Shown piece by piece: positions 1-64,000 of a stretch of DNA of 64,000 bases (the stretch's first letter is position 1; every line of letters begins with the position of its first letter). A model generated the notes under the pieces. The model ran no database searches and was not told the DNA's origin. It was given only the letters and a program-made list of their open reading frames with translations. Origin of the DNA: an uncultured Bacteroidales bacterium (GTDB lineage Bacteria > Bacteroidota > Bacteroidia > Bacteroidales > CAIXZF01); the NCBI GenBank assembly GCA_903923925.1, contig CAIXZF010000036.1:1093-65092 (forward strand). Reading direction: 5' to 3'. A program made the translations under genes and the position numbers.

Positions 1-1926
1 ACAGTCGGGAATACACAACCATCAATACTTCCATTGTGGAAATTAGCTGATAGCGTAGCAGAATTAAAGTCTGAATACTGACAATCACCGGTGACAGCAG
101 TATTCCAAGTCAGGTCGGAATGTCCACCATTGTAAGTGAATAAATACTCAACCAAAGTACCAGATGAAATATTTATTGGAATAACATTTAGCCAGGCAAA
201 TTTAACTTGTCCGGCTAAATCATTAATAAACATTATGCCTCCTGCTAAACTTGGATCAAGATTCTGATAACCAGTATAGCTTAGAATTGTTGGGTCATAA
301 TTAAGTACAAGAGAAATTGCAGCTACATTATAGGCATCTTCAATTGTAACCGGGACACTAACAGCACCTGGTAACGCATCAATAATAACTGGTGCGTAGG
401 TGTTTATTACGTAAACCGGATTAACAGTTAATATTGCTGAGTTTGAGAAAACTACCTGATTACAGGTAATTTCTGTCATAACACAACGGAATTGATTTCC
501 GTTATCAGATAATGAAACAGATGCAATTGTTAAAGTATTTGAAAGCACACCACTATAAGGTGCTGCATCTGGAACATTTGTAAATGTTAAACCATTGTCG
601 CTACTTGCTTGCCATTGATAACTTACAGACATATCAGCATCTGCATTAAAATTGACTGTTGTTCCTGCATTTGCAGATACATCAGATGGATTTGAAACAA
701 CAGACAAGGTTGGGTAATTAGTTATAGTTGCTGAACTGTTCATGCCGATTGTACAGCCAGAAGTTGAATTCACGGCAGTAACTGTATAGTTTCCGGCTGT
801 ATTAAGGCTGCCAAACGACAAAGCTGAGTTTGTTCCGTTAACACTATTTCCTGTGCTGATACCATTGTTATACAGAGTATAGGAAACTCCGCTTTCAGAA
901 CCACTTAATCCAACAGAAACTCCAGAGCTGGGACATGCACTACCTCCGCCAGTTACATTGTAAACAACAGGGAATACACAACCATCAATGCTTCCGTTAG
1001 TAAATGTGGCAGCCAAAGTAATTGCGTTGAAATCAGAGAACTGACATTCACCTGGTTCGGCTGAATTCCATGCCAGGTCGGAATGCCCACCATTATAATT
1101 GTATAAGAACTCCAGTAAAGTACCACTTGCAAAGTTGATAGGCGTTACGCTAAACCAGGCAAATTTAATCTGACCAGAAAGATCATTAACTAACATTGTT
1201 CCACTGCTTAATAGTGGAGATGGGTTTTGATAACCTACATACGAAAGAATACTTGCATTGTAATTCAGCGAAAGAGAAATTGCTGCAACATTAAATGCAT
1301 TCTCTGCAGTAATTGGAATTGTGACAACACCTGCTAATGCTCCGGTAATTACAGGAGCATAAACATGAATAACCGGTAAGGTATTAACAGTAAGAGTTGC
1401 TGCAGCAGTTGTAGCAACCTGAGGGCAATTAGGATCAGTCATTTCACAGCGATACATGTACCCATCAAATGATACCTGAACATTTACAATATTTAAATTA
1501 TTGGAAAATACACCGCTATATGGTGAAACATTTGTTAAATTCGAATAACTAATACCACCATCGGTGCTTACCTGCCATTGATAAGAAACTGGTATTGTAA
1601 CATCAGTTCCAAATGATGCTGATGTACCTGCATTGGTATTTACATTTCCAGGGTTGTTAATGATAACAATAGCCGGAAGATTTGTAATTGATGCATTGCC
1701 ACTCATTGATGCCTGGCAACCGCTTGTTAAGTTAGAAGCCGTTACTGTATATGTTCCTGGTAAAGACAAGGTATTAAGAACAATAGAACTTCCTGTTCCA
1801 ACAGCGTTTCCTGCTGCTGTTCCAAATTCATTAACCATTGTATACCCAACACCTGTTTCAGATCCATCCAGTGAAATTGCAAATCCTGCTCCACCTGGGC
1901 AAAGTTCTCCGCCTCCGGTTACTGCA
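1..1926 (-). repeat. Two tandem copies of a 963-bp (321-aa) super-repeat inside the edge gene. Each unit holds a cohesin-like module, a TGGG-type module and an Ig-like module.
   Basis: ggaatacacaaccatcaat at 8-26 recurs at 971-989. Colinear similarity continues through caggtcggaatg.ccaccatt and gccaggcaaatttaa. The leftmost copy may continue outside the window. Confidence 0.7.
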
Positions 1927-4478
1927 TAAATTGTTGGCAATGGATTGACTGTGATATTGGCACTGCCATTCATCAGGGCAGTACAGCCACTAACTGAATT
2001 TGTAGCTGTTATTGTATATGTTCCTGAAATATTGAAATTCCCTAATGAAAGTACTGAGCCAGTTCCGTTATATGAACCTGAATAGGCACCATCAATAAAT
2101 AATTCATAGGTTATTCCAACTTCAGAGCCGCTAAGTGAGATTCCTGAACCGCCTGCACCAGCACAAATAACTCCACCACCTGTAACGTCAAAGATTGAAG
2201 GTGATGGATCAATTGTAACAATTGCACTACCGTTCATTGCGGAATTTCCACATGAATTAGTTGCAAGTACTGTATAGGAACCTGCAATAGTATATGTCCC
2301 GAACAAAATAGAGTTGCCGTCGCCAGAAATAATATTTCCGGTTGTAATTCCATCTGCAAACAACTCATATGTTGTTCCAGTTTCAGAACCATCCAAACCA
2401 ACATTCACTCCTGAACCACCAGCGCAGAAATTACCTCCTCCGTAAACGTTGAAGCTGGCTGGTAATGGGTTTACAACAATTGATGCTGAATTATTCATGA
2501 GGAATGATCCGCAGGAATTTACTGCATATACCGAATAGGAACCAGAAGTTGTTTGTGATCCGAAATTAACAGGATTTCCGTTACCTGGGAATACCAATCC
2601 GGTTGCTATGCCCTCATGATATAATCCATAATTAAATCCGGTTTCAGAACCATTCAACCCGACTTCCAGTCCAGAACCGCCGATGCAATAAGAACCTCCA
2701 CCGCTTACATCAAATAGTGTTGCACCTGGTATCTCACTTATTTCAGCACTGCCATTCATTGATGTTGCGCAAAGAATATCATTCTCAGCAACTACTGTGT
2801 ATGTCCCAGATGTTGAATAAATACCAAAGTCTATCGGAGCACCGTCCCCACTTAAGGTAAGGATATTCGTAGCTCCGTAATAAAGTGAATAGCTAACCCC
2901 AGTTTCTGAACCGCTTAGTCCGATCGAAACCCCGGAACCTCCTGAACAGAATGTACCACCACCAGTAACATTAAATGTTGAAGGCGGATTAACTATTGCA
3001 ATAGCAGAAGTTGCTGTAGCAGTGCATCCTTCTGAACTTGTATATTCATAAGTTATTGGATAGATACCTGCGCTAAGTCCGGTAGGATCAAATAGATTAC
3101 CAACTACAGCTACGCCGCTGAAAACGCCTCCTGATGGAGATACAAACGAAGTAATATCCAATGGTGCAGAATTCAAACACACTGAAGGAAGTGATAAAAA
3201 TGTTACCACTGGAACCTCATATGTGGTGATATAATTAGTTGCTGAATTAACACAGCCATTTACATCTGTATATGTGTAAGTAATTGGCCAGCTTCCTGCC
3301 CATTGAGCTGTTGGATCAAACGATGTTCCACTAACACCGGTGCCGCTGTAAATTCCGCCAGCAGGTGATCCACCGGAAATTGTTACTATACCGGCATCCA
3401 TACAAAAATTCCCTAAAACTGGTAAAGTTACAAGCGGTAGTGGGAGCGAAGTTATTGTTGCTGATCCTGTCATATCTGAAACACCACAGGTATTTAACCC
3501 CTGAACAGTATAAGAGCCTCCATCGGAAAATGAACCGAAGTTTAGAGCACTGCCAGTTCCTGAAGCACTGGCTCCGGTATTTGAACCATTCACGTAAAGA
3601 GAATATGTAACTCCGGTTTCAGAACCATTAAGTCCTATTGATGCAGTACCAGTCCCTACACAATGAGTCCCTCCGCCAGTTACATTGAAGGCTAATGGAA
3701 GAGGACATCCGCTGCTGACTGTCAATGTTGCATTGGCGGAAGTGCTTGATAAATTACAACTTGATGAAGTGGCAATGCAACGATAAACGTACCCGTCCAT
3801 TCCACTCTCTGTTGTTGAAATGTTCAATGTACCTGAGGTCACTCCACTGTAAGGAGAAGTGTTTGTTAGACTACTCCAGCTTCCACCACTGTTGGTACTA
3901 ATTTGCCATTGATATGTTCCTGAACCCGTTTGAGCTGAAAAAACTGCTGGATCCCCGCTATTAACTGTTGAACTAACAGGCTGCAATAAAAATGAAGGTG
4001 CTGTTGTTGCATTTACTGCACCATTCTCAAAATTTGCTGGCATTGGATCACCCAGAATATCACTGTACTGACAATTGCCTTGAGTTATCATATCCCACAC
4101 TAATGGGCTGTTTCCACCGTAATAGTTGAAAGTAAAGGTGAATAGAGTCGCCCCGCTCGCTATACTAACGGGTGATAACCCAAACCACGCTGCCAGAACT
4201 TTACCGCCCGATGCATTTACAACCAGGAAACCACCTGCCAGGGCAGAATTCTGAGTGTAACTCACATACTGCAGCACACCAGTGTTATACCCCAGTGCCA
4301 AAGATATCGATGCTACCCCTGAAAAGTTCGTAACTGTTATCGGTACTTGTACCGATGTAGTTCCAGGGCATACCGACACAGTAGGAGCTGTGGTCACAAC
4401 TTGCTGCGAGAATGCTACAAAAGACGATAAAACAATCGCCATTAAGGTTGCAGTAAATTTGGTAATTGTTGTTTTCAT
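1..4478 (-). CDS. Giant multi-domain secreted/cell-surface protein, N-terminal ~1492 aa. The 3' end lies beyond the left window edge. It is absent from the supplied ORF track because it has no stop codon inside the window.
   Basis: Reverse-complement reading from the ATG at 4478..4476 stays open to position 1. It starts MKTTITKFTATLMAIVLSSFVAFSQQ (signal peptide). Next comes a cohesin-like module (VQVPITVTNFSGVASISLALGYNTGVLQYV...). It also has Ig-like modules (..YQWQ(I/V/A)S...G..(W/Y/F)..L....PYSGV....L.I......DG..YRC) and many ~87-aa modules F(N/D)VTGGG..C.GG.G..IGL.GSE.GV.Y.LY. The plus strand has only three short shadow ORFs across 4.4 kb. Confidence 0.85.
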   Translation of the reverse strand, partial: MKTTITKFTATLMAIVLSSFVAFSQQVVTTAPTVSVCPGTTSVQVPITVTNFSGVASISLALGYNTGVLQYVSYTQNSALAGGFLVVNASGGKVLAAWFGLSPVSIASGATLFTFTFNYYGGNSPLVWDMITQGNCQYSDILGDPMPANFENGAVNATTAPSFLLQPVSSTVNSGDPAVFSAQTGSGTYQWQISTNSGGSWSSLTNTSPYSGVTSGTLNISTTESGMDGYVYRCIATSSSCNLSSTSANATLTVSSGCPLPLAFNVTGGGTHCVGTGTASIGLNGSETGVTYSLYVNGSNTGASASGTGSALNFGSFSDGGSYTVQGLNTCGVSDMTGSATITSLPLPLVTLPVLGNFCMDAGIVTISGGSPAGGIYSGTGVSGTSFDPTAQWAGSWPITYTYTDVNGCVNSATNYITTYEVPVVTFLSLPSVCLNSAPLDITSFVSPSGGVFSGVAVVGNLFDPTGLSAGIYPITYEYTSSEGCTATATSAIAIVNPPSTFNVTGGGTFCSGGSGVSIGLSGSETGVSYSLYYGATNILTLSGDGAPIDFGIYSTSGTYTVVAENDILCATSMNGSAEISEIPGATLFDVSGGGSYCIGGSGLEVGLNGSETGFNYGLYHEGIATGLVFPGNGNPVNFGSQTTSGSYSVYAVNSCGSFLMNNSASIVVNPLPASFNVYGGGNFCAGGSGVNVGLDGSETGTTYELFADGITTGNIISGDGNSILFGTYTIAGSYTVLATNSCGNSAMNGSAIVTIDPSPSIFDVTGGGVICAGAGGSGISLSGSEVGITYELFIDGAYSGSYNGTGSVLSLGNFNISGTYTITATNSVSGCTALMNGSANITVNPLPTIYAVTGGGELCPGGAGFAISLDGSETGVGYTMVNEFGTAAGNAVGTGSSIVLNTLSLPGTYTVTASNLTSGCQASMSGNASITNLPAIVIINNPGNVNTNAGTSASFGTDVTIPVSYQWQVSTDGGISYSNLTNVSPYSGVFSNNLNIVNVQVSFDGYMYRCEMTDPNCPQVATTAAATLTVNTLPVIHVYAPVITGALAGVVTIPITAENAFNVAAISLSLNYNASILSYVGYQNPSPLLSSGTMLVNDLSGQIKFAWFSVTPINFASGTLLEFLYNYNGGHSDLAWNSAEPGECQFSDFNAITLAATFTNGSIDGCVFPVVYNVTGGGSACPSSGVSVGLSGSESGVSYTLYNNGISTGNSVNGTNSALSFGSLNTAGNYTVTAVNSTSGCTIGMNSSATITNYPTLSVVSNPSDVSANAGTTVNFNADADMSVSYQWQASSDNGLTFTNVPDAAPYSGVLSNTLTIASVSLSDNGNQFRCVMTEITCNQVVFSNSAILTVNPVYVINTYAPVIIDALPGAVSVPVTIEDAYNVAAISLVLNYDPTILSYTGYQNLDPSLAGGIMFINDLAGQVKFAWLNVIPINISSGTLVEYLFTYNGGHSDLTWNTAVTGDCQYSDFNSATLSANFHNGSIDGCVFPT
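1660..2990 (-). repeat. Five consecutive ~87-aa (261-265 bp) TGGG-type Ig-like modules within the edge gene. Boundaries are approximate.
   Basis: The plus-strand anchor for the GGG motif (ccNccNccNgtNac) recurs at about 1909, 2174, 2435, 2696 and 2957. Further isolated copies lie near 944 and 3670. Copies are diverged at nucleotide level and conserved at protein level. Confidence 0.6.
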
Positions 4479-4898
4479 GTTTGTTATTTTAATTTTTACA
4501 CTATTTATTTTAATATCTTAATAGTCATACAGACATATTGTAAACGCTTCCTTATATCAAACGATAATATACAGCAAGAACCCATTTTTTGGGGCTTACT
4601 GTATATAAACCAATAATGATAGGGTTTTGTTTTGAATGCAATTCCCTTAACTATCAAAACAAAATTAAAACATTTATACTTGAAATTAAAATTAATTACT
4701 GTATTTTTAATAATATTTTAACACAATTTGTGCATAAGGTCCTTGATAATCCCTAATTTCCCATTTGTCAATCATTTACATTGAACAATTATTTTCGATT
4801 GTTTTAACAGTAATTGAAAAAAAGGGCTTCAAATGTATTTTTAAAGCTCATTTTTTGCCGATCTTTATTCAGATTACAGGCTTTCAAAACAAAATGCG

Positions 4899-4906
4899 TA
4901 ATTTTG
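4899..4906 (+). promoter_or_regulatory. Putative Bacteroidota sigma-A -7 box (TAATTTTG, consensus TAnnTTTG) for ffh
   Basis: Exact consensus match 26 nt upstream of the ffh ATG (4932). Confidence 0.4.
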
Positions 4907-4931
4907 CATTTGATTAATTCTATCAAAATAC

Positions 4932-6269
4932 ATGTTTGAAAATTTAACCGACAAACTCGACAGGGCTTTTAAAGTCTTAAAAGGGCAGGGACGTATCACC
5001 GAAATTAATATTTCTGATACACTTAAAGACGTTCGCAAAGCTCTTCTGGATGCTGACGTTAGCTATAAAGTTGCTAAAAAATTTACGGATGATGTAAAGG
5101 AAAAGGCAATTGGTCAGAATGTTCTCACTTCTGTTTCTCCAGGACAGCTAATGGTGAAAATTGTTCACGATAATCTCGCTGAACTCATGGGTGGAACCAG
5201 CACTGAAGTGAACATCAAAGGTTCTCCGCCCGTAATTCTTATTGCCGGACTGCAGGGATCAGGGAAAACGACTTTTTCTGCAAAACTTGCTAAGTACCTG
5301 GTGTCAAAGAAAGGAAGAAAAGCTCTTCTGGTTGCATGCGACATATATCGGCCTGCTGCTATCGAACAGCTGAAAATTCTGGGATCTCAGATTGGAGTCG
5401 AAGTATTTTTTGAAGAAAACGAAAAACCGGTAAAAATTGCAAAACATGCAATTGCCTACGCCCGCGAAAATGGATTTTCCCTTGTTATTATAGATACAGC
5501 CGGGCGATTGGCTATCGACGAGGAAATGATGAATGAAATTGCTGCCATCAAACAGGAAGTTAATCCTTCGGAAACCCTTTTCGTTGTTGATTCCATGACG
5601 GGGCAGGATGCTGTTAATACTGCGAAAACATTTAATGACAGGCTTAACTACGACGGAGTTGTGCTTACTAAGCTAGATGGAGATACCCGCGGTGGAGCTG
5701 CACTTACTATTCGGTCTGTTGTTGAAAAACCAATAAAATTTGTTGGTCTTGGTGAAAAAATGGATGCCATTGATATTTTCCATCCACAACGTATGGCAGA
5801 CAGAATCCTTGGGATGGGTGATATTGTTTCTCTCGTTGAAAAAGCCCAGGAGCAGTTTAGCGTTGAAGAGGCCCAGAAATTACAGAAACGAATTGCAAAA
5901 AATCAATTCGATTTTAACGATTTCCTTACTCAGATAAAGCAGATTAAAAAAATGGGTAATGTGAAAGACCTGCTTGGAATGATTCCGGGAATGGGCAAAG
6001 CATTGAAAGGTGTTGATATCGATGATAATGCATTTAAAGAAATTGAAGCCATCATTCATTCAATGACTCCCAACGAACGGTCTAATCCTTTAATAATAAA
6101 CGGAAACAGAAGGAAACGAATTGCTGGTGGGAGCGGAACTTCTGTTCAGGAAGTAAATCGCCTCATTAAACAATTCGAAGATACCCGTAAAATGATGAAA
6201 CTAATGTCTGGATCTGGTGGCAAAGGAATGATGAACATGATGAAAAATATGAAACAACAGAAAAATTAA
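4932..6269 (+). CDS. ffh: Signal recognition particle protein Ffh
   Basis: 445 aa. SRP54 GTPase motifs GLQGSGKTT, DTAGR and TKLDGD are present. The C-terminal M domain is Met-rich (MMKLMSGSGGKGMMNMMKNM). Confidence 0.95.
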   Translation: MFENLTDKLDRAFKVLKGQGRITEINISDTLKDVRKALLDADVSYKVAKKFTDDVKEKAIGQNVLTSVSPGQLMVKIVHDNLAELMGGTSTEVNIKGSPPVILIAGLQGSGKTTFSAKLAKYLVSKKGRKALLVACDIYRPAAIEQLKILGSQIGVEVFFEENEKPVKIAKHAIAYARENGFSLVIIDTAGRLAIDEEMMNEIAAIKQEVNPSETLFVVDSMTGQDAVNTAKTFNDRLNYDGVVLTKLDGDTRGGAALTIRSVVEKPIKFVGLGEKMDAIDIFHPQRMADRILGMGDIVSLVEKAQEQFSVEEAQKLQKRIAKNQFDFNDFLTQIKQIKKMGNVKDLLGMIPGMGKALKGVDIDDNAFKEIEAIIHSMTPNERSNPLIINGNRRKRIAGGSGTSVQEVNRLIKQFEDTRKMMKLMSGSGGKGMMNMMKNMKQQKN

Positions 6270-6288
6270 TCTTAATTATTCAAAAATA

Positions 6289-7179
6289 ATGAGCCAGTCT
6301 GTTATCATTGACGGGAAACATCTTGCCGATCAGTTAAAATCGGAAATCGCTGTTGAAGTAAAAAAAATGATCGATCAGGGTTATAATCCGCCACATCTGG
6401 CTGCTATTCTTGTTGGTGAGGATCCTGCCAGTGAAACTTATGTTAACAGTAAAGAAAAAGCGTGCAAGGAAGTAGGTTTTATATCTTCAATTTATCGATT
6501 TGAATCTGGCATTGGCGAAAAAAAACTCCTTGAAACAATCGATTTTCTGAATAATGATGAAGAAATTGATGGGTTTATTGTCCAATTGCCACTCCCCGAG
6601 GATATTTCTGTTGATAAAGTTTTGGAGAGAATAAAACCTTCAAAAGATGTTGATGGATTTCATCCTGTAAATATTGGTAAAATGGTTATTAATATGCCTT
6701 GCTATCTCCCAGCTACTCCAAATGGCATTCTTCAAATTATAGAAAAATATAAAATACCTACCGAAGGAAAAAATTGTGTTGTCCTGGGAAGGAGTAATAT
6801 TGTTGGAACACCGATCAGCATATTATTAAGCAGAAAGGGCTATCCGGGAAATGCCACTGTAACATTATGTCATAGCAAAACTATAGGTTTAAAAGAGATT
6901 TGCAGAAATGCTGATATTCTTATTGCAGCAATTGGGCAGCCTGAGTTTGTGAAAGCCGATATGGTAAAAGAGGGTGCTGTTGTTATTGATGTGGGCATTC
7001 ATCGAATTGCAGATTCATCGAAGAAATCTGGTTTCAGGCTTATCGGGGATGTTGATTTTTCTAAAGTGTCCTTAAAAACGAGTATGATATCTCCGGTACC
7101 TGGTGGGGTAGGACCTCTTACGATTGTTTCACTCCTGCAAAACACCCTAAAGGCTGCACGTAAAGAAATATACAAATAG
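6289..7179 (+). CDS. folD: Bifunctional methylenetetrahydrofolate dehydrogenase/methenyl-THF cyclohydrolase FolD
   Basis: 296 aa. N-terminus IIDGK..A......I...V.......PHLAAILVGEDPAS.TYV..K.KAC.EVGF and the C-terminal PVPGGVGP(L/M)T motif are typical of FolD. Confidence 0.93.
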   Translation: MSQSVIIDGKHLADQLKSEIAVEVKKMIDQGYNPPHLAAILVGEDPASETYVNSKEKACKEVGFISSIYRFESGIGEKKLLETIDFLNNDEEIDGFIVQLPLPEDISVDKVLERIKPSKDVDGFHPVNIGKMVINMPCYLPATPNGILQIIEKYKIPTEGKNCVVLGRSNIVGTPISILLSRKGYPGNATVTLCHSKTIGLKEICRNADILIAAIGQPEFVKADMVKEGAVVIDVGIHRIADSSKKSGFRLIGDVDFSKVSLKTSMISPVPGGVGPLTIVSLLQNTLKAARKEIYK

Positions 7180-7180
7180 T

Positions 7181-7819
7181 ATGAATCTAACACCTGAACA
7201 GAGTCGGCTTCTGGCTGAAGGCAGGATGTTACCCATCATGGAAACATTTTACTCAATTCAGGGGGAAGGTGCTAATACTGGTGTGGCTGCATTTTTTGTG
7301 CGAATTGGTGGTTGTGATGTAGGCTGCTATTGGTGTGATGTAAAAGAATCATGGAATCCTGATCTTCATCCATTGCTTCCTGTCGATGATGTTATAAATC
7401 TGGCACTTCTGCATCCTGCACGGTCTGTTGTTATTACAGGTGGAGAACCTCTCTTATATAATCTTGAGTATTTATGCACTCAATTTGAGAATGCAGGCTT
7501 CCAATTATTTCTCGAAACTTCGGGATCTTCTCCTTTTTCCGGCTCTTTCGACTGGATTTGTTTATCACCCAAGAAAAAAGCTGCCCCGTTAACAGATGTC
7601 CTTATTCGTGCGGATGAACTTAAAGTTATCGTTTTTGAAGATTCGGATTTTGAGTGGGCCGAAAGCCTTACTTCCGATTTGAAAAAGGATTGTCTTCTTT
7701 TGTTACAGCCTGAATGGAGCAGACGGGAGAAAATGATGCCGGCAATTGTAGATTATATACTTGCCAATCCGAAATGGATGATTTCCCTGCAAAGCCATAA
7801 GTATATGAAAATACCTTAG
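7181..7819 (+). CDS. queE: 7-carboxy-7-deazaguanine synthase QueE (radical SAM)
   Basis: 212 aa. Has SIQGEG...G....FVR..GCDVGCYWCD (a CxxxCxxC radical-SAM cluster in QueE-type context). The start lies 1 nt after the folD stop. Confidence 0.85.
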   Translation: MNLTPEQSRLLAEGRMLPIMETFYSIQGEGANTGVAAFFVRIGGCDVGCYWCDVKESWNPDLHPLLPVDDVINLALLHPARSVVITGGEPLLYNLEYLCTQFENAGFQLFLETSGSSPFSGSFDWICLSPKKKAAPLTDVLIRADELKVIVFEDSDFEWAESLTSDLKKDCLLLLQPEWSRREKMMPAIVDYILANPKWMISLQSHKYMKIP

Positions 7820-7838
7820 CAATTGTCAACCCGCTAAA

Positions 7839-9788
7839 ATGAATAGAAAATATTATTTTCAGTATTTAACCTTTATAGTTCTCCTCTTTTTTACAGGACA
7901 TTCATTCGCTCAGTCGAATAATACCCCATTGACCAGTACCAGCAAAAAAGCAGTAAGGTCATATTATGAAGCGATGGATTTTTTTGAAAAGAAATTATAC
8001 GACAAAGTAGTTGATAAACTTCAGAATGCTATTGAATCCGATACAAATTTCATTGAAGCATATTTAATGCTGGGTGATGTTGAATCCTATAGAAAAAATA
8101 TAGACAAATCAATTTATTGTTATAAAAAAGCTATTTCAATTGATCCTGATTTTTTTCCGAATGCCGGTTATATTCTTGGAAACATGTTTCTTCCCGAGGG
8201 GAAATATGAAGAAGCTTTAGAGGGTTTTGAAATTGCACACAGGCAAAAGAAATTAAATGTTGAAAAGCAAAAGCTTATTTCGAATAAAATCAATAGTTGC
8301 AAATTTGCAATTAATGCAATTGCCAACCCTGTTCCTTTCGAACCCCAGAGCCTCGGTGATAGTATAAATAGTCCGTATGATGATTATGTTAATGCGATTA
8401 CTGCCGACAATCAGTTTTTGTACATTACTGTAAAAGCACCAAAGGGCAATGTTGATGGAAGAGAAATTCTTGAAGAAGATTTTTATTATTCGTATAGCCA
8501 GAATAGTATTTGGAAAAAGGTAGTCCCGCTCGGCCCGCCTGTTAATACTTCCGGTAACGAAGGAGCACTTTGCATTTCTCCTGACGGTATGGATATGTAT
8601 TTTGCAGGATGTAACAGAGAAGATGGCATGGGGAGTTGTGATATTTATCATGCAAAGCGTAATGGCAGGAATTGGACAATTCCCGGTAATACCGGCAAGA
8701 GTTTGAATTCGGTTAAATGGGATACTCAGCCTTCGGTTTCTTCTGATGGAAAAACCTTGTATTTCACAAGTAACCGTCCGGGCGGAAAAGGGAGTTCTGA
8801 TATTTGGTCATCTGTTTTTCAGAGTGATGGAACCTGGAGTGTTCCTCAAAACCTTGGTGATAGTATTAACACAACTGAACTTGAAATGAACCCTTTTATA
8901 CATCCGGATGGCAAGACATTGTATTTTGCTTCACAAGGACATATTGGAATGGGGGGATTCGATTTATTTGTAAGCAGGAAAAAGGCTGATGGAACTTGGT
9001 CAACACCTTTGAATCTTGGTTATCCGATCAATACTTTTTCCGATGAGATTAATTTTATTGTTAATGCTAAAGGGGATAAAGCATATTTCTCATCTGACAA
9101 ACTCGGTGGTTCGGGAAAAATAGATATATACTATTTTGATTTGTATAAAGAAATCAGGCCGGAATTGGTGAGATATATGAAGGGCAAAGTTTACAATGCA
9201 GAAACTCATAAACCCCTTGAAGCAGAATTTGAATTAATTGATTTGACAACAGGCAAAATTGTTGTGAATTCTCATTCTGAACCAGTATTGGGCGAATTTC
9301 TTGTAACCTTGCCTCCCGACCAGGAATATGCTTTGCATGTTAACAGGAAAGGATATTTGTTTTATTCTGAAAATATTTCAATGAAAAGTGGCCATTTTTC
9401 AGATAAGCCATTTCTTAAAGATATTCCGCTTCAGCCAATAAAATCGGGGGAGATTGTTGTTTTAAACAATGTCTTTTTCGAGACCGACAGATTCGAACTT
9501 AAACCGGAATCGTTTATTGAACTCGATAGACTCGTATATTTGCTTAAAAATAACCCGAATATCAGAATTGAGCTATCAGGGCATACAGATAATATAGGAT
9601 CAGAAAAGCATAATCTGGATTTATCACAGAGCCGGGCAAAAGTTGTTTACGACTATCTGATTAGTAAAAGTATTTCTGCCGGTCGTTTGCAATACAAGGG
9701 TTACGGGGAATCAAAACCAGTTAGTTCAAATGAATCCGAAGAGGGAAGGCGGGTAAACCGTCGTACCGAATTTGTTGTTTTGGAATAA
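7839..9788 (+). CDS. OmpA-family outer-membrane/periplasmic protein with TPR and TolB-like beta-propeller repeats
   Basis: 649 aa. Has a signal peptide (..FFTGHSFAQ), TPR-like N-terminus and repeated SPDG(K/M).(L/M)YF.S.R.GG.G..DI(W/Y) blades. The C-terminal OmpA-like domain reads NV.FE.D...L......LD.L...L..NP...I.L.GHTDN.G....N..LS..RA..V..YL......RL...G.GE..P........GR..NRRTEF. Confidence 0.9.
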   Translation: MNRKYYFQYLTFIVLLFFTGHSFAQSNNTPLTSTSKKAVRSYYEAMDFFEKKLYDKVVDKLQNAIESDTNFIEAYLMLGDVESYRKNIDKSIYCYKKAISIDPDFFPNAGYILGNMFLPEGKYEEALEGFEIAHRQKKLNVEKQKLISNKINSCKFAINAIANPVPFEPQSLGDSINSPYDDYVNAITADNQFLYITVKAPKGNVDGREILEEDFYYSYSQNSIWKKVVPLGPPVNTSGNEGALCISPDGMDMYFAGCNREDGMGSCDIYHAKRNGRNWTIPGNTGKSLNSVKWDTQPSVSSDGKTLYFTSNRPGGKGSSDIWSSVFQSDGTWSVPQNLGDSINTTELEMNPFIHPDGKTLYFASQGHIGMGGFDLFVSRKKADGTWSTPLNLGYPINTFSDEINFIVNAKGDKAYFSSDKLGGSGKIDIYYFDLYKEIRPELVRYMKGKVYNAETHKPLEAEFELIDLTTGKIVVNSHSEPVLGEFLVTLPPDQEYALHVNRKGYLFYSENISMKSGHFSDKPFLKDIPLQPIKSGEIVVLNNVFFETDRFELKPESFIELDRLVYLLKNNPNIRIELSGHTDNIGSEKHNLDLSQSRAKVVYDYLISKSISAGRLQYKGYGESKPVSSNESEEGRRVNRRTEFVVLE

Positions 9789-9798
9789 TAATAATACT

Positions 9799-10122
9799 AT
9801 GGGGCGAATTGTAACAGTTTTTGAATTAAAGGATAAAATCGATCGAAAGGATGAAATCATGATTATTGACATGAGAGACCCTGAAGATTTTGAAGATTAT
9901 CATATCACTGGTTCGGTAAATATCCCTAAGGAAAAAATTAAAGATAACATTCATTTAATTTCAAGGGATATTCCGGTGTATATGGTTTGTAAATACGGAC
10001 AAAAGAGTGAATCTGTAAATTCAACATTGCGAAATGATCATCATTTCAAAAATATATTTAGTATACTTGGTGGTGTTTATGAATGGGCCAAAGAATTTGA
10101 TCCATCAGTTGAAATCTGGTAA
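9799..10122 (+). CDS. Single-domain rhodanese-like sulfurtransferase
   Basis: Chosen start is the ATG at 9799 (MGRIVTVFELK). The track ORF from 9772 would overlap the upstream gene. Has a rhodanese-like fold signature with an active-site loop C-K-Y-G-Q-K-S. Confidence 0.75.
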   Translation: MGRIVTVFELKDKIDRKDEIMIIDMRDPEDFEDYHITGSVNIPKEKIKDNIHLISRDIPVYMVCKYGQKSESVNSTLRNDHHFKNIFSILGGVYEWAKEFDPSVEIW

Positions 10123-10134
10123 TTAAAAAAATGT

Positions 10135-10953
10135 ATGTCAGATAATTTATCCTTTCTTGCAAATACAGAAAGAAATGGCTTTTTTCTATTTGCCGGACCT
10201 TGTGTTGTTGAAAATGCAACGATGCCTTTAGAGATTGCCAAAGAAATAAAATCGATAGCCGATGAATTTTCGATTCCTTTTGTTTTTAAGGCTTCATACA
10301 GGAAAGCAAATAGAACAAAAGTAGATTCATTCACTGGTATTGGCGATGAGCGTGCTCTTGAAATTATCAGTAATGTGGGCTCAGTTTTAAATATCCCGGT
10401 TGTTACCGATATTCATAGCGAAAAAGAAGCTGTGCTGGCTGCAAAATATGTAGATATACTTCAAATTCCTGCTTTCTTGTGCCGGCAAACTGATTTATTG
10501 ATAGCAGCTGCAGAAACAGCTAAAGTGGTTAATGTAAAAAAGGGACAATTTGTTTCTGCTGCATCAATGGGGTACGCAATTGATAAAATCAGATCTGTAA
10601 ATAAGGATTGCAGAATCCTGCTGACAGAACGTGGTACCACATTTGGTTACCAGGATCTAATTGTGGATTACAGGAATATACCATTAATGAAACAATTGGG
10701 AGTCCCCGTGATTTTAGATATCACGCATTCTTTGCAACAGCCAAACCAGGCGGGTGGTGTTTCAGGCGGAAACCCTGAGATGATTGAGACAATAGCAAAA
10801 GCGGGGATAGCGACAGGCGTAAACGGGATCTTCCTGGAAACCCATCCAAATCCGGCCATCGCAAAATCCGATGGTGCCAATATGCTGCAGCTAAGCCTCC
10901 TGAGAAGCCTGCTGAGCAAATTGGTAAAAATAAGTAAATCTCTTACTGATTAA
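10135..10953 (+). CDS. kdsA: 3-deoxy-8-phosphooctulonate (KDO-8-P) synthase KdsA
   Basis: 272 aa. Has FLFAGPCV.E, FKASY.KANR(T/S), VTDIH, LQIPAFLCRQTDL and D.THS.Q motifs typical of KdsA. Confidence 0.92.
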   Translation: MSDNLSFLANTERNGFFLFAGPCVVENATMPLEIAKEIKSIADEFSIPFVFKASYRKANRTKVDSFTGIGDERALEIISNVGSVLNIPVVTDIHSEKEAVLAAKYVDILQIPAFLCRQTDLLIAAAETAKVVNVKKGQFVSAASMGYAIDKIRSVNKDCRILLTERGTTFGYQDLIVDYRNIPLMKQLGVPVILDITHSLQQPNQAGGVSGGNPEMIETIAKAGIATGVNGIFLETHPNPAIAKSDGANMLQLSLLRSLLSKLVKISKSLTD

Positions 10954-10964
10954 TATAAGCTCGG

Positions 10965-11312
10965 TTAAGCTCTTGCTGCATCAACGATAGCTTTGAAAGC
11001 TTCCGGATTGTTCATTGCAAGGTCTGCCAAAACTTTACGGTTTATCTGAATATCTTTTTCATTCAGCATTCCGATAAATTTTGAATAGGACAAACCATAT
11101 TGCCTTACTCCGGCATTGATACGCTGTATCCAGATACCACGAAAAGTTCTCTTTTTCGTTTTGCGGTCACGGTAAGCATATGACAGGCCTTTTTCGTAAG
11201 CGTTTTTCGCTACGGTCCAAACATTTTTACGTGCACCAAATTGGCCTTTAACTTGCTTAAGGACTTTTTTCCTTTTAGCTCTCGATGCAACGGCGTTTAC
11301 TGATCTTGGCAT
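10965..11312 (-). CDS. rplT: 50S ribosomal protein L20
   Basis: 115 aa. MPRSVN.VASR.(K)RKK.L...KG.....N........A......YAYRDR...KR.FR.LWI.RINA. Confidence 0.97.
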
Positions 11313-11392
11313 TTTTTCTTTTTTTTACATTAGCGCCCCTGTTTCATACAGGGAACTTGTAGGGCTAATTGTAAGTTAAACAATAAATTCTG

Positions 11393-11587
11393 TTAAACAC
11401 AAAGCATTTCTCTCACTGCACCAACATCTGTTTTGTCAACAATTGCTGAATAGGTAAGATTCCTTTTCCGCTTTGTTGATTTTTTAGTCAGAATGTGGCT
11501 TTTGTAAGCATGCTTCCTTTTAAGCTTACCGGTGCCGGTAAATGCAAACCGCTTCTTTGCACCGGATTTCGTCTTCATTTTTGGCAT
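11393..11587 (-). CDS. rpmI: 50S ribosomal protein L35
   Basis: 64 aa. [34 protein letters not shown]. Confidence 0.95.
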
Positions 11588-11610
11588 TCTGTATGGTATT
11601 TAGGTCTGAA

Positions 11611-12171
11611 TTATTTTTTTGGTGATAAAATCATTATCATTCTCTTTCCTTCAAGTTTTGGCATTTGTTCAACTTTACCGTATTCTGCCACTTCCTGAGC
11701 AAATTTCAACAACTGTAATTCTCCCTGATCTTTATATACAATAGACCTACCCTTGAAAAAGACATCCACTTTTACTTTACAGTTTTCCTGTAAAAATTTT
11801 ATGGAATGTTTAAGCTTGAAATTAAAATCGTGCTCATCAGTATTCGGACCTAACCGAATTTCTTTTACAACAATTTTTGCTGTTTTAGCTTTTATTTCTT
11901 TAGCTTTCTTTTTTTGTTCATAAAGAAACTTCTTGTAATCGATCACTTTGCAGACTGGCGGATTGCCGTTAGGCTGGATTTCTACCAAGTCCAATTCGAG
12001 GCGATCTGCAATTTCAATTGCTTCCTTAATCGGGTATATCCCTTGCTCTATATTGACCCCAACTACCCTGACAACAGGAGCCTTTATGCGCTCGTTGACA
12101 TTGTATGGTTCTACTTTTTCTCTTCTGTTGAACCCCCTGGGATCCCTCGGGTTATTAACCGGTGTTGCTAT
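11611..12171 (-). CDS. infC: Translation initiation factor IF-3, with a proposed non-canonical AUA start
   Basis: The track ORF (TTG at 11994) lacks the conserved IF-3 N-domain. The same frame is open up to the stop at 12204..12202 and encodes ..YNVNERIKAPVVRVVGVNIEQGIYPIKEAIEIADRLELDLVEIQPNGNPPVCKVIDY. There is no ATG, GTG or TTG in that stretch. An ATA at 12171..12169 lies 4 nt after AAGGAGG. Confidence 0.8.
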   Translation of the reverse strand: MATPVNNPRDPRGFNRREKVEPYNVNERIKAPVVRVVGVNIEQGIYPIKEAIEIADRLELDLVEIQPNGNPPVCKVIDYKKFLYEQKKKAKEIKAKTAKIVVKEIRLGPNTDEHDFNFKLKHSIKFLQENCKVKVDVFFKGRSIVYKDQGELQLLKFAQEVAEYGKVEQMPKLEGKRMIMILSPKK

Positions 12172-12175
12172 ATTT

Positions 12176-12182
12176 CCTCCTT
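12176..12182 (-). promoter_or_regulatory. Strong Shine-Dalgarno-like element (AAGGAGG) upstream of the proposed infC AUA start
   Basis: The minus strand reads tttaaaaaAGGAGGaaatATAgcaaca. Most other genes in the window lack such an element. Confidence 0.55.
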
Positions 12183-12223
12183 TTTTAAAGTTAAACTCTA
12201 ATTATGTAAACTTGTTCGATTTC

Positions 12224-14161
12224 TTATTTCCCCATTGCTTCTTCGATCTCAGCATTAACAAGTTCTGCGAATGCATCAACAGTATAACTACCCTTATCTC
12301 CATCACCTTGTCTTCTGACAGAAACAGTATTCTCTGCTTCTTCTTTTTCTCCGACAATGAGGATATATGGGATTTTCTTTAACTCAGCGTCACGAATCTT
12401 CTTTCCAATCTTCTCATTACGCTCGTCAATCTGGGCGCGAAGATCGTAATTATTCAGCAAATTTAAAACATTTTTTGCATATTCAATGTATTTGTCGCTG
12501 ATTGGCAGCACAATGGCCTGATCTGGTGTTAACCAAAGCGGGAATTTCCCTGCACAATGTTCCAAAAGTACAGCAACAAACCGTTCCATGGAACCAAATG
12601 GTGCTCTGTGGATCATAACCGGACGATGTTTGTCATTATCACTTCCGATATATTCCAGGTCAAATCTTTCTGGTAAATTATAGTCAACCTGAATAGTTCC
12701 CAACTGCCATTTTCTTCCAATGGCATCTTTTACCATAAAGTCCAGTTTAGGGCCATAAAAGGCCGCTTCGCCCGGAACTATTACAGCATTTAGACCTTTT
12801 TCAGCTACTGCTTCGGTAATTGCTTTTTCGGCTTTGTCCCAATTTTCGTCAGTTCCGATATATTTTGTTTTATTTTCAGGATCTCTTAAGGAAATCTGTG
12901 CAATAAACTCTTTAAAATCAAGTGCTTTGAAAATTTGAAGAACGATATCAATTACTCCAATAAATTCATTCTTTACCTGATCTGGTCTGCAGAAAATATG
13001 GGCATCATCCTGAGTAAATCCTCTTACCCTGGTCAAACCATGTAGCTCGCCACTTTGCTCATAACGATAAACGGTTCCGAATTCAGCAAGCCTGATAGGA
13101 AGATCTTTATATGAATGAGGTTTGTGTCTGTAAATTTCGCAATGATGAGGGCAATTCATTGGTTTTAAAAAGAACTCTTCTCCATCAACTGGTGTTGTTA
13201 TCGGACGGAAAGAATCCTTACCATATTTTTCGTAATGACCGCTTGTTACATATAAGTCTTTCATCCCGATATGCGGGGTAATAACCTGAACGTAACCGGC
13301 TTTTTTCTGTACTTTCTTTAAATACGCTTCAAGTTTTTCGCGCAAAGCTGCACCTTTTGGCAACCATAAAGGTAAGCCCTGGCCAACACGCTGTGAAAAC
13401 GTAAATAGTTCCAGCTCTTTTCCAAGTTTCCTGTGATCGCGTTTCTTTGCTTCCTCGAGTAATAAAAGATAATCAGTAAGTAATTGTTGTTTTGGGAAGG
13501 AAATCCCATATAACCTGGTAAGTTGTTTGCGTTTTTCGTCACCTCTCCAATAGGCTCCAGCAACACTCATAACTTTAAACGCTTTGATAAAGCTTGTATC
13601 CGGAATATGAGGGCCACGGCATAAATCGGTAAATTGCCCCGATTCATAAAAAGTAATTGTTCCGTCCTGAAGATCCTGGATCAACTCCAGTTTATATTCA
13701 TCACCTTTTTCAGTAAAATAACTTACAGCTTCAGCTTTGGATACTTCTTTCCGGATAAAGCTTTGTTTTTCCCTGGCAAATTGGAGGAATTTCTCCTCAA
13801 TAGCCTTGAAATCACCTTCTGTAATAACCTTGTCACCCAGATCTATATCGTAATAAAATCCATTTTCAATGTCGGGGCCAATGCCAAATTTCGAGCCGGG
13901 ATAAAGCGCTTCAACAGCCTCTGCCATTAAATGTGCACTGGAGTGCCACATTGAAGCCTTGCCATCTTCGCTGTCCCATGTGAGTAATTGCACATGTGAA
14001 TCGTTCATTATCGGTCGGGTTGCATCCCAAACCTCATCGTTCACTTTAGCTGAAAGTACATTTCTGGCTAATCCTTCGCTGATGCTCTTTGCAATTTCCA
14101 GGCCAGTAACACCAGCTTCGTAAGTTCTTACAGAGTTATCAGGTAATGTTATGTTAATCAT
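12224..14161 (-). CDS. thrS: Threonine--tRNA ligase
   Basis: Has the TGS-domain N-terminus [16 protein letters not shown]...IA..IS.GLA, then [11 protein letters not shown] and class-II aaRS motifs. The start was moved to the ATG at 14161, because the longer track start at 14188 falls inside the predicted -7 box. Confidence 0.95.
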
Positions 14162-14185
14162 ATTAGTATCCTTAAAAAATGGGTG

Positions 14186-14193
14186 CAAAGATA
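14186..14193 (-). promoter_or_regulatory. Putative -7 box (TATCTTTG) for the thrS operon
   Basis: Exact TAnnTTTG match on the minus strand, 25 nt upstream of the thrS ATG at 14161. Confidence 0.4.
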
Positions 14194-14243
14194 GTCATTT
14201 TATCATTTCATCCGGCAAAACCAGCAATTGCTTATATTAATAG

Positions 14244-15755
14244 TTACAATGTTGCTGCTGCCATCCGCCGCGATCGTATTCTTCTGTTTAACTGTGTTCT
14301 GTATATTCCAAAACCAATAGCCATTAAAATAGGAAGCATAAAATTGAACCATTTCAGAATTACTTTTTTACTATCGTCAATCTGTATTAATGGGCGGGAA
14401 GTAACTTCCTTTGTTCTTAATTCCATTAATCCGCTTTGATCAGTTAGCCAATCCACGCTGTTAACTATAAAATTGACATTGTCGGGCTGAACCTCCTGTG
14501 CGTTTTGTCCACTGCCGTTTTCTGCAAAATCACCATCCGAAACAATAATGATTTTCCAAATTTTTCCATTTTTACTTTTTCCCTGCAAAAGTGCAGATAT
14601 TGTTCTGCTACCGCTTGTGAAATCACTTTCCTGCCATTGTTTATTGATGTCGAACTGTACAGGAAGTTTACTGATTCCTGATTTTTCTGAGCTTTTTGCC
14701 AGTTCTTCAAATTGATTGGTGGCAGTGGCTCTGAATGTAATCGGACTAGCGAATTTTAAAACGACTGACTCTAATCCGGCAGTTGCCGGATGTTTTCCAA
14801 AGGTGCTTATCAATGGGAAGTAGGGGAAAGGTACCTGGGTTGTGTAAGAAAAACCACCTTGTTGCTGATTCACTCCCACGTTGGCGCAGGAAGCATCAAC
14901 AATAAACTCTGGTTCAACAGTAACTCCTTTCCTGGCGAGCCAGGTTTCCAATCCTGTATTTACACTATTTCCCTGCATTTGTTCAAAGTTACCGTCCACC
15001 CGGTTAATTGCAATAAAAAGGTTTCCCCCATTGTCAAGGAAATTGTCGAGAGCTTCAAGCTTAGGTTTAGAAAAACTATCTCTGGGTGCTGCAATTATAA
15101 TGGTAGGGTATTTTAATAGATCATTTGATGAGTCATTAACCCTTAGCTGTTCCAGATCATATATTGGTGAGATTACTTCCACAAATTGAGGGAAAGCGCT
15201 AATTTCCGGTTCCCCTTCGCCTTGAAGGAATCCAATTTTTGCTTTAGTTGTCGCTGATACTTTTTTTATACTGGTAGAAAGTGCGTATTCCATGGCAGCA
15301 CCTGGTTTCAGAAACGGAATAACATCCGTATTATCCCCCATTTTGACAATAGCTCCCAGGTAAACTTTTTGTTGTTTTACCTGGTCTTTTGCTCTCACGT
15401 TAACAAGCAGTGGTTGAATTCCATTGCGTTGAGCTACTTCTTCATCTACCGGTTTGTCGGAAGGATCAATAAATTCGAAAACAACCTTCCCTTTCGATCG
15501 CTGGTAATATTCGACCAGCATATCTTTAAAGTCGTTGCGGACATTAGCAATATCCGGAGGAAGGTCCTTGGTGAAGTAGGCCGTAATCGTTATGGTTTTC
15601 GGTAAGTCGTTAAGGATATCTTTCGTTGCTTTGCTCAGGGTATATATCTTGTCGGCAGTGAAATCTGCACGAATAAAAAATCTGTCGGATAGAAAATTAA
15701 TCAGGATTAGTGCAACAATCGCCAGTACTATCCCAGGTTTAAATTTCTTTATCAT
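14244..15755 (-). CDS. gldG: GldG-like auxiliary component of a gliding-motility-type ABC transporter
   Basis: 503 aa. Has an N-terminal TM helix followed by ....R.DFT.DK.YTLS..T..IL..L...I.I..YF....P........F.D.L.EY, as remembered for GldG, and a C-terminal TM helix. It sits immediately downstream of an ABC-2 permease and an ATPase. Confidence 0.65.
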   Translation of the reverse strand: MIKKFKPGIVLAIVALILINFLSDRFFIRADFTADKIYTLSKATKDILNDLPKTITITAYFTKDLPPDIANVRNDFKDMLVEYYQRSKGKVVFEFIDPSDKPVDEEVAQRNGIQPLLVNVRAKDQVKQQKVYLGAIVKMGDNTDVIPFLKPGAAMEYALSTSIKKVSATTKAKIGFLQGEGEPEISAFPQFVEVISPIYDLEQLRVNDSSNDLLKYPTIIIAAPRDSFSKPKLEALDNFLDNGGNLFIAINRVDGNFEQMQGNSVNTGLETWLARKGVTVEPEFIVDASCANVGVNQQQGGFSYTTQVPFPYFPLISTFGKHPATAGLESVVLKFASPITFRATATNQFEELAKSSEKSGISKLPVQFDINKQWQESDFTSGSRTISALLQGKSKNGKIWKIIIVSDGDFAENGSGQNAQEVQPDNVNFIVNSVDWLTDQSGLMELRTKEVTSRPLIQIDDSKKVILKWFNFMLPILMAIGFGIYRTQLNRRIRSRRMAAATL

Positions 15756-15782
15756 AATAATTATATTTAATGGTAGATATGA

Positions 15783-16493
15783 TTAGTATTTTAATTGCTT
15801 TTGACTCATGAATAAACCAAGCCAGATAAATGAGAGGAAATAAATTATATCTTTACTGTCGATAACACCTCTTGCCATTGATTGGAAATGCGATGCAACA
15901 CTAAGGTAGCTAAGGATATGACCTAATAATCCAGAGGAGCCGCCTGCAAGAGCTTCAAAAATAAAGTGGAAGAAAATGCCGATTAAAAGCGTAAGTAAAA
16001 ACCCAATGATTTGGTTGTTGCTTATGCTGCTTGCAAAAATTCCGATGCTGATATAAAAAGCACTAAGCATTAACAACGCCAGATATCCGCACCATACAGA
16101 GCCATGATCAATATGGCCAAGGCTGGAAACAGAGAAATAGTAGGGCAAGGTAAGTAGCAAGGCAAACGCAATTACAGCAAGAACAGAAAAGAACTTTCCC
16201 AGCACAATTTCCCAGTTTGTAACCGGCATTGTGAGTAAAATTTCGAGTGTGCCGGTTTTCTTCTCCTCAGCAAGCATGCGCATTGTGAGTGCAGGAATGA
16301 AAAAGAAGAGGGTCCAGAAGGCAATAGCAAAAAATGTTGTCAGGCTTGCCTGTCCGACAAAGAAAATATCGGAGCCGAAAAGCCAGGTAAAAAAGCCGCT
16401 GAATCCAAGGAAGGCAAGCAGCATGATATATGCCATCAGTGAATCAAAAAACACTTTTAACTCTCTAACAGTAATGATTAATATTTTATTCAT
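15783..16493 (-). CDS. gldF: ABC-2 type transporter permease, GldF-like
   Basis: 236 aa with about 6 TM helices and an AEEKK.GTLE.LLT.P motif typical of the ABC-2/GldF family. Confidence 0.65.
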   Translation of the reverse strand: MNKILIITVRELKVFFDSLMAYIMLLAFLGFSGFFTWLFGSDIFFVGQASLTTFFAIAFWTLFFFIPALTMRMLAEEKKTGTLEILLTMPVTNWEIVLGKFFSVLAVIAFALLLTLPYYFSVSSLGHIDHGSVWCGYLALLMLSAFYISIGIFASSISNNQIIGFLLTLLIGIFFHFIFEALAGGSSGLLGHILSYLSVASHFQSMARGVIDSKDIIYFLSFIWLGLFMSQKQLKY

Positions 16494-16525
16494 TCGTTTT
16501 ATTATTATGTTTTCAATTTGAATAT

Positions 16526-17455
16526 TTAGCTGATTGTCAATTCTCTGAATACATCCTCCAATTTGGCTTCAGTAACTTTCATTTCTGTGAGGACCCATCC
16601 CCTGGAAATACAAAGATTAAATACATTTCTCCTGGACGATAATTCCGGCAGACTTTGTATTTCAAAGGCATTTTCTTTATGATCAATAAAATCGACAAGG
16701 CCAACTGTTTCAAGGGATTTTAGTGCTTCGAATATTGTGTTTTTGTCACCGTCTTCAATAGTAACATTAATAATTTCGTTGCCCTTTGATTTTTTTCGCA
16801 ATTCGTCTGCTGTACCGTCTGCCACAATTTTCCCTTTATTGATAATAAGGATTCTATCGCAGGTGGCTTCTACCTCAGCTAGAATATGTGAGCTAAGAAT
16901 AACAGTTTTTTTCTTACCGATTCTCCTTATCAAATCTCTAATTTCGATGATTTGGTTTGGGTCCAGACCGCTTGTTGGTTCGTCGAGAATAAGAACTGCC
17001 GGATCATGGATTAGAGCCTGAGCAAGGCCAACACGTTGTTTATAGCCTTTAGAAAGTTCGCTGATTTTTTTATGCTTTTCGCCTTCCAAACCACATATGC
17101 TAATCATGTGTATGATTCGTTCATTTATTTTGTCTTTCGGCAATTCATGCATTGCTCCTGCAAAATAGAGGTAGTCGACCACAGGCATTTCATTGTATAG
17201 CGGATTGTTCTCTGGCAGATAACCGATATTCTTTCTAATTTCCTGGGGTTGTGTGTGAATAGAAAAATCGCCCACTTTGATTTCTCCGCCGCTAGGTTCG
17301 AGAAATGTAGTTATCGCCTTCATTGTAGTAGTTTTTCCTGCTCCGTTTGGTCCAAGGAAACCGAGAATTTCGCCGGTTCTGACTTCAAAAGAGATGTCAT
17401 CAACTGCAGGTTGGGTTCCGTAAATTTTTGTTAAATGTTCTACCAGAATATTCAT
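16526..17455 (-). CDS. gldA: ABC transporter ATP-binding protein, GldA-like
   Basis: Has Walker A GPNGAGKTT, the signature LSKGYKQR and Walker B VLILDEPTSGLD. The start was moved to the ATG at 17455 (MNILVEHLTKIYG). Confidence 0.7.
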   Translation of the reverse strand: MNILVEHLTKIYGTQPAVDDISFEVRTGEILGFLGPNGAGKTTTMKAITTFLEPSGGEIKVGDFSIHTQPQEIRKNIGYLPENNPLYNEMPVVDYLYFAGAMHELPKDKINERIIHMISICGLEGEKHKKISELSKGYKQRVGLAQALIHDPAVLILDEPTSGLDPNQIIEIRDLIRRIGKKKTVILSSHILAEVEATCDRILIINKGKIVADGTADELRKKSKGNEIINVTIEDGDKNTIFEALKSLETVGLVDFIDHKENAFEIQSLPELSSRRNVFNLCISRGWVLTEMKVTEAKLEDVFRELTIS

Positions 17456-17784
17456 AAATCTCAATTTTATACAAAGAAAAAGAATTCGTGTGGATTGAAT
17501 CAAATCACATTTTTATTTTAACACTTTTTAACCTGCTGAACAGTATCCATAGCATTTACTTTGACATGAAGAATGTATAGGAGGTACAAAGAATGCTAAG
17601 AACAATAAAAAGATATTTTTTTTAATCTTTTTCAAATTATCAAATACCTCTATAATTGCTCTAAAAATGAGGACAACATAATTAATTTTCAATATATAAT
17701 ATAATATTCTGAAAATCAAATAAATAAAAGTCTAAAAAAAGTGTTAACAGCGAGTATCAAAAGCGTATTTCTACTGTATATTTA

Positions 17785-17816
17785 CGAAATCAAAAATTAC
17801 TAAATTTTTGATTTCG
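17785..17816. promoter_or_regulatory. Perfect 14-bp inverted repeat with a 4-nt centre in the leader of the giant adhesin gene
   Basis: cgaaatcaaaaatt-acta-aatttttgatttcg. It lies directly after a near-consensus -7 box (TATATTTA, 17777-17784) and 29 nt before the ATG at 17845. Confidence 0.5.
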
Positions 17817-17844
17817 ACGTAAAATAATCCTAAATTATTCAATT

Positions 17845-20800
17845 ATGAAAAAAACGATTCTCCTTTTGGGTTCAATCCTTTTGTTAGTTGGAATGTCTTA
17901 TGGGCAGATAACTATAAGCGGATCAATAGGTGCAAACGGCACTTATACTTCTCTTACAAATGCAGCAGGAGCTTTTGCTGCAATTAATGGCACTGTTCAA
18001 ACCGGTGCTATAATTACAATTAGTATAACGGCTGATGTTACAACAGAAGCCGGAACCAATGCTTTAAATTCGGGAGCATGGACATCCTTGTCAATTAATC
18101 CAAGTGGGGTAAGAACAATTAGTGGAGCTGTAACAGGACATCTGATTGATTTTAATGGTGCGAGTAATGTTACGATTAATGGATTAAATGCCGGTGGAAA
18201 TTCGCTGGTACTTTCGAATACTGCAATAGGTGCATCAAGTACTGTACGCTTTACAAATGATGCTTCAAATAATACAATAACAAATTGTGTTTTACAGGGA
18301 TCAAGCACAAGTTTTGGTGTGATTTATTTTGGAACAGGAACAGTAACCGGAAACGATAATAATGTTGTAAGTAATTGCAGCATAGCTCCGGCCGGTTCAA
18401 ATTTACCGCTTAACGGTGTCTATTCTATGGGGTCAAGTTCAATTATTGATAATAGCAACATTACGGTTTCAGGAAATAATATTTATGATTTTTTCAGTTC
18501 AACGCTTGCGTCTAATGGGATGAACATCAATTCATTTAATTCGGCCTGGACGATTACAAACAACAAATTGTATCAGAGTTTTTCTAAAAACTATTCAACG
18601 GCCAATACACATTGCGGGATATTTATTACGTCCGGCTCAGGGTATACAATTACGGGTAATACAATAGGATATGCAAGTGCTGGTGGTACTGGTACTTATG
18701 TAATGACGAGCACTGTTGCTACCCGATTTATTGGTTTTAATTTAGCAGTAGGTACGACAACAGCTACAACTTCAATCCAGGGGAATACTGTTACTGCAAT
18801 AAGCCTGGCAACTTCGAGCGGAGCAAGTACTACATATGGCATACTTTGTGGTTTTAATATCACTTCCGGGAATGTTAATATGGGTAATGTAACCCCCAAT
18901 ATTATAGGCGGTGCAAGCGGAACGAATTTGCTTTCTGCTGTGCCAACAACCACAGGTGGTATGGTAGTAGGTATTAATACTTCTTCTACTGGAACTATAT
19001 TAATTCAGAATAATGTAATTGGTGGCTTTTATTCTTCCGGAACAACAGCTGCTGTTGCAGGCGCTGTTTGTGGAATTGATGTTTCAGGAGTAGCAGCTTC
19101 GATGACTATCACCGGGAACACGATTGGTAATACAACGGCAAACAGCATGCAGGCAGGAACATTAACTACTACAGGAAGTTCTTTCGCTGCCGGGATTTAT
19201 CTTCCAAGCACATCAACCACTGCAACAATAACAAATAATACAATTCAGAATTTGACTTCTTATGGAACAGGAGCATCTGGTTATGTAAGGGGAATATTTA
19301 CAGCAGCTTCGTCGGCAGCAATAGCCACATTAAACATAAACAGCAATACCATTTTTAACCTTACATCCAATAATACAAATGCTTCAATTTCGAATGGAAA
19401 CGCAGGAGGAGTGGGTATTAACCTTGGAACAGGTTCTGTAACAAGTGTGTCGAACAATACTATTTACAATATTTCGCTTACGAATACAGGAACTGGTGGT
19501 TATTTTGCTGCAGGTATTACTCTTGCAAATGCAACATCACCGCTTGTTTCAAATAATAAAATATACAATATAACAAATGCCAGCACATCGGTAACTGCGA
19601 CAGCTCCTGGTATTGCAGCAGGTGTTATTGTTCGTTCAGCAACAACAGCAGCAATCGTTGTTAATAATATGATTTCATTAGGTAACGGACAAACAAGCAA
19701 CACTGCGTTTATTGGAATTCAGTGTAATCATGGTTCTTCACCAAATCCTAATGATTACATTTATTATAATACTATAAATATTGAAGGTACTGCAGCGGCA
19801 GGGGCAATGCCAAGTTTTTGTTTTTATCGTGGAGATTTTAGTACAACGGCAAGAACAATGACTGTAGATATCCGGGATAATATATTATCGAACACCAGAT
19901 CTGGTGGTACGGGGAAACATTATGCAATTGCCAACAATTATGGAGCTTCGGCTGTATCAGCTGTGGGTTGGAGTGCTAATGCATCTAATTATAATGTATT
20001 AAATGGAAATATAGCAACTATTGGATATTGGGGAGCTGACAGGACCTTTTCAGATTGGAAAACAGTATCCTTGTCTGACGCCAATAGTTTATCAGCAGTT
20101 TCCACACCTTTCGTTAGTACAGCTGCTGGAAATTTACATTTAAATTTCGGATTAACTCCGACTCAGATTGAATCTGGGGGTGTTGCAATTGCTGGTATAA
20201 CAACAGACATCGATGGGCAAACCAGGCCAGGCCCGGTTCCATCAGTGAATGGTGCAGGTTTATTCCCTGATATAGGAGCAGATGAATTTGATGCAGTTTT
20301 ACTTGATTTAAATCCTCCGGTAATTACTTACACACCTGTACCGAATACAGCTTCAACATCTGTACGGACATTAGTTGCTACTATTACGGATGTTTCAGGC
20401 GTTGCCTCAGGCGTAAATAAACCAGTTCTTTACTGGAAAATAAATTCAGCAGCTACCTATACCGGACCTGTTTCACCAATATCAATTTCAGGAAGTTCCT
20501 ATACCTATACATTTGGTTCAGGAGTAGTTACAGGTGATTTTGTTTCCTATTTTATTGTAGCTCAGGATATTTCTTCAAATAATAATGTTGGTTCTTATCC
20601 TGCTGGTGCTACGGTTACAGCTAACCCACCATTGGCTTCAGCCGGTCCGCCAGCTCCAAGTATCTATTCGATTTTGTACTTATTGTGTGGTTCAAAAACC
20701 GTTGGTACTGTAGGTGCTGATTATCCTACAATAACGGCAGCATTAGCAGATTTAAATTCGAAAGAGCTTTGCGGTCCTTTGACGCTAACACTACTTGATG

Positions 20801-23800
20801 CAAGCTATGCTACTGAGACATTGCCACTGGTTATTAATGCTAATCCAGGTTCAAGTCTTACGAATACAGTAAAAATAAAACCTGCAATAGGGATTAGTAC
20901 TACCATTTCAGGCGCATCGGCAAGCGGTCCAGTTTTTAAAATTCTAAACAGTAATACAACTGTTGATGGATCAAATACTGTAGGGGGGACGACGAAGGAT
21001 ATAATTGTTGCCAATACCAGTGCAACCAGTCCTAGTGTTTTTGTTATCGGTTCAACAGGTACGACCCCAATAACAGGAGTTACAGTAAAAAACTGCACAA
21101 TTATTAATGGTGCGAATACTGCTACTGCTGTAACTATAAGTGATGGAATCGTAGCTGGTACGGTGGGGTATTTTAATAATATCACTATTCAGAACAACAG
21201 CATTCAAAAGGCGTATATTGGCATTTATGCGATTGCTAATATGGCTGCCGGTAACGGAAGTGGCTTAATGATTACCGGAAATGATCTGAGTACTTCAGGT
21301 GCGAATTCGATACGACTTGTCGGACTTTATGTACAAGGTGTTGATGGCTGTACCTTGTCAAATAATTTAATTGGCAATATTGCCAATACACTTGATGCGG
21401 CAAATCTCACGGGGATCTGGCTTGCTACGGGTACGATAAATGCTAATTTGACTGGTAATACTATATCTGCTATTAGTGGGACTTTAACCAGTCCAAGAGG
21501 GATTGCTGTGAGTTCAGCAGTAAGCGGGTCTAATGTAACTATATCAGATAATGTAATATCCAGCATGACCAGTATTATTTCTCAGGTAAGCTATGGTATT
21601 TATTTTTTCAGTACTACCAGCGGATGTATAATTCAACGGAACAAAATATCTGATATAAAGAATACAAACTCGGGTGGTTACAGTGCTATTGCAATAGCAC
21701 TTGGGTCAACATTAACGGATGCAAATACAACTGTTCAGAATAACTTCATATGGGATGTAGCCGGATATGGTTATGCTTCTACAACTACCGACAACGGTTA
21801 TGGAATAAATATTTTAAGTGGAGGTGGTTACAGGCTCTATTACAACTCTGTTAATCTTGCAACAGACCAGACGTCTACAACTGGAGTTCCAGCTGCATTG
21901 ATTATTAATTCTTTAGTTACAACTGCAAACAGTCTTGATATCAGGAATAACATTTTCTCAATTACTTCTGCTATTGGTACAAACCGTTATTCAGTTTTAT
22001 GCAATGCTGCCAACACTGTATTCTCATTTCTGAATTATAATGATTATTATTCAACTGGACCTAATTTAGGGTATATTGGTGCAGACAGACTTGATTTGGC
22101 TGCATGGCAGACAGGAACTGGTAAAGATGCCAACAGTGTATCAGGTTCACCTAGTTATGTGAGTAACACTAATTTACACATTCTGTTCAGTGCGGTTACT
22201 CCTGTTAGTAATTCAGGTAATACCATTGCCGGTGTGACTACCGATATCGATGGTGATACACGAACATCCACTCCTGATATGGGAGCTGATGAATATACTT
22301 ACATCTCGTCTACAGTTGTTGATCCTACTGCTGTAGCAGCGAATGCAATACATTCGACAAAGATTAATCTTTCTTTCGTTCCGAATGTTAGCACAAATGA
22401 TGTTGTTATTGTATGGAGCTTAACGAATACGTTTACCGCACCTTCCGGAACTCCAACTGTTGGTGGTCCTTTAGCTGGTGGCATCGTTCTTTCAATTGGA
22501 ACAAGCTCACCGGTGAGCCATACAGGTCTGACCCCATTAGTTCCATATTATTATATGGTATACTCCTATAATGGATATTTTTATTCTCCGGGAGTTGCTG
22601 TTACAGCGACTCCTATGGTTGCTCCTCCTGCTGCATTTACTGCAACGCCAGTAAGCTCCACCCAGATAAACCTCGCATATTCCTTGAATGCGCAATCTAA
22701 TAATGTTGTAATAGCGACAGCTCCTACTTCTACTTTTGGTGCTCCAGTAAACGGTACACCACTTGTTGTCAACAATACTATTGTTGGAGGTGGCACTGTT
22801 ATATATGTTGGGCCTCTGGCTGCTTTTAATCATACATCCCTTACCATGAATACAGCATATTATTATGCAATATGGTCATATGATGCTTTTAACTATTATT
22901 CTAATCCAGGAGTTACTGCTAATGCGACCACTCAATGTATCCTTCCTTCAATTACCGGAACAGCTCCGGGTTCACGTTGTGGTACAGGAACTGTAGTACT
23001 TGGTGCTACTTCCTCTGCCGGGACAATCAATTGGTATTCAACACCTACTTTAGGAACATCTTTAGGAACAGGTACAAGCTTTACAACGCCGATTCTTTCT
23101 GCGAACACCACTTACTATGTCGACGCAAATAACTCTGGTTGTATAACTTCTACAAGAACTGCAGTGCTTGCAACTGTAACAGAAATACCAACGATTACAG
23201 GAACCACTGCTGGTTCTCGTTGTGGTACAGGAACAGTTGTTTTGAATGCGACATCGAGTGCCGGTACTGTTTATTGGTATAGTGTTTCTACTAATGGCAC
23301 ATCATTAGGCTCCGGTTCACCTTTTACAACTCCGGTAATTTCAAGTAACACAACCTACTGGGTAGATGCTACACTGAATGGTTGTACAAGCGGATCAAGG
23401 ACTTCAGTTTTAGCAAGCGTTAATGCACTGCCAGCAAATCCTTTAATCTCATCAGCAAGTACAAACCTTACCTGTCTTAGTCCTTCAATTTTACTCACGG
23501 CATCTTCAACAACACCAGGTGTAAGTTATTCCTGGTCCAGCGGAGGAACACTTGCAACAACTACAGTAGTGAATCAAGGGACATATACCGTAACTATTTC
23601 CATTCCCGCGACAGGTTGTTATGCTGCTCCAAGCATTGTAATTACTAAGGATCCATCGTTGCCAACTTCCCCGTCTATTGCGGCGCCCACAACAATACTG
23701 ACCTGCTCAACAACATCCATTATACTAACAGCTTCTGCAATTGATAATTCGCCACCTGCAAACCTTACATATTCATGGTCAGGAGGCGGAACTACAGCAA

Positions 23801-26800
23801 CAAAGTCGGTTTCTGCACCAGGAACTTATTTTGTTACTATTACAGATCCTGATAATGGCTGTTCAACGAATACGAGTATATTGATCTCACAAAATATAGC
23901 TGCTCCTTCGTCAATAGTTATTAATTCGTCAGCTGCAGCACTTACATGTGCAACAACTTCGATTCTTTTAACAGCGTCTGCTACTGATAATTCAGGTTTA
24001 TCAAACCTAACTTATTTATGGTCAGGGGGTGGAACAGGGACTACTAAAACAATAACTACTGTTGGAACCTATGTGATAACCGTTACTGATCCAGATAACG
24101 GATGTTCCAATACGGGTTCGAAGGTTATCACTCAAAGTATTACAGGCCCAACATCAGCCGTAATTAATTCGCCAACAACTGTAATTACATGCAGTGTGCC
24201 ATCTATTGTGCTTACAGCTTCTGCAACAGATCCTTATCTAACCAGTAATCTTACCTATTTGTGGTCAACCACTGCCACAACTGTTGCTATCACAGTAACT
24301 ATCCCTGGTACTTATACAGTTACGATAACAGATCCTGACAATGGATGTTCATCTGTTGCAAGTGTTCTTATTACTCAGCCAATTGGGCTGCCTGCTGCAC
24401 CTGTAAGTGGCGGAGACCAGATTAATTGTCAGGTTCCAATACAGACAATTGTAGCCACAGCTACTCCACCAACTGGCTCGTCGGTTGTTTGGTTTGATGC
24501 TGCTACTCTGGGAAATATTGTTGCAAGCCCGAGCCTGAGTGCTTTAGGAACTGTGAATTATTGGGCTGCTTCCATGTTTATTTCAACAGGTTGTTATAGT
24601 TTGACCAGAACTAAAGTAACACTCAATATTGTGCTTCCAGTTGGTACACCGACTCCAATCAGTGTTTCTTCAGGCACTGAGCCATCATGCCAGATAAATA
24701 CGAATTCGACAACTACTACCTATGGAACCACTGCAATTGGCAGTACTGGTTTTAACTGGACTACAAACAATCCTGCAGCAGGTACAATTGGTGCTTCAAC
24801 AGGAGTAATGGCCTGGACTAATGGCTTTTCAGGAACTGTACAAATACAGGCTATAGCACTTGGTTGCAATGGTCCATCATCAATGGTGACACGTACTGTT
24901 ATTGTTAAACCTCCAATAGGTCAAACTTCCTTCTTTGTTGGACCTGTTTCAACACGTTGTCAGGGAGCTGGCACAGAAACATATTCAGCTTCAGCAGCAA
25001 ATACTTCCAATATCGTCTATGCCATTTCTCCAACTGGGTTGAATACAATTAATTCAGCCACCGGACTTGTAACCTGGAATGCAGCCTTTAGTGGTACAGC
25101 AGTGATTACTGCGACAGCTTCAGGTTGTTATGGTCCTACAACTGCAACGCATACTGTAACAGTAACGGCATGGACAATACCTACTTTTACAGCAGGCGTT
25201 TCTTCTGTATGTGTGCCTTCGGCTGGTAATGTATATTCCACACAAACTGGCATGAATAATTACTCCTGGACGGTTTCCGCCGGAGGGACAATTACTTCAG
25301 GTTCAGGCAGTTCATCGATCACTGTTACATGGAATACGGCTGGTCCGCAAACAGTTACTGTTTCCTATCTGAACACATACTGGTGCAGTGCTCCTACTTC
25401 TGGAGTTTATACTGTTAATGCTTATTCGCATCCTGTTTCCACACTTTCTGGTCCAGCATCAATGTGTGTTGGTTCAGCAGGGAATGTATATACAACTGAG
25501 GCTGGAATGTCGGCTTATAGCTGGGTAGTTTCTGCGGGCGGTACAATCACTGCAGGTGGTAACAGCAGCAGCAATACAGTTACAGTTACATGGACAACAG
25601 CAGGATCAAAAACAGTTAGTGTAAATTACTCGAATGCAAACGGATGTACAACTACTTCGACCGCTGTTGTGCCTGTTACTGTAAATGCATTACCTGTTCC
25701 GACGATTACCGGTCCTAACGCAATGTGCATTGGAACTGCCGGAAATGTTTACACAACACAAAGTGGAATGTCGAATTATATTTGGACAGTTTCTCCAGGT
25801 GGAACAGTTACAGCAGGAGGAAATTCCTCCAGTAATACTGTTACTGTTACATGGAATACTACCGGAGCTAAAACTGTAACTGCAACGTATACTAATCTGA
25901 ATGCTTGCGTTGCAAGCAGCCCGGCAAGTTATGCTGTTACTGTTAATGCACTCCCTATTCCTGTGATTACAGGTCCTTCAACTATGTGTGCAGGAACTAC
26001 AGGAAGTGTTTATGTTACTCAGGCAGGGATGTCAAATTATAGTTGGAGTATCTCAGGCGGAGGAACAATTGTAGCAGGAGGGACATCAGCAAGTAATACT
26101 GTCACAGTGAACTGGGTAACTCCAGGAAGCCAATCTGTTCATGTAAATTATACAAATGCAAATGCTTGTACAGGTGCAGTTCCGGCTGGTTATAATGTCA
26201 CTGTAAATTCATTGCCTGTTCCAACATTAAGTGGTCCGGCAATTGTTTGTTCAGGAGCTGCCGCTAATGTTTACACAACGCAAGCTGGAATGACAGCCTA
26301 TTCCTGGATTGTATCACCCGGTGGTACAATAACTTCTGGTGGCACTTCGGCATCAAATAGTGTGACAGTTACATGGAGTTCTACAGGAGCAAAAACAGTA
26401 ATTGTTAATTATGTTAATGCTAACTCCTGTACATCTGCCAATCCTGCAGTATTTAATGTACTTGTTAATACTCTTCCAACACCTTCAATAACAGGACCTT
26501 CATCATTTTGTGGTCCACAGGCAGGCAACACTTATACAACTCAGCCAGGGATGAGTAATTATTCATGGAATGTATCAACAGGTGGTACAATAACTGCCGG
26601 AGGTACTGCATCGAGCAATACAATAACAATAAACTGGACTACTCTTGGAAACCATAGCCTTGGGGTTACTTATTCTGATCCAAATGGTTGTGCAGCTCCT
26701 GTTGCAGCAAACTTTAATGTATCGGTAAATCCGGTTGTTGTTCCATCGATAAGTGGTCCTTATTCAGTTTGTGCCACAATCCCTGGAAATGTTTACTCAA

Positions 26801-28923
26801 CTCAGGCAGGTATGTCAAACTATAGCTGGTGGGTTTCACCTGGTGGTATAATAACTGCTGGTGGCACATCTTCCAGCAATACAATCACTATTACCTGGGG
26901 ATTTAATGGTGCTGGATCTGTGAGGGTTAGCTATATTAATCAATTCGGATGCCAGGTGTCACAATCACCATATTACCCTGTAACCATTATTTCTGCTCCG
27001 GAACCAATTATTTCAGGTTTGAATACTATCTGTGCAGGAATCCAGAATGTTGTTTATTCAACGGCATCAGGAATGTCAAATTATGTATGGACAATTTCTG
27101 AAGGAGGAGTTGTTACTGCCGGAGGTACATCAACAAGTAATTCAGTTGCAATTACCTGGTTAACATCAGGTTCCAAAACTGTTAGTGTAAATTACGCCAA
27201 CTCACAGGGTTGTTCTGCAGCAAATCCTACTATTTTTCCTGTATATGTAAATCCAACTGTTCTACCTGTTATTTCAGGATCTTCGATGGTTTGTAAGGGT
27301 TTGTCGTCTAACACCTACTCAACTCAGGCTAATATGTCGAATTATGTATGGGGAATTTCACCGGGTGGAGTTATAATTGCAGGAGGGTCTGCTACTTCAA
27401 ATAGTTTGGTGATTGTTTGGACTACAAATGGACCACAATGGGTAAAAGTAAGTTTCATGAATGGAAATTGCCAGTCAGATGTAATTACTTACCCTGTTAT
27501 TGTAAATCCAAGACCTACTGCTAATGCAGGTTCTAATGTGATTATTAATCAGGGTGATTCAGCTCAGCTTAATGGTTCATCAACTGGTGGAACGCCTCCA
27601 TATAATTTCATGTGGTCGCCTGCAGCAACACTTTCTAATTCTCTGATCGCTAATCCATTGGCTAGTCCTGCATCGAGTACTGCATACCAGCTTCTGGTTA
27701 CAGATAATGCCGGATGTATGTCAACAGATGATATGGTGGTTGAAATTCAGTCAGCATATCCAGGAATTAACGGAGTAATCAGTTATGATAACACGAATTC
27801 TTCTTTGATAGACAGTGCTCTTGTAACTTTACGCGATGGTGCTGGCAGTGTAATTCAAACAACGCATTCTGATCTTAACGGCCATTATATTTTCACAGGA
27901 TTATTGCCTGGCGCTTATAATGTAAGTGCTACACCAAACTGGCCATGGGGCGGAGTTAATTCTGAGGATGCTCTGCGTATTATTTTCCATTACAATCATA
28001 TAATCCTTCTCACTGGTGTTAAGGAAAAAGCAGCGGATGTGAATGGCGATAATGCCATAAACTCAATTGATGCACTTATGGTTGTAAAAAGGTTTGTTAT
28101 GCAAATTCTTTCATTCCCTGTTGGTGACTGGGCTTGTGAAGCCAATCCAATCAATGTGAACACTACTATGGTAGTCAACAATTTCAAGGTACTGTGCTAT
28201 GGAGATGTAACTGGATCCTATAATCCGCCTTCAGTTAAACATGAACCAAGTGTTAGCCTTACTGTTGCTGATAACTTAGAAGTTAGTTCAGGAACTGAAT
28301 TTGAAGTACCGATTAAAGCTGATGGGACTTTATCAGTCGGAGCAATTTCTCTGGTTATTCATTTTCCAGCTAATCTGATGGAGATTAAAGGTGTTGAAAT
28401 GAATAATTCTGACAATCTGGTATACAATGTTCTCAATGGAGAAGTTAGGATTTCATGGTACAATACAAATCCTGAAGTTTTCACGAATAATACTATTCTT
28501 ACCTTAAAAATCAAGGCCGGAGATTTGTTTGGAATTACAAATGATATGCTGGAATTGAACCTCGATGGGGAAAGTGAAATAAGTAACAATCACTCCATTA
28601 CAATTCAAAATGTAAATCTTACCTATCCAAGACTTCTAATTGCATCAAACGATTATAGTCTGGCTAACTATCCGAATCCTTTCGATAAGGAAAGCGAAAT
28701 TATATATACTTTACCTGAGGATGGAACAGTAACTTTAAAGGTTTACAACCTCATGGGAGAACAAATAGCTTTGCTTGTTGATAATTCTGATCAGAAGGCA
28801 AGTACTTACAAAATCAGATTAGATGGTTCAAATATGGTTCCTGGTATTTACACCTGCATGATAGAAGTGACAGGCAAAAGCAGGAATTTTGTGAAGACTA
28901 CTAAAATGGTAATTTCACGGTAG
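17845..28923 (+). CDS. Giant (3692 aa) T9SS-secreted surface protein / putative adhesin. Contains two parallel beta-helix super-modules, Fn3/Ig-like arrays, a CarboxypepD_reg-like domain, dockerin-like and cohesin-like modules, and a Por/T9SS C-terminal sorting domain.
   Basis: Single uninterrupted ORF with a signal peptide MKKTILLLGSILLLVGMSYGQ. Beta-helix rungs repeat (NNTI.N, GNTIGN, NNKIYNI). The motif TDIDG..R....(D)(I/M)GADE(F/Y) occurs twice, near 20200-20295 and 22240-22297. Domain arrays are listed separately. The C-terminus ..LANYPNPFDKESEIIYTLPEDGTVTLKVYNLMGEQIALLV...GIYTCMIEV matches the T9SS CTD pattern. Confidence 0.95.
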   Translation: MKKTILLLGSILLLVGMSYGQITISGSIGANGTYTSLTNAAGAFAAINGTVQTGAIITISITADVTTEAGTNALNSGAWTSLSINPSGVRTISGAVTGHLIDFNGASNVTINGLNAGGNSLVLSNTAIGASSTVRFTNDASNNTITNCVLQGSSTSFGVIYFGTGTVTGNDNNVVSNCSIAPAGSNLPLNGVYSMGSSSIIDNSNITVSGNNIYDFFSSTLASNGMNINSFNSAWTITNNKLYQSFSKNYSTANTHCGIFITSGSGYTITGNTIGYASAGGTGTYVMTSTVATRFIGFNLAVGTTTATTSIQGNTVTAISLATSSGASTTYGILCGFNITSGNVNMGNVTPNIIGGASGTNLLSAVPTTTGGMVVGINTSSTGTILIQNNVIGGFYSSGTTAAVAGAVCGIDVSGVAASMTITGNTIGNTTANSMQAGTLTTTGSSFAAGIYLPSTSTTATITNNTIQNLTSYGTGASGYVRGIFTAASSAAIATLNINSNTIFNLTSNNTNASISNGNAGGVGINLGTGSVTSVSNNTIYNISLTNTGTGGYFAAGITLANATSPLVSNNKIYNITNASTSVTATAPGIAAGVIVRSATTAAIVVNNMISLGNGQTSNTAFIGIQCNHGSSPNPNDYIYYNTINIEGTAAAGAMPSFCFYRGDFSTTARTMTVDIRDNILSNTRSGGTGKHYAIANNYGASAVSAVGWSANASNYNVLNGNIATIGYWGADRTFSDWKTVSLSDANSLSAVSTPFVSTAAGNLHLNFGLTPTQIESGGVAIAGITTDIDGQTRPGPVPSVNGAGLFPDIGADEFDAVLLDLNPPVITYTPVPNTASTSVRTLVATITDVSGVASGVNKPVLYWKINSAATYTGPVSPISISGSSYTYTFGSGVVTGDFVSYFIVAQDISSNNNVGSYPAGATVTANPPLASAGPPAPSIYSILYLLCGSKTVGTVGADYPTITAALADLNSKELCGPLTLTLLDASYATETLPLVINANPGSSLTNTVKIKPAIGISTTISGASASGPVFKILNSNTTVDGSNTVGGTTKDIIVANTSATSPSVFVIGSTGTTPITGVTVKNCTIINGANTATAVTISDGIVAGTVGYFNNITIQNNSIQKAYIGIYAIANMAAGNGSGLMITGNDLSTSGANSIRLVGLYVQGVDGCTLSNNLIGNIANTLDAANLTGIWLATGTINANLTGNTISAISGTLTSPRGIAVSSAVSGSNVTISDNVISSMTSIISQVSYGIYFFSTTSGCIIQRNKISDIKNTNSGGYSAIAIALGSTLTDANTTVQNNFIWDVAGYGYASTTTDNGYGINILSGGGYRLYYNSVNLATDQTSTTGVPAALIINSLVTTANSLDIRNNIFSITSAIGTNRYSVLCNAANTVFSFLNYNDYYSTGPNLGYIGADRLDLAAWQTGTGKDANSVSGSPSYVSNTNLHILFSAVTPVSNSGNTIAGVTTDIDGDTRTSTPDMGADEYTYISSTVVDPTAVAANAIHSTKINLSFVPNVSTNDVVIVWSLTNTFTAPSGTPTVGGPLAGGIVLSIGTSSPVSHTGLTPLVPYYYMVYSYNGYFYSPGVAVTATPMVAPPAAFTATPVSSTQINLAYSLNAQSNNVVIATAPTSTFGAPVNGTPLVVNNTIVGGGTVIYVGPLAAFNHTSLTMNTAYYYAIWSYDAFNYYSNPGVTANATTQCILPSITGTAPGSRCGTGTVVLGATSSAGTINWYSTPTLGTSLGTGTSFTTPILSANTTYYVDANNSGCITSTRTAVLATVTEIPTITGTTAGSRCGTGTVVLNATSSAGTVYWYSVSTNGTSLGSGSPFTTPVISSNTTYWVDATLNGCTSGSRTSVLASVNALPANPLISSASTNLTCLSPSILLTASSTTPGVSYSWSSGGTLATTTVVNQGTYTVTISIPATGCYAAPSIVITKDPSLPTSPSIAAPTTILTCSTTSIILTASAIDNSPPANLTYSWSGGGTTATKSVSAPGTYFVTITDPDNGCSTNTSILISQNIAAPSSIVINSSAAALTCATTSILLTASATDNSGLSNLTYLWSGGGTGTTKTITTVGTYVITVTDPDNGCSNTGSKVITQSITGPTSAVINSPTTVITCSVPSIVLTASATDPYLTSNLTYLWSTTATTVAITVTIPGTYTVTITDPDNGCSSVASVLITQPIGLPAAPVSGGDQINCQVPIQTIVATATPPTGSSVVWFDAATLGNIVASPSLSALGTVNYWAASMFISTGCYSLTRTKVTLNIVLPVGTPTPISVSSGTEPSCQINTNSTTTTYGTTAIGSTGFNWTTNNPAAGTIGASTGVMAWTNGFSGTVQIQAIALGCNGPSSMVTRTVIVKPPIGQTSFFVGPVSTRCQGAGTETYSASAANTSNIVYAISPTGLNTINSATGLVTWNAAFSGTAVITATASGCYGPTTATHTVTVTAWTIPTFTAGVSSVCVPSAGNVYSTQTGMNNYSWTVSAGGTITSGSGSSSITVTWNTAGPQTVTVSYLNTYWCSAPTSGVYTVNAYSHPVSTLSGPASMCVGSAGNVYTTEAGMSAYSWVVSAGGTITAGGNSSSNTVTVTWTTAGSKTVSVNYSNANGCTTTSTAVVPVTVNALPVPTITGPNAMCIGTAGNVYTTQSGMSNYIWTVSPGGTVTAGGNSSSNTVTVTWNTTGAKTVTATYTNLNACVASSPASYAVTVNALPIPVITGPSTMCAGTTGSVYVTQAGMSNYSWSISGGGTIVAGGTSASNTVTVNWVTPGSQSVHVNYTNANACTGAVPAGYNVTVNSLPVPTLSGPAIVCSGAAANVYTTQAGMTAYSWIVSPGGTITSGGTSASNSVTVTWSSTGAKTVIVNYVNANSCTSANPAVFNVLVNTLPTPSITGPSSFCGPQAGNTYTTQPGMSNYSWNVSTGGTITAGGTASSNTITINWTTLGNHSLGVTYSDPNGCAAPVAANFNVSVNPVVVPSISGPYSVCATIPGNVYSTQAGMSNYSWWVSPGGIITAGGTSSSNTITITWGFNGAGSVRVSYINQFGCQVSQSPYYPVTIISAPEPIISGLNTICAGIQNVVYSTASGMSNYVWTISEGGVVTAGGTSTSNSVAITWLTSGSKTVSVNYANSQGCSAANPTIFPVYVNPTVLPVISGSSMVCKGLSSNTYSTQANMSNYVWGISPGGVIIAGGSATSNSLVIVWTTNGPQWVKVSFMNGNCQSDVITYPVIVNPRPTANAGSNVIINQGDSAQLNGSSTGGTPPYNFMWSPAATLSNSLIANPLASPASSTAYQLLVTDNAGCMSTDDMVVEIQSAYPGINGVISYDNTNSSLIDSALVTLRDGAGSVIQTTHSDLNGHYIFTGLLPGAYNVSATPNWPWGGVNSEDALRIIFHYNHIILLTGVKEKAADVNGDNAINSIDALMVVKRFVMQILSFPVGDWACEANPINVNTTMVVNNFKVLCYGDVTGSYNPPSVKHEPSVSLTVADNLEVSSGTEFEVPIKADGTLSVGAISLVIHFPANLMEIKGVEMNNSDNLVYNVLNGEVRISWYNTNPEVFTNNTILTLKIKAGDLFGITNDMLELNLDGESEISNNHSITIQNVNLTYPRLLIASNDYSLANYPNPFDKESEIIYTLPEDGTVTLKVYNLMGEQIALLVDNSDQKASTYKIRLDGSNMVPGIYTCMIEVTGKSRNFVKTTKMVISR
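22938..23418 (+). repeat. Two tandem ~80-aa Ig-like modules (ITGT..GSRCGTGTVVL.ATSSAGT..WYS....GTSLG.G..FTTP..S.NTTY.VDA...GC.S..RT.VLA.V)
   Basis: Direct reading of the translated protein. The period is about 240 bp. Confidence 0.7.
23437..24375 (+). repeat. Four tandem 78-aa modules (...LTC...SI.LTASA.D......LTY.WS.GGT...K.....GTY.VT(I/V)TDPDNGCS......I.Q)
   Basis: Period 234 bp, with copy starts near 23437, 23671, 23905 and 24139. Confidence 0.75.
25166..27513 (+). repeat. Nine tandem 87-aa (261-bp) Ig/PKD-like modules (P.P.I(T/S)GP...C.G..GNVY(T/S)TQ.GMSNY.W.VS.GGTITAGG.SSSNT(V/I)T(V/I).W...G.K.V.VNY.N.NGC....P....V.VN)
   Basis: Equivalent codons sit at 25427, 25687/25688, 25948, 26209, 26470, 26731, 26992 and 27253, an exact 261-bp register. 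Copies are diverged at DNA level. Confidence 0.85.
27945..28110 (+). other. Dockerin-like segment within the giant protein
   Basis: WGGVNSEDALRIIFHY....(linker)....ADVNGDNAINSIDALMVVKRFV. The second repeat is a canonical D.N.D..(I/V)N..D...(L/M)...(K/R)..(V/L) Ca-binding loop plus helix. The first is loop-degenerate. Confidence 0.55.
28243..28640 (+). other. Cohesin-like beta-sandwich module within the giant protein
   Basis: EPSVSLTVADNLEVSSGTEFEVPIKADGTLSVGAISLVIHFPANLMEIKGVEMNN...GEVRISWYN......NNTILTLKIKAG. The pattern resembles the three cohesin-like modules of the gene at 1-4478. Confidence 0.5.
28660..28920 (+). other. T9SS (Por) C-terminal sorting domain
   Basis: L.NYPNPF......I.Y.LPE.G.V.LKVYN..G.....LV........Y......S....GIY......... 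at the extreme C-terminus. Confidence 0.85.
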
Positions 28924-28940
28924 TATTTATTAAGTAACAA

Positions 28941-28978
28941 AAAAGAGGATGTTCCAAAAGGGTCATCCTCTTTTTTGT
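28941..28978 (+). terminator. Rho-independent terminator of the giant gene
   Basis: aaaagaggatg-(12-nt loop)-catcctctttt followed by a T run. It begins 18 nt after the stop codon. Confidence 0.8.
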
Positions 28979-29095
28979 TTTATAATACTCTGAGTTTAGT
29001 TGATCGATTCAACGCCTGTAAAATTTGGTTGGACCAGTTCGCTCACGGCCGCGTGGCCCCGAAACCGAAACCGCAAAGTGTCAGGAGGTCTGAGC

Positions 29096-32029
29096 TTAGT
29101 TGCTTTTTAATCCGGAGTAAATAATTTCGTGAATTTTAGTACGAATGTTCATTTTCGCAAGCTTGTTATTTGATGCATCAGGGTTAACCCGGTTCGAAAG
29201 GAAAATGTAAATCAGTTCACTTTCCGGATCAGCCCAAATGTAAGTGCCAGTAAAACCGCTATGTCCAAAACTTTTTTGAGAAGCACTTTTGCAGCTTGGG
29301 CCATTTTCAGAGAACTCAGGTAAGGGCTTGTCCCAGCCGATTGCCCGCCTGTTATCATTCCAGGGGAACTGCACGGATGTGAACATATCAACAGTTTCCT
29401 TTTTCAAATACCGAATACCAGCATAGCTTCCTCCGTTCATTAACATCTGAAGTAATACTGCAAGATCATTTGCGTCAGAAAAGAGTCCTGCATGACCTGC
29501 AATCCCGCCCAATAAGGCAGCAGCCGGGTCATGCACATATCCTTGTAACTTTTGTTTTCTGAAAATGGTATCATTTTCGGTAGGAATAATCCTGGAAAGC
29601 GGAAAATGTTCGGTTGGATTAAAGCCAATAGTATTAAGACCCAAGGGAGCGTAAAACGTTTTATTTAAATAGGATTCAAAATCAAGTCCGCTCTGCTTTT
29701 CCACGATTTTCTTCAGCAGTATAAATCCCAGATCGCTGTAAAGGTATTTTACCTGCTTTTCAAGAGGCGATTCAGCAATATACTGAAAGAGGCTATCTCT
29801 GTAATCTGCTCTTAAAAACAGACTGTCAGCAACTTTAAACGGGTACTTTTCGGAGAATACAGACTTGTATAAATTTGTATCCGGCCCGTTCATTGTAATT
29901 GTTTTTTTGTAAAAAGGAATCCAGGGGGTCAGACGCGCCTGATGAGTCATTATATCCCGTATTATTAAATCGCTTTTATTTGAATTAATAAGGAAAGGTA
30001 AATAATGTCCAAGCCGCTCTTCAAGATCGATTTTGCCATCTTCATAGAGTTTCATGATGGCCAGTGTTGTAGCAGCAACTTTTGTTACAGAAGCAAGATC
30101 GTACAAATCGCCTGGTCTGACTGCTTTTCCGGAAATATAATCTGAAAAACCATATGCCTTGTTAATAATGACATTCCCTTTCCATGAAACTAATATTTCG
30201 CAGCCAGGAAATGCTCTTTCTTTTATACCCAAATTGACGACAGAGTCTATTTTGCCAAGAAATGAAGAGTTGTTGAGAATTTCTTCTGGCATTCTATAGT
30301 TGAGTCTTCCAATTGAACTATATTTTATTGATGTATTGAGTTTAAATCCATTTCCGGCATCAACGGGAAGCCTGCCTTTTATCCCAATAGCCCCCATTAT
30401 AGCTTCTGCAGCTAAAGACCAGGTATTGGCATTGTCCTGATAACAAATAAGGATAGAAGCCGGTGCTCTCAGTGGTGCGTGGCGTGCCAGTGCGTATGGA
30501 TTTCCGAAAAGTGTTAAAACTTCGGTTTGCTGTTCTGCAATACAGCGAACCAATTCGGCTGCATCTGACTGAATCCCAAATCCTTTATCGGCAAGAATAC
30601 TTGTATTTGTTATACCTGTAATAACCAGGTTGAATTTTCTGAGTTGAGATAGCAGTGTATCAATTAAAGATAATGCCGGGTTTGAAGGAATACTGAAAGT
30701 TGCGACATTCGCATAATTTGCCACCATTTGCTGGAAAGGATGAAGTGTTGTATCACCGATTATCAGACAGGCAATTTTTAATGTATCCAGATTTTTTATC
30801 GGCAGTAACGACCGCTCATTTTTTACAAGTGTTAATGATTCTGCAATTATTTTTCGGCCAAGAACTTCATTTTCTTTCTTGTTAAGATCATCATAAAGAC
30901 CTTTAATTTCAATTGGTTTGTAATTATCAAGACCGGCTTTTTGTTTGTATTCAAGTACTTTTAAACACCTTGCATCAATATCTTCTGGCCAGATTATACA
31001 GCTATCAACAGCATCTTTAATTTTTTTCAGAGTAAGTGGTATATTTTGAGGCATCAGAAGAATATCGTTTCCGGCAAGCAGGGCTTTTACAGAAACTTCT
31101 CCTGCCTTATTGGTATTTGTTACGCCTCCCATTTCTAAGGCATCCGTAATTACAAAGCCTTTAAATCCGAGTTCATCTCTTAAAATAGTTTGAATTATTG
31201 TATAAGAAAGAGTAGATGCATGATTGCTTTGATTGTCGAGTGCAGGCACCAGCAAATGACCAACCATCACACCATCGATTTGATCTTTAATTAATTGTCT
31301 GTATGGATAAAGGTCAACTGAATCCAGAAATCTTCTGGAATGTTTTACTACAGGCAAAGTATAATGCGAATCTGAATCCGTATCCCCATGTCCTGGAAAA
31401 TGCTTTATTGTTCCGATTGTGCCACTTTTCTGCATCCCTTTAAGGTATGCCCTAGCTTTATTAGTTACATTATCCCTGTCCTGGCCAAAAGACCGCATAT
31501 TTATCACAGGGTTTTTAGGATTTGAGTTGATATCAACAACTGGGGCGAAGTTCATTTGAATTCCCATTCGTTTGCAATGTTCACCAATTTTAACACCCAT
31601 CTGAAATACCAGGCTATCATCCGAAATAGCTCCAACAGTCATCATATACGGAAACCCAAATGTGCTGTCGAGGCGCATTGCCAATCCCCGTTCTGCATCC
31701 ATTGTTACAAAAAGCGGAGTTTTGGCGATACTTTGGTAATAGTTGGTAATATTGGCTTCCCGAATTGGAGTGCTTTTAAAAAAAACCACTCCGCCGATAT
31801 TGTAGTTTCGGATAAGATCAGGTATTTCGGGCAGGAAAATATTGTCTTTGTTCGCTCTTACAAAAATGATCTGAGCAATTCGTTGCTCAAGACTAAGTGT
31901 CTGCATAACAGAATCTGCCCAACAAGAATCAGGCGTTTCTGCAGGATAGTAAACATGAGAATTCGAAGAAGAAAGACGTACCGAAATAATCAGCAGAAAG
32001 GATATTATCCAAAGAAAGCGTCGGGACAT
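29096..32029 (-). CDS. Glycoside hydrolase family 3 (NagZ-like beta-N-acetylhexosaminidase) fused to a serine beta-lactamase/esterase (class C-like) domain
   Basis: 977 aa with a signal peptide. The GH3 N-domain motif is KHFPGHGDTDSDSH. The C-terminal half has the S-x-x-K motif (ASVTKV) plus YSD/HSGFTG-type motifs of the beta-lactamase-related family. Confidence 0.85.
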   Translation of the reverse strand: MSRRFLWIISFLLIISVRLSSSNSHVYYPAETPDSCWADSVMQTLSLEQRIAQIIFVRANKDNIFLPEIPDLIRNYNIGGVVFFKSTPIREANITNYYQSIAKTPLFVTMDAERGLAMRLDSTFGFPYMMTVGAISDDSLVFQMGVKIGEHCKRMGIQMNFAPVVDINSNPKNPVINMRSFGQDRDNVTNKARAYLKGMQKSGTIGTIKHFPGHGDTDSDSHYTLPVVKHSRRFLDSVDLYPYRQLIKDQIDGVMVGHLLVPALDNQSNHASTLSYTIIQTILRDELGFKGFVITDALEMGGVTNTNKAGEVSVKALLAGNDILLMPQNIPLTLKKIKDAVDSCIIWPEDIDARCLKVLEYKQKAGLDNYKPIEIKGLYDDLNKKENEVLGRKIIAESLTLVKNERSLLPIKNLDTLKIACLIIGDTTLHPFQQMVANYANVATFSIPSNPALSLIDTLLSQLRKFNLVITGITNTSILADKGFGIQSDAAELVRCIAEQQTEVLTLFGNPYALARHAPLRAPASILICYQDNANTWSLAAEAIMGAIGIKGRLPVDAGNGFKLNTSIKYSSIGRLNYRMPEEILNNSSFLGKIDSVVNLGIKERAFPGCEILVSWKGNVIINKAYGFSDYISGKAVRPGDLYDLASVTKVAATTLAIMKLYEDGKIDLEERLGHYLPFLINSNKSDLIIRDIMTHQARLTPWIPFYKKTITMNGPDTNLYKSVFSEKYPFKVADSLFLRADYRDSLFQYIAESPLEKQVKYLYSDLGFILLKKIVEKQSGLDFESYLNKTFYAPLGLNTIGFNPTEHFPLSRIIPTENDTIFRKQKLQGYVHDPAAALLGGIAGHAGLFSDANDLAVLLQMLMNGGSYAGIRYLKKETVDMFTSVQFPWNDNRRAIGWDKPLPEFSENGPSCKSASQKSFGHSGFTGTYIWADPESELIYIFLSNRVNPDASNNKLAKMNIRTKIHEIIYSGLKSN

Positions 32030-32030
32030 A

Positions 32031-33317
32031 TCATTTTTTTGCTTTTGGTGAAGCTTTCTTAGTGCTTATTTTTTTTGGTTTTGCAATGGTTTCCGCCTGA
32101 ATTTCTGTTTTCGGAACAACTACTTTGTTTTCAGATTTTTCATCCACACGAATCATGAAATCAGCAAGTACATTCATGTAGTTAATGAAGGCATCATATG
32201 GAGATGAATATGGATTGAAATATTTATGTACATCACCATCACTAAACCATTTTGTGGACATATAATAGAAATGGTCGCTGCTTTGCAGATATTCCCAATC
32301 TTTCAATATTGATTCATCAGTAATAGAACTTACTTTCTTCTCGTAGCTGTAAAGCTTGGCAAGCGCTTCTTTCTGAAGCTCATTTCCCCACCATGCAGTA
32401 AGGTCTCTTTCTTCATCTGCCCAAGAAATTGCATCTTTAACATTAATTGAAGAAACTGGTTGAAGCAATTTGGCTACTTCGGAAGGGGTGTGAAATTCGA
32501 AATTTGTATATTTCAGGACTATTTCAGGCAAGGCCTTCAGGAACTCAAGAATGCCTGTGTCAGCTTTCTGATGTTCACCAAAGGTTTGATAGTCGATAAA
32601 AATATTGACTACTTCCTGTTTCGGATCAACAGCATTTAGCCATTTAGCAAATTTTTCGGCTGTCAGAGGCCATTCAGACCAGTCTTTATTTGAAAAACGG
32701 AAAGTAATATCATCGCTAAGCTGAAAATTTCTGAGCAGCAGTTTAAGTTTAGGGTTAATATTATTGCAATAGAGATAATTGGGGCTTTTCCAGCCCAATA
32801 TATGTTTTGCACCTTCAACAAGCATTACATTGTACCCCATATCAGCCACCATCTCTCCAATTGCATCAGAATATAGCAATTCTGTATTGCGGAATGCCTT
32901 AGGCTTTTGTCCAAGTAATTCTTCGGTAATAGCAGCATGCTTTGTAACTTCTCTGATGAATTCGTTTCTGTTGAAAACAGATGAAAGAGAATGTGAATAG
33001 GTTTCCGCAAGAAACTCAATATTGCCGGATTTTGCCAGTTTTTTAAAGCTGTTCAGCGCTTCAGGTGCAAATCTGCCGATCTGTTCAAGGGCAGTGCCGG
33101 AAATTGAAAAACTGGCTTTAAATGCGTCTTTATGTTCTTTGATATGCTGTAACAGGATATTGTTCGCCGGTATAAAACAATTTTCTGCTACTCTTCTGAT
33201 AACAGATCTGTTAGTATAGTCATCGTAATAATAATGATTATCACCAATATCGAAAAAACGATAGGTTTTTAACCTGAACGGCTGGTGTACCTGGAAATAT
33301 AAACAAATTGATCTCAT
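32031..33317 (-). CDS. Glycoside hydrolase family 57 (alpha-amylase/branching-type) protein
   Basis: 428 aa. The N-terminus MRSICLYFQVHQPFRLKTYRFFDIG..HYYYDDY is characteristic of bacterial GH57 proteins. The C-terminal tail is Lys-rich. Confidence 0.8.
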   Translation of the reverse strand: MRSICLYFQVHQPFRLKTYRFFDIGDNHYYYDDYTNRSVIRRVAENCFIPANNILLQHIKEHKDAFKASFSISGTALEQIGRFAPEALNSFKKLAKSGNIEFLAETYSHSLSSVFNRNEFIREVTKHAAITEELLGQKPKAFRNTELLYSDAIGEMVADMGYNVMLVEGAKHILGWKSPNYLYCNNINPKLKLLLRNFQLSDDITFRFSNKDWSEWPLTAEKFAKWLNAVDPKQEVVNIFIDYQTFGEHQKADTGILEFLKALPEIVLKYTNFEFHTPSEVAKLLQPVSSINVKDAISWADEERDLTAWWGNELQKEALAKLYSYEKKVSSITDESILKDWEYLQSSDHFYYMSTKWFSDGDVHKYFNPYSSPYDAFINYMNVLADFMIRVDEKSENKVVVPKTEIQAETIAKPKKISTKKASPKAKK

Positions 33318-33338
33318 ATGGCAGGAATATCTTATAAA

Positions 33339-34616
33339 TTATACTAATGATACGTAGATTAGTTTGATGTTAAAAGCAGCTTTTTCCCATTTCAGGTTAT
33401 CGACTTCTTTTCTACCTTCATTTTCAAATATTTTAGTGAGTACATCGTAGCGAAGAATTGCATGAATGTTATCAGCAAGGGCATCGATGTCCCAGAAATC
33501 AACTTTTAAAGCGTGTTTCAGAACTTCAGCAACACCGCTTTGTTTTGAGATAATTACCGGAACATTGGAACGAATTGCTTCTAGTGGTGATATTCCAAAA
33601 GGTTCAGAAACTGAGGGCATTACATAAGCATCGCTCATTGAAAACATTTTATCGACATCATCTCCTTTGAGAAAACCGGTGAAATGGAATCGGTCTGCAA
33701 TACCAAGTGATGCAACACGTTTAACCATTTTAACCAGAAGGTCGCCTGAACCAGCCATAACAAAGCGAACATTTCTGTCGCGCTGTAAAACCTTATATGC
33801 TGCTTCTATGAAGTATTCCGGTCCTTTCTGGAAGGTTATTCTGCCAAGAAAAGTAACAACTTTTTCTTTTACATGTTTGTTGTTCGTAATGGTATCGCGG
33901 TTTGAAGGCTCTACGGCATTGTGTACAGTAACAACTTTATCTGGTTTTATCCCGTACTTGTCTATTACAATATTCCGGGTGAGGTGACTAACCGTAATTA
34001 CTTTGTCGGCTTCTTCCATACCCCATCTTTCGATATCATAAACTGCCTGGTTTACACTTTGTCCCGATCTGTCGAATTCTGTTGCATGCATATGCACAAT
34101 CAGGGGCTTTCCTGTTGCTTTTTTTGCAGCAATCCCGGCAGGATATGTCAGCCAGTCGTGGGCATGGATTACGTCGAACTGATGTTGTGGCGCAATTGTG
34201 GAAGCTACCCATGCGTAATGGTTCACTTCTTCCATAAGATTTGTGCCGTATTTTCCTGAAAAGTCAAATTTTGTGGAAAAAATCGTCTTCTTCCCTTTGT
34301 GGGTTACAAGCCTTTTTTCTTCTACCAGCCTCTCAAAATCTTCAGGATACACATAGGGCAGGATGTTTGATTCGACTTCGAGGTAAGTGAGTTTCTCTTC
34401 AAATTCCTTTTCGATCTCCTGTGTAAAACTGACTTCGATGTCGCTTGCATTTATCAGCCGAATAGCTTCCTGACTTTCGTCACCAAAAGCTTTAGGCACC
34501 ACAAATAACACTTCTACACCATGCCTGGCAAGACCTTTTGTCATACCAAAACATGCAGTTCCGAGCCCTCCTGTTATGTGAGGCGGGAATTCCCACCCGA
34601 ACATTAACACTTTCAT
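33339..34616 (-). CDS. Glycosyltransferase family 4 (glycogen-synthase-like)
   Basis: 425 aa. N-terminus MKVLMFGWEFPPHITGGLGTAC. Has a GT-B C-terminal E.FG...LEA motif (SEPFGISPLEA). It sits between the GH57 and debranching-enzyme genes. Confidence 0.8.
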   Translation of the reverse strand: MKVLMFGWEFPPHITGGLGTACFGMTKGLARHGVEVLFVVPKAFGDESQEAIRLINASDIEVSFTQEIEKEFEEKLTYLEVESNILPYVYPEDFERLVEEKRLVTHKGKKTIFSTKFDFSGKYGTNLMEEVNHYAWVASTIAPQHQFDVIHAHDWLTYPAGIAAKKATGKPLIVHMHATEFDRSGQSVNQAVYDIERWGMEEADKVITVSHLTRNIVIDKYGIKPDKVVTVHNAVEPSNRDTITNNKHVKEKVVTFLGRITFQKGPEYFIEAAYKVLQRDRNVRFVMAGSGDLLVKMVKRVASLGIADRFHFTGFLKGDDVDKMFSMSDAYVMPSVSEPFGISPLEAIRSNVPVIISKQSGVAEVLKHALKVDFWDIDALADNIHAILRYDVLTKIFENEGRKEVDNLKWEKAAFNIKLIYVSLV

Positions 34617-34660
34617 TTTAGTTTAGGTTAGTTGTTAATTGTGTTATGCAAATAGTTTGT

Positions 34661-36607
34661 TTATTCATCATATTTTTTAATAATCATATTCATTCGTAAT
34701 AGTTCAGCTACGTTCCAAGCCATTGAAATTGCGCCTCCGGGACGATGTGGCGGGTCGCCGTCATAAAGTTCAGATATGCTGCCAATGCCATGTTCCATGA
34801 TTACATCTCCAAAACCGTTGTAAAGTGTTTTAATGTAATGTAAACCTGATTTGCCATGGATTTTCAGATATGCTTCGGCAAAATGAGCGATTAACCACGG
34901 ATGCACACTTCCCTGATGTGCAGCTCTGTCGCGGGTTTCCTGATTGCCAACATAGATGCCGATATATAATGGATTCTTAGGAGCAAGGCTTCTTAGTCCA
35001 CGAGGTGTTACAAGTTCACTTTTAATCTTGTCGAGCATCAATTTGCGTTTATCCTCAGCAAGTGGAGAATAGGGGAGAGATGCAGCAAAGATTTGGTTAG
35101 GCCTCGTGCTCATATCTCTGTAAATTCCATCATTGTAATCGTACAAATGATTCCGTTCATAACACCAGAATGCTTCAAAGAATGCAGTCGGAATCTTTTC
35201 GGTAAGTGCCGTCCAGAACTCAAGATCTTTTGTTTGTTTTGCTTTTCCGGCTAATTCAATATAGAAACAAATTGCATTATACCAGAGTGCATTAATATCA
35301 ACCGCATAGCCCGGTCTGAGTGTAACTGGCCTGCCTTTTACAAGCATATTCATCCATGTCATTGGTCGTCCGGCATCCGAAGTGTAAAGCAAACCATTAT
35401 CATGTAGTTGAATAGAATTACAATGCTTGTCTTTAAAGGCATTCAAGATATTCAACAAGATACTGCCGTAGTCTTTCCAAACAGATTTGAAATCCCTGGT
35501 ATGCTCAATGTATTGCTGAAGAGTCCAGAAGAACCATAATTGGGTGTCGGGTGTAATGTTTTTGCATGAAGCATCAATTCCGAATTGGGGGAAGAATGGC
35601 CCGTCCATATCTTCAACCATGCAATTTACAACTGCCTTGAAATTTTCAATCCTGTTATTATATAACGTCAGACCTGGCAACGAAATAAATGTTTCGCGGC
35701 CTTGCCGTCCAAACCAGGGGAAACCTGCTATAACTTCTGTTTTATTATCTCTTTTAACGATAAACTGATGCGCAGAGTTCAGGAGGCAGTTTTCAAGTCC
35801 TGCCCTTGGTATTCTTAGTTTTATTTCATCTTCAAAAATTTTCTTGAGATTTGCAGGGGAAACCTCATTCAATCCTGCAATGAGGTAAATGCTTTCGCCT
35901 TTTTTAAGCGGGAATTCGAAATATCCGGGCACGAAGAGATCCTCCAGATAATCATATCCTCTTTCCATTTCTTCGGTATACTCAATGCTGTAATACCAAT
36001 CGGGTACGTGAATATATTCAGTCTTTTTTGACAATTGCAGATACACCGGACTATAACCATCATAAAGCTTTACAGAAATGCCATTGCTCACTTCCTTGTA
36101 TTTTGAATCAATATAAATATTTGATTTACTTAATTCATGAAAGTTTCTGAATGCCATAAAAGGTTTTAGCCTGATGGTAGTGGGGGAATGAGCTTCTTCC
36201 AGAGTGTATTTGATAAGCATTTGGTCGTCGGTATGGGTAAAAAGCATCTCTTTAGTAAACCTTACACCTCCAACCTGAAATGTTAGTTTAGGGATAGGTT
36301 CAGTAGAAAAATCTACAATGTATTTATGCCCTTTAGGATTGTAAGTACCACCCTTGAATTTACGAATACCTAAGTTAAATGATGTGTTTTGCTGAATAAT
36401 TGTTTCATCGATAGACGAGAGCAGAACATGATGCTCACCGTCGAGCAAGGGTTGACGGGTAATCAGCAGTCCATGATATCGTCTTGTATTGCACCCGATA
36501 ATTGTAGTGCTCGAGTAAGATCCGGCACGGTTTGACCGGAGCAATTCTTTTGAAAGCGCATATTCAAGGTTAACCAGAAGTTGCCTGTCGAATTTTATAT
36601 AACTCAT
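34661..36607 (-). CDS. Amylo-alpha-1,6-glucosidase / glycogen debranching enzyme family protein
   Basis: 648 aa. The N-terminal ...EWL..N..G.Y.S.T..G.NTRRYHGLL-type motif is present as LRSNRAGSYSSTTIIGCNTRRYHGLLI. The C-terminal (alpha/alpha)6 GDE-type region includes ..P.GLR(S/T)L and ..Y.G......RD.AYHQG..W.WL. Confidence 0.8.
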   Translation of the reverse strand: MSYIKFDRQLLVNLEYALSKELLRSNRAGSYSSTTIIGCNTRRYHGLLITRQPLLDGEHHVLLSSIDETIIQQNTSFNLGIRKFKGGTYNPKGHKYIVDFSTEPIPKLTFQVGGVRFTKEMLFTHTDDQMLIKYTLEEAHSPTTIRLKPFMAFRNFHELSKSNIYIDSKYKEVSNGISVKLYDGYSPVYLQLSKKTEYIHVPDWYYSIEYTEEMERGYDYLEDLFVPGYFEFPLKKGESIYLIAGLNEVSPANLKKIFEDEIKLRIPRAGLENCLLNSAHQFIVKRDNKTEVIAGFPWFGRQGRETFISLPGLTLYNNRIENFKAVVNCMVEDMDGPFFPQFGIDASCKNITPDTQLWFFWTLQQYIEHTRDFKSVWKDYGSILLNILNAFKDKHCNSIQLHDNGLLYTSDAGRPMTWMNMLVKGRPVTLRPGYAVDINALWYNAICFYIELAGKAKQTKDLEFWTALTEKIPTAFFEAFWCYERNHLYDYNDGIYRDMSTRPNQIFAASLPYSPLAEDKRKLMLDKIKSELVTPRGLRSLAPKNPLYIGIYVGNQETRDRAAHQGSVHPWLIAHFAEAYLKIHGKSGLHYIKTLYNGFGDVIMEHGIGSISELYDGDPPHRPGGAISMAWNVAELLRMNMIIKKYDE

Positions 36608-36624
36608 ATTGTGATGACTGTTCT

Positions 36625-36645
36625 CAAATATAGCGGAATATTCCG
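36625..36645 (-). promoter_or_regulatory. Putative promoter of the glycogen cluster: -7 box TATATTTG (36625-36632) directly preceded by a perfect 12-bp palindrome CGGAATATTCCG (36634-36645)
   Basis: The minus strand reads ccggaatattccgcTATATTTGagaacagtcatcacaatATG. The -7 box ends 18 nt before the ATG at 36607. Confidence 0.4.
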
Positions 36646-36815
36646 GATTTGCAAAGGTATTCAGAAAAACAAATTCTGAGAATAAAGACTCATGTCTTAT
36701 AATTATTTAACAAATGTAGGTCTACATTGTTCGAAGTTTGAGCAGTGAATTTTGCTTTTTTTTGAGCTGTATTCTTAGAACAATAAATGTAGTTAATAGA
36801 TGTTTAATAATGGTG

Positions 36816-36823
36816 TAACTTTG
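36816..36823 (+). promoter_or_regulatory. Putative -7 box (TAACTTTG) for the lipoprotein gene
   Basis: Exact TAnnTTTG match 18 nt upstream of the ATG at 36841. Confidence 0.4.
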
Positions 36824-36840
36824 CAGAATAATTGATTTTT

Positions 36841-38304
36841 ATGCGATTTTTTTTTAAAAGAGTTTTGTTTTCTGGTTTGGCTATCGGTTTATTGCTTGGA
36901 ATAGTCTTCACTATAGGCTCATGTAAAAAAGCAGATAGCTTTGATACCAGCCCGTCGGCTAAGTTGTCTTTTTCTGGTGATTCTATTTTGTTTGATACTG
37001 TTTTTACCACTATTGGAAGTACTACCAGGGCTTTTATGGTTTATAATAATTCAAAACTGGCGGTTAAAATATCTTCAATAGAACTTCTGGGTGGAACAGG
37101 CTCAAACTTTAAAGTTAATGTGGATGGTATAGCCGGTAGTTTTTTCAGCGATGTTGAAATAGAGGGGAACGACAGCCTTTTTTTATTTGTAAACGTCAGA
37201 GTTGATCCAACAAATCAAAACAGTCCCCTGGTGATTTCCGATAAAATACGATTTGTTACGAATGGAAATACTCAGGAAATTGAATTGGTGGCCTGGGGAC
37301 AGGATGCGCATTATATTGTTGCCAATAAGTGGCTGAATGCCAATTTACCATACAAGATTGTTGCTGCAGAACACCAAACAGTTACATGGACAGCTGATAA
37401 GCCTTACCTTGTATATGGATATGCAGTTGTTGACTCAACAGGATCGCTATATATTGAACCTGGTGTTAATATTCATTTTCATAAGAATAGCGGTTTGTGG
37501 GTATACAAAGGTGGTTCAATTCATGTTAATGGTTCAAAAGATAAACCTGTTTACTTTAAAGGCGACAGATTGGAAACTGAATATTCTGATATCCCTGGTC
37601 AATGGGATAGAATCTGGATAAATGAAGGAGCTGTTGACAATGTGATTAATTATGCCATTATAGAAAATGGTTTTATAGGACTTCAGACAGAGACAATGGA
37701 TGCCAGTATGGGGAATAATTTACAGTTAACGAATACGATAATTCGTAATATGTCGGGCTGGGGATTATTCTCCAGACACTATGATATTGTTGCTTCGAAT
37801 AACCTAATCTATAATTGTGGACTCGACCTGATGTACTTGTCGATAGGTGGTAATTATGACTTCAGGCATTGTACATTTGCAAACTTCTGGAATGGTGGTG
37901 TACGCCAGACTCCATCGCTCATTGTAAGTAATTTTTACATGGATGAGCCGAATCAGCTCATGTATGTTGGTGATCTTGATAAAGCGTATTTCGGGAATTG
38001 TATAATCTATGGTAATATTGAAGAAGAACTGGCCTTAGCCAAGTCGGATGACGCCAGTAAATTCAATTATAAATTTGAAAATTGTTTAATCCGTACTAAA
38101 CTGAATTCCGATTCTCTACTCAGTTGCATTAAAAATAAGGATCCTTTATTTGAAGATTTTACTTTAGGGAAGTTCAATCCGTTAAATACTTCTCCCATTA
38201 TAAACAAAGGTGCAGCCTGGGTTGCACAAAGTGTGCCATACGATTTAAACGGAGATCCCCGGACGCCAATGCCTGATTTAGGAGCATTGCAGCATAAACA
38301 GTAG
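36841..38304 (+). CDS. Hypothetical lipoprotein with probable beta-helix-like repeats
   Basis: The ATG at 36841 was chosen; the track start at 36832 is a TTG. Has a lipoprotein signal ..GLLLGIVFTIGSC. No family was recognised with certainty. Confidence 0.7.
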   Translation: MRFFFKRVLFSGLAIGLLLGIVFTIGSCKKADSFDTSPSAKLSFSGDSILFDTVFTTIGSTTRAFMVYNNSKLAVKISSIELLGGTGSNFKVNVDGIAGSFFSDVEIEGNDSLFLFVNVRVDPTNQNSPLVISDKIRFVTNGNTQEIELVAWGQDAHYIVANKWLNANLPYKIVAAEHQTVTWTADKPYLVYGYAVVDSTGSLYIEPGVNIHFHKNSGLWVYKGGSIHVNGSKDKPVYFKGDRLETEYSDIPGQWDRIWINEGAVDNVINYAIIENGFIGLQTETMDASMGNNLQLTNTIIRNMSGWGLFSRHYDIVASNNLIYNCGLDLMYLSIGGNYDFRHCTFANFWNGGVRQTPSLIVSNFYMDEPNQLMYVGDLDKAYFGNCIIYGNIEEELALAKSDDASKFNYKFENCLIRTKLNSDSLLSCIKNKDPLFEDFTLGKFNPLNTSPIINKGAAWVAQSVPYDLNGDPRTPMPDLGALQHKQ

Positions 38305-38312
38305 AAAAATTA

Positions 38313-38479
38313 GGTTATGTTTCAGAATAATGTGGAATAAATATTGCCCTTAGGGCATAAATGAAATGTTTCTAATTGTTTTAATAACAAATGATTTAAC
38401 AACAAACAAATTTCATCAATCTCCTATGGAGAATTCTTCAAACTAGAGAATAGAACCAACAATATTCTGAAACATAACC
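38313..38479. mobile_element. MITE-like non-autonomous element, 167 bp, with 17-bp perfect terminal inverted repeats, flanked by an 8-bp direct repeat
   Basis: The left TIR ggttatgtttcagaata (38313-38329) is the reverse complement of tattctgaaacataacc (38463-38479). aaaaatta abuts both ends (38305-38312 and 38480-38487). It has no coding capacity. It is inserted between the stop codons of two convergent genes. Confidence 0.6.
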
Positions 38480-38490
38480 AAAAATTATTT

Positions 38491-39360
38491 TTATGCCATT
38501 AATTCGGCCATTTTCTTGCCGATTTCAGCTGGAGAATCAACAACATGGATTCCACAGTCTCTCAGAATTTCTTTTTTTGCTTCGGCAGTGTCAGCTTTTC
38601 CACCGACGATAGCACCTGCATGTCCCATGGTACGGCCTTTCGGAGCAGTTGCACCTGCAATAAAGCTTACAACAGGTTTGTTTCCAAAATCCCTGATATA
38701 ATAAGCAGCTTCAGCTTCCATATTTCCGCCAATTTCACCAATCATTACGATTCCAGTAGTAGCCGGGTCTTCCATAAGGAGTTTAACAGCTTCTTTAGTG
38801 CTTGTTCCGTTGATTGGGTCGCCACCGATACCAATGGCAGTACTTTGACCAAGGCCGGCTTTGGTGAGCTGATCTACAGCTTCATAGGTAAGAGTTCCTG
38901 AGCGCGATACAATACCGATTGTTCCCGGATTGTGAATAAATCCCGGCATAATTCCAACCTTGGCTTCACCAGGAGTTATTACTCCAGGGCAATTTGGACC
39001 GACCAAAATACAATCCTTACCACTTATGTATTGTTTAACAGTGAGCATATCTTTAACAGGAATACCTTCGGTTATACAAACGATAACTTTAATGCCCGCA
39101 TCAGCAGCTTCCATAATTGCATCAGCAGCAAATGGCGGCGGAACGAAGATTACAGAAACATCAGCCTGGGTTGCACTTACAGCATCGGCAACTGTGTTAA
39201 AAACGGGTTTATCGAGATGAGTAGATCCTCCCTTTCCGGGGGTAACGCCACCAATAACATTGGTGCCATATTCTATCATCTGTGTTGCATGGAAAGTTCC
39301 TTCATTGCCGGTGAAACCCTGAACGAGGACCTTTGAGTGTTTATTAACCAATACGCTCAT
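38491..39360 (-). CDS. sucD: Succinate--CoA ligase [ADP-forming] subunit alpha
   Basis: 289 aa. MSVL(V/I)NK.SKV.VQG.TG..G.FH...M.EYGT..(V)GGVTPGKGG and the catalytic-His region [10 protein letters not shown]...GHAGA. Confidence 0.95.
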
Positions 39361-39488
39361 TTGTTTATTTATTTGGATAAGTTATAGATGAAAGCAGTTT
39401 TTCGTAAATTGTGTAACAATAATCGGTGTTCAAAGGTAAAAACCTTTGTTAAACATTCAACTACAGGTTGTCAAAAATACATCTTAAG

Positions 39489-40895
39489 ATGGAAAATATT
39501 TTATACAAGCTCAGTTCAGGCGATACCATTTGCGCACTTGCGACTCCCGCAGGTATGGGAGCTATCGCCATGGTAAGGATCTCAGGGAAAGATTCTTTTT
39601 CTATTGTCGGCAATGTATTCAGTCCCTTCAGAAGCAGTAGTTCCCTTTTGGAAGCAAAAGGATATACTATTTTACATGGGAAAATCGGCAAAAATGAAAT
39701 TCTGGATGAAGTCCTGATTAATGTTTTCAGGGCTCCTCATTCCTATACCGGCGAAGATTTACTTGAGATAAGTTGTCATGGATCTGTTTTTATTCAGCGG
39801 AAACTGATTGAATTGCTGATAAGTGAGGGGGCACGACTTGCAGATCGGGGTGAGTTTACGCTGAGAGCATTTATGAATGGCAAGTTTGATTTATCGCAGG
39901 CAGAAGCTGTGGCTGATCTGATAATTTCTTCAACATCTACTTCTCATGAGCTTGCAATCCGTCAAATGCGGGGAGGGTATTCTTCGAAAATTGCCGGTTT
40001 ACGGAAGCAGTTGGTAGATTTTGCTTCCCTGCTTGAGCTTGAATTGGATTTTAGCGAGGAGGATGTTGAATTTGCCGATCGTACCCGATTTAGAGCACTT
40101 GTTGCTGAAATTTCGGAGGAGATCGCTTCATTGATGTCGTCGTTCAGGTTGGGAAATGTGCTTAAGTCGGGTATTCCAGTGGCAATAATAGGAAAACCTA
40201 ATGTTGGAAAATCAACCTTGTTAAATGCTTTATTGAACGAGGAAAAAGCGATTGTTTCTGAAATTCCGGGTACCACAAGAGATTATATTGAGGATGTGAT
40301 GGTGATTAGGGGAGTTTCCTTCCGGTTTATTGATACTGCAGGTTTAAGGCATTCAGAAGATACAATTGAGAGTTTGGGCATTGAGCGAACGTATGAACAG
40401 ATACGTCAGGCCAGAGTGATATTATATGTTTTTGACCTGGCAGAGACAGGCGTTGATGAGTTAAAGATTCTCATTGACGAATTAAAGAATAATGCAGAAG
40501 ATTCAGGTAAGGAGTTTATTCCTGTGGTAAATAAAACTGATCTGTTAGTAGAGTCTCCTCACCATTTTGCAGCTTTGTCGGAAATGGATGCAATTTATAT
40601 TTCTGCCAAGCGCAAAGAAAATATAAATCTTATCATAGAGCGGTTGTTGAATTCCGTTGATTTCGGCAAGTTAGAGGATAGTACAATAATATCGAGCAGC
40701 CGGCATTTTGATGCGCTTGAAAAATCCTCAGTTGCCATTTCAGCAGTTTCCGAAGGACTAAATACAGGTCTGCCCACCGATTTAATTGCTGCCGAATTAC
40801 GGCGGGCTCTTTATTTTCTCGGCGAGATAACAGGGGAGGTTACAACCAATGAACTTTTAGGAAACATTTTTAGCAGGTTCTGTATTGGAAAGTAA
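39489..40895 (+). CDS. mnmE: tRNA modification GTPase MnmE (TrmE)
   Basis: Has DTICALATP.G.GAIA.(V/I)R(I/L)SG, the G1 motif GKPNVGKSTLLN, DTAG, and the C-terminal FCIGK. The start was moved to the ATG at 39489 (MENILYKL). Confidence 0.93.
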   Translation: MENILYKLSSGDTICALATPAGMGAIAMVRISGKDSFSIVGNVFSPFRSSSSLLEAKGYTILHGKIGKNEILDEVLINVFRAPHSYTGEDLLEISCHGSVFIQRKLIELLISEGARLADRGEFTLRAFMNGKFDLSQAEAVADLIISSTSTSHELAIRQMRGGYSSKIAGLRKQLVDFASLLELELDFSEEDVEFADRTRFRALVAEISEEIASLMSSFRLGNVLKSGIPVAIIGKPNVGKSTLLNALLNEEKAIVSEIPGTTRDYIEDVMVIRGVSFRFIDTAGLRHSEDTIESLGIERTYEQIRQARVILYVFDLAETGVDELKILIDELKNNAEDSGKEFIPVVNKTDLLVESPHHFAALSEMDAIYISAKRKENINLIIERLLNSVDFGKLEDSTIISSSRHFDALEKSSVAISAVSEGLNTGLPTDLIAAELRRALYFLGEITGEVTTNELLGNIFSRFCIGK

Positions 40896-41090
40896 GCAGC
40901 CATAAAACAAGCGGGCAAGAAATTTTAAACAGTAACCAGCTGACTTTTAGTTTGAACTTAAGAGGGATGAATACAATTCTCTTAGGTCGCTGGTTGCGTC
41001 CTTAGAAAACGGAAGGGGATAAACAAGAAACCAAACAGAAAGAACGCAAACAGATAGGTTTTAAAACCAATAAGGAATAAGACCATATTA

Positions 41091-41513
41091 ATGAATGAAA
41101 TTGCCACTGATGAAATTACTTATTTGGATAAGAACGGAAAGGAAGCAAAAAAGCTTGTTACTGTTTTGGATAAAAAGGGCAAGCCAAAGAAAGTGGTACT
41201 TACTCCGGTTGACAAGCAATATAACAAAGAACAATTGGAACTTGCGGAACAAATCTGGCAAAAACGGAAAAATTATCTCAATAAACCTGAAATTTACACT
41301 GGTTACGAAAAGGAGCAGCTTAAAATTAAGAAACGAGGTGAACAGGATTTTGTTACCTATTTTAAAAAGTTGGCTGACAAAAGGAAAGCATCAAACCATG
41401 ATAACTGGGTTTCTGCTTATCAGTACCTCGATACTTTCACAAAGGGGAAATTGATGTTTTCAGAACTGACAGAAACATTTTGCAGTGATTTTCAGGAACA
41501 CCTGCTGTCTTAG
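41091..41513 (+). pseudogene. Truncated tyrosine-recombinase (phage-type integrase) gene. Only the N-terminal arm-binding/SAM-like region (140 aa) remains and the catalytic domain is missing.
   Basis: ..LELAEQIWQKRKNYLNKPEIYTGYEKEQLKIKKRGEQDFVTYFKKLADKRKASNHDNWVSAYQYLDTFTKGKLMFSELTETFCSDFQEHLL resembles the N-terminal SAM-like domain of Bacteroidota integrases. The ORF stops where the core-binding domain would continue. No R..H..R..Y catalytic region appears in any downstream frame. Confidence 0.55.
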
Positions 41514-41596
41514 CGATAAAATCAATTTTTTTCTATTACAGAATGGTCTGTCTTATGATCAGGGCTGAAAACTTTATCCTTGACAATTGTCTTTTT

Positions 41597-41797
41597 TTAC
41601 ACACTCTCTTTATTACCAATGCTTTGATCCACAAAAGGTTGAATAATGTAACTGATAAGGGGTATTATTAATACTATAATTACAGATATTATGAATAGTT
41701 GAATATCAGAATCATTAAGCTCCCACCCATAGACTAAGCAATAAGTGATTAAAAAAATAGTCAGAATTAATGCAGGGGCTCCAAAAACTACTGACAA
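41597..41797 (-). CDS. Hypothetical small membrane protein (66 aa, two hydrophobic helices). Weak call with a TTG start.
   Basis: This is the only ORF in a 730-bp very AT-rich spacer. No similarity was recognised. Confidence 0.2.
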   Translation of the reverse strand: MSVVFGAPALILTIFLITYCLVYGWELNDSDIQLFIISVIIVLIIPLISYIIQPFVDQSIGNKESV

Positions 41798-42219
41798 GGT
41801 TCTGAGTAATCATCTCCACTTCAAAGGGAAATAGCCCCCAAAAAACGTACTAATAAATTTGCTATACATATTAAATTAAATAGTATTAATAAGAGAAAAC
41901 ACTAAGTACGTTGCATTGTTGAATGCAATTATTATGCTAAGTGCTCCTCAATTTAAGCATCGCTTATATCTATTATCAATAGCTAGTACCTTATTATTAA
42001 ATATTAATAATATTTATATACAAAATTTGTTCAATAAATATGTAACTGTTTGTAAATCAATACAAGTAATTTTCCCTATAAAGGTAACCTTGTAAGTTGA
42101 GCAAGATTTGTTGTTTTGTGAAGATTATCTTTAATGGGAGAGTTTGAGGTTGATAGGTGCATAAAATATACTGATCCCCGAATTTTGATATAATGTGTCA
42201 TAAAAAGGATAAAAAGTTA

Positions 42220-42227
42220 TATATTTG
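42220..42227 (+). promoter_or_regulatory. Putative -7 box (TATATTTG) for the first HTH-hipA locus
   Basis: Exact TAnnTTTG match 21 nt upstream of the ATG at 42248. Confidence 0.4.
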
Positions 42228-42247
42228 TATCTTGAAAGACTCATTAT

Positions 42248-42577
42248 ATGAAATCATCAGCTGTGATATTACCCAAAAACCTGAAAGTTCTGGAAGAGCT
42301 GGGTTCGAATATTCAACTCGCTCGTTTACGCAGAAAATTTAGTTCGGAACAAGTTGCAGAAAGAGCTGGCATTGGCAGAAAGACAGTTTACAACATTGAG
42401 CAAGGCAGCCCTGCAGTTGCCATTGGGAGCTACCTGCAAGTATTGTTTGTGCTCGGATTAGAGAAGGACCTATCTATGGTAGCAGCATCTGATCCATTGG
42501 GTAGGAAATTGCAGGATGCTGGAATTACTACGGCTAAACGTGCTCCTAAAAGAACAGGCCATGTCAAAGAAAAATGA
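42248..42577 (+). CDS. hipB: XRE-family HTH protein, putative HipB-like antitoxin/repressor of the adjacent HipA
   Basis: 109 aa. The HTH is IQLARLRRKFSSEQVAERAGIGRKTVYNIEQG. Its 3' end overlaps the hipA start by 17 nt. Confidence 0.7.
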   Translation: MKSSAVILPKNLKVLEELGSNIQLARLRRKFSSEQVAERAGIGRKTVYNIEQGSPAVAIGSYLQVLFVLGLEKDLSMVAASDPLGRKLQDAGITTAKRAPKRTGHVKEK

Positions 42578-43829
42578 AGCAGCGATTTGGGTATTTGCTG
42601 ATTGGGAGCCATTAGAAGGTCCTCAACAGATGGGAATTCTTACACCTCAGCGTGTTAGGGGTAAAGAGATTTTTTCTTTTGAATACCATGAATCATGGCT
42701 TAATACGAATAATCCTATCTTGTATCTGGATCCGAACCTAGGACATTATAAAGGAAAACAATATTTACCGGAGGGCGAGCGCAATTTTGGGATGTTCCTG
42801 GATTCTGCACCAGATCGTTGGGGAAGATTATTGATGCGTCGCAGAGAAGCATGGCTGGCTAAATCAGAAAATCGCGATGAAAAAAACCTTTATGAAAGTG
42901 ATTACCTGCTAGGGGTTTTTGACGGCCATCGGATGGGAGGATTGCGGTTTAAGGTTGCGCTGGATGGTGAATTCATGAATAATCAAAAGAAAATGGCCAC
43001 ACCACCCTGGACATCACTGCGTGAATTGGAATATGCCAGTTTGCAATTGGAAAAAGAGGATGCCATCCAGGATCCGGAATACGCCAGATGGTTGAATATG
43101 TTGATTGATCCTGGCTCCTCACTGGGAGGTGCAAGGCCTAAAGCAAGCGTACTTGATGAAAAGGGCCAGCTTTGGATTGCAAAATTCCCAAGTGCAAAAG
43201 ACGATAAAGATACAGGTGCCTGGGAAATGGTATTGCATCAATTGGCTAAATCATGTGGTATTCAAGTGCCAGAGGCAAGACTGCTTCAATTTTCAGGAAA
43301 ACATCATACGTTTTTATCCAGGCGATTTGACAGGCAAAACAATCAGCGACGCATTCATTTTGCATCAGCCATGTCGTTACTGGGTTATCAGGACGGAACC
43401 GATTTTCATGATGGTATCAGTTATCTTGATTTAGTTGCTTTTATCATTCAGCAGGGGGCATCTGTAAAAGCAGATTTAGAACAATTGTGGCGAAGAGTGG
43501 TTTTCAATATTTTGGTTTCAAATACTGACGACCATTTACGCAATCATGGATTTATTCTAGCAAGAAACGGCTGGCAGTTATCACCGGCCTACGACATGAA
43601 CCCGAATGAAAGGGGGAGTGGCCTAACATTAAATATATCGGAGCACAACAATGAGCAGGATATTTCATTAGCATTGGATACAGCAAAGCATTACAAGTTA
43701 ACTAAGCATGAAGCGGAATTAATTGTAAAAGAAATACAGAAAGAAATTTCCAACTGGCGTGCTGTTGCATCCAAAAATGGAATTGGCAACAGTGAAATTG
43801 AACAGACCAAGCGTGCATTCCGATATTAG
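42561..43829 (+). CDS. hipA: HipA-family serine/threonine kinase toxin (full-length, N-terminal plus core kinase domains)
   Basis: The ATG at 42561 was chosen (MSKKNEAAIWVFADW..). Has a HipA N-domain (..FSFEYHESWL......L.P.L........F..FLDSAPDRWGR.L), the loop GSSLGGARPKA and the catalytic motif NTDDHLRNHGF. Confidence 0.85.
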   Translation: MSKKNEAAIWVFADWEPLEGPQQMGILTPQRVRGKEIFSFEYHESWLNTNNPILYLDPNLGHYKGKQYLPEGERNFGMFLDSAPDRWGRLLMRRREAWLAKSENRDEKNLYESDYLLGVFDGHRMGGLRFKVALDGEFMNNQKKMATPPWTSLRELEYASLQLEKEDAIQDPEYARWLNMLIDPGSSLGGARPKASVLDEKGQLWIAKFPSAKDDKDTGAWEMVLHQLAKSCGIQVPEARLLQFSGKHHTFLSRRFDRQNNQRRIHFASAMSLLGYQDGTDFHDGISYLDLVAFIIQQGASVKADLEQLWRRVVFNILVSNTDDHLRNHGFILARNGWQLSPAYDMNPNERGSGLTLNISEHNNEQDISLALDTAKHYKLTKHEAELIVKEIQKEISNWRAVASKNGIGNSEIEQTKRAFRY

Positions 43830-43882
43830 ACATTTCAGGAAGAATAACAGATTGATTCAATTTCATGCAAAGAGCATATTTG

Positions 43883-43978
43883 TATACCCGAAGGGGTATA
43901 ATTTAATCAATTTTGAATAAATAGTACCCGAAGGGGTATAGTTATTGATAAAATTATTATTTTTGCACCCTAAAGGGT
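43883..43978. promoter_or_regulatory. Three phased palindromic sites (ACCC-N4-GGGT core), putative operators of the second Hip locus, overlapping its -7 box (TATTTTTG, 43958-43965)
   Basis: O1 is TATACCC-GAAG-GGGTATA at 43883-43900. O2 is TACCC-GAAG-GGGTA at 43925-43938. O3 is ACCC-TAAA-GGGT at 43967-43978. Centres are 40 and 41 bp apart. O3 lies between the -7 box and the ATG at 43986. Confidence 0.6.
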
Positions 43979-43985
43979 ATAAAAA

Positions 43986-44195
43986 ATGGATCTGGTAAGT
44001 TTTGTAAAAGAGAAACGAAAGTCAGTGAATCTGACACAGCCCGAGCTGGCAGAAAAAGCAGGAGTGGGCCTGCGTTTCGTAAGAGAATTGGAACAAGGCA
44101 AGCAAAGTTTGCGATTGGATAAAGTAAACCAGGTGCTTCAACTGTTCGGGTATGAAGTAGGTGCGGTATTAATGAAACCAACAACAGATTCGTAA
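43986..44195 (+). CDS. hipB: Small HTH protein (y4mF/HipB-type), first gene of a tripartite HipBST-like locus
   Basis: 69 aa. FVKEKRKSVNLTQPELAEKAGVGLRFVRELEQGK.SLRLDKVNQVL..FG. Confidence 0.8.
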   Translation: MDLVSFVKEKRKSVNLTQPELAEKAGVGLRFVRELEQGKQSLRLDKVNQVLQLFGYEVGAVLMKPTTDS

Positions 44196-44215
44196 TTACT
44201 TATTAAACTGAAAGC

Positions 44216-44545
44216 ATGCCAAAAGCAGTTGTGAAAATTAACGGAACAATGGCTGGGTGGCTCGTACAGGATGAACACGGTTATCATTTTGTGTATGATA
44301 AAGGATATATATCCCAACAGAATGTCCGGCCAGTTAGTTTAACACTACCAGTGCAGGAAGCTGCTTTTACATCAAAGGTGTTGTTCCCATTTTTTGATGG
44401 ATTGATCCCTGAGGGATGGCTTCTGGATATTGCAGAAAGGAACTGGAAAATAAATTCCAGAGACCGCATGGGATTACTGCTGGCTTGTTGCAAAGATTGC
44501 ATCGGGGCAGTAAGTGTGGAAGAAATAAAGGAGGATAACCAATGA
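44216..44545 (+). CDS. hipS: HipS-like protein (stand-alone HipA N-terminal subdomain)
   Basis: 109 aa. ..V.ING...G.L.......Y.F.YD.......PVSLTLPV........V.FPFFDGLIPEGW........W.I...D...LL....KDCIGAVSV matches the couple_hipA/HipA_N pattern. It has a 4-nt ATGA overlap with the kinase gene. Confidence 0.75.
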   Translation: MPKAVVKINGTMAGWLVQDEHGYHFVYDKGYISQQNVRPVSLTLPVQEAAFTSKVLFPFFDGLIPEGWLLDIAERNWKINSRDRMGLLLACCKDCIGAVSVEEIKEDNQ

Positions 44546-45483
44546 GCAGATGTTTATATTGTTATCAAACTTTAGAGAACAAGGCGGAGGATTTTCACGT
44601 TTCCTGCTCAAAGAAAATATTTGGCCATACCAGTCCTCCTGCATTACTTTATTCAGAACAAGACCTGGAATCTCTTGCCAGGGAAGTAATCCAAAGCCAG
44701 ACTGCTGTCACAGGAGTGCAGGCAAAATTGTCATTGCACATCACCGGGACACGAAATGATTATGAGGGGCGAAGATTTACAATTGTAGGCTTATGGGGAG
44801 GTTATATATTAAAGCCACCTGCTGCTACGTACCCTCAATTGCCTGAGGTAGAAGATTTGACTATGCATTTGGCCCAATTGTCAAAGATCAGAACAGCACC
44901 ACATAGTTTAATTCGATTGGCATCAGGGAATCTGGCCTATATAACCAAACGGGTTGACCGTACAAAAAATGGCAAGTTGGCCATGGAAGATATGTGTCAG
45001 TTAACGGAACGGCTTACAGAAGACAAATACCATGGCAGTTATGAGCAAATAGCGAAAGCCATTCTGAAGTATTCTTCTATACCCGGTTTAGATGTGGTAA
45101 ATTTTTTCGAGTTAGTATTGTTCTCATTCTTAACCGGTAATGCAGATATGCATTTGAAGAATTTCTCTTTACTGGAGCAGCCGGGTTTGGGAATGGCATT
45201 GTCGCCTGCCTATGACCTTGTAAACACTGCTTTGATAAATCCTTCAGATGAGGAAGAACTGGCGGTGAATCTGAACGGTAAAAAGAAGAAAATAAAGAGG
45301 CAGGATTTTATTGCATCGATGAACACGCTTAAGTTGGAGGAAAAACAACAACAGAACATTTTTAATAAAATTGTAAAAGGAATGCCCCAATGGTTGGCGT
45401 TTATAGACAACAGCTTTTTAGGCAAGGATTTAAAAGAAGGGTACAAGCAAATAGTTACAGAACGATTTGAAAGATTAAAATGA
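44542..45483 (+). CDS. hipT: HipT-like kinase (HipA core kinase domain lacking the N-subdomain)
   Basis: 313 aa. The Gly-rich loop is TAVTGVQAKLSL. Also has YILKP and the catalytic motif GNADMHLKNFS followed by LSPAYDL. It is preceded by an unusual strong SD, AAGGAGGA (44528-44535). Confidence 0.8.
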   Translation: MSRCLYCYQTLENKAEDFHVSCSKKIFGHTSPPALLYSEQDLESLAREVIQSQTAVTGVQAKLSLHITGTRNDYEGRRFTIVGLWGGYILKPPAATYPQLPEVEDLTMHLAQLSKIRTAPHSLIRLASGNLAYITKRVDRTKNGKLAMEDMCQLTERLTEDKYHGSYEQIAKAILKYSSIPGLDVVNFFELVLFSFLTGNADMHLKNFSLLEQPGLGMALSPAYDLVNTALINPSDEEELAVNLNGKKKKIKRQDFIASMNTLKLEEKQQQNIFNKIVKGMPQWLAFIDNSFLGKDLKEGYKQIVTERFERLK

Positions 45484-45709
45484 TTAACTGTACCTTATTT
45501 GTACCTCAAATCCATAACTACCTGTAAATCAATTCAAGTTACTTTTTGTATTGGGTAGTAAACGCCGATAATCAACACACCCAGAAAGTGGCAAAATTAC
45601 CCGGTGGAGAATACCTTGATATGTATCTATATAATCCTCCCAGGGATGAGATGGAGAAACATAAGCAAGAGTGCAGTATCGTTATCGTATATTTACGTAT
45701 CATATCGTA

Positions 45710-45943
45710 TCAATTGATGTAAATTATGGCAAGGATAAATACAGTAAACTTGGATTTGAGTTTTGAATTAATCAATAAATTGAGTTTTATTGATCGCTTT
45801 AGCGGTGAGTGGTCAAATATTGACAAGCTCGAATCCTCACCCATCTCATCCATTTTCGCTACTTGTTGCAGCATAGACCTTATATCTTCCTGGTAACTTC
45901 TGATTTTGGGTGACTCCGGAACGTAAAGTTCGCCGAATTTCAT
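45710..45943 (-). CDS. Hypothetical 77-aa ORF 6 nt downstream of the minus-strand hipT-like gene. Doubtful, since an antisense 56-aa ORF at 45726-45896 (+) competes with it.
   Basis: The ATG at 45943 follows the hipT-like stop (45950-45952) after gtctgc. The N-half is charged and the tail is hydrophobic (FTVFILAIIYIN). No family was recognised. Confidence 0.2.
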   Translation of the reverse strand: MKFGELYVPESPKIRSYQEDIRSMLQQVAKMDEMGEDSSLSIFDHSPLKRSIKLNLLINSKLKSKFTVFILAIIYIN

Positions 45944-45949
45944 GCAGAC

Positions 45950-46879
45950 TTATAACTCTATGATTTTCAGGCGGCTTTCAAGTAGTTTTTTGTATTTTCC
46001 TTTTAATTCATCTGAAAGAAAACAAGCGGAAAGCAGGGTAAACCATGTTTCTTTTGCCTGGGATAATGCCTGCAAACTACTTTCCACCACTTTATTCGTG
46101 AGGCCGCAGCGTTCTTTCCCGAAATAGTCAACGAATAGCTTTCTGGTAAGTTTTCTTTTTTTGCCGGCAAGAGTTAATGCTATTTCTTCGGCTCCTCCCT
46201 TCAGTACAATGGTAGAATTCAGCAGGTCGTATGCAGGAGAAAGTTCTATTTTATCACCCTCCCTGATTACGGAATAATTTTTCAGATGCATATCTTCATT
46301 TCCTATAAGGAAATTAAAAAGCAGCAGCCTGAACAATTTTGCTTTTTCGATTACAGGAAAAGTGCAGTATTCGTCCAGTAACAGCAGCAGATTTTCCATG
46401 GAGTAATTGTATTTTGTATCCCTTGTAAGTTTTGCAAGCTGCGCGAAATCTTCAACGGGGATTTTATCCTTATGTCCTTGCCTGTCGAAACGTTTGATAA
46501 AATAAGTAAGTGAATTATCTTTCGACCAAATCATTCCGTGCAGTGGAACTTTAATGCCGGCAGCTTTAGCCATCCGCATGCATACATCTTCATTTTCGGG
46601 GAGCTGAGGGTATATGTGATGCTGTGGTTTCAGAATGTACTTCCCTCCGGAATCAACCAGATCAAACCTTGATTCTTTAATATTCAGGAGGGCACTAAGT
46701 TTTGGCTGGACACCCTGAATAGATATTTTTGTGGCTCTGGCCATTGCTTCTGCTCTTTGCTCTGCTGCTGTATAAGACAATAACTCCAGGTTATCCAGAT
46801 TCTGAGATAAAAGTTTAAGCCCTTTTTCACTGTATAGGAAATCTCCGCAGGGTTCATATGTAAGAGGACATGTTTTCAT
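45950..46879 (-). CDS. hipT: HipT-like kinase (second copy, divergent paralogue)
   Basis: 309 aa. The Gly-rich loop is KISIQGVQPKLSAL. Also has YILKP and the catalytic motif GNEDMHLKNYS followed by LSPAYDL. Confidence 0.8.
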   Translation of the reverse strand: MKTCPLTYEPCGDFLYSEKGLKLLSQNLDNLELLSYTAAEQRAEAMARATKISIQGVQPKLSALLNIKESRFDLVDSGGKYILKPQHHIYPQLPENEDVCMRMAKAAGIKVPLHGMIWSKDNSLTYFIKRFDRQGHKDKIPVEDFAQLAKLTRDTKYNYSMENLLLLLDEYCTFPVIEKAKLFRLLLFNFLIGNEDMHLKNYSVIREGDKIELSPAYDLLNSTIVLKGGAEEIALTLAGKKRKLTRKLFVDYFGKERCGLTNKVVESSLQALSQAKETWFTLLSACFLSDELKGKYKKLLESRLKIIEL

Positions 46880-47190
46880 AAAATAATCTCTTTCACGCTT
46901 ACTGCCCCAACTGTGTCATTACCAACTAGTATTAACTGCGAAAAGAAATCATTTCTGTCGACTTTACCCTGTTTCAATAAACCCTCTAATTGGTGTCCTT
47001 CAGGCAAAAGACCATCAAAGAAAGGAGGGAAATGATCAAATGAATAAAATTTCTGATCAAGGGGCATGGTGAGTGAAACGGGAAGGCCGTTATATCCATC
47101 ATTGTATTCAAAGGCGTATTCCTTTGCAAAAACTCTTTCAGAAAGCAAGCCGGCATCTTTACCGCAGACAAATACTTTAGCTGTTCTCAT
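46876..47190 (-). CDS. hipS: HipS-like protein (second copy)
   Basis: 104 aa. ..V.V.G...G.L.......Y.FEY.......PVSLTMPL........FPPFFDGLLPEG........G.VDRNDFFSQL...G.DTVGAVSV. It has an ATGA overlap with the kinase gene. Confidence 0.75.
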   Translation of the reverse strand: MRTAKVFVCGKDAGLLSERVFAKEYAFEYNDGYNGLPVSLTMPLDQKFYSFDHFPPFFDGLLPEGHQLEGLLKQGKVDRNDFFSQLILVGNDTVGAVSVKEIIL

Positions 47191-47416
47191 CTTTGATCAT
47201 TATTTGATTCATAAGATGGCTTTGCAACACAACTTTAATATTCAGTACTTTGAATATCTTTCTTAACGTATCAAGTTGAACTGTTTCCTTTCCTTTTTCA
47301 ATATCAAAAACAACCGTTTTCCCTATACCAGCCATTTCCGCCAGCTGCAGCTGACTGAGACCAGCGGCCTTCCGGTGCTTTTTAATTATTTTTGAAAGAA
47401 CTTCTGACGAAAGCAT
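47177..47416 (-). CDS. hipB: Small HTH protein (HipB-type), first gene of the second tripartite locus
   Basis: 79 aa. IIKKHRKAAGLSQLQLAEMAGIGKTVVFDIEKGKETVQLDTLRKIFKVL. It overlaps the hipS-like start by 14 nt. Confidence 0.8.
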   Translation of the reverse strand: MLSSEVLSKIIKKHRKAAGLSQLQLAEMAGIGKTVVFDIEKGKETVQLDTLRKIFKVLNIKVVLQSHLMNQIMIKDENS

Positions 47417-47418
47417 TA

Positions 47419-47557
47419 TTGCCGTTTTAGCGGCAAATATAAGCTAATTTGTAATAATAGTCAAGATAATTCATAAAATTACTGCCATGACAGTAATTTG
47501 TATCAAATTTAAGTTCATTTTAAGTAAATAGAAGAGTATTTACCGTTTTAACAGTAA
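47419..47557. promoter_or_regulatory. Three phased palindromic sites (TTRCYG-N6-CRGYAA), putative operators of the minus-strand Hip locus. Site A overlaps its -7 box (TATATTTG on minus, 47434-47441).
   Basis: A is TTGCCG-ttttag-CGGCAA at 47419-47436. B is (A)TTACTG-ccatga-CAGTAA(T) at 47478-47497. C is TTACCG-ttttaa-CAGTAA at 47540-47557, with one arm mismatch. Centres are 60 and 61 bp apart. Confidence 0.55.
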
Positions 47558-47567
47558 TATTTGGTAT

Positions 47568-49925
47568 TTAAACACTGTCAGGGAAAGTCAATTCAACAAA
47601 TGCACCACCATCAGAATTATTACCAAGGTTAATATTGCCATTATGTGCATTCAAAATAAGTGAACACAAATATAAACCTAAGCCTGCATTCGCATCAAGG
47701 TGTATCAATACATTAAAAGGAATTATAGGCGATTGCAATAGTTTCTCTGTAAAACCTGTTCCCTGATCTTTGATAGTGCAATTAACCATGTTGTTAGATT
47801 TCGAAAGTTCAATGCAGATTTTTCCATTTGCGGGCGAATGCCTGATTGCATTATCAATAATATTATGAAGACATTTCTTAAAATAGGATTCATCCACCGA
47901 AACAAGGAAATCATTGGAGATAGATATTACTTCAACTTCCAGATTCTTCTTCTTAAGATCAGAAAAATAACTACTGCTTACAGTTGTTGCTAATTTTTTC
48001 AGATCAATAACAGTTTTTCTAAGTAAACCTTCATTCTTTGTTCTTAATTCAGAGATATCCAAAGTTTTTAGAGAGAAAACTTCAAGCCGGCGAACAGAAA
48101 TGTCAAGGATTTCAACCATACGTGTGGTTAATTCAGGACTATCAGAGGTTTTGAGAATATCAACAGGGCCTAGAATACCATTTAGAGGAGTTCTTATCTC
48201 ATGGTGTATTATCTGAAGGAATTCATTTTTTGCCTGGTCCAGGACTTCAAGTTCTTCTTTAGCTTTAAGTAACTTGATATTTGCCTCCCGGAGCTCGGCA
48301 GTCCGGGCAGCAACCTCGGATTCAAGAAGTTTATTGTACCGCTTTTTTAACATGAGTGAACGGTATATCAATAATGCAATCAATAGCATTAGTATAAATC
48401 CTATCGAAATTGATGCAATAGCAATTCGCTGATGTTTAATTCTCAGGGTAATTATTTCAATCTCTTTGGCGTTTATTTCCTTTGTTCTGCTGGCTTCTAT
48501 GTCGGAAATTTTCCGCTGATTTTCGAGGTTAAAAACGGAATCCTGGAGTATATTAGAAGAATCGGAATACAGGAATGCATTTTTCCAGTCCTTAGTAAAC
48601 TGACTGGCTCTTGCAATATTTAAGTAGGCTTCTATCATAGGATCGAGCTCACCGAGTTCCTTCCCGATAACAATTGCCATTTTGTTATATTTTATTGAAT
48701 TGTTGAGATACTCCTTTTCATTAATGAATTTTTTAGATTTAGATTCAGGAACTGATATGGATGAGGAATCTGTAACCATTCTCATGTATAATTCACCCAT
48801 ACCTTTCAGAGCATAAAGGATACTGCTTTTTGCGCCAATTTCTATACTTAATTCATAGGCACTTTTGTAATATAACAAAGATTGGTTGAAGTCGTTTAAA
48901 TGCGAATACACTCTTGCAATACTATTTAATGCTGACGACATGCCGAATTTTTGCTTGATCTGTTTGAATTGGTCAAGGGATTTCAGATGACATTCAAGAG
49001 CCTTTTTGTAGTCGTGCTGATTTGTGTATACGTTGCCAAGATTTGTATAGGTACTCGCTGTTGCACGTTTGTCGCCTATACTTTCTGATATTTTAAGCGA
49101 AATAATATAATTTTCCAGCGCTTTTGAATAATAAAGTTGCCTGAAATAAATTACTCCGATATTTCCGTAAGTACTTGCGCTGCCTTTTTTGTTACCGGTT
49201 TTTTCGTATATTTTGAGTGATTTAAAATAATATTCCAGCGCTTTTGGATAATCAGGCAAGCGGGAGTAGATATTTCCAATTCCGACGAGAGCATTTCCCT
49301 GTACTTTCAGATTGTTGCTTTTTTCAGCTAGCTGAAGCGATTTAAATTGATATTCAAGTGATTTTGGGTACTCCCCCTGAACATAATAAAGGTTGCCAAT
49401 ATTCCCATAAACGCTAGCACATCTGCCTTTGTCGTTGATTTCTTCAAGTGTTTTATACGCTTTGTTGTAGTATTTGAGGGTTTGAGCAAAATCAGATTTG
49501 CTGAAATAGATGTTGCCAATGTTAAGATAGATTGTTGCTACCGTTGATTTGTCATTAATTTTTTCACTGATTTTTAAAGCCTTATTAAAGTTTTCAAGTG
49601 CTTTTTCTATGTCTGATTTCACATAACAGCACACCCCGATTCCCAGGAAAGATTTCGCAATGCCTTTTTTAAAGTTTAACTTTTCGGCAATTTTCTTCCC
49701 TTGAAGCGCATAATCTATTCCAGCCATCGGGTCTATACTCTGAAATTCCCATGCAAGGTCATTCAATAGATTTACTTTAGTTGTGTCTTCTTTAGTATGA
49801 GATGTCAGAGATACAAGCATTGAATCAACTTTGTCCTGCCCTTGTTTTTGTGCATTACTGGCAGGAAGATTCAATATGAACAAAAGAATGCCGACAAGCA
49901 GAATATGAAGCGTTGGCTTATTCAT
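47568..49925 (-). CDS. TPR-repeat sensor histidine kinase
   Basis: 785 aa. Has a signal peptide and about 8 TPR units (..A....G.IY....(D/Y)Y.KALEY(Y)..(S)L.I.E..). These are followed by a TM helix (IASISIGFILMLLIALLIY), a coiled coil, the H-box HHEIRTPLNGI and HATPase N/G boxes. Confidence 0.9.
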   Translation of the reverse strand: MNKPTLHILLVGILLFILNLPASNAQKQGQDKVDSMLVSLTSHTKEDTTKVNLLNDLAWEFQSIDPMAGIDYALQGKKIAEKLNFKKGIAKSFLGIGVCCYVKSDIEKALENFNKALKISEKINDKSTVATIYLNIGNIYFSKSDFAQTLKYYNKAYKTLEEINDKGRCASVYGNIGNLYYVQGEYPKSLEYQFKSLQLAEKSNNLKVQGNALVGIGNIYSRLPDYPKALEYYFKSLKIYEKTGNKKGSASTYGNIGVIYFRQLYYSKALENYIISLKISESIGDKRATASTYTNLGNVYTNQHDYKKALECHLKSLDQFKQIKQKFGMSSALNSIARVYSHLNDFNQSLLYYKSAYELSIEIGAKSSILYALKGMGELYMRMVTDSSSISVPESKSKKFINEKEYLNNSIKYNKMAIVIGKELGELDPMIEAYLNIARASQFTKDWKNAFLYSDSSNILQDSVFNLENQRKISDIEASRTKEINAKEIEIITLRIKHQRIAIASISIGFILMLLIALLIYRSLMLKKRYNKLLESEVAARTAELREANIKLLKAKEELEVLDQAKNEFLQIIHHEIRTPLNGILGPVDILKTSDSPELTTRMVEILDISVRRLEVFSLKTLDISELRTKNEGLLRKTVIDLKKLATTVSSSYFSDLKKKNLEVEVISISNDFLVSVDESYFKKCLHNIIDNAIRHSPANGKICIELSKSNNMVNCTIKDQGTGFTEKLLQSPIIPFNVLIHLDANAGLGLYLCSLILNAHNGNINLGNNSDGGAFVELTFPDSV

Positions 49926-49977
49926 AGGAATATTGTTATTGTTATTTTTTTGAACACAATTCCAGAGGTTGAGTTAA

Positions 49978-50484
49978 CTAAAGTAAACAATCTAAATCAG
50001 AAAGGCAATAATAGTCTATAATTGTCAATATTTTTTTTCGCCATGCTGAATGTGATCTGGCATAACCCGACACACCCAATGTCTTTATCCAGAGGCGGTA
50101 GTCTTTATTTTCACACAGGGCCTGGTAGAACGATCGTTTTGATATCCATTCACAAAATCCTTTGTAGGAAAGGGTGTCGGAAATGTATGTCCGGTAAGCA
50201 GTTATATGTTTCGTTCCGGGGATTCGATTTTTTTTTTGACTCTTTATTCCAAAGTGGTTATTTAGCAATCTTGCATTTCTGCTGGTTCCTGCTGCACTTT
50301 CAGTAATTGCTATGCTTAAAATAATACTTGCGGGAATGCCTGATTCCCGCATCATTGAAATTGCAAGTGATTGATATTTAATGACATAAGAATGAGCAAT
50401 TGATTGTCCAAAGACAATATTTATCTGGCTTATACAAAAAAGCAGAAACAGCAGGCTATATTTTATAAAATTTCCTGAGGCCAT
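49978..50484 (-). CDS. Glucosaminidase/muramidase-domain protein (FlgJ/LytD-type peptidoglycan hydrolase)
   Basis: 168 aa with a signal peptide. ..A..M.RESGIPASIILSIAITESAAG.SR.A...NN.FGIK matches the mannosyl-glycoprotein endo-beta-N-acetylglucosaminidase-like domain. The start overlaps the upstream stop (TAATG). Confidence 0.7.
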   Translation of the reverse strand: MASGNFIKYSLLFLLFCISQINIVFGQSIAHSYVIKYQSLAISMMRESGIPASIILSIAITESAAGTSRNARLLNNHFGIKSQKKNRIPGTKHITAYRTYISDTLSYKGFCEWISKRSFYQALCENKDYRLWIKTLGVSGYARSHSAWRKKILTIIDYYCLSDLDCLL

Positions 50485-51518
50485 TAATCATTACGAAGCA
50501 TGGCTTTTGCTTGCATCGTCTGAAGATAGTTTATTGTTTCTGCCTCCAGCATCCGGATATGTAGTATGTCTGAATTAAGACCAGCCAAAACTGCTATCAA
50601 ACTGTGGCGGAACTTGAATTCTGACCAATTAAAAGTCTGATCAGGAGTAGTGTATACTGTATCTTTAATTGTAAAGAATTGATCAAGTATTTCTTTCCCT
50701 TTAGAGTTGGTATTTGGTTCAATAAATGTTTTAAATGCTGCGAAACTGGCAGAATAAATTGAATCCTTTTTCTGCTCTATCATTAGTTCAACACAAACAG
50801 CTCTGTTCGCCCTGCTTTTAAGAAGGAGAATTGAATCGTAAGGGATCGATTTACTATCAGCCTTATACATAAGTTCTTCACCAACAGATCTCAGGAAATT
50901 TACAAGGCTATCAGCTTTTGTTTTAACCTCAACAGATTTCTGATAAAAGGAAGCTGCAGCATTATTATTAGGTGATTTATCAAGATTGTCGAAAATGCCG
51001 TTAGTCTTGGTATCATAGAACTTTATTTCATTGTTCTGAGTAAGAATAATCTGGTCGAAGTCGGTAAGGATTTGAACCGGAGTTCTTGATATCCAGATAA
51101 ATGCAATAAGTGATACTGTGATCATCAGCATAATAGCTGTAGAATGGTAATTAATAGACCAGCGATCATCCTTCTGACCGATTGCCAGAATTACCATCAT
51201 CAAAGTGAATATTGAAGTAAGAACGATGCCTGTTAAAATAACCGGTCCGGAATAATTAAGGTGCAAAAATTTCAGCATAACCCCTGCCGAAACCACAATC
51301 ATTGCCAGAAATGCAATGATATTTCCCAATTTTGTTATAGTGTTTTCAGAAGCTTTATTTCTTATAAAAAACAACAGAGGTGCAAAACCGGCTATAAACA
51401 GAACTGTTCCTGCAATCATTAAAACATTTGCCCCTGGCATATGCATTGCTTTGAAAATGAATGACGACAGTATGCATATTGCAGAAAGGTAGCCAAGGCT
51501 TAACATTATCTTTTTCAT
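50484..51518 (-). CDS. Membrane protein with a GldL-like TM-hairpin motif (twice) and a GldM-N-terminal-like periplasmic domain. The assignment is tentative.
   Basis: 344 aa with five TM helices. IFKAMHMPGANVLMIAG and MLKFLHLNYSGPVILTG resemble the FK..H..G(P/A) hairpin loop of GldL. The soluble C-half ends ..FNWSEFKFRHSLIAVLAGLNSDILHIRMLEAETINYL, resembling the end of the GldM N-domain (W....F....P..A....L..LQ.D....E..VL..L). Confidence 0.6.
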   Translation of the reverse strand: MKKIMLSLGYLSAICILSSFIFKAMHMPGANVLMIAGTVLFIAGFAPLLFFIRNKASENTITKLGNIIAFLAMIVVSAGVMLKFLHLNYSGPVILTGIVLTSIFTLMMVILAIGQKDDRWSINYHSTAIMLMITVSLIAFIWISRTPVQILTDFDQIILTQNNEIKFYDTKTNGIFDNLDKSPNNNAAASFYQKSVEVKTKADSLVNFLRSVGEELMYKADSKSIPYDSILLLKSRANRAVCVELMIEQKKDSIYSASFAAFKTFIEPNTNSKGKEILDQFFTIKDTVYTTPDQTFNWSEFKFRHSLIAVLAGLNSDILHIRMLEAETINYLQTMQAKAMLRND

Positions 51519-51650
51519 AGGAGTAAAAGTTTCGTTTGAACAGATTGTGAATAATCTACAAACCTAATGAAATTTCTTAATTATCTGGAATCTGAAATGA
51601 ACTAAAAGAAATACTTTGTTCAGATAGAGTACGTTAAAAACACACTGGAA

Positions 51651-52097
51651 TTATTCAGGAAGAACAATTTTGGGTGCTGCTCTAACCGGGATACTAATTA
51701 TCATATTCATCCTCAAGGTAACGCCATTCTGAATAGAAGGACCGAATTTAATTTTTTTGAATAACTTAACAACTTCTTCATCAACACCATACCCGACACC
51801 ACTGAAAATTTTAATATTTGTTAAATTACTATCCGGCATAATGTCAAAGCTAACCATAACCTCTCCGGCAATTTTCTTACTTATTGCTTCATTGGAATAA
51901 TGTAAACTGTCTGAAAAATATTTAAAAAGTGCTTTTTCGCCTCCCTTGAATTCAGGTTCTTTCTGAAGAATAACAGAAATGTTTTGTTTATCATTATATG
52001 CATTCTTTTTCTCTTGCGCCAGCGATGCCGGAATACCAACACTAAAAAACAGGTAAGTTGCGATGCAGTAGGCGAATGTTTTCACAACCGTAGACAA
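51651..52097 (-). CDS. TonB C-terminal-domain-like secreted protein
   Basis: 148 aa with a TTG start 25 nt after a -7 box (TACTTTTG on minus, 52122-52129). Has a signal peptide and then PEFKGGEKALFKYF...L.Y...A....I.G.V.V.F.I..D....N.KI..G.G.G.DEE.V...K......P..QNG. Confidence 0.6.
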   Translation of the reverse strand: MSTVVKTFAYCIATYLFFSVGIPASLAQEKKNAYNDKQNISVILQKEPEFKGGEKALFKYFSDSLHYSNEAISKKIAGEVMVSFDIMPDSNLTNIKIFSGVGYGVDEEVVKLFKKIKFGPSIQNGVTLRMNMIISIPVRAAPKIVLPE

Positions 52098-52306
52098 TTA
52101 TGTTTGAGTAATTCGATACAACAAAAGTAAGCTATTTTGAATGTGAAATCAAGAACATTTATATAAGCAGCCTAACTTATTCCCAAAGTGGATTCGTTGC
52201 TATCTTATGTTGAAAGTGTATTGCACTTTAGCAATATTGTATGCCGTGGAGACGTCTGATAAAACCTGCATTGAAAGTCAGAACAGTGAATTTAAGTTAT
52301 GCCGTT

Positions 52307-53581
52307 TCAGTATTTATAGCGGATGTTCCAAAGTTCATGAAGTCGTTTACGTATTTCAGCTTCTCTCGGATTATTTTGAGGATCATAGAACTTTTTGCCA
52401 GAGAGTTTGTCGGGGAGGAATTCCTGGTCTGTAAAGTTCCCGGAGTAATCGTGTGAGTATTTATAATCTTTTCCAAAGCCGATATTTTTCATAAGCTTAG
52501 TTGGAGCATTTCTCAGGTTAAGAGGAACAGGAAGGTCGCCTGTTTTTTCAATAGTTTCAAATGCTTTAAGCAGCGCTGCATAGGAAGCATTGCTTTTAGC
52601 AGATGCAGCAAGATAAATCGCAGTTTGTGAAAGAATCAGCTGGCATTCAGGGTATCCTATTACTTCAACAGCCTGAAAACAGCTTGTTGCAAGCAGCAGC
52701 GCATTCGGGTTTGCGTTGCCGATATCTTCTGATGCCAGGATAAGCATACGTCGGGCAATAAATTTGGGGTCTTCGCCGGCGTTAATCATGCGGGCGAGCC
52801 AGTAAACTGTCGCATTGGGGTCACTTCCCCTGATTGATTTTATAAAAGCTGAAATTACATCATAATGCATCTCCCCAAGTTTATCATACAAGGCGAGGTT
52901 TTGCTGAATTATTTTCAGCACCAGTTCGTTTGTAATATTCAGGGCTGAATTTTCGGGCACAAGCGTATTGCATACCAATTCAACTGCATTCAGCAATTTT
53001 CGGGCATCGCCTCCGGAAATTCTTAAAAAAGCTTCAGATTGTTCAATTGCAATTGAAATTCCAAGTCGCTGTTCCATTGCTTTGCGGGCTGAGTCCATCA
53101 GCAGAAGAAGATCTTCTTCTACCAGTGAACTCAGAATATAAACCTGACAACGGGATAGGAGGGGAGAGATCACCTCAAAAGACGGATTCTCTGTTGTGGC
53201 GCCAATGAGTGTAACAATCCCTTTTTCAACAGCGCCAAGCAGAGAATCCTGCTGAGATTTGCTAAAACGGTGAATTTCATCAATAAACAATATTGCCCTG
53301 GTATCGAGTTCTTTTGATTTGGTAATAACTTCGCGAACTTCTTTAACGCCTGAGCTTATTGCACTAAGAGTAAAGAAGGGCCGGTTCGTTAATTTTGAGA
53401 TAATAAAAGCGAGCGTAGTTTTTCCGACTCCAGGAGGCCCCCAAAGAATTATTGAAGGAATTGTACCCCCTTCAATAGCTTTCCGAAGAATGGAATCTTT
53501 ACCTACAAGATGCTGTTGTCCTATAAAATTTTCGAAATTTACGGGTCTGAGTTGCTCTGCAAGTGGTACAAAATGTTCCAT
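52307..53581 (-). CDS. rarA: Replication-associated recombination protein A (AAA+ ATPase RarA/MgsA)
   Basis: 424 aa. LAE.(L)RP.....F.GQ.HL.G........I......S.I(L)WGPPG(V)GKTTLA, then Walker B LF(I)DEIHRF.K.QQD.LL and the C-terminal MgsA domain. Confidence 0.92.
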   Translation of the reverse strand: MEHFVPLAEQLRPVNFENFIGQQHLVGKDSILRKAIEGGTIPSIILWGPPGVGKTTLAFIISKLTNRPFFTLSAISSGVKEVREVITKSKELDTRAILFIDEIHRFSKSQQDSLLGAVEKGIVTLIGATTENPSFEVISPLLSRCQVYILSSLVEEDLLLLMDSARKAMEQRLGISIAIEQSEAFLRISGGDARKLLNAVELVCNTLVPENSALNITNELVLKIIQQNLALYDKLGEMHYDVISAFIKSIRGSDPNATVYWLARMINAGEDPKFIARRMLILASEDIGNANPNALLLATSCFQAVEVIGYPECQLILSQTAIYLAASAKSNASYAALLKAFETIEKTGDLPVPLNLRNAPTKLMKNIGFGKDYKYSHDYSGNFTDQEFLPDKLSGKKFYDPQNNPREAEIRKRLHELWNIRYKY

Positions 53582-53788
53582 AAATTCTGATATTTGAATA
53601 CATACAAAGGTAAGTTATGCCTGTTAAGTGAAAAAAATAAAGTTTAAATTAACAATTGCAGTTAGAATTACAGGCAATGGATTTTTATAATTACTTCATT
53701 ACTAAGTTATTGTAATTTCAACTTTGTTAATATTCTTAAAAAGTGTTAAAATGGGGGATGCATTGATACCAGAGAGTGAAATTTGATA

Positions 53789-53796
53789 TAATTTTG
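53789..53796 (+). promoter_or_regulatory. Putative -7 box (TAATTTTG) for the small lipoprotein gene
   Basis: Exact TAnnTTTG match 25 nt upstream of the ATG at 53821. Confidence 0.4.
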
Positions 53797-53820
53797 CATT
53801 GTTTTAAATCAAATCAAGGT

Positions 53821-54084
53821 ATGAAAAAACTTACATCATTCTTACTAGTTGCAGGAATGTTCACATTCTTCGCATGTGGTCCAAGCGCTGAAGAAAAAGC
53901 TGCAATGGAAAAAGCAAAACAGGATTCAATCGCTGCTGTTGAAAAAGCAAAAGCTGATTCTATCGCTATGGCTGCTGAAAAAGTAAAACAAGATTCTATC
54001 AACGCTGCTATTGAAAAAGCAAAAGCTGACAGTATCGAAGCTGCTTCAAAAAAAGGCGCTAAAGGCAAAAAAGTAAAAAAATAA
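53821..54084 (+). CDS. Small repetitive lipoprotein (87 aa) with four (E/A)K(A/V)K(Q/A)DSI repeats
   Basis: The ATG at 53821 was chosen (MKKLTSFLLVAGMFTFFACG, with a lipobox Cys). AMEKAKQDSIAAVEKAKADSIAMAAEKVKQDSINAAIEKAKADSIEAA. The tail is basic. Confidence 0.7.
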   Translation: MKKLTSFLLVAGMFTFFACGPSAEEKAAMEKAKQDSIAAVEKAKADSIAMAAEKVKQDSINAAIEKAKADSIEAASKKGAKGKKVKK

Positions 54085-54116
54085 GCCAAAATAACCTATA
54101 AGGTTTTTACTGGTGG

Positions 54117-54148
54117 AAAAAAAAGGAGTGGCAACACTCCTTTTTTTA
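54117..54148 (+). terminator. Rho-independent terminator
   Basis: The stem is aggagtg-gcaa-cactcct, flanked by an A run and a T run. A smaller hairpin aacct-ata-aggtt plus a T run lies just upstream (about 54091-54108). Confidence 0.75.
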
Positions 54149-54212
54149 TTTATAATCCGTTCTATCATGAACATTTTTTGTAGTTTTATCGTGGCAGATA
54201 AAAAATCAACCT

Positions 54213-54599
54213 ATGAGGCACAAAATACTTGTGATAGATGATGAAAAAAGCATTCGGTTACTGCTGGAGAATTTTCTTGGCCGTTCTTACGATGTTGTAG
54301 TAAAAACAGATGGCAATGAAGCCCTTGAGTGGCTTGAAGGTAACCTACCCGATCTAATAGTCTGTGATATCCAAATGCCAAATATTGATGGCTATTTGTT
54401 TCTTACAAATGTCAGGCAGCGTGGTTATACCAAACATACCCCGGTGATAATGCTGTCGGGTGTTGAAAACAGTCAGGAACGCATAAAATGTTACCGTCTT
54501 GGGGCTCAGGATTTTCTTTCAAAGCCGTTTAATCCTGAGGAGTTAGACGAATTGATTAAAAAGAATCTCTTTCCGATTCATTATGCAGTCAAATGGTAA
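54213..54599 (+). CDS. Single-domain response regulator (CheY-like receiver)
   Basis: 128 aa with all receiver hallmarks: VIDDE, the phospho-acceptor in LIVCDIQMPNIDG, VIMLSG and LSKPF. Confidence 0.9.
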   Translation: MRHKILVIDDEKSIRLLLENFLGRSYDVVVKTDGNEALEWLEGNLPDLIVCDIQMPNIDGYLFLTNVRQRGYTKHTPVIMLSGVENSQERIKCYRLGAQDFLSKPFNPEELDELIKKNLFPIHYAVKW

Positions 54600-54657
54600 T
54601 GAAATTCTACCAGTTTTGTGAATAATAATAATTTCATCTGCGAAAAACAGACTCATT

Positions 54658-55857
54658 ATGAACAACAAAATGAACATCCTCTATATTGGTAGTTCTACGG
54701 AAGTAGCAGATCTGATATCTTCTCACGAATCAATTACACCAATAGCATGCGGAAACGTTCTTACTGCGGTTAATTATCTCAATTCGCATTCTTTGCCGGA
54801 CGCAATTCTTTGTGAGGTTTATCTTTCAGGTGGAAGTGGGTTTGAAGTTCATGATTTTATCCGAAATGATCAACGTTTCAAAAAAATCCCCTTCTTATTA
54901 CTTAGTTTTCAGTTCACAGAAGATTTGTTTAAAGAAGCATTTACTAAGCAGGTTGATGACTTTTTGGTTTTCCCGTTTGAATCAATTGATGGTTTGTTAC
55001 TAAGAATCGGTTTTTTGAAGGATTTCAGGTCAAAAACAATAAAAGTTACCGAAGAGGAAACCAATGAATTTAAATATAGAATGCCATTAAGTAAGCGGGT
55101 ATTCGACATTGTTGTTGCTGCTTCAGCCCTGATTGTGCTATCACCAATACTTCTGCTAATAATTCTTGCCATCAGGTTTGAGTCAAAAGGCAAGGTTTAT
55201 TATATCTCCAAACGTGTAGGACGAGAACCCTTTGATTTCTACAAGCTGCGTTCAATGAAAGTGGGAGCAGATGCAGAACTCAAAAAACTGGCCAAAGACA
55301 AGAACCAGTATGCCAGTGCATCTAAACAAAGCGATATTGATTTTGATAAGCCTTGTCCGCGTTGTTCTGCTTTACCCAATGCAGAAAAGTGTTCACCAAT
55401 GCTACATCTCGGCAATCATACTATTTGCGATTATTGGTATTCAACACAGAAGAAGGAAGTTGCAAAGACAAAATCTTCCTTTGTTAAAATTTCAAATGAT
55501 CCAAGAATAACTAAAGTCGGGAAATTTATACGAAACACCAGTATTGACGAATTGCCACAACTTATTAATGTTTTGAAGGGAGATATGTCTATTGTGGGGA
55601 ACAGGCCCTTGCCAGTTTATGAAGCTGAATTATTAACTGTTGATAGCATTGCAAAACGCTTTCTAGCACCAGCAGGAATTACAGGGCTCTGGCAGGTTGA
55701 GTTACGTGGTAAAGGTGGAGTAATGTCGGAGGATGAGAGGAAACGCCTTGATAATCAGTATGCTGATAATTTTATTGGAGATAATTATTCATTCTGGTAT
55801 GATCTGAAATTAATTTTGCGAACGGTGCCGGCATTGTTTCAAAAGGATACTGTTTAA
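54658..55857 (+). CDS. Pseudo-receiver domain fused to a polyprenyl-phosphate sugar-phosphate transferase (initiating PGT, WbaP/PglC 'bacterial sugar transferase' family)
   Basis: 399 aa. The N-terminal ~125 aa are REC-like but have GSS for the acidic pair, E for the phospho-Asp (AILCEVYLSGGSG) and F for the conserved Lys (LVFPF). They are followed by a re-entrant helix VFDIVVAASALIVLSPILLLIILAI, then Y.SKRVG.....F..YKLRSM and DPRITKVGKFIRNTSIDELPQL.NVLKGDMS.VG.RP. Confidence 0.85.
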   Translation: MNNKMNILYIGSSTEVADLISSHESITPIACGNVLTAVNYLNSHSLPDAILCEVYLSGGSGFEVHDFIRNDQRFKKIPFLLLSFQFTEDLFKEAFTKQVDDFLVFPFESIDGLLLRIGFLKDFRSKTIKVTEEETNEFKYRMPLSKRVFDIVVAASALIVLSPILLLIILAIRFESKGKVYYISKRVGREPFDFYKLRSMKVGADAELKKLAKDKNQYASASKQSDIDFDKPCPRCSALPNAEKCSPMLHLGNHTICDYWYSTQKKEVAKTKSSFVKISNDPRITKVGKFIRNTSIDELPQLINVLKGDMSIVGNRPLPVYEAELLTVDSIAKRFLAPAGITGLWQVELRGKGGVMSEDERKRLDNQYADNFIGDNYSFWYDLKLILRTVPALFQKDTV

Positions 55858-55879
55858 CCAGCTTTAAATAGGTTCATGT

Positions 55880-56647
55880 ATGAAATTTCGTTTTGTAATA
55901 CTTTTTAGTATATATTTCGCTCTGCCAGTCCAATTATATAGCCAGAAAATTCCGGGAAATTCCTATGATTCAATCGGCGATCGTATAGAATTGATCTTGC
56001 CGCCATTGTCAGTTTTAATTGATTCTGCATCAAAAAGAGATCCATCTGTTAAAGCCAGGGAGGATCAAATAAAAATAGATCAGTATAAGCTTCGAACCGA
56101 TAGGTCTCAATGGTCTAAAAGTTTAGGCGTCCAGGGTGATGTCAGGTACGGAACCTATGATAATTATGTTACGAACCAGGCTGGCGGGCAACCAATAAAC
56201 ACCGTAACAAGCTCAAGTACTGATGCCAGGTATGGTGTTGGTGCTTATGTAAAACTTTCAATTTTTGATATTTTTAATATTAAGAACCAGGTGCATTTTA
56301 CAATGGCCGAAATTGAACAGGCCCGGCATATGGTTGAGATGCAAACTCAGGAAGTCCGTCAGAAAGTTATCAAACAATACAATGAAGTGGTTGTAAAACA
56401 ACGCTTGTTAAAGATAAAACTAAAATATCTGGAGACAAGCAGGATGAATATGCAACTTTGCGAAACTGAATTCAGAAATGGGATTACGTCTTTGGCAGAA
56501 TATGCACGAATTACTTCAATAATTACAATTGCTGAAACAGATTATGAATCTGCAAGGATGGATTTTGTGACAGCCCTAATGATTCTTGAAGATATTACAG
56601 GAATTAAAATTAACACTTCAGGCTCGAAAAGGAATGAAATTAAGTGA
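55880..56647 (+). CDS. TolC-like outer-membrane protein, half-size (a single OEP-type repeat)
   Basis: 255 aa with a signal peptide (..ALPVQLYSQ). LSVLIDSASKRDPSVKAREDQIKIDQYKLRTDRSQW..SLG, and long heptad-like helices in the C-half, resemble one repeat of outer-membrane efflux proteins. Confidence 0.55.
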   Translation: MKFRFVILFSIYFALPVQLYSQKIPGNSYDSIGDRIELILPPLSVLIDSASKRDPSVKAREDQIKIDQYKLRTDRSQWSKSLGVQGDVRYGTYDNYVTNQAGGQPINTVTSSSTDARYGVGAYVKLSIFDIFNIKNQVHFTMAEIEQARHMVEMQTQEVRQKVIKQYNEVVVKQRLLKIKLKYLETSRMNMQLCETEFRNGITSLAEYARITSIITIAETDYESARMDFVTALMILEDITGIKINTSGSKRNEIK

Positions 56648-59153
56648 TATTTTCCGTTTAATCAGAACGCACATTGTTCTTTTATTAATAGTACCATTAC
56701 TTTTGGTTACCCTGGTAACATACCTTACCCGACATCCTACATACGTCTTTTCATCTGAAACAACATTGTATACCGGAATTGCCTCCGGAGGAAGTGTGGA
56801 CATGAACCAGGGTTTCAATTTTTTTGCAACAAATACGGCCTTCGACAATTTAATAAATGTTGTAAAAGCCCGCGAAACCCAGGAAATGGTTGGGATTCAT
56901 TTACTTGCCCAGCATCTAATGATGAATCAATATGATGCTAAATTCATTTCAAAACAATCGTTTCTTGATTTGCAGAGAATAACTCCCGCATACATACGAA
57001 ATCTTGTTGTAAAAAAAAATGCTTCTCCCAGCCAGCAAAAGCCTGAGCAAGAAGCTGTTGATGTTGATCCAGGAGATACAATAACCGATACGATTTCTCA
57101 ACCTAAATTTTCATTCAGTTCACTTGATACAGCTGGGGGACAGGAGTATCTTCCATCTTATGTTGATGCACAGTCGTATGAGCAAACGGTTAAAAATCTC
57201 ATTTCGATAATGACTTCAGATGATACGAATTTTGTTTATAAGCTTCTTAATTTCAATAATCCTCATTATTCGATTAAATCTATTTCCAGAGTTGGAGTAC
57301 AACGAATTACTAGCAGCGATTTGGTGCAGCTGAAATATGAATCTGACGATCCGGGGATCTGCCAGCAGACCCTGGTTTTTATGACCAAAATGTGTATCAA
57401 AAATTATAAGATAATTAAAGAGAATCGTTCTGATGCTGTTGTGAAATATTTTGAATACCAGGTAAAGCAAGCTGCTTTAAGGCTTAAAGGCGGAGAGGAC
57501 AAATTGTTAAAATTCAATGAGGATAATAATATTATCAATTATTATGAGCAGAGCAAAGCAATTGCGGTTGTAAAAGAAGACCTCGATGTTAACTATCATA
57601 ATAAGCGAATAAAAATAGCGGGTTTAGAAGCTGCAATTAAACGGATTGAAGAAAAACTGGGGGTTCAGAAGAAAGTGCAGCTGCAAAGTGCCGACATTAT
57701 TGAAAAGAGGAATCAGCTTGCTTCGGTGAATTCAAGGATTGCAGATATGGAAACAATCGGCTATAATGATTCGATTGATAGTGAGGAATTTGGAAGATTA
57801 AAATTAAAGAGTGAAAGAATTAAAGACGAACTCAGGAGTTCGGTGGTTACTTTATCGAGTTACAGCAGTACCATTGAAGGATTACCGATTTCCACTTTAT
57901 TGAATGATTGGCTGACAAACGTAATTGAATTTGAGGATACAAAGGCAGGATTAGTAATCCTGGGCGACAGAATCAAGGAATTTCAAAAACAGTATGCTAT
58001 TTATGCTCCTGCAGGGGCAAATTTAAAAAGAATTGAACGTGAGATTTCTGTTTCAGAACAAGAGTTTCTTGAATTGTTGCATGGTTTAAATCTTGCCAAG
58101 CTAAAAATGCAGGATATTGAGCTATCTTCCAATATCAAAGCTGTAGATGCTCCATATTTTCCGCTGTCCCCAAATCCGACAAAAAGGAAAATGCTTATCA
58201 TGCTTGCTGCCTTATTTGGATTCTTGTTGGTGTTTTCGATTTTACTGGCTCTTGAGTATTTCGACAATACCCTCGGGAATTTAAAAAAGGCAACACGTAT
58301 TATTGGATTGAATCATGCAGGAGTGTTTCCAAAGATTTTAGTAAAAACGGGTTCAGTGAATTTTCTGTTTATTACGAACAGATGTATCGAGCTTATCATT
58401 CAGAAGATTGAATTTATTCTGAAATCGAGAGAACAAAAAACTGAAACTAAAACTATTCTGTTTTTCAGTAGTCTGAGTAATGAGGGAAAAACAGTTTTAA
58501 TGGTCAATATTGCCAATAAACTTTTAAAACAGGGCAAAAAGGTTGTCCTATTGTCATTCTCACGGGAATCACTTCAAAACAACGAAGTAATTCAAATTGG
58601 GTATCCAACTGATCCAATAGTTAAGTCAAAATCTGGAACTTATAATAGTAAGCGGTCGAGAATGTCAGTTTTTTCATGGCTTATTGGTTATTCAGATAAG
58701 CGGATTGATCATTCAAGTGCATTTCTTCAAAATGCAGACAAGGTATTGTCAGGTTTTGAGTCTTTTGAGTATCAGGTAAATGAACAATTTTTTAATTTAA
58801 AAGATTCTAAAGAATTGCTTGAACGCAACAATATTGTTCTTAAAGACACACCAGATTATTTATTGCTGGAATTACCTCCTGTACTTTATTATACTTATCC
58901 CAATGATCTTGTAAATATGGCTGATCTGGCTGTTTTGGTATGCAGGTCGAACCGGATTTGGTCAGAAGCCGACTGTAGTGTTTTAGATAATTTTAAGCAG
59001 ATTCATTCGCACGATCCTGTTTATATTTTGAATGGTGTTGAATTAGCTGTTTTAAAATCAGTTCTTGGAGAACTACCTGCGAAGGTTAGTTTTGTTAAAC
59101 GCTTGATTAAAAAGATTTTTCATTTTCAAATAAATAATCGTCAGCAGATCTAG
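56634..59153 (+). CDS. Polysaccharide co-polymerase (Wzz/GumC-like) with a C-terminal BY-kinase-like P-loop domain
   Basis: The ATG at 56634 was chosen (MKLSDIFRLIRTHIVLLLIVPLL, TM1). Has a long coiled-coil periplasmic region and TM2 (MLIMLAALFGFLLVFSILLALEYF). Walker A-like is FSSLSNEGKT, A'-like is LLELPP and B-like is DLAVLVCRSN. There is no C-terminal Tyr cluster. Confidence 0.7.
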   Translation: MKLSDIFRLIRTHIVLLLIVPLLLVTLVTYLTRHPTYVFSSETTLYTGIASGGSVDMNQGFNFFATNTAFDNLINVVKARETQEMVGIHLLAQHLMMNQYDAKFISKQSFLDLQRITPAYIRNLVVKKNASPSQQKPEQEAVDVDPGDTITDTISQPKFSFSSLDTAGGQEYLPSYVDAQSYEQTVKNLISIMTSDDTNFVYKLLNFNNPHYSIKSISRVGVQRITSSDLVQLKYESDDPGICQQTLVFMTKMCIKNYKIIKENRSDAVVKYFEYQVKQAALRLKGGEDKLLKFNEDNNIINYYEQSKAIAVVKEDLDVNYHNKRIKIAGLEAAIKRIEEKLGVQKKVQLQSADIIEKRNQLASVNSRIADMETIGYNDSIDSEEFGRLKLKSERIKDELRSSVVTLSSYSSTIEGLPISTLLNDWLTNVIEFEDTKAGLVILGDRIKEFQKQYAIYAPAGANLKRIEREISVSEQEFLELLHGLNLAKLKMQDIELSSNIKAVDAPYFPLSPNPTKRKMLIMLAALFGFLLVFSILLALEYFDNTLGNLKKATRIIGLNHAGVFPKILVKTGSVNFLFITNRCIELIIQKIEFILKSREQKTETKTILFFSSLSNEGKTVLMVNIANKLLKQGKKVVLLSFSRESLQNNEVIQIGYPTDPIVKSKSGTYNSKRSRMSVFSWLIGYSDKRIDHSSAFLQNADKVLSGFESFEYQVNEQFFNLKDSKELLERNNIVLKDTPDYLLLELPPVLYYTYPNDLVNMADLAVLVCRSNRIWSEADCSVLDNFKQIHSHDPVYILNGVELAVLKSVLGELPAKVSFVKRLIKKIFHFQINNRQQI

Positions 59154-59164
59154 TTTACAAAAGC

Positions 59165-60532
59165 ATGAAAGTTCACCTGAAAAAATTACTTAAAGAGCCT
59201 AATTTTTTGTCGTTGGCAGGAAATCTTACCATTGCATTTTTTGGTTTAGTTGGTTTTGCTCTGCTTGCCAGAAAATATCCTACAAATGAATTTGGTGAAT
59301 GGATGCTTTATATTTCTTCAGGTTCACTCATTGAGATGTTCCGGTTTGGAATAACCAATACTGCCATTGTGCGGTATTTGTCTGGTACACACAATGATGA
59401 GCGATATAATTATATTGGTTCTCATGGTCTTATTGGTGTTGTTGTAACCATAGGAATTGTCGTACTGTTATGGATCAGCATTTTAATTTTCCCTCATCCG
59501 ATAAATGCTTCCGGATACGGACTCTTTTTTACCTGGTATCCGTTTTTTGCGATTGTTAACCTTCCACTTAATACTGCTCTCGTGATTCTGCAGGCTGAAC
59601 AGAAGTTTGCAAAGATGCTTTTTCTGAAAAGCATAAATAGCATAGGGTTCTTTTCTGTGATACTGCTTAGCTATTTGTTCCTGAACTTGTCGCTCTTCCA
59701 ATTAGTGTGGGCACAAATATTTTTTATGTCACTCACTTCTGCAGTTTGTATCATTTTAGGCTGGGATGGATTAAGATTTCTTTTAAAAGCAACCCGGAGA
59801 ACGAACAAAACTCTGCTTGATTTCGGCAAATACACAACATTCACTTTAATTGGAACAAATCTGCTTCGAAGTGCTGATACCTTGATTATCAGTCTAAGCC
59901 CCTTAGGGACTGCTGCTGTAGCTTTATATAGTATTCCACTTAAATTGATTGATTTACAGCAGATTCCGCTCAGGAGTTTTATAGCTACAGCGTTTCCGAA
60001 AATGTCGAAGGCCAGTATTCAGAACAATATCAGTGAATTAAAAAATGTTTTTTATACTTACTCAGGAGCAATGACTTACCTGTTCATTGCAATGAGTTTG
60101 TTTATATTCATTTTTGCGAATTACCTTGTTCTGCTTCTGGGGGGACATCAATATCTGGGTACCGATCCTTTAACTGGAGCATCAACAACTCAGCTGGTTA
60201 GAATTTTTGCCTTATGTGGGATTTTGTTTCCGGTAGAAACAATGGCTGGCGTGTGTCTCGACAGTATTAATAAGCCAAATCGTAACTTTCAAAAAGTTAT
60301 GTATATGGCTGCGGCAAATATAATAGGTGATGTCATTGCCGTATTTTTATTCAAATCATTGGCTGTAGTAGCTTTTGTTTCATTCATAGTAACATTTCTT
60401 GGTGTTTTAGTAGGTGCACATTTTATGAATAAAGAGCTGAAAATGAATTACTCCAAAATACTTGTTTCTGGTGTTGATTTCTACAAATCTGCGTATTCTA
60501 AATTGCGAAACCGTAATGAGATTTTGCAATAG
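59165..60532 (+). CDS. wzx: Wzx-like polysaccharide flippase (MOP superfamily)
   Basis: 455 aa with about 12-14 TM helices. Assigned from position in the EPS locus and a 'polysaccharide biosynthesis protein' type topology. Confidence 0.6.
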   Translation: MKVHLKKLLKEPNFLSLAGNLTIAFFGLVGFALLARKYPTNEFGEWMLYISSGSLIEMFRFGITNTAIVRYLSGTHNDERYNYIGSHGLIGVVVTIGIVVLLWISILIFPHPINASGYGLFFTWYPFFAIVNLPLNTALVILQAEQKFAKMLFLKSINSIGFFSVILLSYLFLNLSLFQLVWAQIFFMSLTSAVCIILGWDGLRFLLKATRRTNKTLLDFGKYTTFTLIGTNLLRSADTLIISLSPLGTAAVALYSIPLKLIDLQQIPLRSFIATAFPKMSKASIQNNISELKNVFYTYSGAMTYLFIAMSLFIFIFANYLVLLLGGHQYLGTDPLTGASTTQLVRIFALCGILFPVETMAGVCLDSINKPNRNFQKVMYMAAANIIGDVIAVFLFKSLAVVAFVSFIVTFLGVLVGAHFMNKELKMNYSKILVSGVDFYKSAYSKLRNRNEILQ

Positions 60533-60565
60533 TGTTTAACTGTTATTCCTGTAATTGATAATTTG

Positions 60566-62047
60566 ATGAATGTGATTACAAATCCGTTTGAAAAAGAAAC
60601 AGGTTCTTTCCGGCTTCGACTTCCATTCTATCTTACATTGTTGATTCTGTCGATGGTGATTTGCGCTTATCTTATTGCTAAAGGTGGCGTTTCTATGGCA
60701 GTTAGTTTGGTTATGCTTCCTGTTATTGGATTCTATCTTACTGTTTTGTTTTTGAAGCCAATAACAGGGCTTTATTCGGCAGTAGTGGTTGGATTTATCA
60801 TTCTTGGAACACCCAGGTATTTCCCTTCATTGTCGGTAATTGGGGTAGGGATGGATGGGATATTGATATTAACATATCTGGCACTGATCTTCAATAGGTT
60901 TTATAATAAAGTTGACTGGAAACCGGCAAAAAACGATGCCACCGTTCTTGCAGGTTTGTGGTTAGGATATGCTCTTCTACAGTTTGCGAACCCGGAGGCA
61001 CATAGCAAAGTCGCCTGGCTTGCGGGTTTACGCGGTGTTTCATTGTATATGTTCCTGGTAATTCCCCTTGCATTAATTCTGATTGACACTAAAAAAAAGC
61101 TTGATGCTTTTCTTATTTTATGGGGTATAATGTCAATTCTTGTGACTTTAAAGGGAATTCAGCAGAATTTTCTGGGTGTTGATTATGCTGAAAAGGCCTG
61201 GCTTGACCGAGGTGCTGCAGCAACGCATATTCTGTTTGGCAAATTGAGGGTTTTTTCTTTTCTGAGTGATGCCGGCAATTTTGGGGCCAATCAGGCATAT
61301 TCAGGAATTGTTGCCACTTTTGTCTCCTTTTCTGAAAAGTCACGAAAGCGGAAGATATTTTATATCACTGTGGCAGTTCTTGGCTTTTATGGAATGTTAC
61401 TTTCGGGTACACGTGGGGCTATTAGTGTTCCTCTGGCTGCATTATTTTTGTTTTTTGTTTTGAAAAAAAACAAAGTAGTTATGATCTTCGGTTTTATTCT
61501 GATACTTATAGTTTTTGGTTTTTTTAAATATACCACCATTGGGAATCAGAATCAGCAAATCAGGAGAATGCGCTCTGGTTTTGATCCCAACGACCGCTCT
61601 TTACAGGTAAGGCTTGAAAATCAGAAAAGGCTTAAAGCATATCTTGCTACAAGACCTATTGGGGGGGGGATTGGGCATGCAGGCGTTAAAGCCCAGAAAT
61701 ATCTTCCAAATGCCTTTCTTTCGAATGTGGCAACAGATAGCTGGTATGTGATGATATGGGCTGAACAGGGAATTGTTGGCTTGATTCTGCATCTGTTTAT
61801 CCTTTTTTATATCATTATAAAATCCGGATATCTGATAATGTTTAAACTTAAAAACCCTGAGATAATACTTAAAATGTCTGCATTAACTGTCGGAATGTTC
61901 GGGATTATGGCTGCTGCCTACGGAAATGAAGTTCTTGGTACTCCTCCAACGGGAATATTGATTTATGTTTCCATGGCTTTAATGCTTAATTCTGAACGTT
62001 TTGATGATCCTCTGCCAGAAGTAAATAAAAAACTACTGCCAATGTAA
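60566..62047 (+). CDS. wzy: O-antigen ligase/polymerase-family membrane protein (Wzy-like)
   Basis: About 493 aa with more than 10 TM helices. Has the characteristic ..LLSGTRGA... segment followed by a large loop (..RMRSGFDPNDRSLQVRLENQ..). Confidence 0.6.
   Translation: MNVITNPFEKETGSFRLRLPFYLTLLILSMVICAYLIAKGGVSMAVSLVMLPVIGFYLTVLFLKPITGLYSAVVVGFIILGTPRYFPSLSVIGVGMDGILILTYLALIFNRFYNKVDWKPAKNDATVLAGLWLGYALLQFANPEAHSKVAWLAGLRGVSLYMFLVIPLALILIDTKKKLDAFLILWGIMSILVTLKGIQQNFLGVDYAEKAWLDRGAAATHILFGKLRVFSFLSDAGNFGANQAYSGIVATFVSFSEKSRKRKIFYITVAVLGFYGMLLSGTRGAISVPLAALFLFFVLKKNKVVMIFGFILILIVFGFFKYTTIGNQNQQIRRMRSGFDPNDRSLQVRLENQKRLKAYLATRPIGGGIGHAGVKAQKYLPNAFLSNVATDSWYVMIWAEQGIVGLILHLFILFYIIIKSGYLIMFKLKNPEIILKMSALTVGMFGIMAAAYGNEVLGTPPTGILIYVSMALMLNSERFDDPLPEVNKKLLPM
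61661..61669 (+). repeat. G9 homopolymer inside the Wzy-like gene
   Basis: att ggg ggg ggg att encodes I-G-G-G-I. It is the longest G/C run noticed in this AT-rich window. Confidence 0.9.
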
Positions 62048-62098
62048 TTTTTGCTCAAATATTTTCTAAATTTATTCTATAACCCTGGATTAAAAAAT

Positions 62099-62947
62099 AT
62101 GCGGATTGCTTTTCTTATAATGGCTCATAAAGCCCCGGAACAAATAGAGAAATTAATCAATCGGTTAAACCATCCTGATTTCGAATTTTATATTCATCTG
62201 GATGCAAAAATCAATATGGATGATTTTGACTATCTTGGACAGAAAGAAGGGGTTTATTTTACAAAAACCCGTATTCATGTTAGCTGGGCTGCTTTCAGCT
62301 TCACCACTTCCATTTACAAATGTATGGAAGAGATTCTGTCTGTAAATCAGAAATATGATTTTATTAATGTTCTTAGCGGGCAGGACTACCCAATCAAATC
62401 AACAGAAGAAATTCACAGGTATTTTACTGAACACAAGGAGAATAATTTTATTTCGTTTGAAGAAAAAGGTTCCGAATGGTGGGGTCATGCTATAGGAAGA
62501 ATAACAAATTATCACTTTATCAATTACAAATTTCCGGGACGTTATCGAATACAGTTCCTGGTAAATTTTATAATGCCGAAACGGAAATTTCCTCTCCCAT
62601 ACGTACTTTACGGTGGTCCAAGGGCATCATGGTTTACTATAAGTACCAAATGCGCAGCATATGTTGTGCAGGTTATGAACGATAACCCTAAACTGCGGCG
62701 ATTTTGTAATTTCACCTGGGGTTCTGATGAATTTTTATTTCAGACCATTATTATGAATTCCGGATTTGCATATACTGTGCTGAATGATGTCGTAAATTAT
62801 ATTGATTGGTCGGGAGGTGGAGCAAATCCAAAAATTCTGAAAGTTGAAGATTATGAATCTCTTATGAATTCAGATAAATTATTTGCCCGTAAGTTTGATG
62901 TTAAAGTAGATTCTGTTATTCTGGATATGCTCGACAAACAAATTTAG
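62099..62947 (+). CDS. Glycosyltransferase family 14 (core-2/I-branching-type beta-1,6-GlcNAc-transferase-like)
   Basis: The ATG at 62099 was chosen (MRIAFLIMAHKAPEQIEKLINRL...F.IH.D.K), a typical N-terminus for this family. Also has SG.DYP.K and WF. Confidence 0.7.
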   Translation: MRIAFLIMAHKAPEQIEKLINRLNHPDFEFYIHLDAKINMDDFDYLGQKEGVYFTKTRIHVSWAAFSFTTSIYKCMEEILSVNQKYDFINVLSGQDYPIKSTEEIHRYFTEHKENNFISFEEKGSEWWGHAIGRITNYHFINYKFPGRYRIQFLVNFIMPKRKFPLPYVLYGGPRASWFTISTKCAAYVVQVMNDNPKLRRFCNFTWGSDEFLFQTIIMNSGFAYTVLNDVVNYIDWSGGGANPKILKVEDYESLMNSDKLFARKFDVKVDSVILDMLDKQI

Positions 62948-62987
62948 GGTTTTATGAACTTTTAGATGTTACCCAAAACCATCTGCT

Positions 62988-63902
62988 ATGCAACAACCAC
63001 TTGTTTCGATTATAACTGTTAATTTCGACCATCCGGAAGTTACCTGCCTGTTGCTTGCATCATTACGGAAAATATCATACCCAAACATTGAGATTATTGT
63101 TGTGGATAATGCTTCTCCAAACGACGATCCGGCAATAATCCATCAAACTTACCCCGAAGTAGTTTTTATTCAAAGTAAAGATAACCTGGGTTTTGCAGGC
63201 GGAAATAACCTTGGAATCAGGCTTGCTAAGGGGAAATATGTGCTCCTTTTGAATAATGATACAGAAGTAGCTTCCGATTTTTTGGAACCTCTTGTTTCAA
63301 AGTTTGAAGGAAATTTGGCAATTGGTGCAATTAGTCCAAAAATAAAATTCTTTGATGAGCCTGAAATTCTGCAATTTACAGGGCAGGCTCCCATTAACCC
63401 ATATACAATCAGAAGCTATGGATACGGTTTTGGGCAGAAAGATACAGGCCAATTCGATAAAGATAGCTTAACGAATTTTGTTCATGGTGCAGCAATGATG
63501 ATTCCGATGGAAGTAATCAGAAATGTTGGCATGATGGCTGAAGGATATTTCCTTTACTACGAAGAACTTGATTGGGGTGCCAGAATCAGAAGATCAGGGT
63601 ATGAATTATGGTATGTGCATAACTCAACTATTTGGCATAAGGAATCTGTGTCAACCGGAAGACTGAGCCCGTTCAAAACGTATTATATGAATCGTGCAAG
63701 ATTGCTTTACCTGCGCAGAAATGTACGGGGATTTAAATTTGTTATTGCAGTTCTTTTTCAGATTTTTGTTGCCATCCCCAAAAACGCTCTTGTGTTTTTG
63801 CTTCAGCGCAGGACTGGGCATTTAAAAGCTTATATGAGAGCAGTTTTCTGGAATGTTAAAAACATGTTTAACAGTGAGATACACCAAAATCCAGCAATGT
63901 AG
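62988..63902 (+). CDS. Glycosyltransferase family 2
   Basis: 304 aa. LVSIITVNF......CL.SL......N.EIIVVDNAS.D, then N.GFAGGNN.G and LLNNDTEV, are typical of GT-A fold GT2 enzymes. Confidence 0.85.
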   Translation: MQQPLVSIITVNFDHPEVTCLLLASLRKISYPNIEIIVVDNASPNDDPAIIHQTYPEVVFIQSKDNLGFAGGNNLGIRLAKGKYVLLLNNDTEVASDFLEPLVSKFEGNLAIGAISPKIKFFDEPEILQFTGQAPINPYTIRSYGYGFGQKDTGQFDKDSLTNFVHGAAMMIPMEVIRNVGMMAEGYFLYYEELDWGARIRRSGYELWYVHNSTIWHKESVSTGRLSPFKTYYMNRARLLYLRRNVRGFKFVIAVLFQIFVAIPKNALVFLLQRRTGHLKAYMRAVFWNVKNMFNSEIHQNPAM

Positions 63903-63931
63903 TTCTTACATTTTATGATATCATTTCAATT

Positions 63932-64000
63932 ATGATAAAAAACTATGACATCATCGTAATCGGTATCCAGGCGTGGGATACGGAAATAGGAAGCAACTGT
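63932..64000 (+). CDS. Start of a further EPS-locus gene (probable glycosyltransferase), truncated by the right window edge
   Basis: ATG at 63932. MIKNYDIIVIGIQAWDTEIGSNC... Only 23 codons are visible. Confidence 0.35.
   Translation, partial: MIKNYDIIVIGIQAWDTEIGSNC

Follow-up and report, generated by a model that had tools for sequence, protein, structure and literature searches.

What is the block of DNA that separates mnmE, which serves tRNA modification, from a histidine kinase gene in this uncultured Bacteroidota genome, and did it arrive as one unit? Our analysis of the window (the whole 64,000-nt stretch of DNA) identifies, downstream of mnmE, an eroded site-specific mobile element and three intact HipA-type kinase toxin–antitoxin operons (Table 1), and it supports a model whereby leftover cargo of mobile elements has probably accumulated here, as in a graveyard, at a hotspot of site-specific insertion. 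Gene content, domains, catalytic motifs, operator repeats, att sites and deletion scars are observed directly. The nine genes have the placement, sizes and overlaps given in the first-pass annotation, all ORFs being found at its coordinates; its domain calls hold throughout in Pfam/HMM profile searches (Phage_int_SAM_5, HTH_3/couple_hipB, Couple_hipA, HipA_C), and its reading of one bipartite HipBA-like locus and two split HTH/HipS/HipT triads beside an integrase remnant agrees with the sequence tests. The three operons are of already-described kinds, HipBA and HipBST, and the accessory island is tidy and ordinary; what is new is its anatomy.

Table 1 Features of the block and its borders (positions in the window)
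Feature	Coordinates	Strand	Details
Block between mnmE and histidine kinase	40896-47567		6.7 kb
attL core	40878..40895	+	mnmE last 18 nt incl. stop codon, TTCTGTATTGGAAAGTAA; 3'-terminal 18-mer repeated downstream
Tyrosine-integrase remnant	41091..41513	+	140-aa ORF; Pfam Phage_int_SAM_5 only, E 5.7e-8
AT-rich spacer	41514..42247		734 bp, 28.5% GC
Degenerate attR-arm-region copy	42025..42073	+	73% identical to 45497-45545
Locus (i) -7 box	42220..42227	+	TATATTTG, Bacteroidota-type; 20 nt upstream of HTH1; read from sequence
HTH1, HipB-like	42248..42577	+	109 aa; HTH_31/HTH_3; couple_hipB E 2.5e-11
HipA1, HipA-family kinase	42561..43829	+	422 aa; HipA_C E 2.3e-54, residues 186-398
Locus (ii) operator-like palindromes	43884-99, 43924-39, 43965-80	+	Three, ATACCC-N4-GGGTAT; spacing 40 and 41 nt
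Locus (ii) -7 box	43958-65	+	TATTTTTG
HipB2 (HTH2)	43986..44195	+	69 aa; TIGR03070 couple_hipB 81.5 bits, cut-off 71.65
HipS2	44216..44545	+	109 aa; Couple_hipA E 1e-26; HipS_Lp E 7e-17, 40% identity
SD-like motif	44528..44535	+	AAGGAGGA; within HipS2 3' end, 7 nt before HipT2 ATG
HipT2 core kinase	44542..45483	+	313 aa; HipA_C E about 2e-45 to 1.6e-44
attR, degenerate	45490..45561	+	Arm repeats, 38 nt, core
fic deletion scar	45675..45925	+	~1.38 kb missing
HipT3 core kinase	45950..46879	-	309 aa; HipA_C E 1e-49
HipS3	46876..47190	-	104 aa; Couple_hipA E 6e-21; HipS_Lp E 7.5e-33, 58.8% identity
HipB3 (HTH3)	47177..47416	-	79 aa; HTH_3 E 2.9e-13; couple_hipB 67 bits
Locus (iii) operator-like palindromes	47419-36, 47479-97, 47540-58	-	Three, 18 bp, TTRCYG-N6-CRGYAA; spacing 60-61 nt
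Locus (iii) -7 box	47434-41	-	Within 47419-47558

The consensus of the Bacteroidota -7 promoter element is TAnnTTTG, and each of the three operons has such a box 17-20 nt from its start codon; the motif of locus (i), TATATTTG, has only 66 occurrences in 128 kb of strand. In locus (i), the HTH1 and HipA1 genes overlap by 17 nt, and the same HipA1 start codon has been called independently in public assemblies. HipA1 is 72-83% identical to over 100 homologues, with annotations in Chitinophagaceae and Sediminibacterium, and a 106-aa HTH gene overlaps the homologous kinases upstream in every case. The key residues of HipA1 are S187, K208, D323 and D345, and its N-terminal 185 aa, searched as a HipS-like subdomain, give only a weak Couple_hipA match (E 0.011). 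Locus (i) would be a classical HipBA pair in which the HTH protein is both repressor and antitoxin. To our knowledge, HipBA of the Bacteroides type has not been characterised experimentally. Compared by arrangement, locus (i) resembles HipBA_Bu (Bacteroides uniformis type), the search seed in Lin et al. 2023 (PMC10653801), in pairing a divergent HipA kinase with an overlapping upstream HTH gene and in its Bacteroidota location close to a HipBST_Lp-type triad, an arrangement described by the same authors.

As the first-pass annotation judged from HipS proteins sharing about one third of their residues, the two triads are divergent paralogues (HipS2/HipS3, 38% identity; HipT2/HipT3 and HTH2/HTH3, 34% each) and their operators differ. 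The claim that the D.H.(K/R)N motif is kept in all three kinases is likewise borne out (GNADMHLKN, GNEDMHLKN and SNTDDHLRN, each then followed by SPAYD). That annotation also matched the triads to HipBST of E. coli O127:H6 (PDB 7ab3-5; Vang Nielsen 2019, PMC6581861; Baerentsen 2023, PMC10627512), with which they share the tripartite split-HipA design, HipS as presumed antitoxin and HipB as repressor. The split design stands, but a closer model is L. pneumophila HipBST (lpg2368-2370; PDB 7vkb, 7wcf, 8ezr; Lin et al. 2023, PMC10653801; Zhen et al. 2022, PMC9325769), whose HipS–HipT complex provides the closest solved homologues. HipT3 aligns to HipT_Lp over its full length (55.6% identity, E 5e-105) and HipT2 with 37% identity (E 2.3e-48), and PDB searches return E-values of 5e-105 and 2e-48 for HipT_Lp versus 8e-22 and 5e-16 for the far more distant HipT_Ec. 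Judged by sequence, both triads belong to the L. pneumophila subclade and not to that of E. coli O127; the Legionella-type subclade was previously reported as widespread in Bacteroidota (PMC10653801; PMC9325769).

Individual features of the triads follow this division in part. Both have the hipB-hipS-hipT gene order of L. pneumophila, the HipS2 and HipT2 genes sharing an ATGA overlap. HipT3 (K84, D196, D218) has the S-Psi-Q type of Gly-rich loop found in L. pneumophila (S53-I-Q55), and HipS3, with His66 at the wedge position, similarly has no Trp wedge. Triad (ii), unlike L. pneumophila HipBST, mixes an E. coli-type Trp wedge (HipS2 Trp68 corresponds to Trp65 of E. coli HipS, which is essential in HipS_Ec) with the A55-V-T57 loop of HipT2 (K91, D202, D225), which does not have the first phosphorylatable serine; the S-I-S double-serine loop of E. 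coli is absent from both HipT2 and HipT3. Each triad has three evenly spaced candidate operators, the proximal of which sits at the promoter, a layout shown experimentally for Legionella O1-O3 (PMC10653801; PMC9325769), although the operator sequences of both triads differ from those of Legionella and start-to-start spacings are 40-41 and 60-61 nt here versus 53-bp inter-operator gaps there. Two divergent, mutually convergent copies occupy one locus of decayed mobile-element DNA here, whereas the L. pneumophila system lies at a genus-conserved chromosomal site. By analogy to the characterised homologues, HipS, a detached HipA N-subdomain, would bind HipT and keep its Gly-rich loop ejected and inactive, while HipB would repress the operon via the three palindromes overlapping the promoter, as in L. 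pneumophila and E. coli. In E. coli-type HipBST the kinase target is an aminoacyl-tRNA synthetase. Because the Legionella-type kinase is rescued by neither TrpS nor GltX (PMC10653801; PMC9325769), the E. coli TrpS target cannot be transferred to the triads.

Toxicity, neutralisation partners, kinase target and biological role of the three loci are matters that we infer, and the most economical role is island stabilisation. Hip modules appear to be cargo of a family of mnmE-targeting elements: in Labilibaculum (L072), an intact element of this family encodes a relaxase beside its HipBST triad, a Cyclobacteriaceae genome has a HipBA pair (47% identical) directly 3' of mnmE, and a separate integrase island combines a HipA1 of 80% identity with AbiE (AbiEii) and a HipBST triad. 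Phage defence is also a possible role, and if the three kinase systems acted primarily in anti-phage abortive infection, the block would be a defence island and would not serve stabilisation or persistence. The AbiEii neighbour of the 80%-identical HipA1 fits this idea, as do an AAA_21 and HNH pair that looks like defence cargo in sister elements at the mnmE hotspot, type I R-M and Abi_2 genes at another locus of the neighbourhood comparison, and reviews that cite toxin–antitoxin systems as defence modules. The kinases and HipS2 also match the PADLOC candidate defence system PDC-M03, but with scores far below family level (E 1e-9 to 1e-11, partial lengths); the cited HipBST literature reports no phage-defence phenotype for HipBST, and toxin genes as the last survivors of decayed elements fit addiction at least equally. 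We consider a primarily defensive role unlikely and favour stabilisation.

Support for the hotspot comes from 80 Bacteroidota mnmE loci. The 3'-terminal 18-mer of mnmE is repeated with 0-3 mismatches 1.3-7.4 kb downstream in six of the 80 and upstream in one; in 20 of the 80 species loci an integrase of the same family lies 160-1160 nt past mnmE on the same strand. These counts argue that one family of integrases in Bacteroidota uses the mnmE 3' end as an attachment site. Similarly, SGI1 and related islands integrate at the trmE (= mnmE) 3' end in Gammaproteobacteria (PMC8409611); they, too, are mobilisable tyrosine-integrase elements (compare the Labilibaculum relaxase) that target this terminus and duplicate the gene end as a direct repeat, but they differ in phylum, integrase family (here Arm-DNA-bind_5 + SAM_5) and cargo, and no sequence relationship is claimed. 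In our model, small Bacteroidota integrative elements take the final ~18 nt of mnmE as their insertion site, and an intact one would carry a zinc-finger/HTH_17 gene, a tyrosine integrase and cargo. The element at 40878-45561 would have lost the first gene, most of the integrase and probably further cargo, while retaining attR and two toxin–antitoxin operons, one HipBA-like (locus (i)) and one HipBST (locus (ii)). The integrase ORF has the truncated size that the first-pass annotation gave, but it is not an N-terminal fragment: arm-binding N-terminus and catalytic domain are both absent, and only 41181-41510 is homologous (61-65% identity by tblastn to intact mnmE-adjacent integrases), residues ~31-140 aligning to residues 48-153 of intact 380-386-aa proteins.

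The right end of this element decides whether a single acquisition brought in the whole block, integrase through locus (iii), as one island, as first described, with 45490-45561 not being an att site. In favour of a single island, the nine genes are contiguous, and their sequence recurs identically in several metagenomes (100% across several contigs). The attR core, TTTTGTATTGGGTAGTAA at 45544-45561, matches the mnmE terminus at just 15 of 18 positions, and the window holds two further 15/18 matches, so that the case for attR rests on the flanking arm motif. These arm-type repeats (GTACCTTATTTGTACC at 45490-45505) occur nowhere else in the window, where chance predicts 0.08 copies; the attL side lacks them. 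The composite of arms (GTACC-N4-TTGTACC), 38-41 nt and core recurs in just two of the 80 loci (L026, L032), in each case at the attR, and in spacing and orientation it matches an attR whose element lies to the left. A single island is for these reasons improbable. Because attR closes an mnmE-targeting element, we read loci (i) and (ii) plus the integrase fragment as one decayed element, with locus (iii) and the remains of fic falling outside it.

To the right of attR would lie older accessory DNA, consisting of fic with a 1.4-kb internal deletion and then locus (iii), convergent with locus (ii). Positions 45675-45833 correspond to the promoter of a gene for a 489-aa Fic protein plus its initial 37 codons, and 45832-45925 to DNA normally downstream of the fic stop; the flanks are 87% and 84% identical in nucleotides to those of fic in another locus (L097), and Fic residues 1-37 are 78% identical in amino acids. 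In L097 the same fic gene directly neighbours a HipT2-like gene with no att site between, which favours a single island and makes it conceivable that locus (ii) and fic arrived together. That the loci are inert relics with non-functional kinases or antitoxins, like the neighbouring integrase and fic, draws on the heavy erosion of the surrounding element and the missing first phosphorylatable serine of the HipT2 loop, but it is very improbable given nine of nine full-length ORFs, intact start contexts, promoters and operator triplets, catalytic residues conserved throughout, and Psi-Psi-T Gly-loops being a recognised natural HipT class.

Horizontal acquisition, as proposed in the first-pass annotation, is consistent with the 72-83% identity of the HipA1 homologues versus a host MnmE that has no match above about 61% anywhere in 185,579 species genomes. 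Its proposal of a GC-richer island holds only as a weak shift: island genes have a GC of 0.37-0.44 and GC3 of 0.33-0.40, versus averages of 0.388 +/- 0.023 and 0.334 +/- 0.032 (range 0.25-0.44) for other long genes of the window, and mnmE and sucD are equally GC-rich. The Shine–Dalgarno-like motif of locus (ii) is real and stands alone among the genes examined: of 27 further long genes in the window, none has any such motif upstream. Neither an empty mnmE–histidine kinase site nor an excised form turned up; in the nearest genomes MnmE is only about 60% identical, and synteny is absent on that side. The region's best sigma-70-like match, TTGACT-17-TATATT, overlaps 47419-47558. The ~730-bp AT-rich spacer, confirmed by measurement, contains a strain-variable junction at 42019/42020, where one contig (L085) is identical as far as 42019 and divergent beyond; in another contig a transketolase cluster lies to the left of HTH1. 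The copy of the attR arm region within the spacer is the region's best direct repeat (score 23, whereas 25 Markov resamples reached at most 19) and may represent the right terminus of a second element in tandem.

Altogether, we tentatively put forward, with somewhat less than even confidence, a joint model whereby a single family of small, mobilisable integrative elements uses the mnmE 3' terminus as its attB throughout the phylum Bacteroidota, and the two HipBST triads of the window are insulated from each other by different neutralization logic. In this model, mnmE-targeting elements would pile up by serial integration and then decay, and toxin modules (HipBA, HipBST, and Fic), being resistant to deletion, would be the last to remain. 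The logic of triad (ii), HipB2/HipS2/HipT2, would involve a Trp wedge and an A-V-T loop, and that of triad (iii), HipB3/HipS3/HipT3 on the minus strand, a His-Gln pair and an S-I-Q loop. If the model holds, the mnmE attB of Bacteroidota would correspond in function to SGI1/trmE of Gammaproteobacteria, and the triads, as a natural pair, would lend themselves to mapping HipS-HipT specificity and might also help to find the Legionella-type target.

The first-pass annotation, which described the 6.7-kb block between mnmE and a histidine-kinase gene as an integrase remnant with three Hip kinase loci, is supported in its overall interpretation but needed correction in its model system, its island boundaries, and its GC claim. 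All of its ORF coordinates, lengths, and overlaps match, and the 140-aa ORF after mnmE that it had read as an integrase remnant carries a Phage_int_SAM_5 domain only. The HTH proteins of all three loci are HTH_3/couple_hipB proteins, Couple_hipA extends across the whole of HipS2 (109 aa) and HipS3 (104 aa) (E 1e-26 and 6e-21), and HipA_C is found in the kinases of 422, 313, and 309 aa (E 2e-54, 2e-45, and 1e-49). All three kinases keep the catalytic D-x-H-x-(K/R)-N motif, as had been noted, and also SPAYD, the ATP-binding Lys, and the Gly-rich loop. The triads were rightly seen as divergent paralogs, with identities of 38% for HipS, 34% for HipT, and 34% for the HTH proteins. The SD motif AAGGAGGA (44528-44535), which lies 7 nt ahead of the HipT2 start, is indeed atypical for the host, since an SD-like motif is absent upstream of all 27 other long genes of the window; it sits within HipS2 codons and could therefore be an incidental occurrence. 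The island genes, thought to be GC-richer than their surroundings, fall inside the spread of the other window genes, and a GC or codon shift was dropped as too weak a sign of foreign origin.

Of 80 Bacteroidota mnmE neighborhoods, 20 contain a co-oriented integrase gene 160-1160 nt beyond mnmE, all of one family with Arm-DNA-bind_5, SAM_5, and catalytic domains. A zinc-finger/HTH_17 gene, with its start 220-260 nt past the mnmE stop, usually precedes the integrase. The 3'-terminal 18-mer of the locus's own mnmE is repeated 1.3-7.4 kb downstream in six of the 80 loci and upstream, weakly, in one. At two loci, L026 (a Crocinitomix MAG) and L032, the downstream copy is preceded at 38-41 nt by GTACC-N4-TTGTACC, and at L026 and a third locus, L070, the same GTACC-type repeats occur ~140 nt inside attL. 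Judged from these comparisons, insertions recur at the mnmE 3' end throughout Bacteroidota, which makes it a hotspot. No RNA gene was detected in the block with Rfam and tRNA searches, and the integration target is thus not a tRNA. In Gammaproteobacteria, SGI1 uses the 3' end of trmE (mnmE) as its integration site (PMC8409611), a parallel to the Bacteroidota elements that is functional only. Our literature search returned no description of an mnmE-targeting element family in Bacteroidota, which is no proof of absence. With a recognizable attR and an occupancy of 25% of the sampled species, the hotspot could be of use to annotators and in mobile-element surveys of Bacteroidota. We also observed that the mnmE-integrated element of L026 (11347-18816) spans 7.4 kb, is bounded by an 18-nt direct repeat, and carries at its right end an AAA_21 (AbiEii-like ATPase) and HNH endonuclease pair that looks like a defense module. 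At another locus (L016, 1382-8446), the mnmE 3' end is duplicated without mismatch 7 kb downstream, with similarity over at least 45 nt; unlike other att pairs, this repeat pair flanks metabolic genes of ordinary appearance on the opposite strand and no integrase.

In the window, an attR architecture starts 6 nt past the HipT2 stop, which places the element at 40878-45561. The block is not the single island that had been proposed, because attR closes the element and locus (iii) lies outside it. The core TTTTGTATTGGGTAGTAA is identical to the mnmE terminus at 15 of 18 positions, among the 80 loci compared only the attR of L026 and of L032 has the same pattern of arm plus core, and the window contains the arm motif just once. 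A search to the right of locus (iii) for a second att core with three or fewer mismatches found none. The zinc-finger gene is missing from the element, the integrase is reduced to residues 48-153, and the attL side has no arm repeats. These losses are consistent with decay, whereby the element would be a remnant rather than a functional member of the family.

The attR arm region has a degenerate 49-nt copy at 42025-42073, which scores 23 as the best direct repeat of the block (null maximum, 19). A junction at which metagenome contigs of the same population diverge (42019/42020) is 5 nt away. One contig (L085, 12532-12721) matches the window to 42019 and then enters a different AT-rich ORF, another (ERZ1426853) has a transketolase/oxidoreductase (GFO_IDH_MocA) cluster directly left of HTH1, the HTH gene of locus (i), and several assemblies end inside the spacer. 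The arm copy and the junction together point to tandem elements or to a larger variant. Exact-protein look-ups with MnmE, the histidine kinase, and HipA1 in search of an empty site gave only the same arrangement or contigs broken in the spacer. The best match of the host MnmE in GTDB species genomes is ~61% identical (Lentimicrobium and Bacteroidales MAGs), and the nearest species genomes, at ~60% MnmE identity, have no downstream synteny. Separately, 26 nt of the AT-rich spacer (41657-41682) are 77% identical to 43931-43956, a part of the locus (ii) promoter with an operator half-site in it (AAGGGGTAT...), a likeness that could be due to chance or be a relic of another HipBST promoter.

The DNA to the right of attR holds the scar of a lost toxin gene. 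A further contig (L097) has a Fic gene of 489 aa, whose promoter and codons 1-37 share 87% identity with positions 45675-45833 and whose downstream DNA, just past the stop, shares 84% with positions 45832-45925. Because both flanks are joined in the window, ~1.38 kb of fic has been deleted. In L097, a HipT2-like gene (66% identity) lies upstream of the intact fic; in the window, locus (iii) follows the scar and extends to the histidine-kinase gene. A 77-aa ORF after HipT3 (45710-45943, minus strand), considered as a fourth gene of locus (iii), was rejected, as it is the conserved post-fic DNA read on the opposite strand. Pfam searches with the small ORFs of the spacer and of the convergent gap gave no match, nor did tblastn of two gap fragments against plasmids and the 80 loci; the gap fragments were identified only by exhaustive search of representative genomes.

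Hip modules are found as cargo elsewhere. An intact mnmE element of Labilibaculum (L072) carries an integrase and an HTH_17 gene followed by a HipBST triad and a relaxase, and in a Cyclobacteriaceae locus (L080) an HTH and HipA1 pair, 47% identical, lies directly after mnmE without an integrase. In two remnants (L032 and L059), the Fic gene alone is kept beside attR. On a contig from another metagenome (L089, 1-11300), the HipBST triad of an integrase-associated island is accompanied by two AAA_14/DUF4143 ATPases, by a HipBA pair that shares 80% identity with locus (i), and by DUF6088 with AbiEii. Hip modules seem repeatedly to be stacked with other TA systems, and toxin-type genes outlasting the rest of the element are a recurring pattern that would fit an addiction or stabilization role. 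Against the PADLOC models of the candidate defense system PDC-M03, the kinases and HipS2 gave weak partial matches (best E 1.7e-11) and no family-level full-length match to PDC-M03A or PDC-M03B, and HipS3 had no match.

Both triads have adjacent and co-oriented genes in the order hipB-hipS-hipT, with a 20-nt gap followed by an ATGA overlap in locus (ii) and overlaps of 14 and 4 nt in locus (iii). HipS2 and HipS3 align end to end with HipS of L. pneumophila and with residues 1-103 of E. coli HipA, and HipT2 (313 aa) and HipT3 (309 aa) are core kinases with HipA_C only and without N-subdomain 1. The proposed HipBST-like split design stands, but E. coli O127:H6 does not serve as the model, because the Legionella proteins are closer by structure-search scores. 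In searches of solved structures, HipT3 matched Legionella HipT over its full length with E 5e-105 and 55.6% identity (E. coli HipT, E 8e-22), and HipT2 matched it with E 2e-48 and 37% identity (E. coli HipT, E 5e-16). Similarly, HipS3 matched Legionella HipS with E 7.5e-33 and 58.8% identity (E. coli HipS, E 4.5e-8), and HipS2 with E 7e-17 and 40% identity (E. coli HipS, E 2.7e-10). Although HipT2 and HipS2 are further from the Legionella proteins than HipT3 and HipS3, Legionella is still closest. With class set by these search scores, both triads group with L. pneumophila HipBST and not with that of E. coli O127. The Legionella-type subclade is distinct from the E. coli one and widespread in the FCB superphylum including Bacteroidota (Lin et al., PMC10653801). 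In this type, HipS is the antitoxin and HipB the repressor, Legionella HipB binds three evenly spaced operators, and the kinase target is neither TrpS nor GltX, nor any validated candidate (PMC10653801).

In each triad, hipB is preceded by three palindromes, of which the nearest to the gene lies at the promoter, and Legionella HipBST shares this layout. The half-sites of the two sets are unrelated in sequence, which confirms that the candidate operators differ and supports the earlier idea of transcriptional insulation.

Candidate att site and operators of the window, and key residues of the triad kinases
Feature	Position	Sequence or residues	Arrangement
attR	45490-45561	GTACCTTATTTGTACC; TTTTGTATTGGGTAGTAA	arms, then 38 nt, then core (45544-45561)
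Locus (ii) candidate operators	43884, 43924, 43965	ATACCC-N4-GGGTAT	16 bp, starts 40 and 41 nt apart
Locus (iii) candidate operators	47419, 47479, 47540	TTRCYG-N6-CRGYAA	18 bp, 60-61 nt apart
HipT2 key residues		K91, D202, D225	
HipT3 key residues		K84, D196, D218	

At the protein level, HipS2 has Trp68 at the position of the essential Trp65 of E. coli HipS, and HipS3 has His66-Gln67 where Legionella HipS has Ile65-Met66. The Gly loop of HipT3, S-I-Q, is Legionella-like (S-Psi-Q), and HipS3, as in Legionella, has no Trp wedge, whereas triad (ii) differs from the Legionella type in both the A-V-T loop of HipT2 and Trp68 of HipS2; the S-Psi-Q loop and the Trp-less wedge are properties of the Legionella type system and not formal subclade criteria. 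The A-V-T loop would leave only the second site of HipT2 phosphorylatable. The triads differ at positions singled out by structural work on neutralization and autophosphorylation, and protein-level insulation between them is a reasonable reading of these sequences. Two divergent HipBST systems in one cell provide a natural pair for testing insulation together with HipS-HipT specificity, and could aid the search for the target of Legionella-type kinases.

Locus (i) comprises a HipA_C kinase, HipA1 (422 aa), and an upstream HTH gene in the same operon. More than 100 homologues of HipA1 are found at 72-83% identity, some annotated from Chitinophagaceae and Sediminibacterium, with an overlapping 106-aa HTH gene in every context examined. 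HipA1 matches solved Hip kinases through the core only (best E 6e-11), and a profile search of the PDB likewise matched the kinase core and not the N-terminal domain. Its first 185 residues have a marginal Couple_hipA match (E 0.011, residues 1-190 scanned alone), and the HipA1 motif FLDSAPDRWG resembles the HipS motif FFxGLLPEG; family-profile hmmsearch and hhalign of the N-terminus against HipS sequences gave no match. The AF2 model of HipA1 is poor (mean pLDDT 56; shallow alignment of 72-100% identity), and its best Foldseek matches, to full-length HipA over 450-490 aligned columns at an rmsd of 11-14 A, are only suggestive. Upstream, a loose 16-nt inverted repeat flanks the promoter, and no operator was called. 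HipBA_Bu, a divergent system of B. uniformis, was the search seed of Lin et al. (WP_149924064.1) because it lies close to a HipBST_Lp homologue (PMC10653801), and by analogy the position of locus (i) beside locus (ii) looks like this situation.

As a TA finding, the block adds little, since its components belong to known kinds, namely HipBST_Lp-type triads and, probably, a Bacteroides-type HipBA. The literature already describes the abundance of such systems in Bacteroidota, the co-location of HipBST with HipBA, and the three-operator design (PMC10653801), and multiple Hip kinases per genome are already known. Elsewhere in the window, a single ORF of 3,692 aa (17845-28923, plus strand) has the lowest GC3 of the window (0.25). 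Finally, we note that the TPR region of the histidine-kinase gene contains a 51-nt internal repeat (49082-49132 and 49202-49252, 82% identical), which probably reflects the TPR repeat units.
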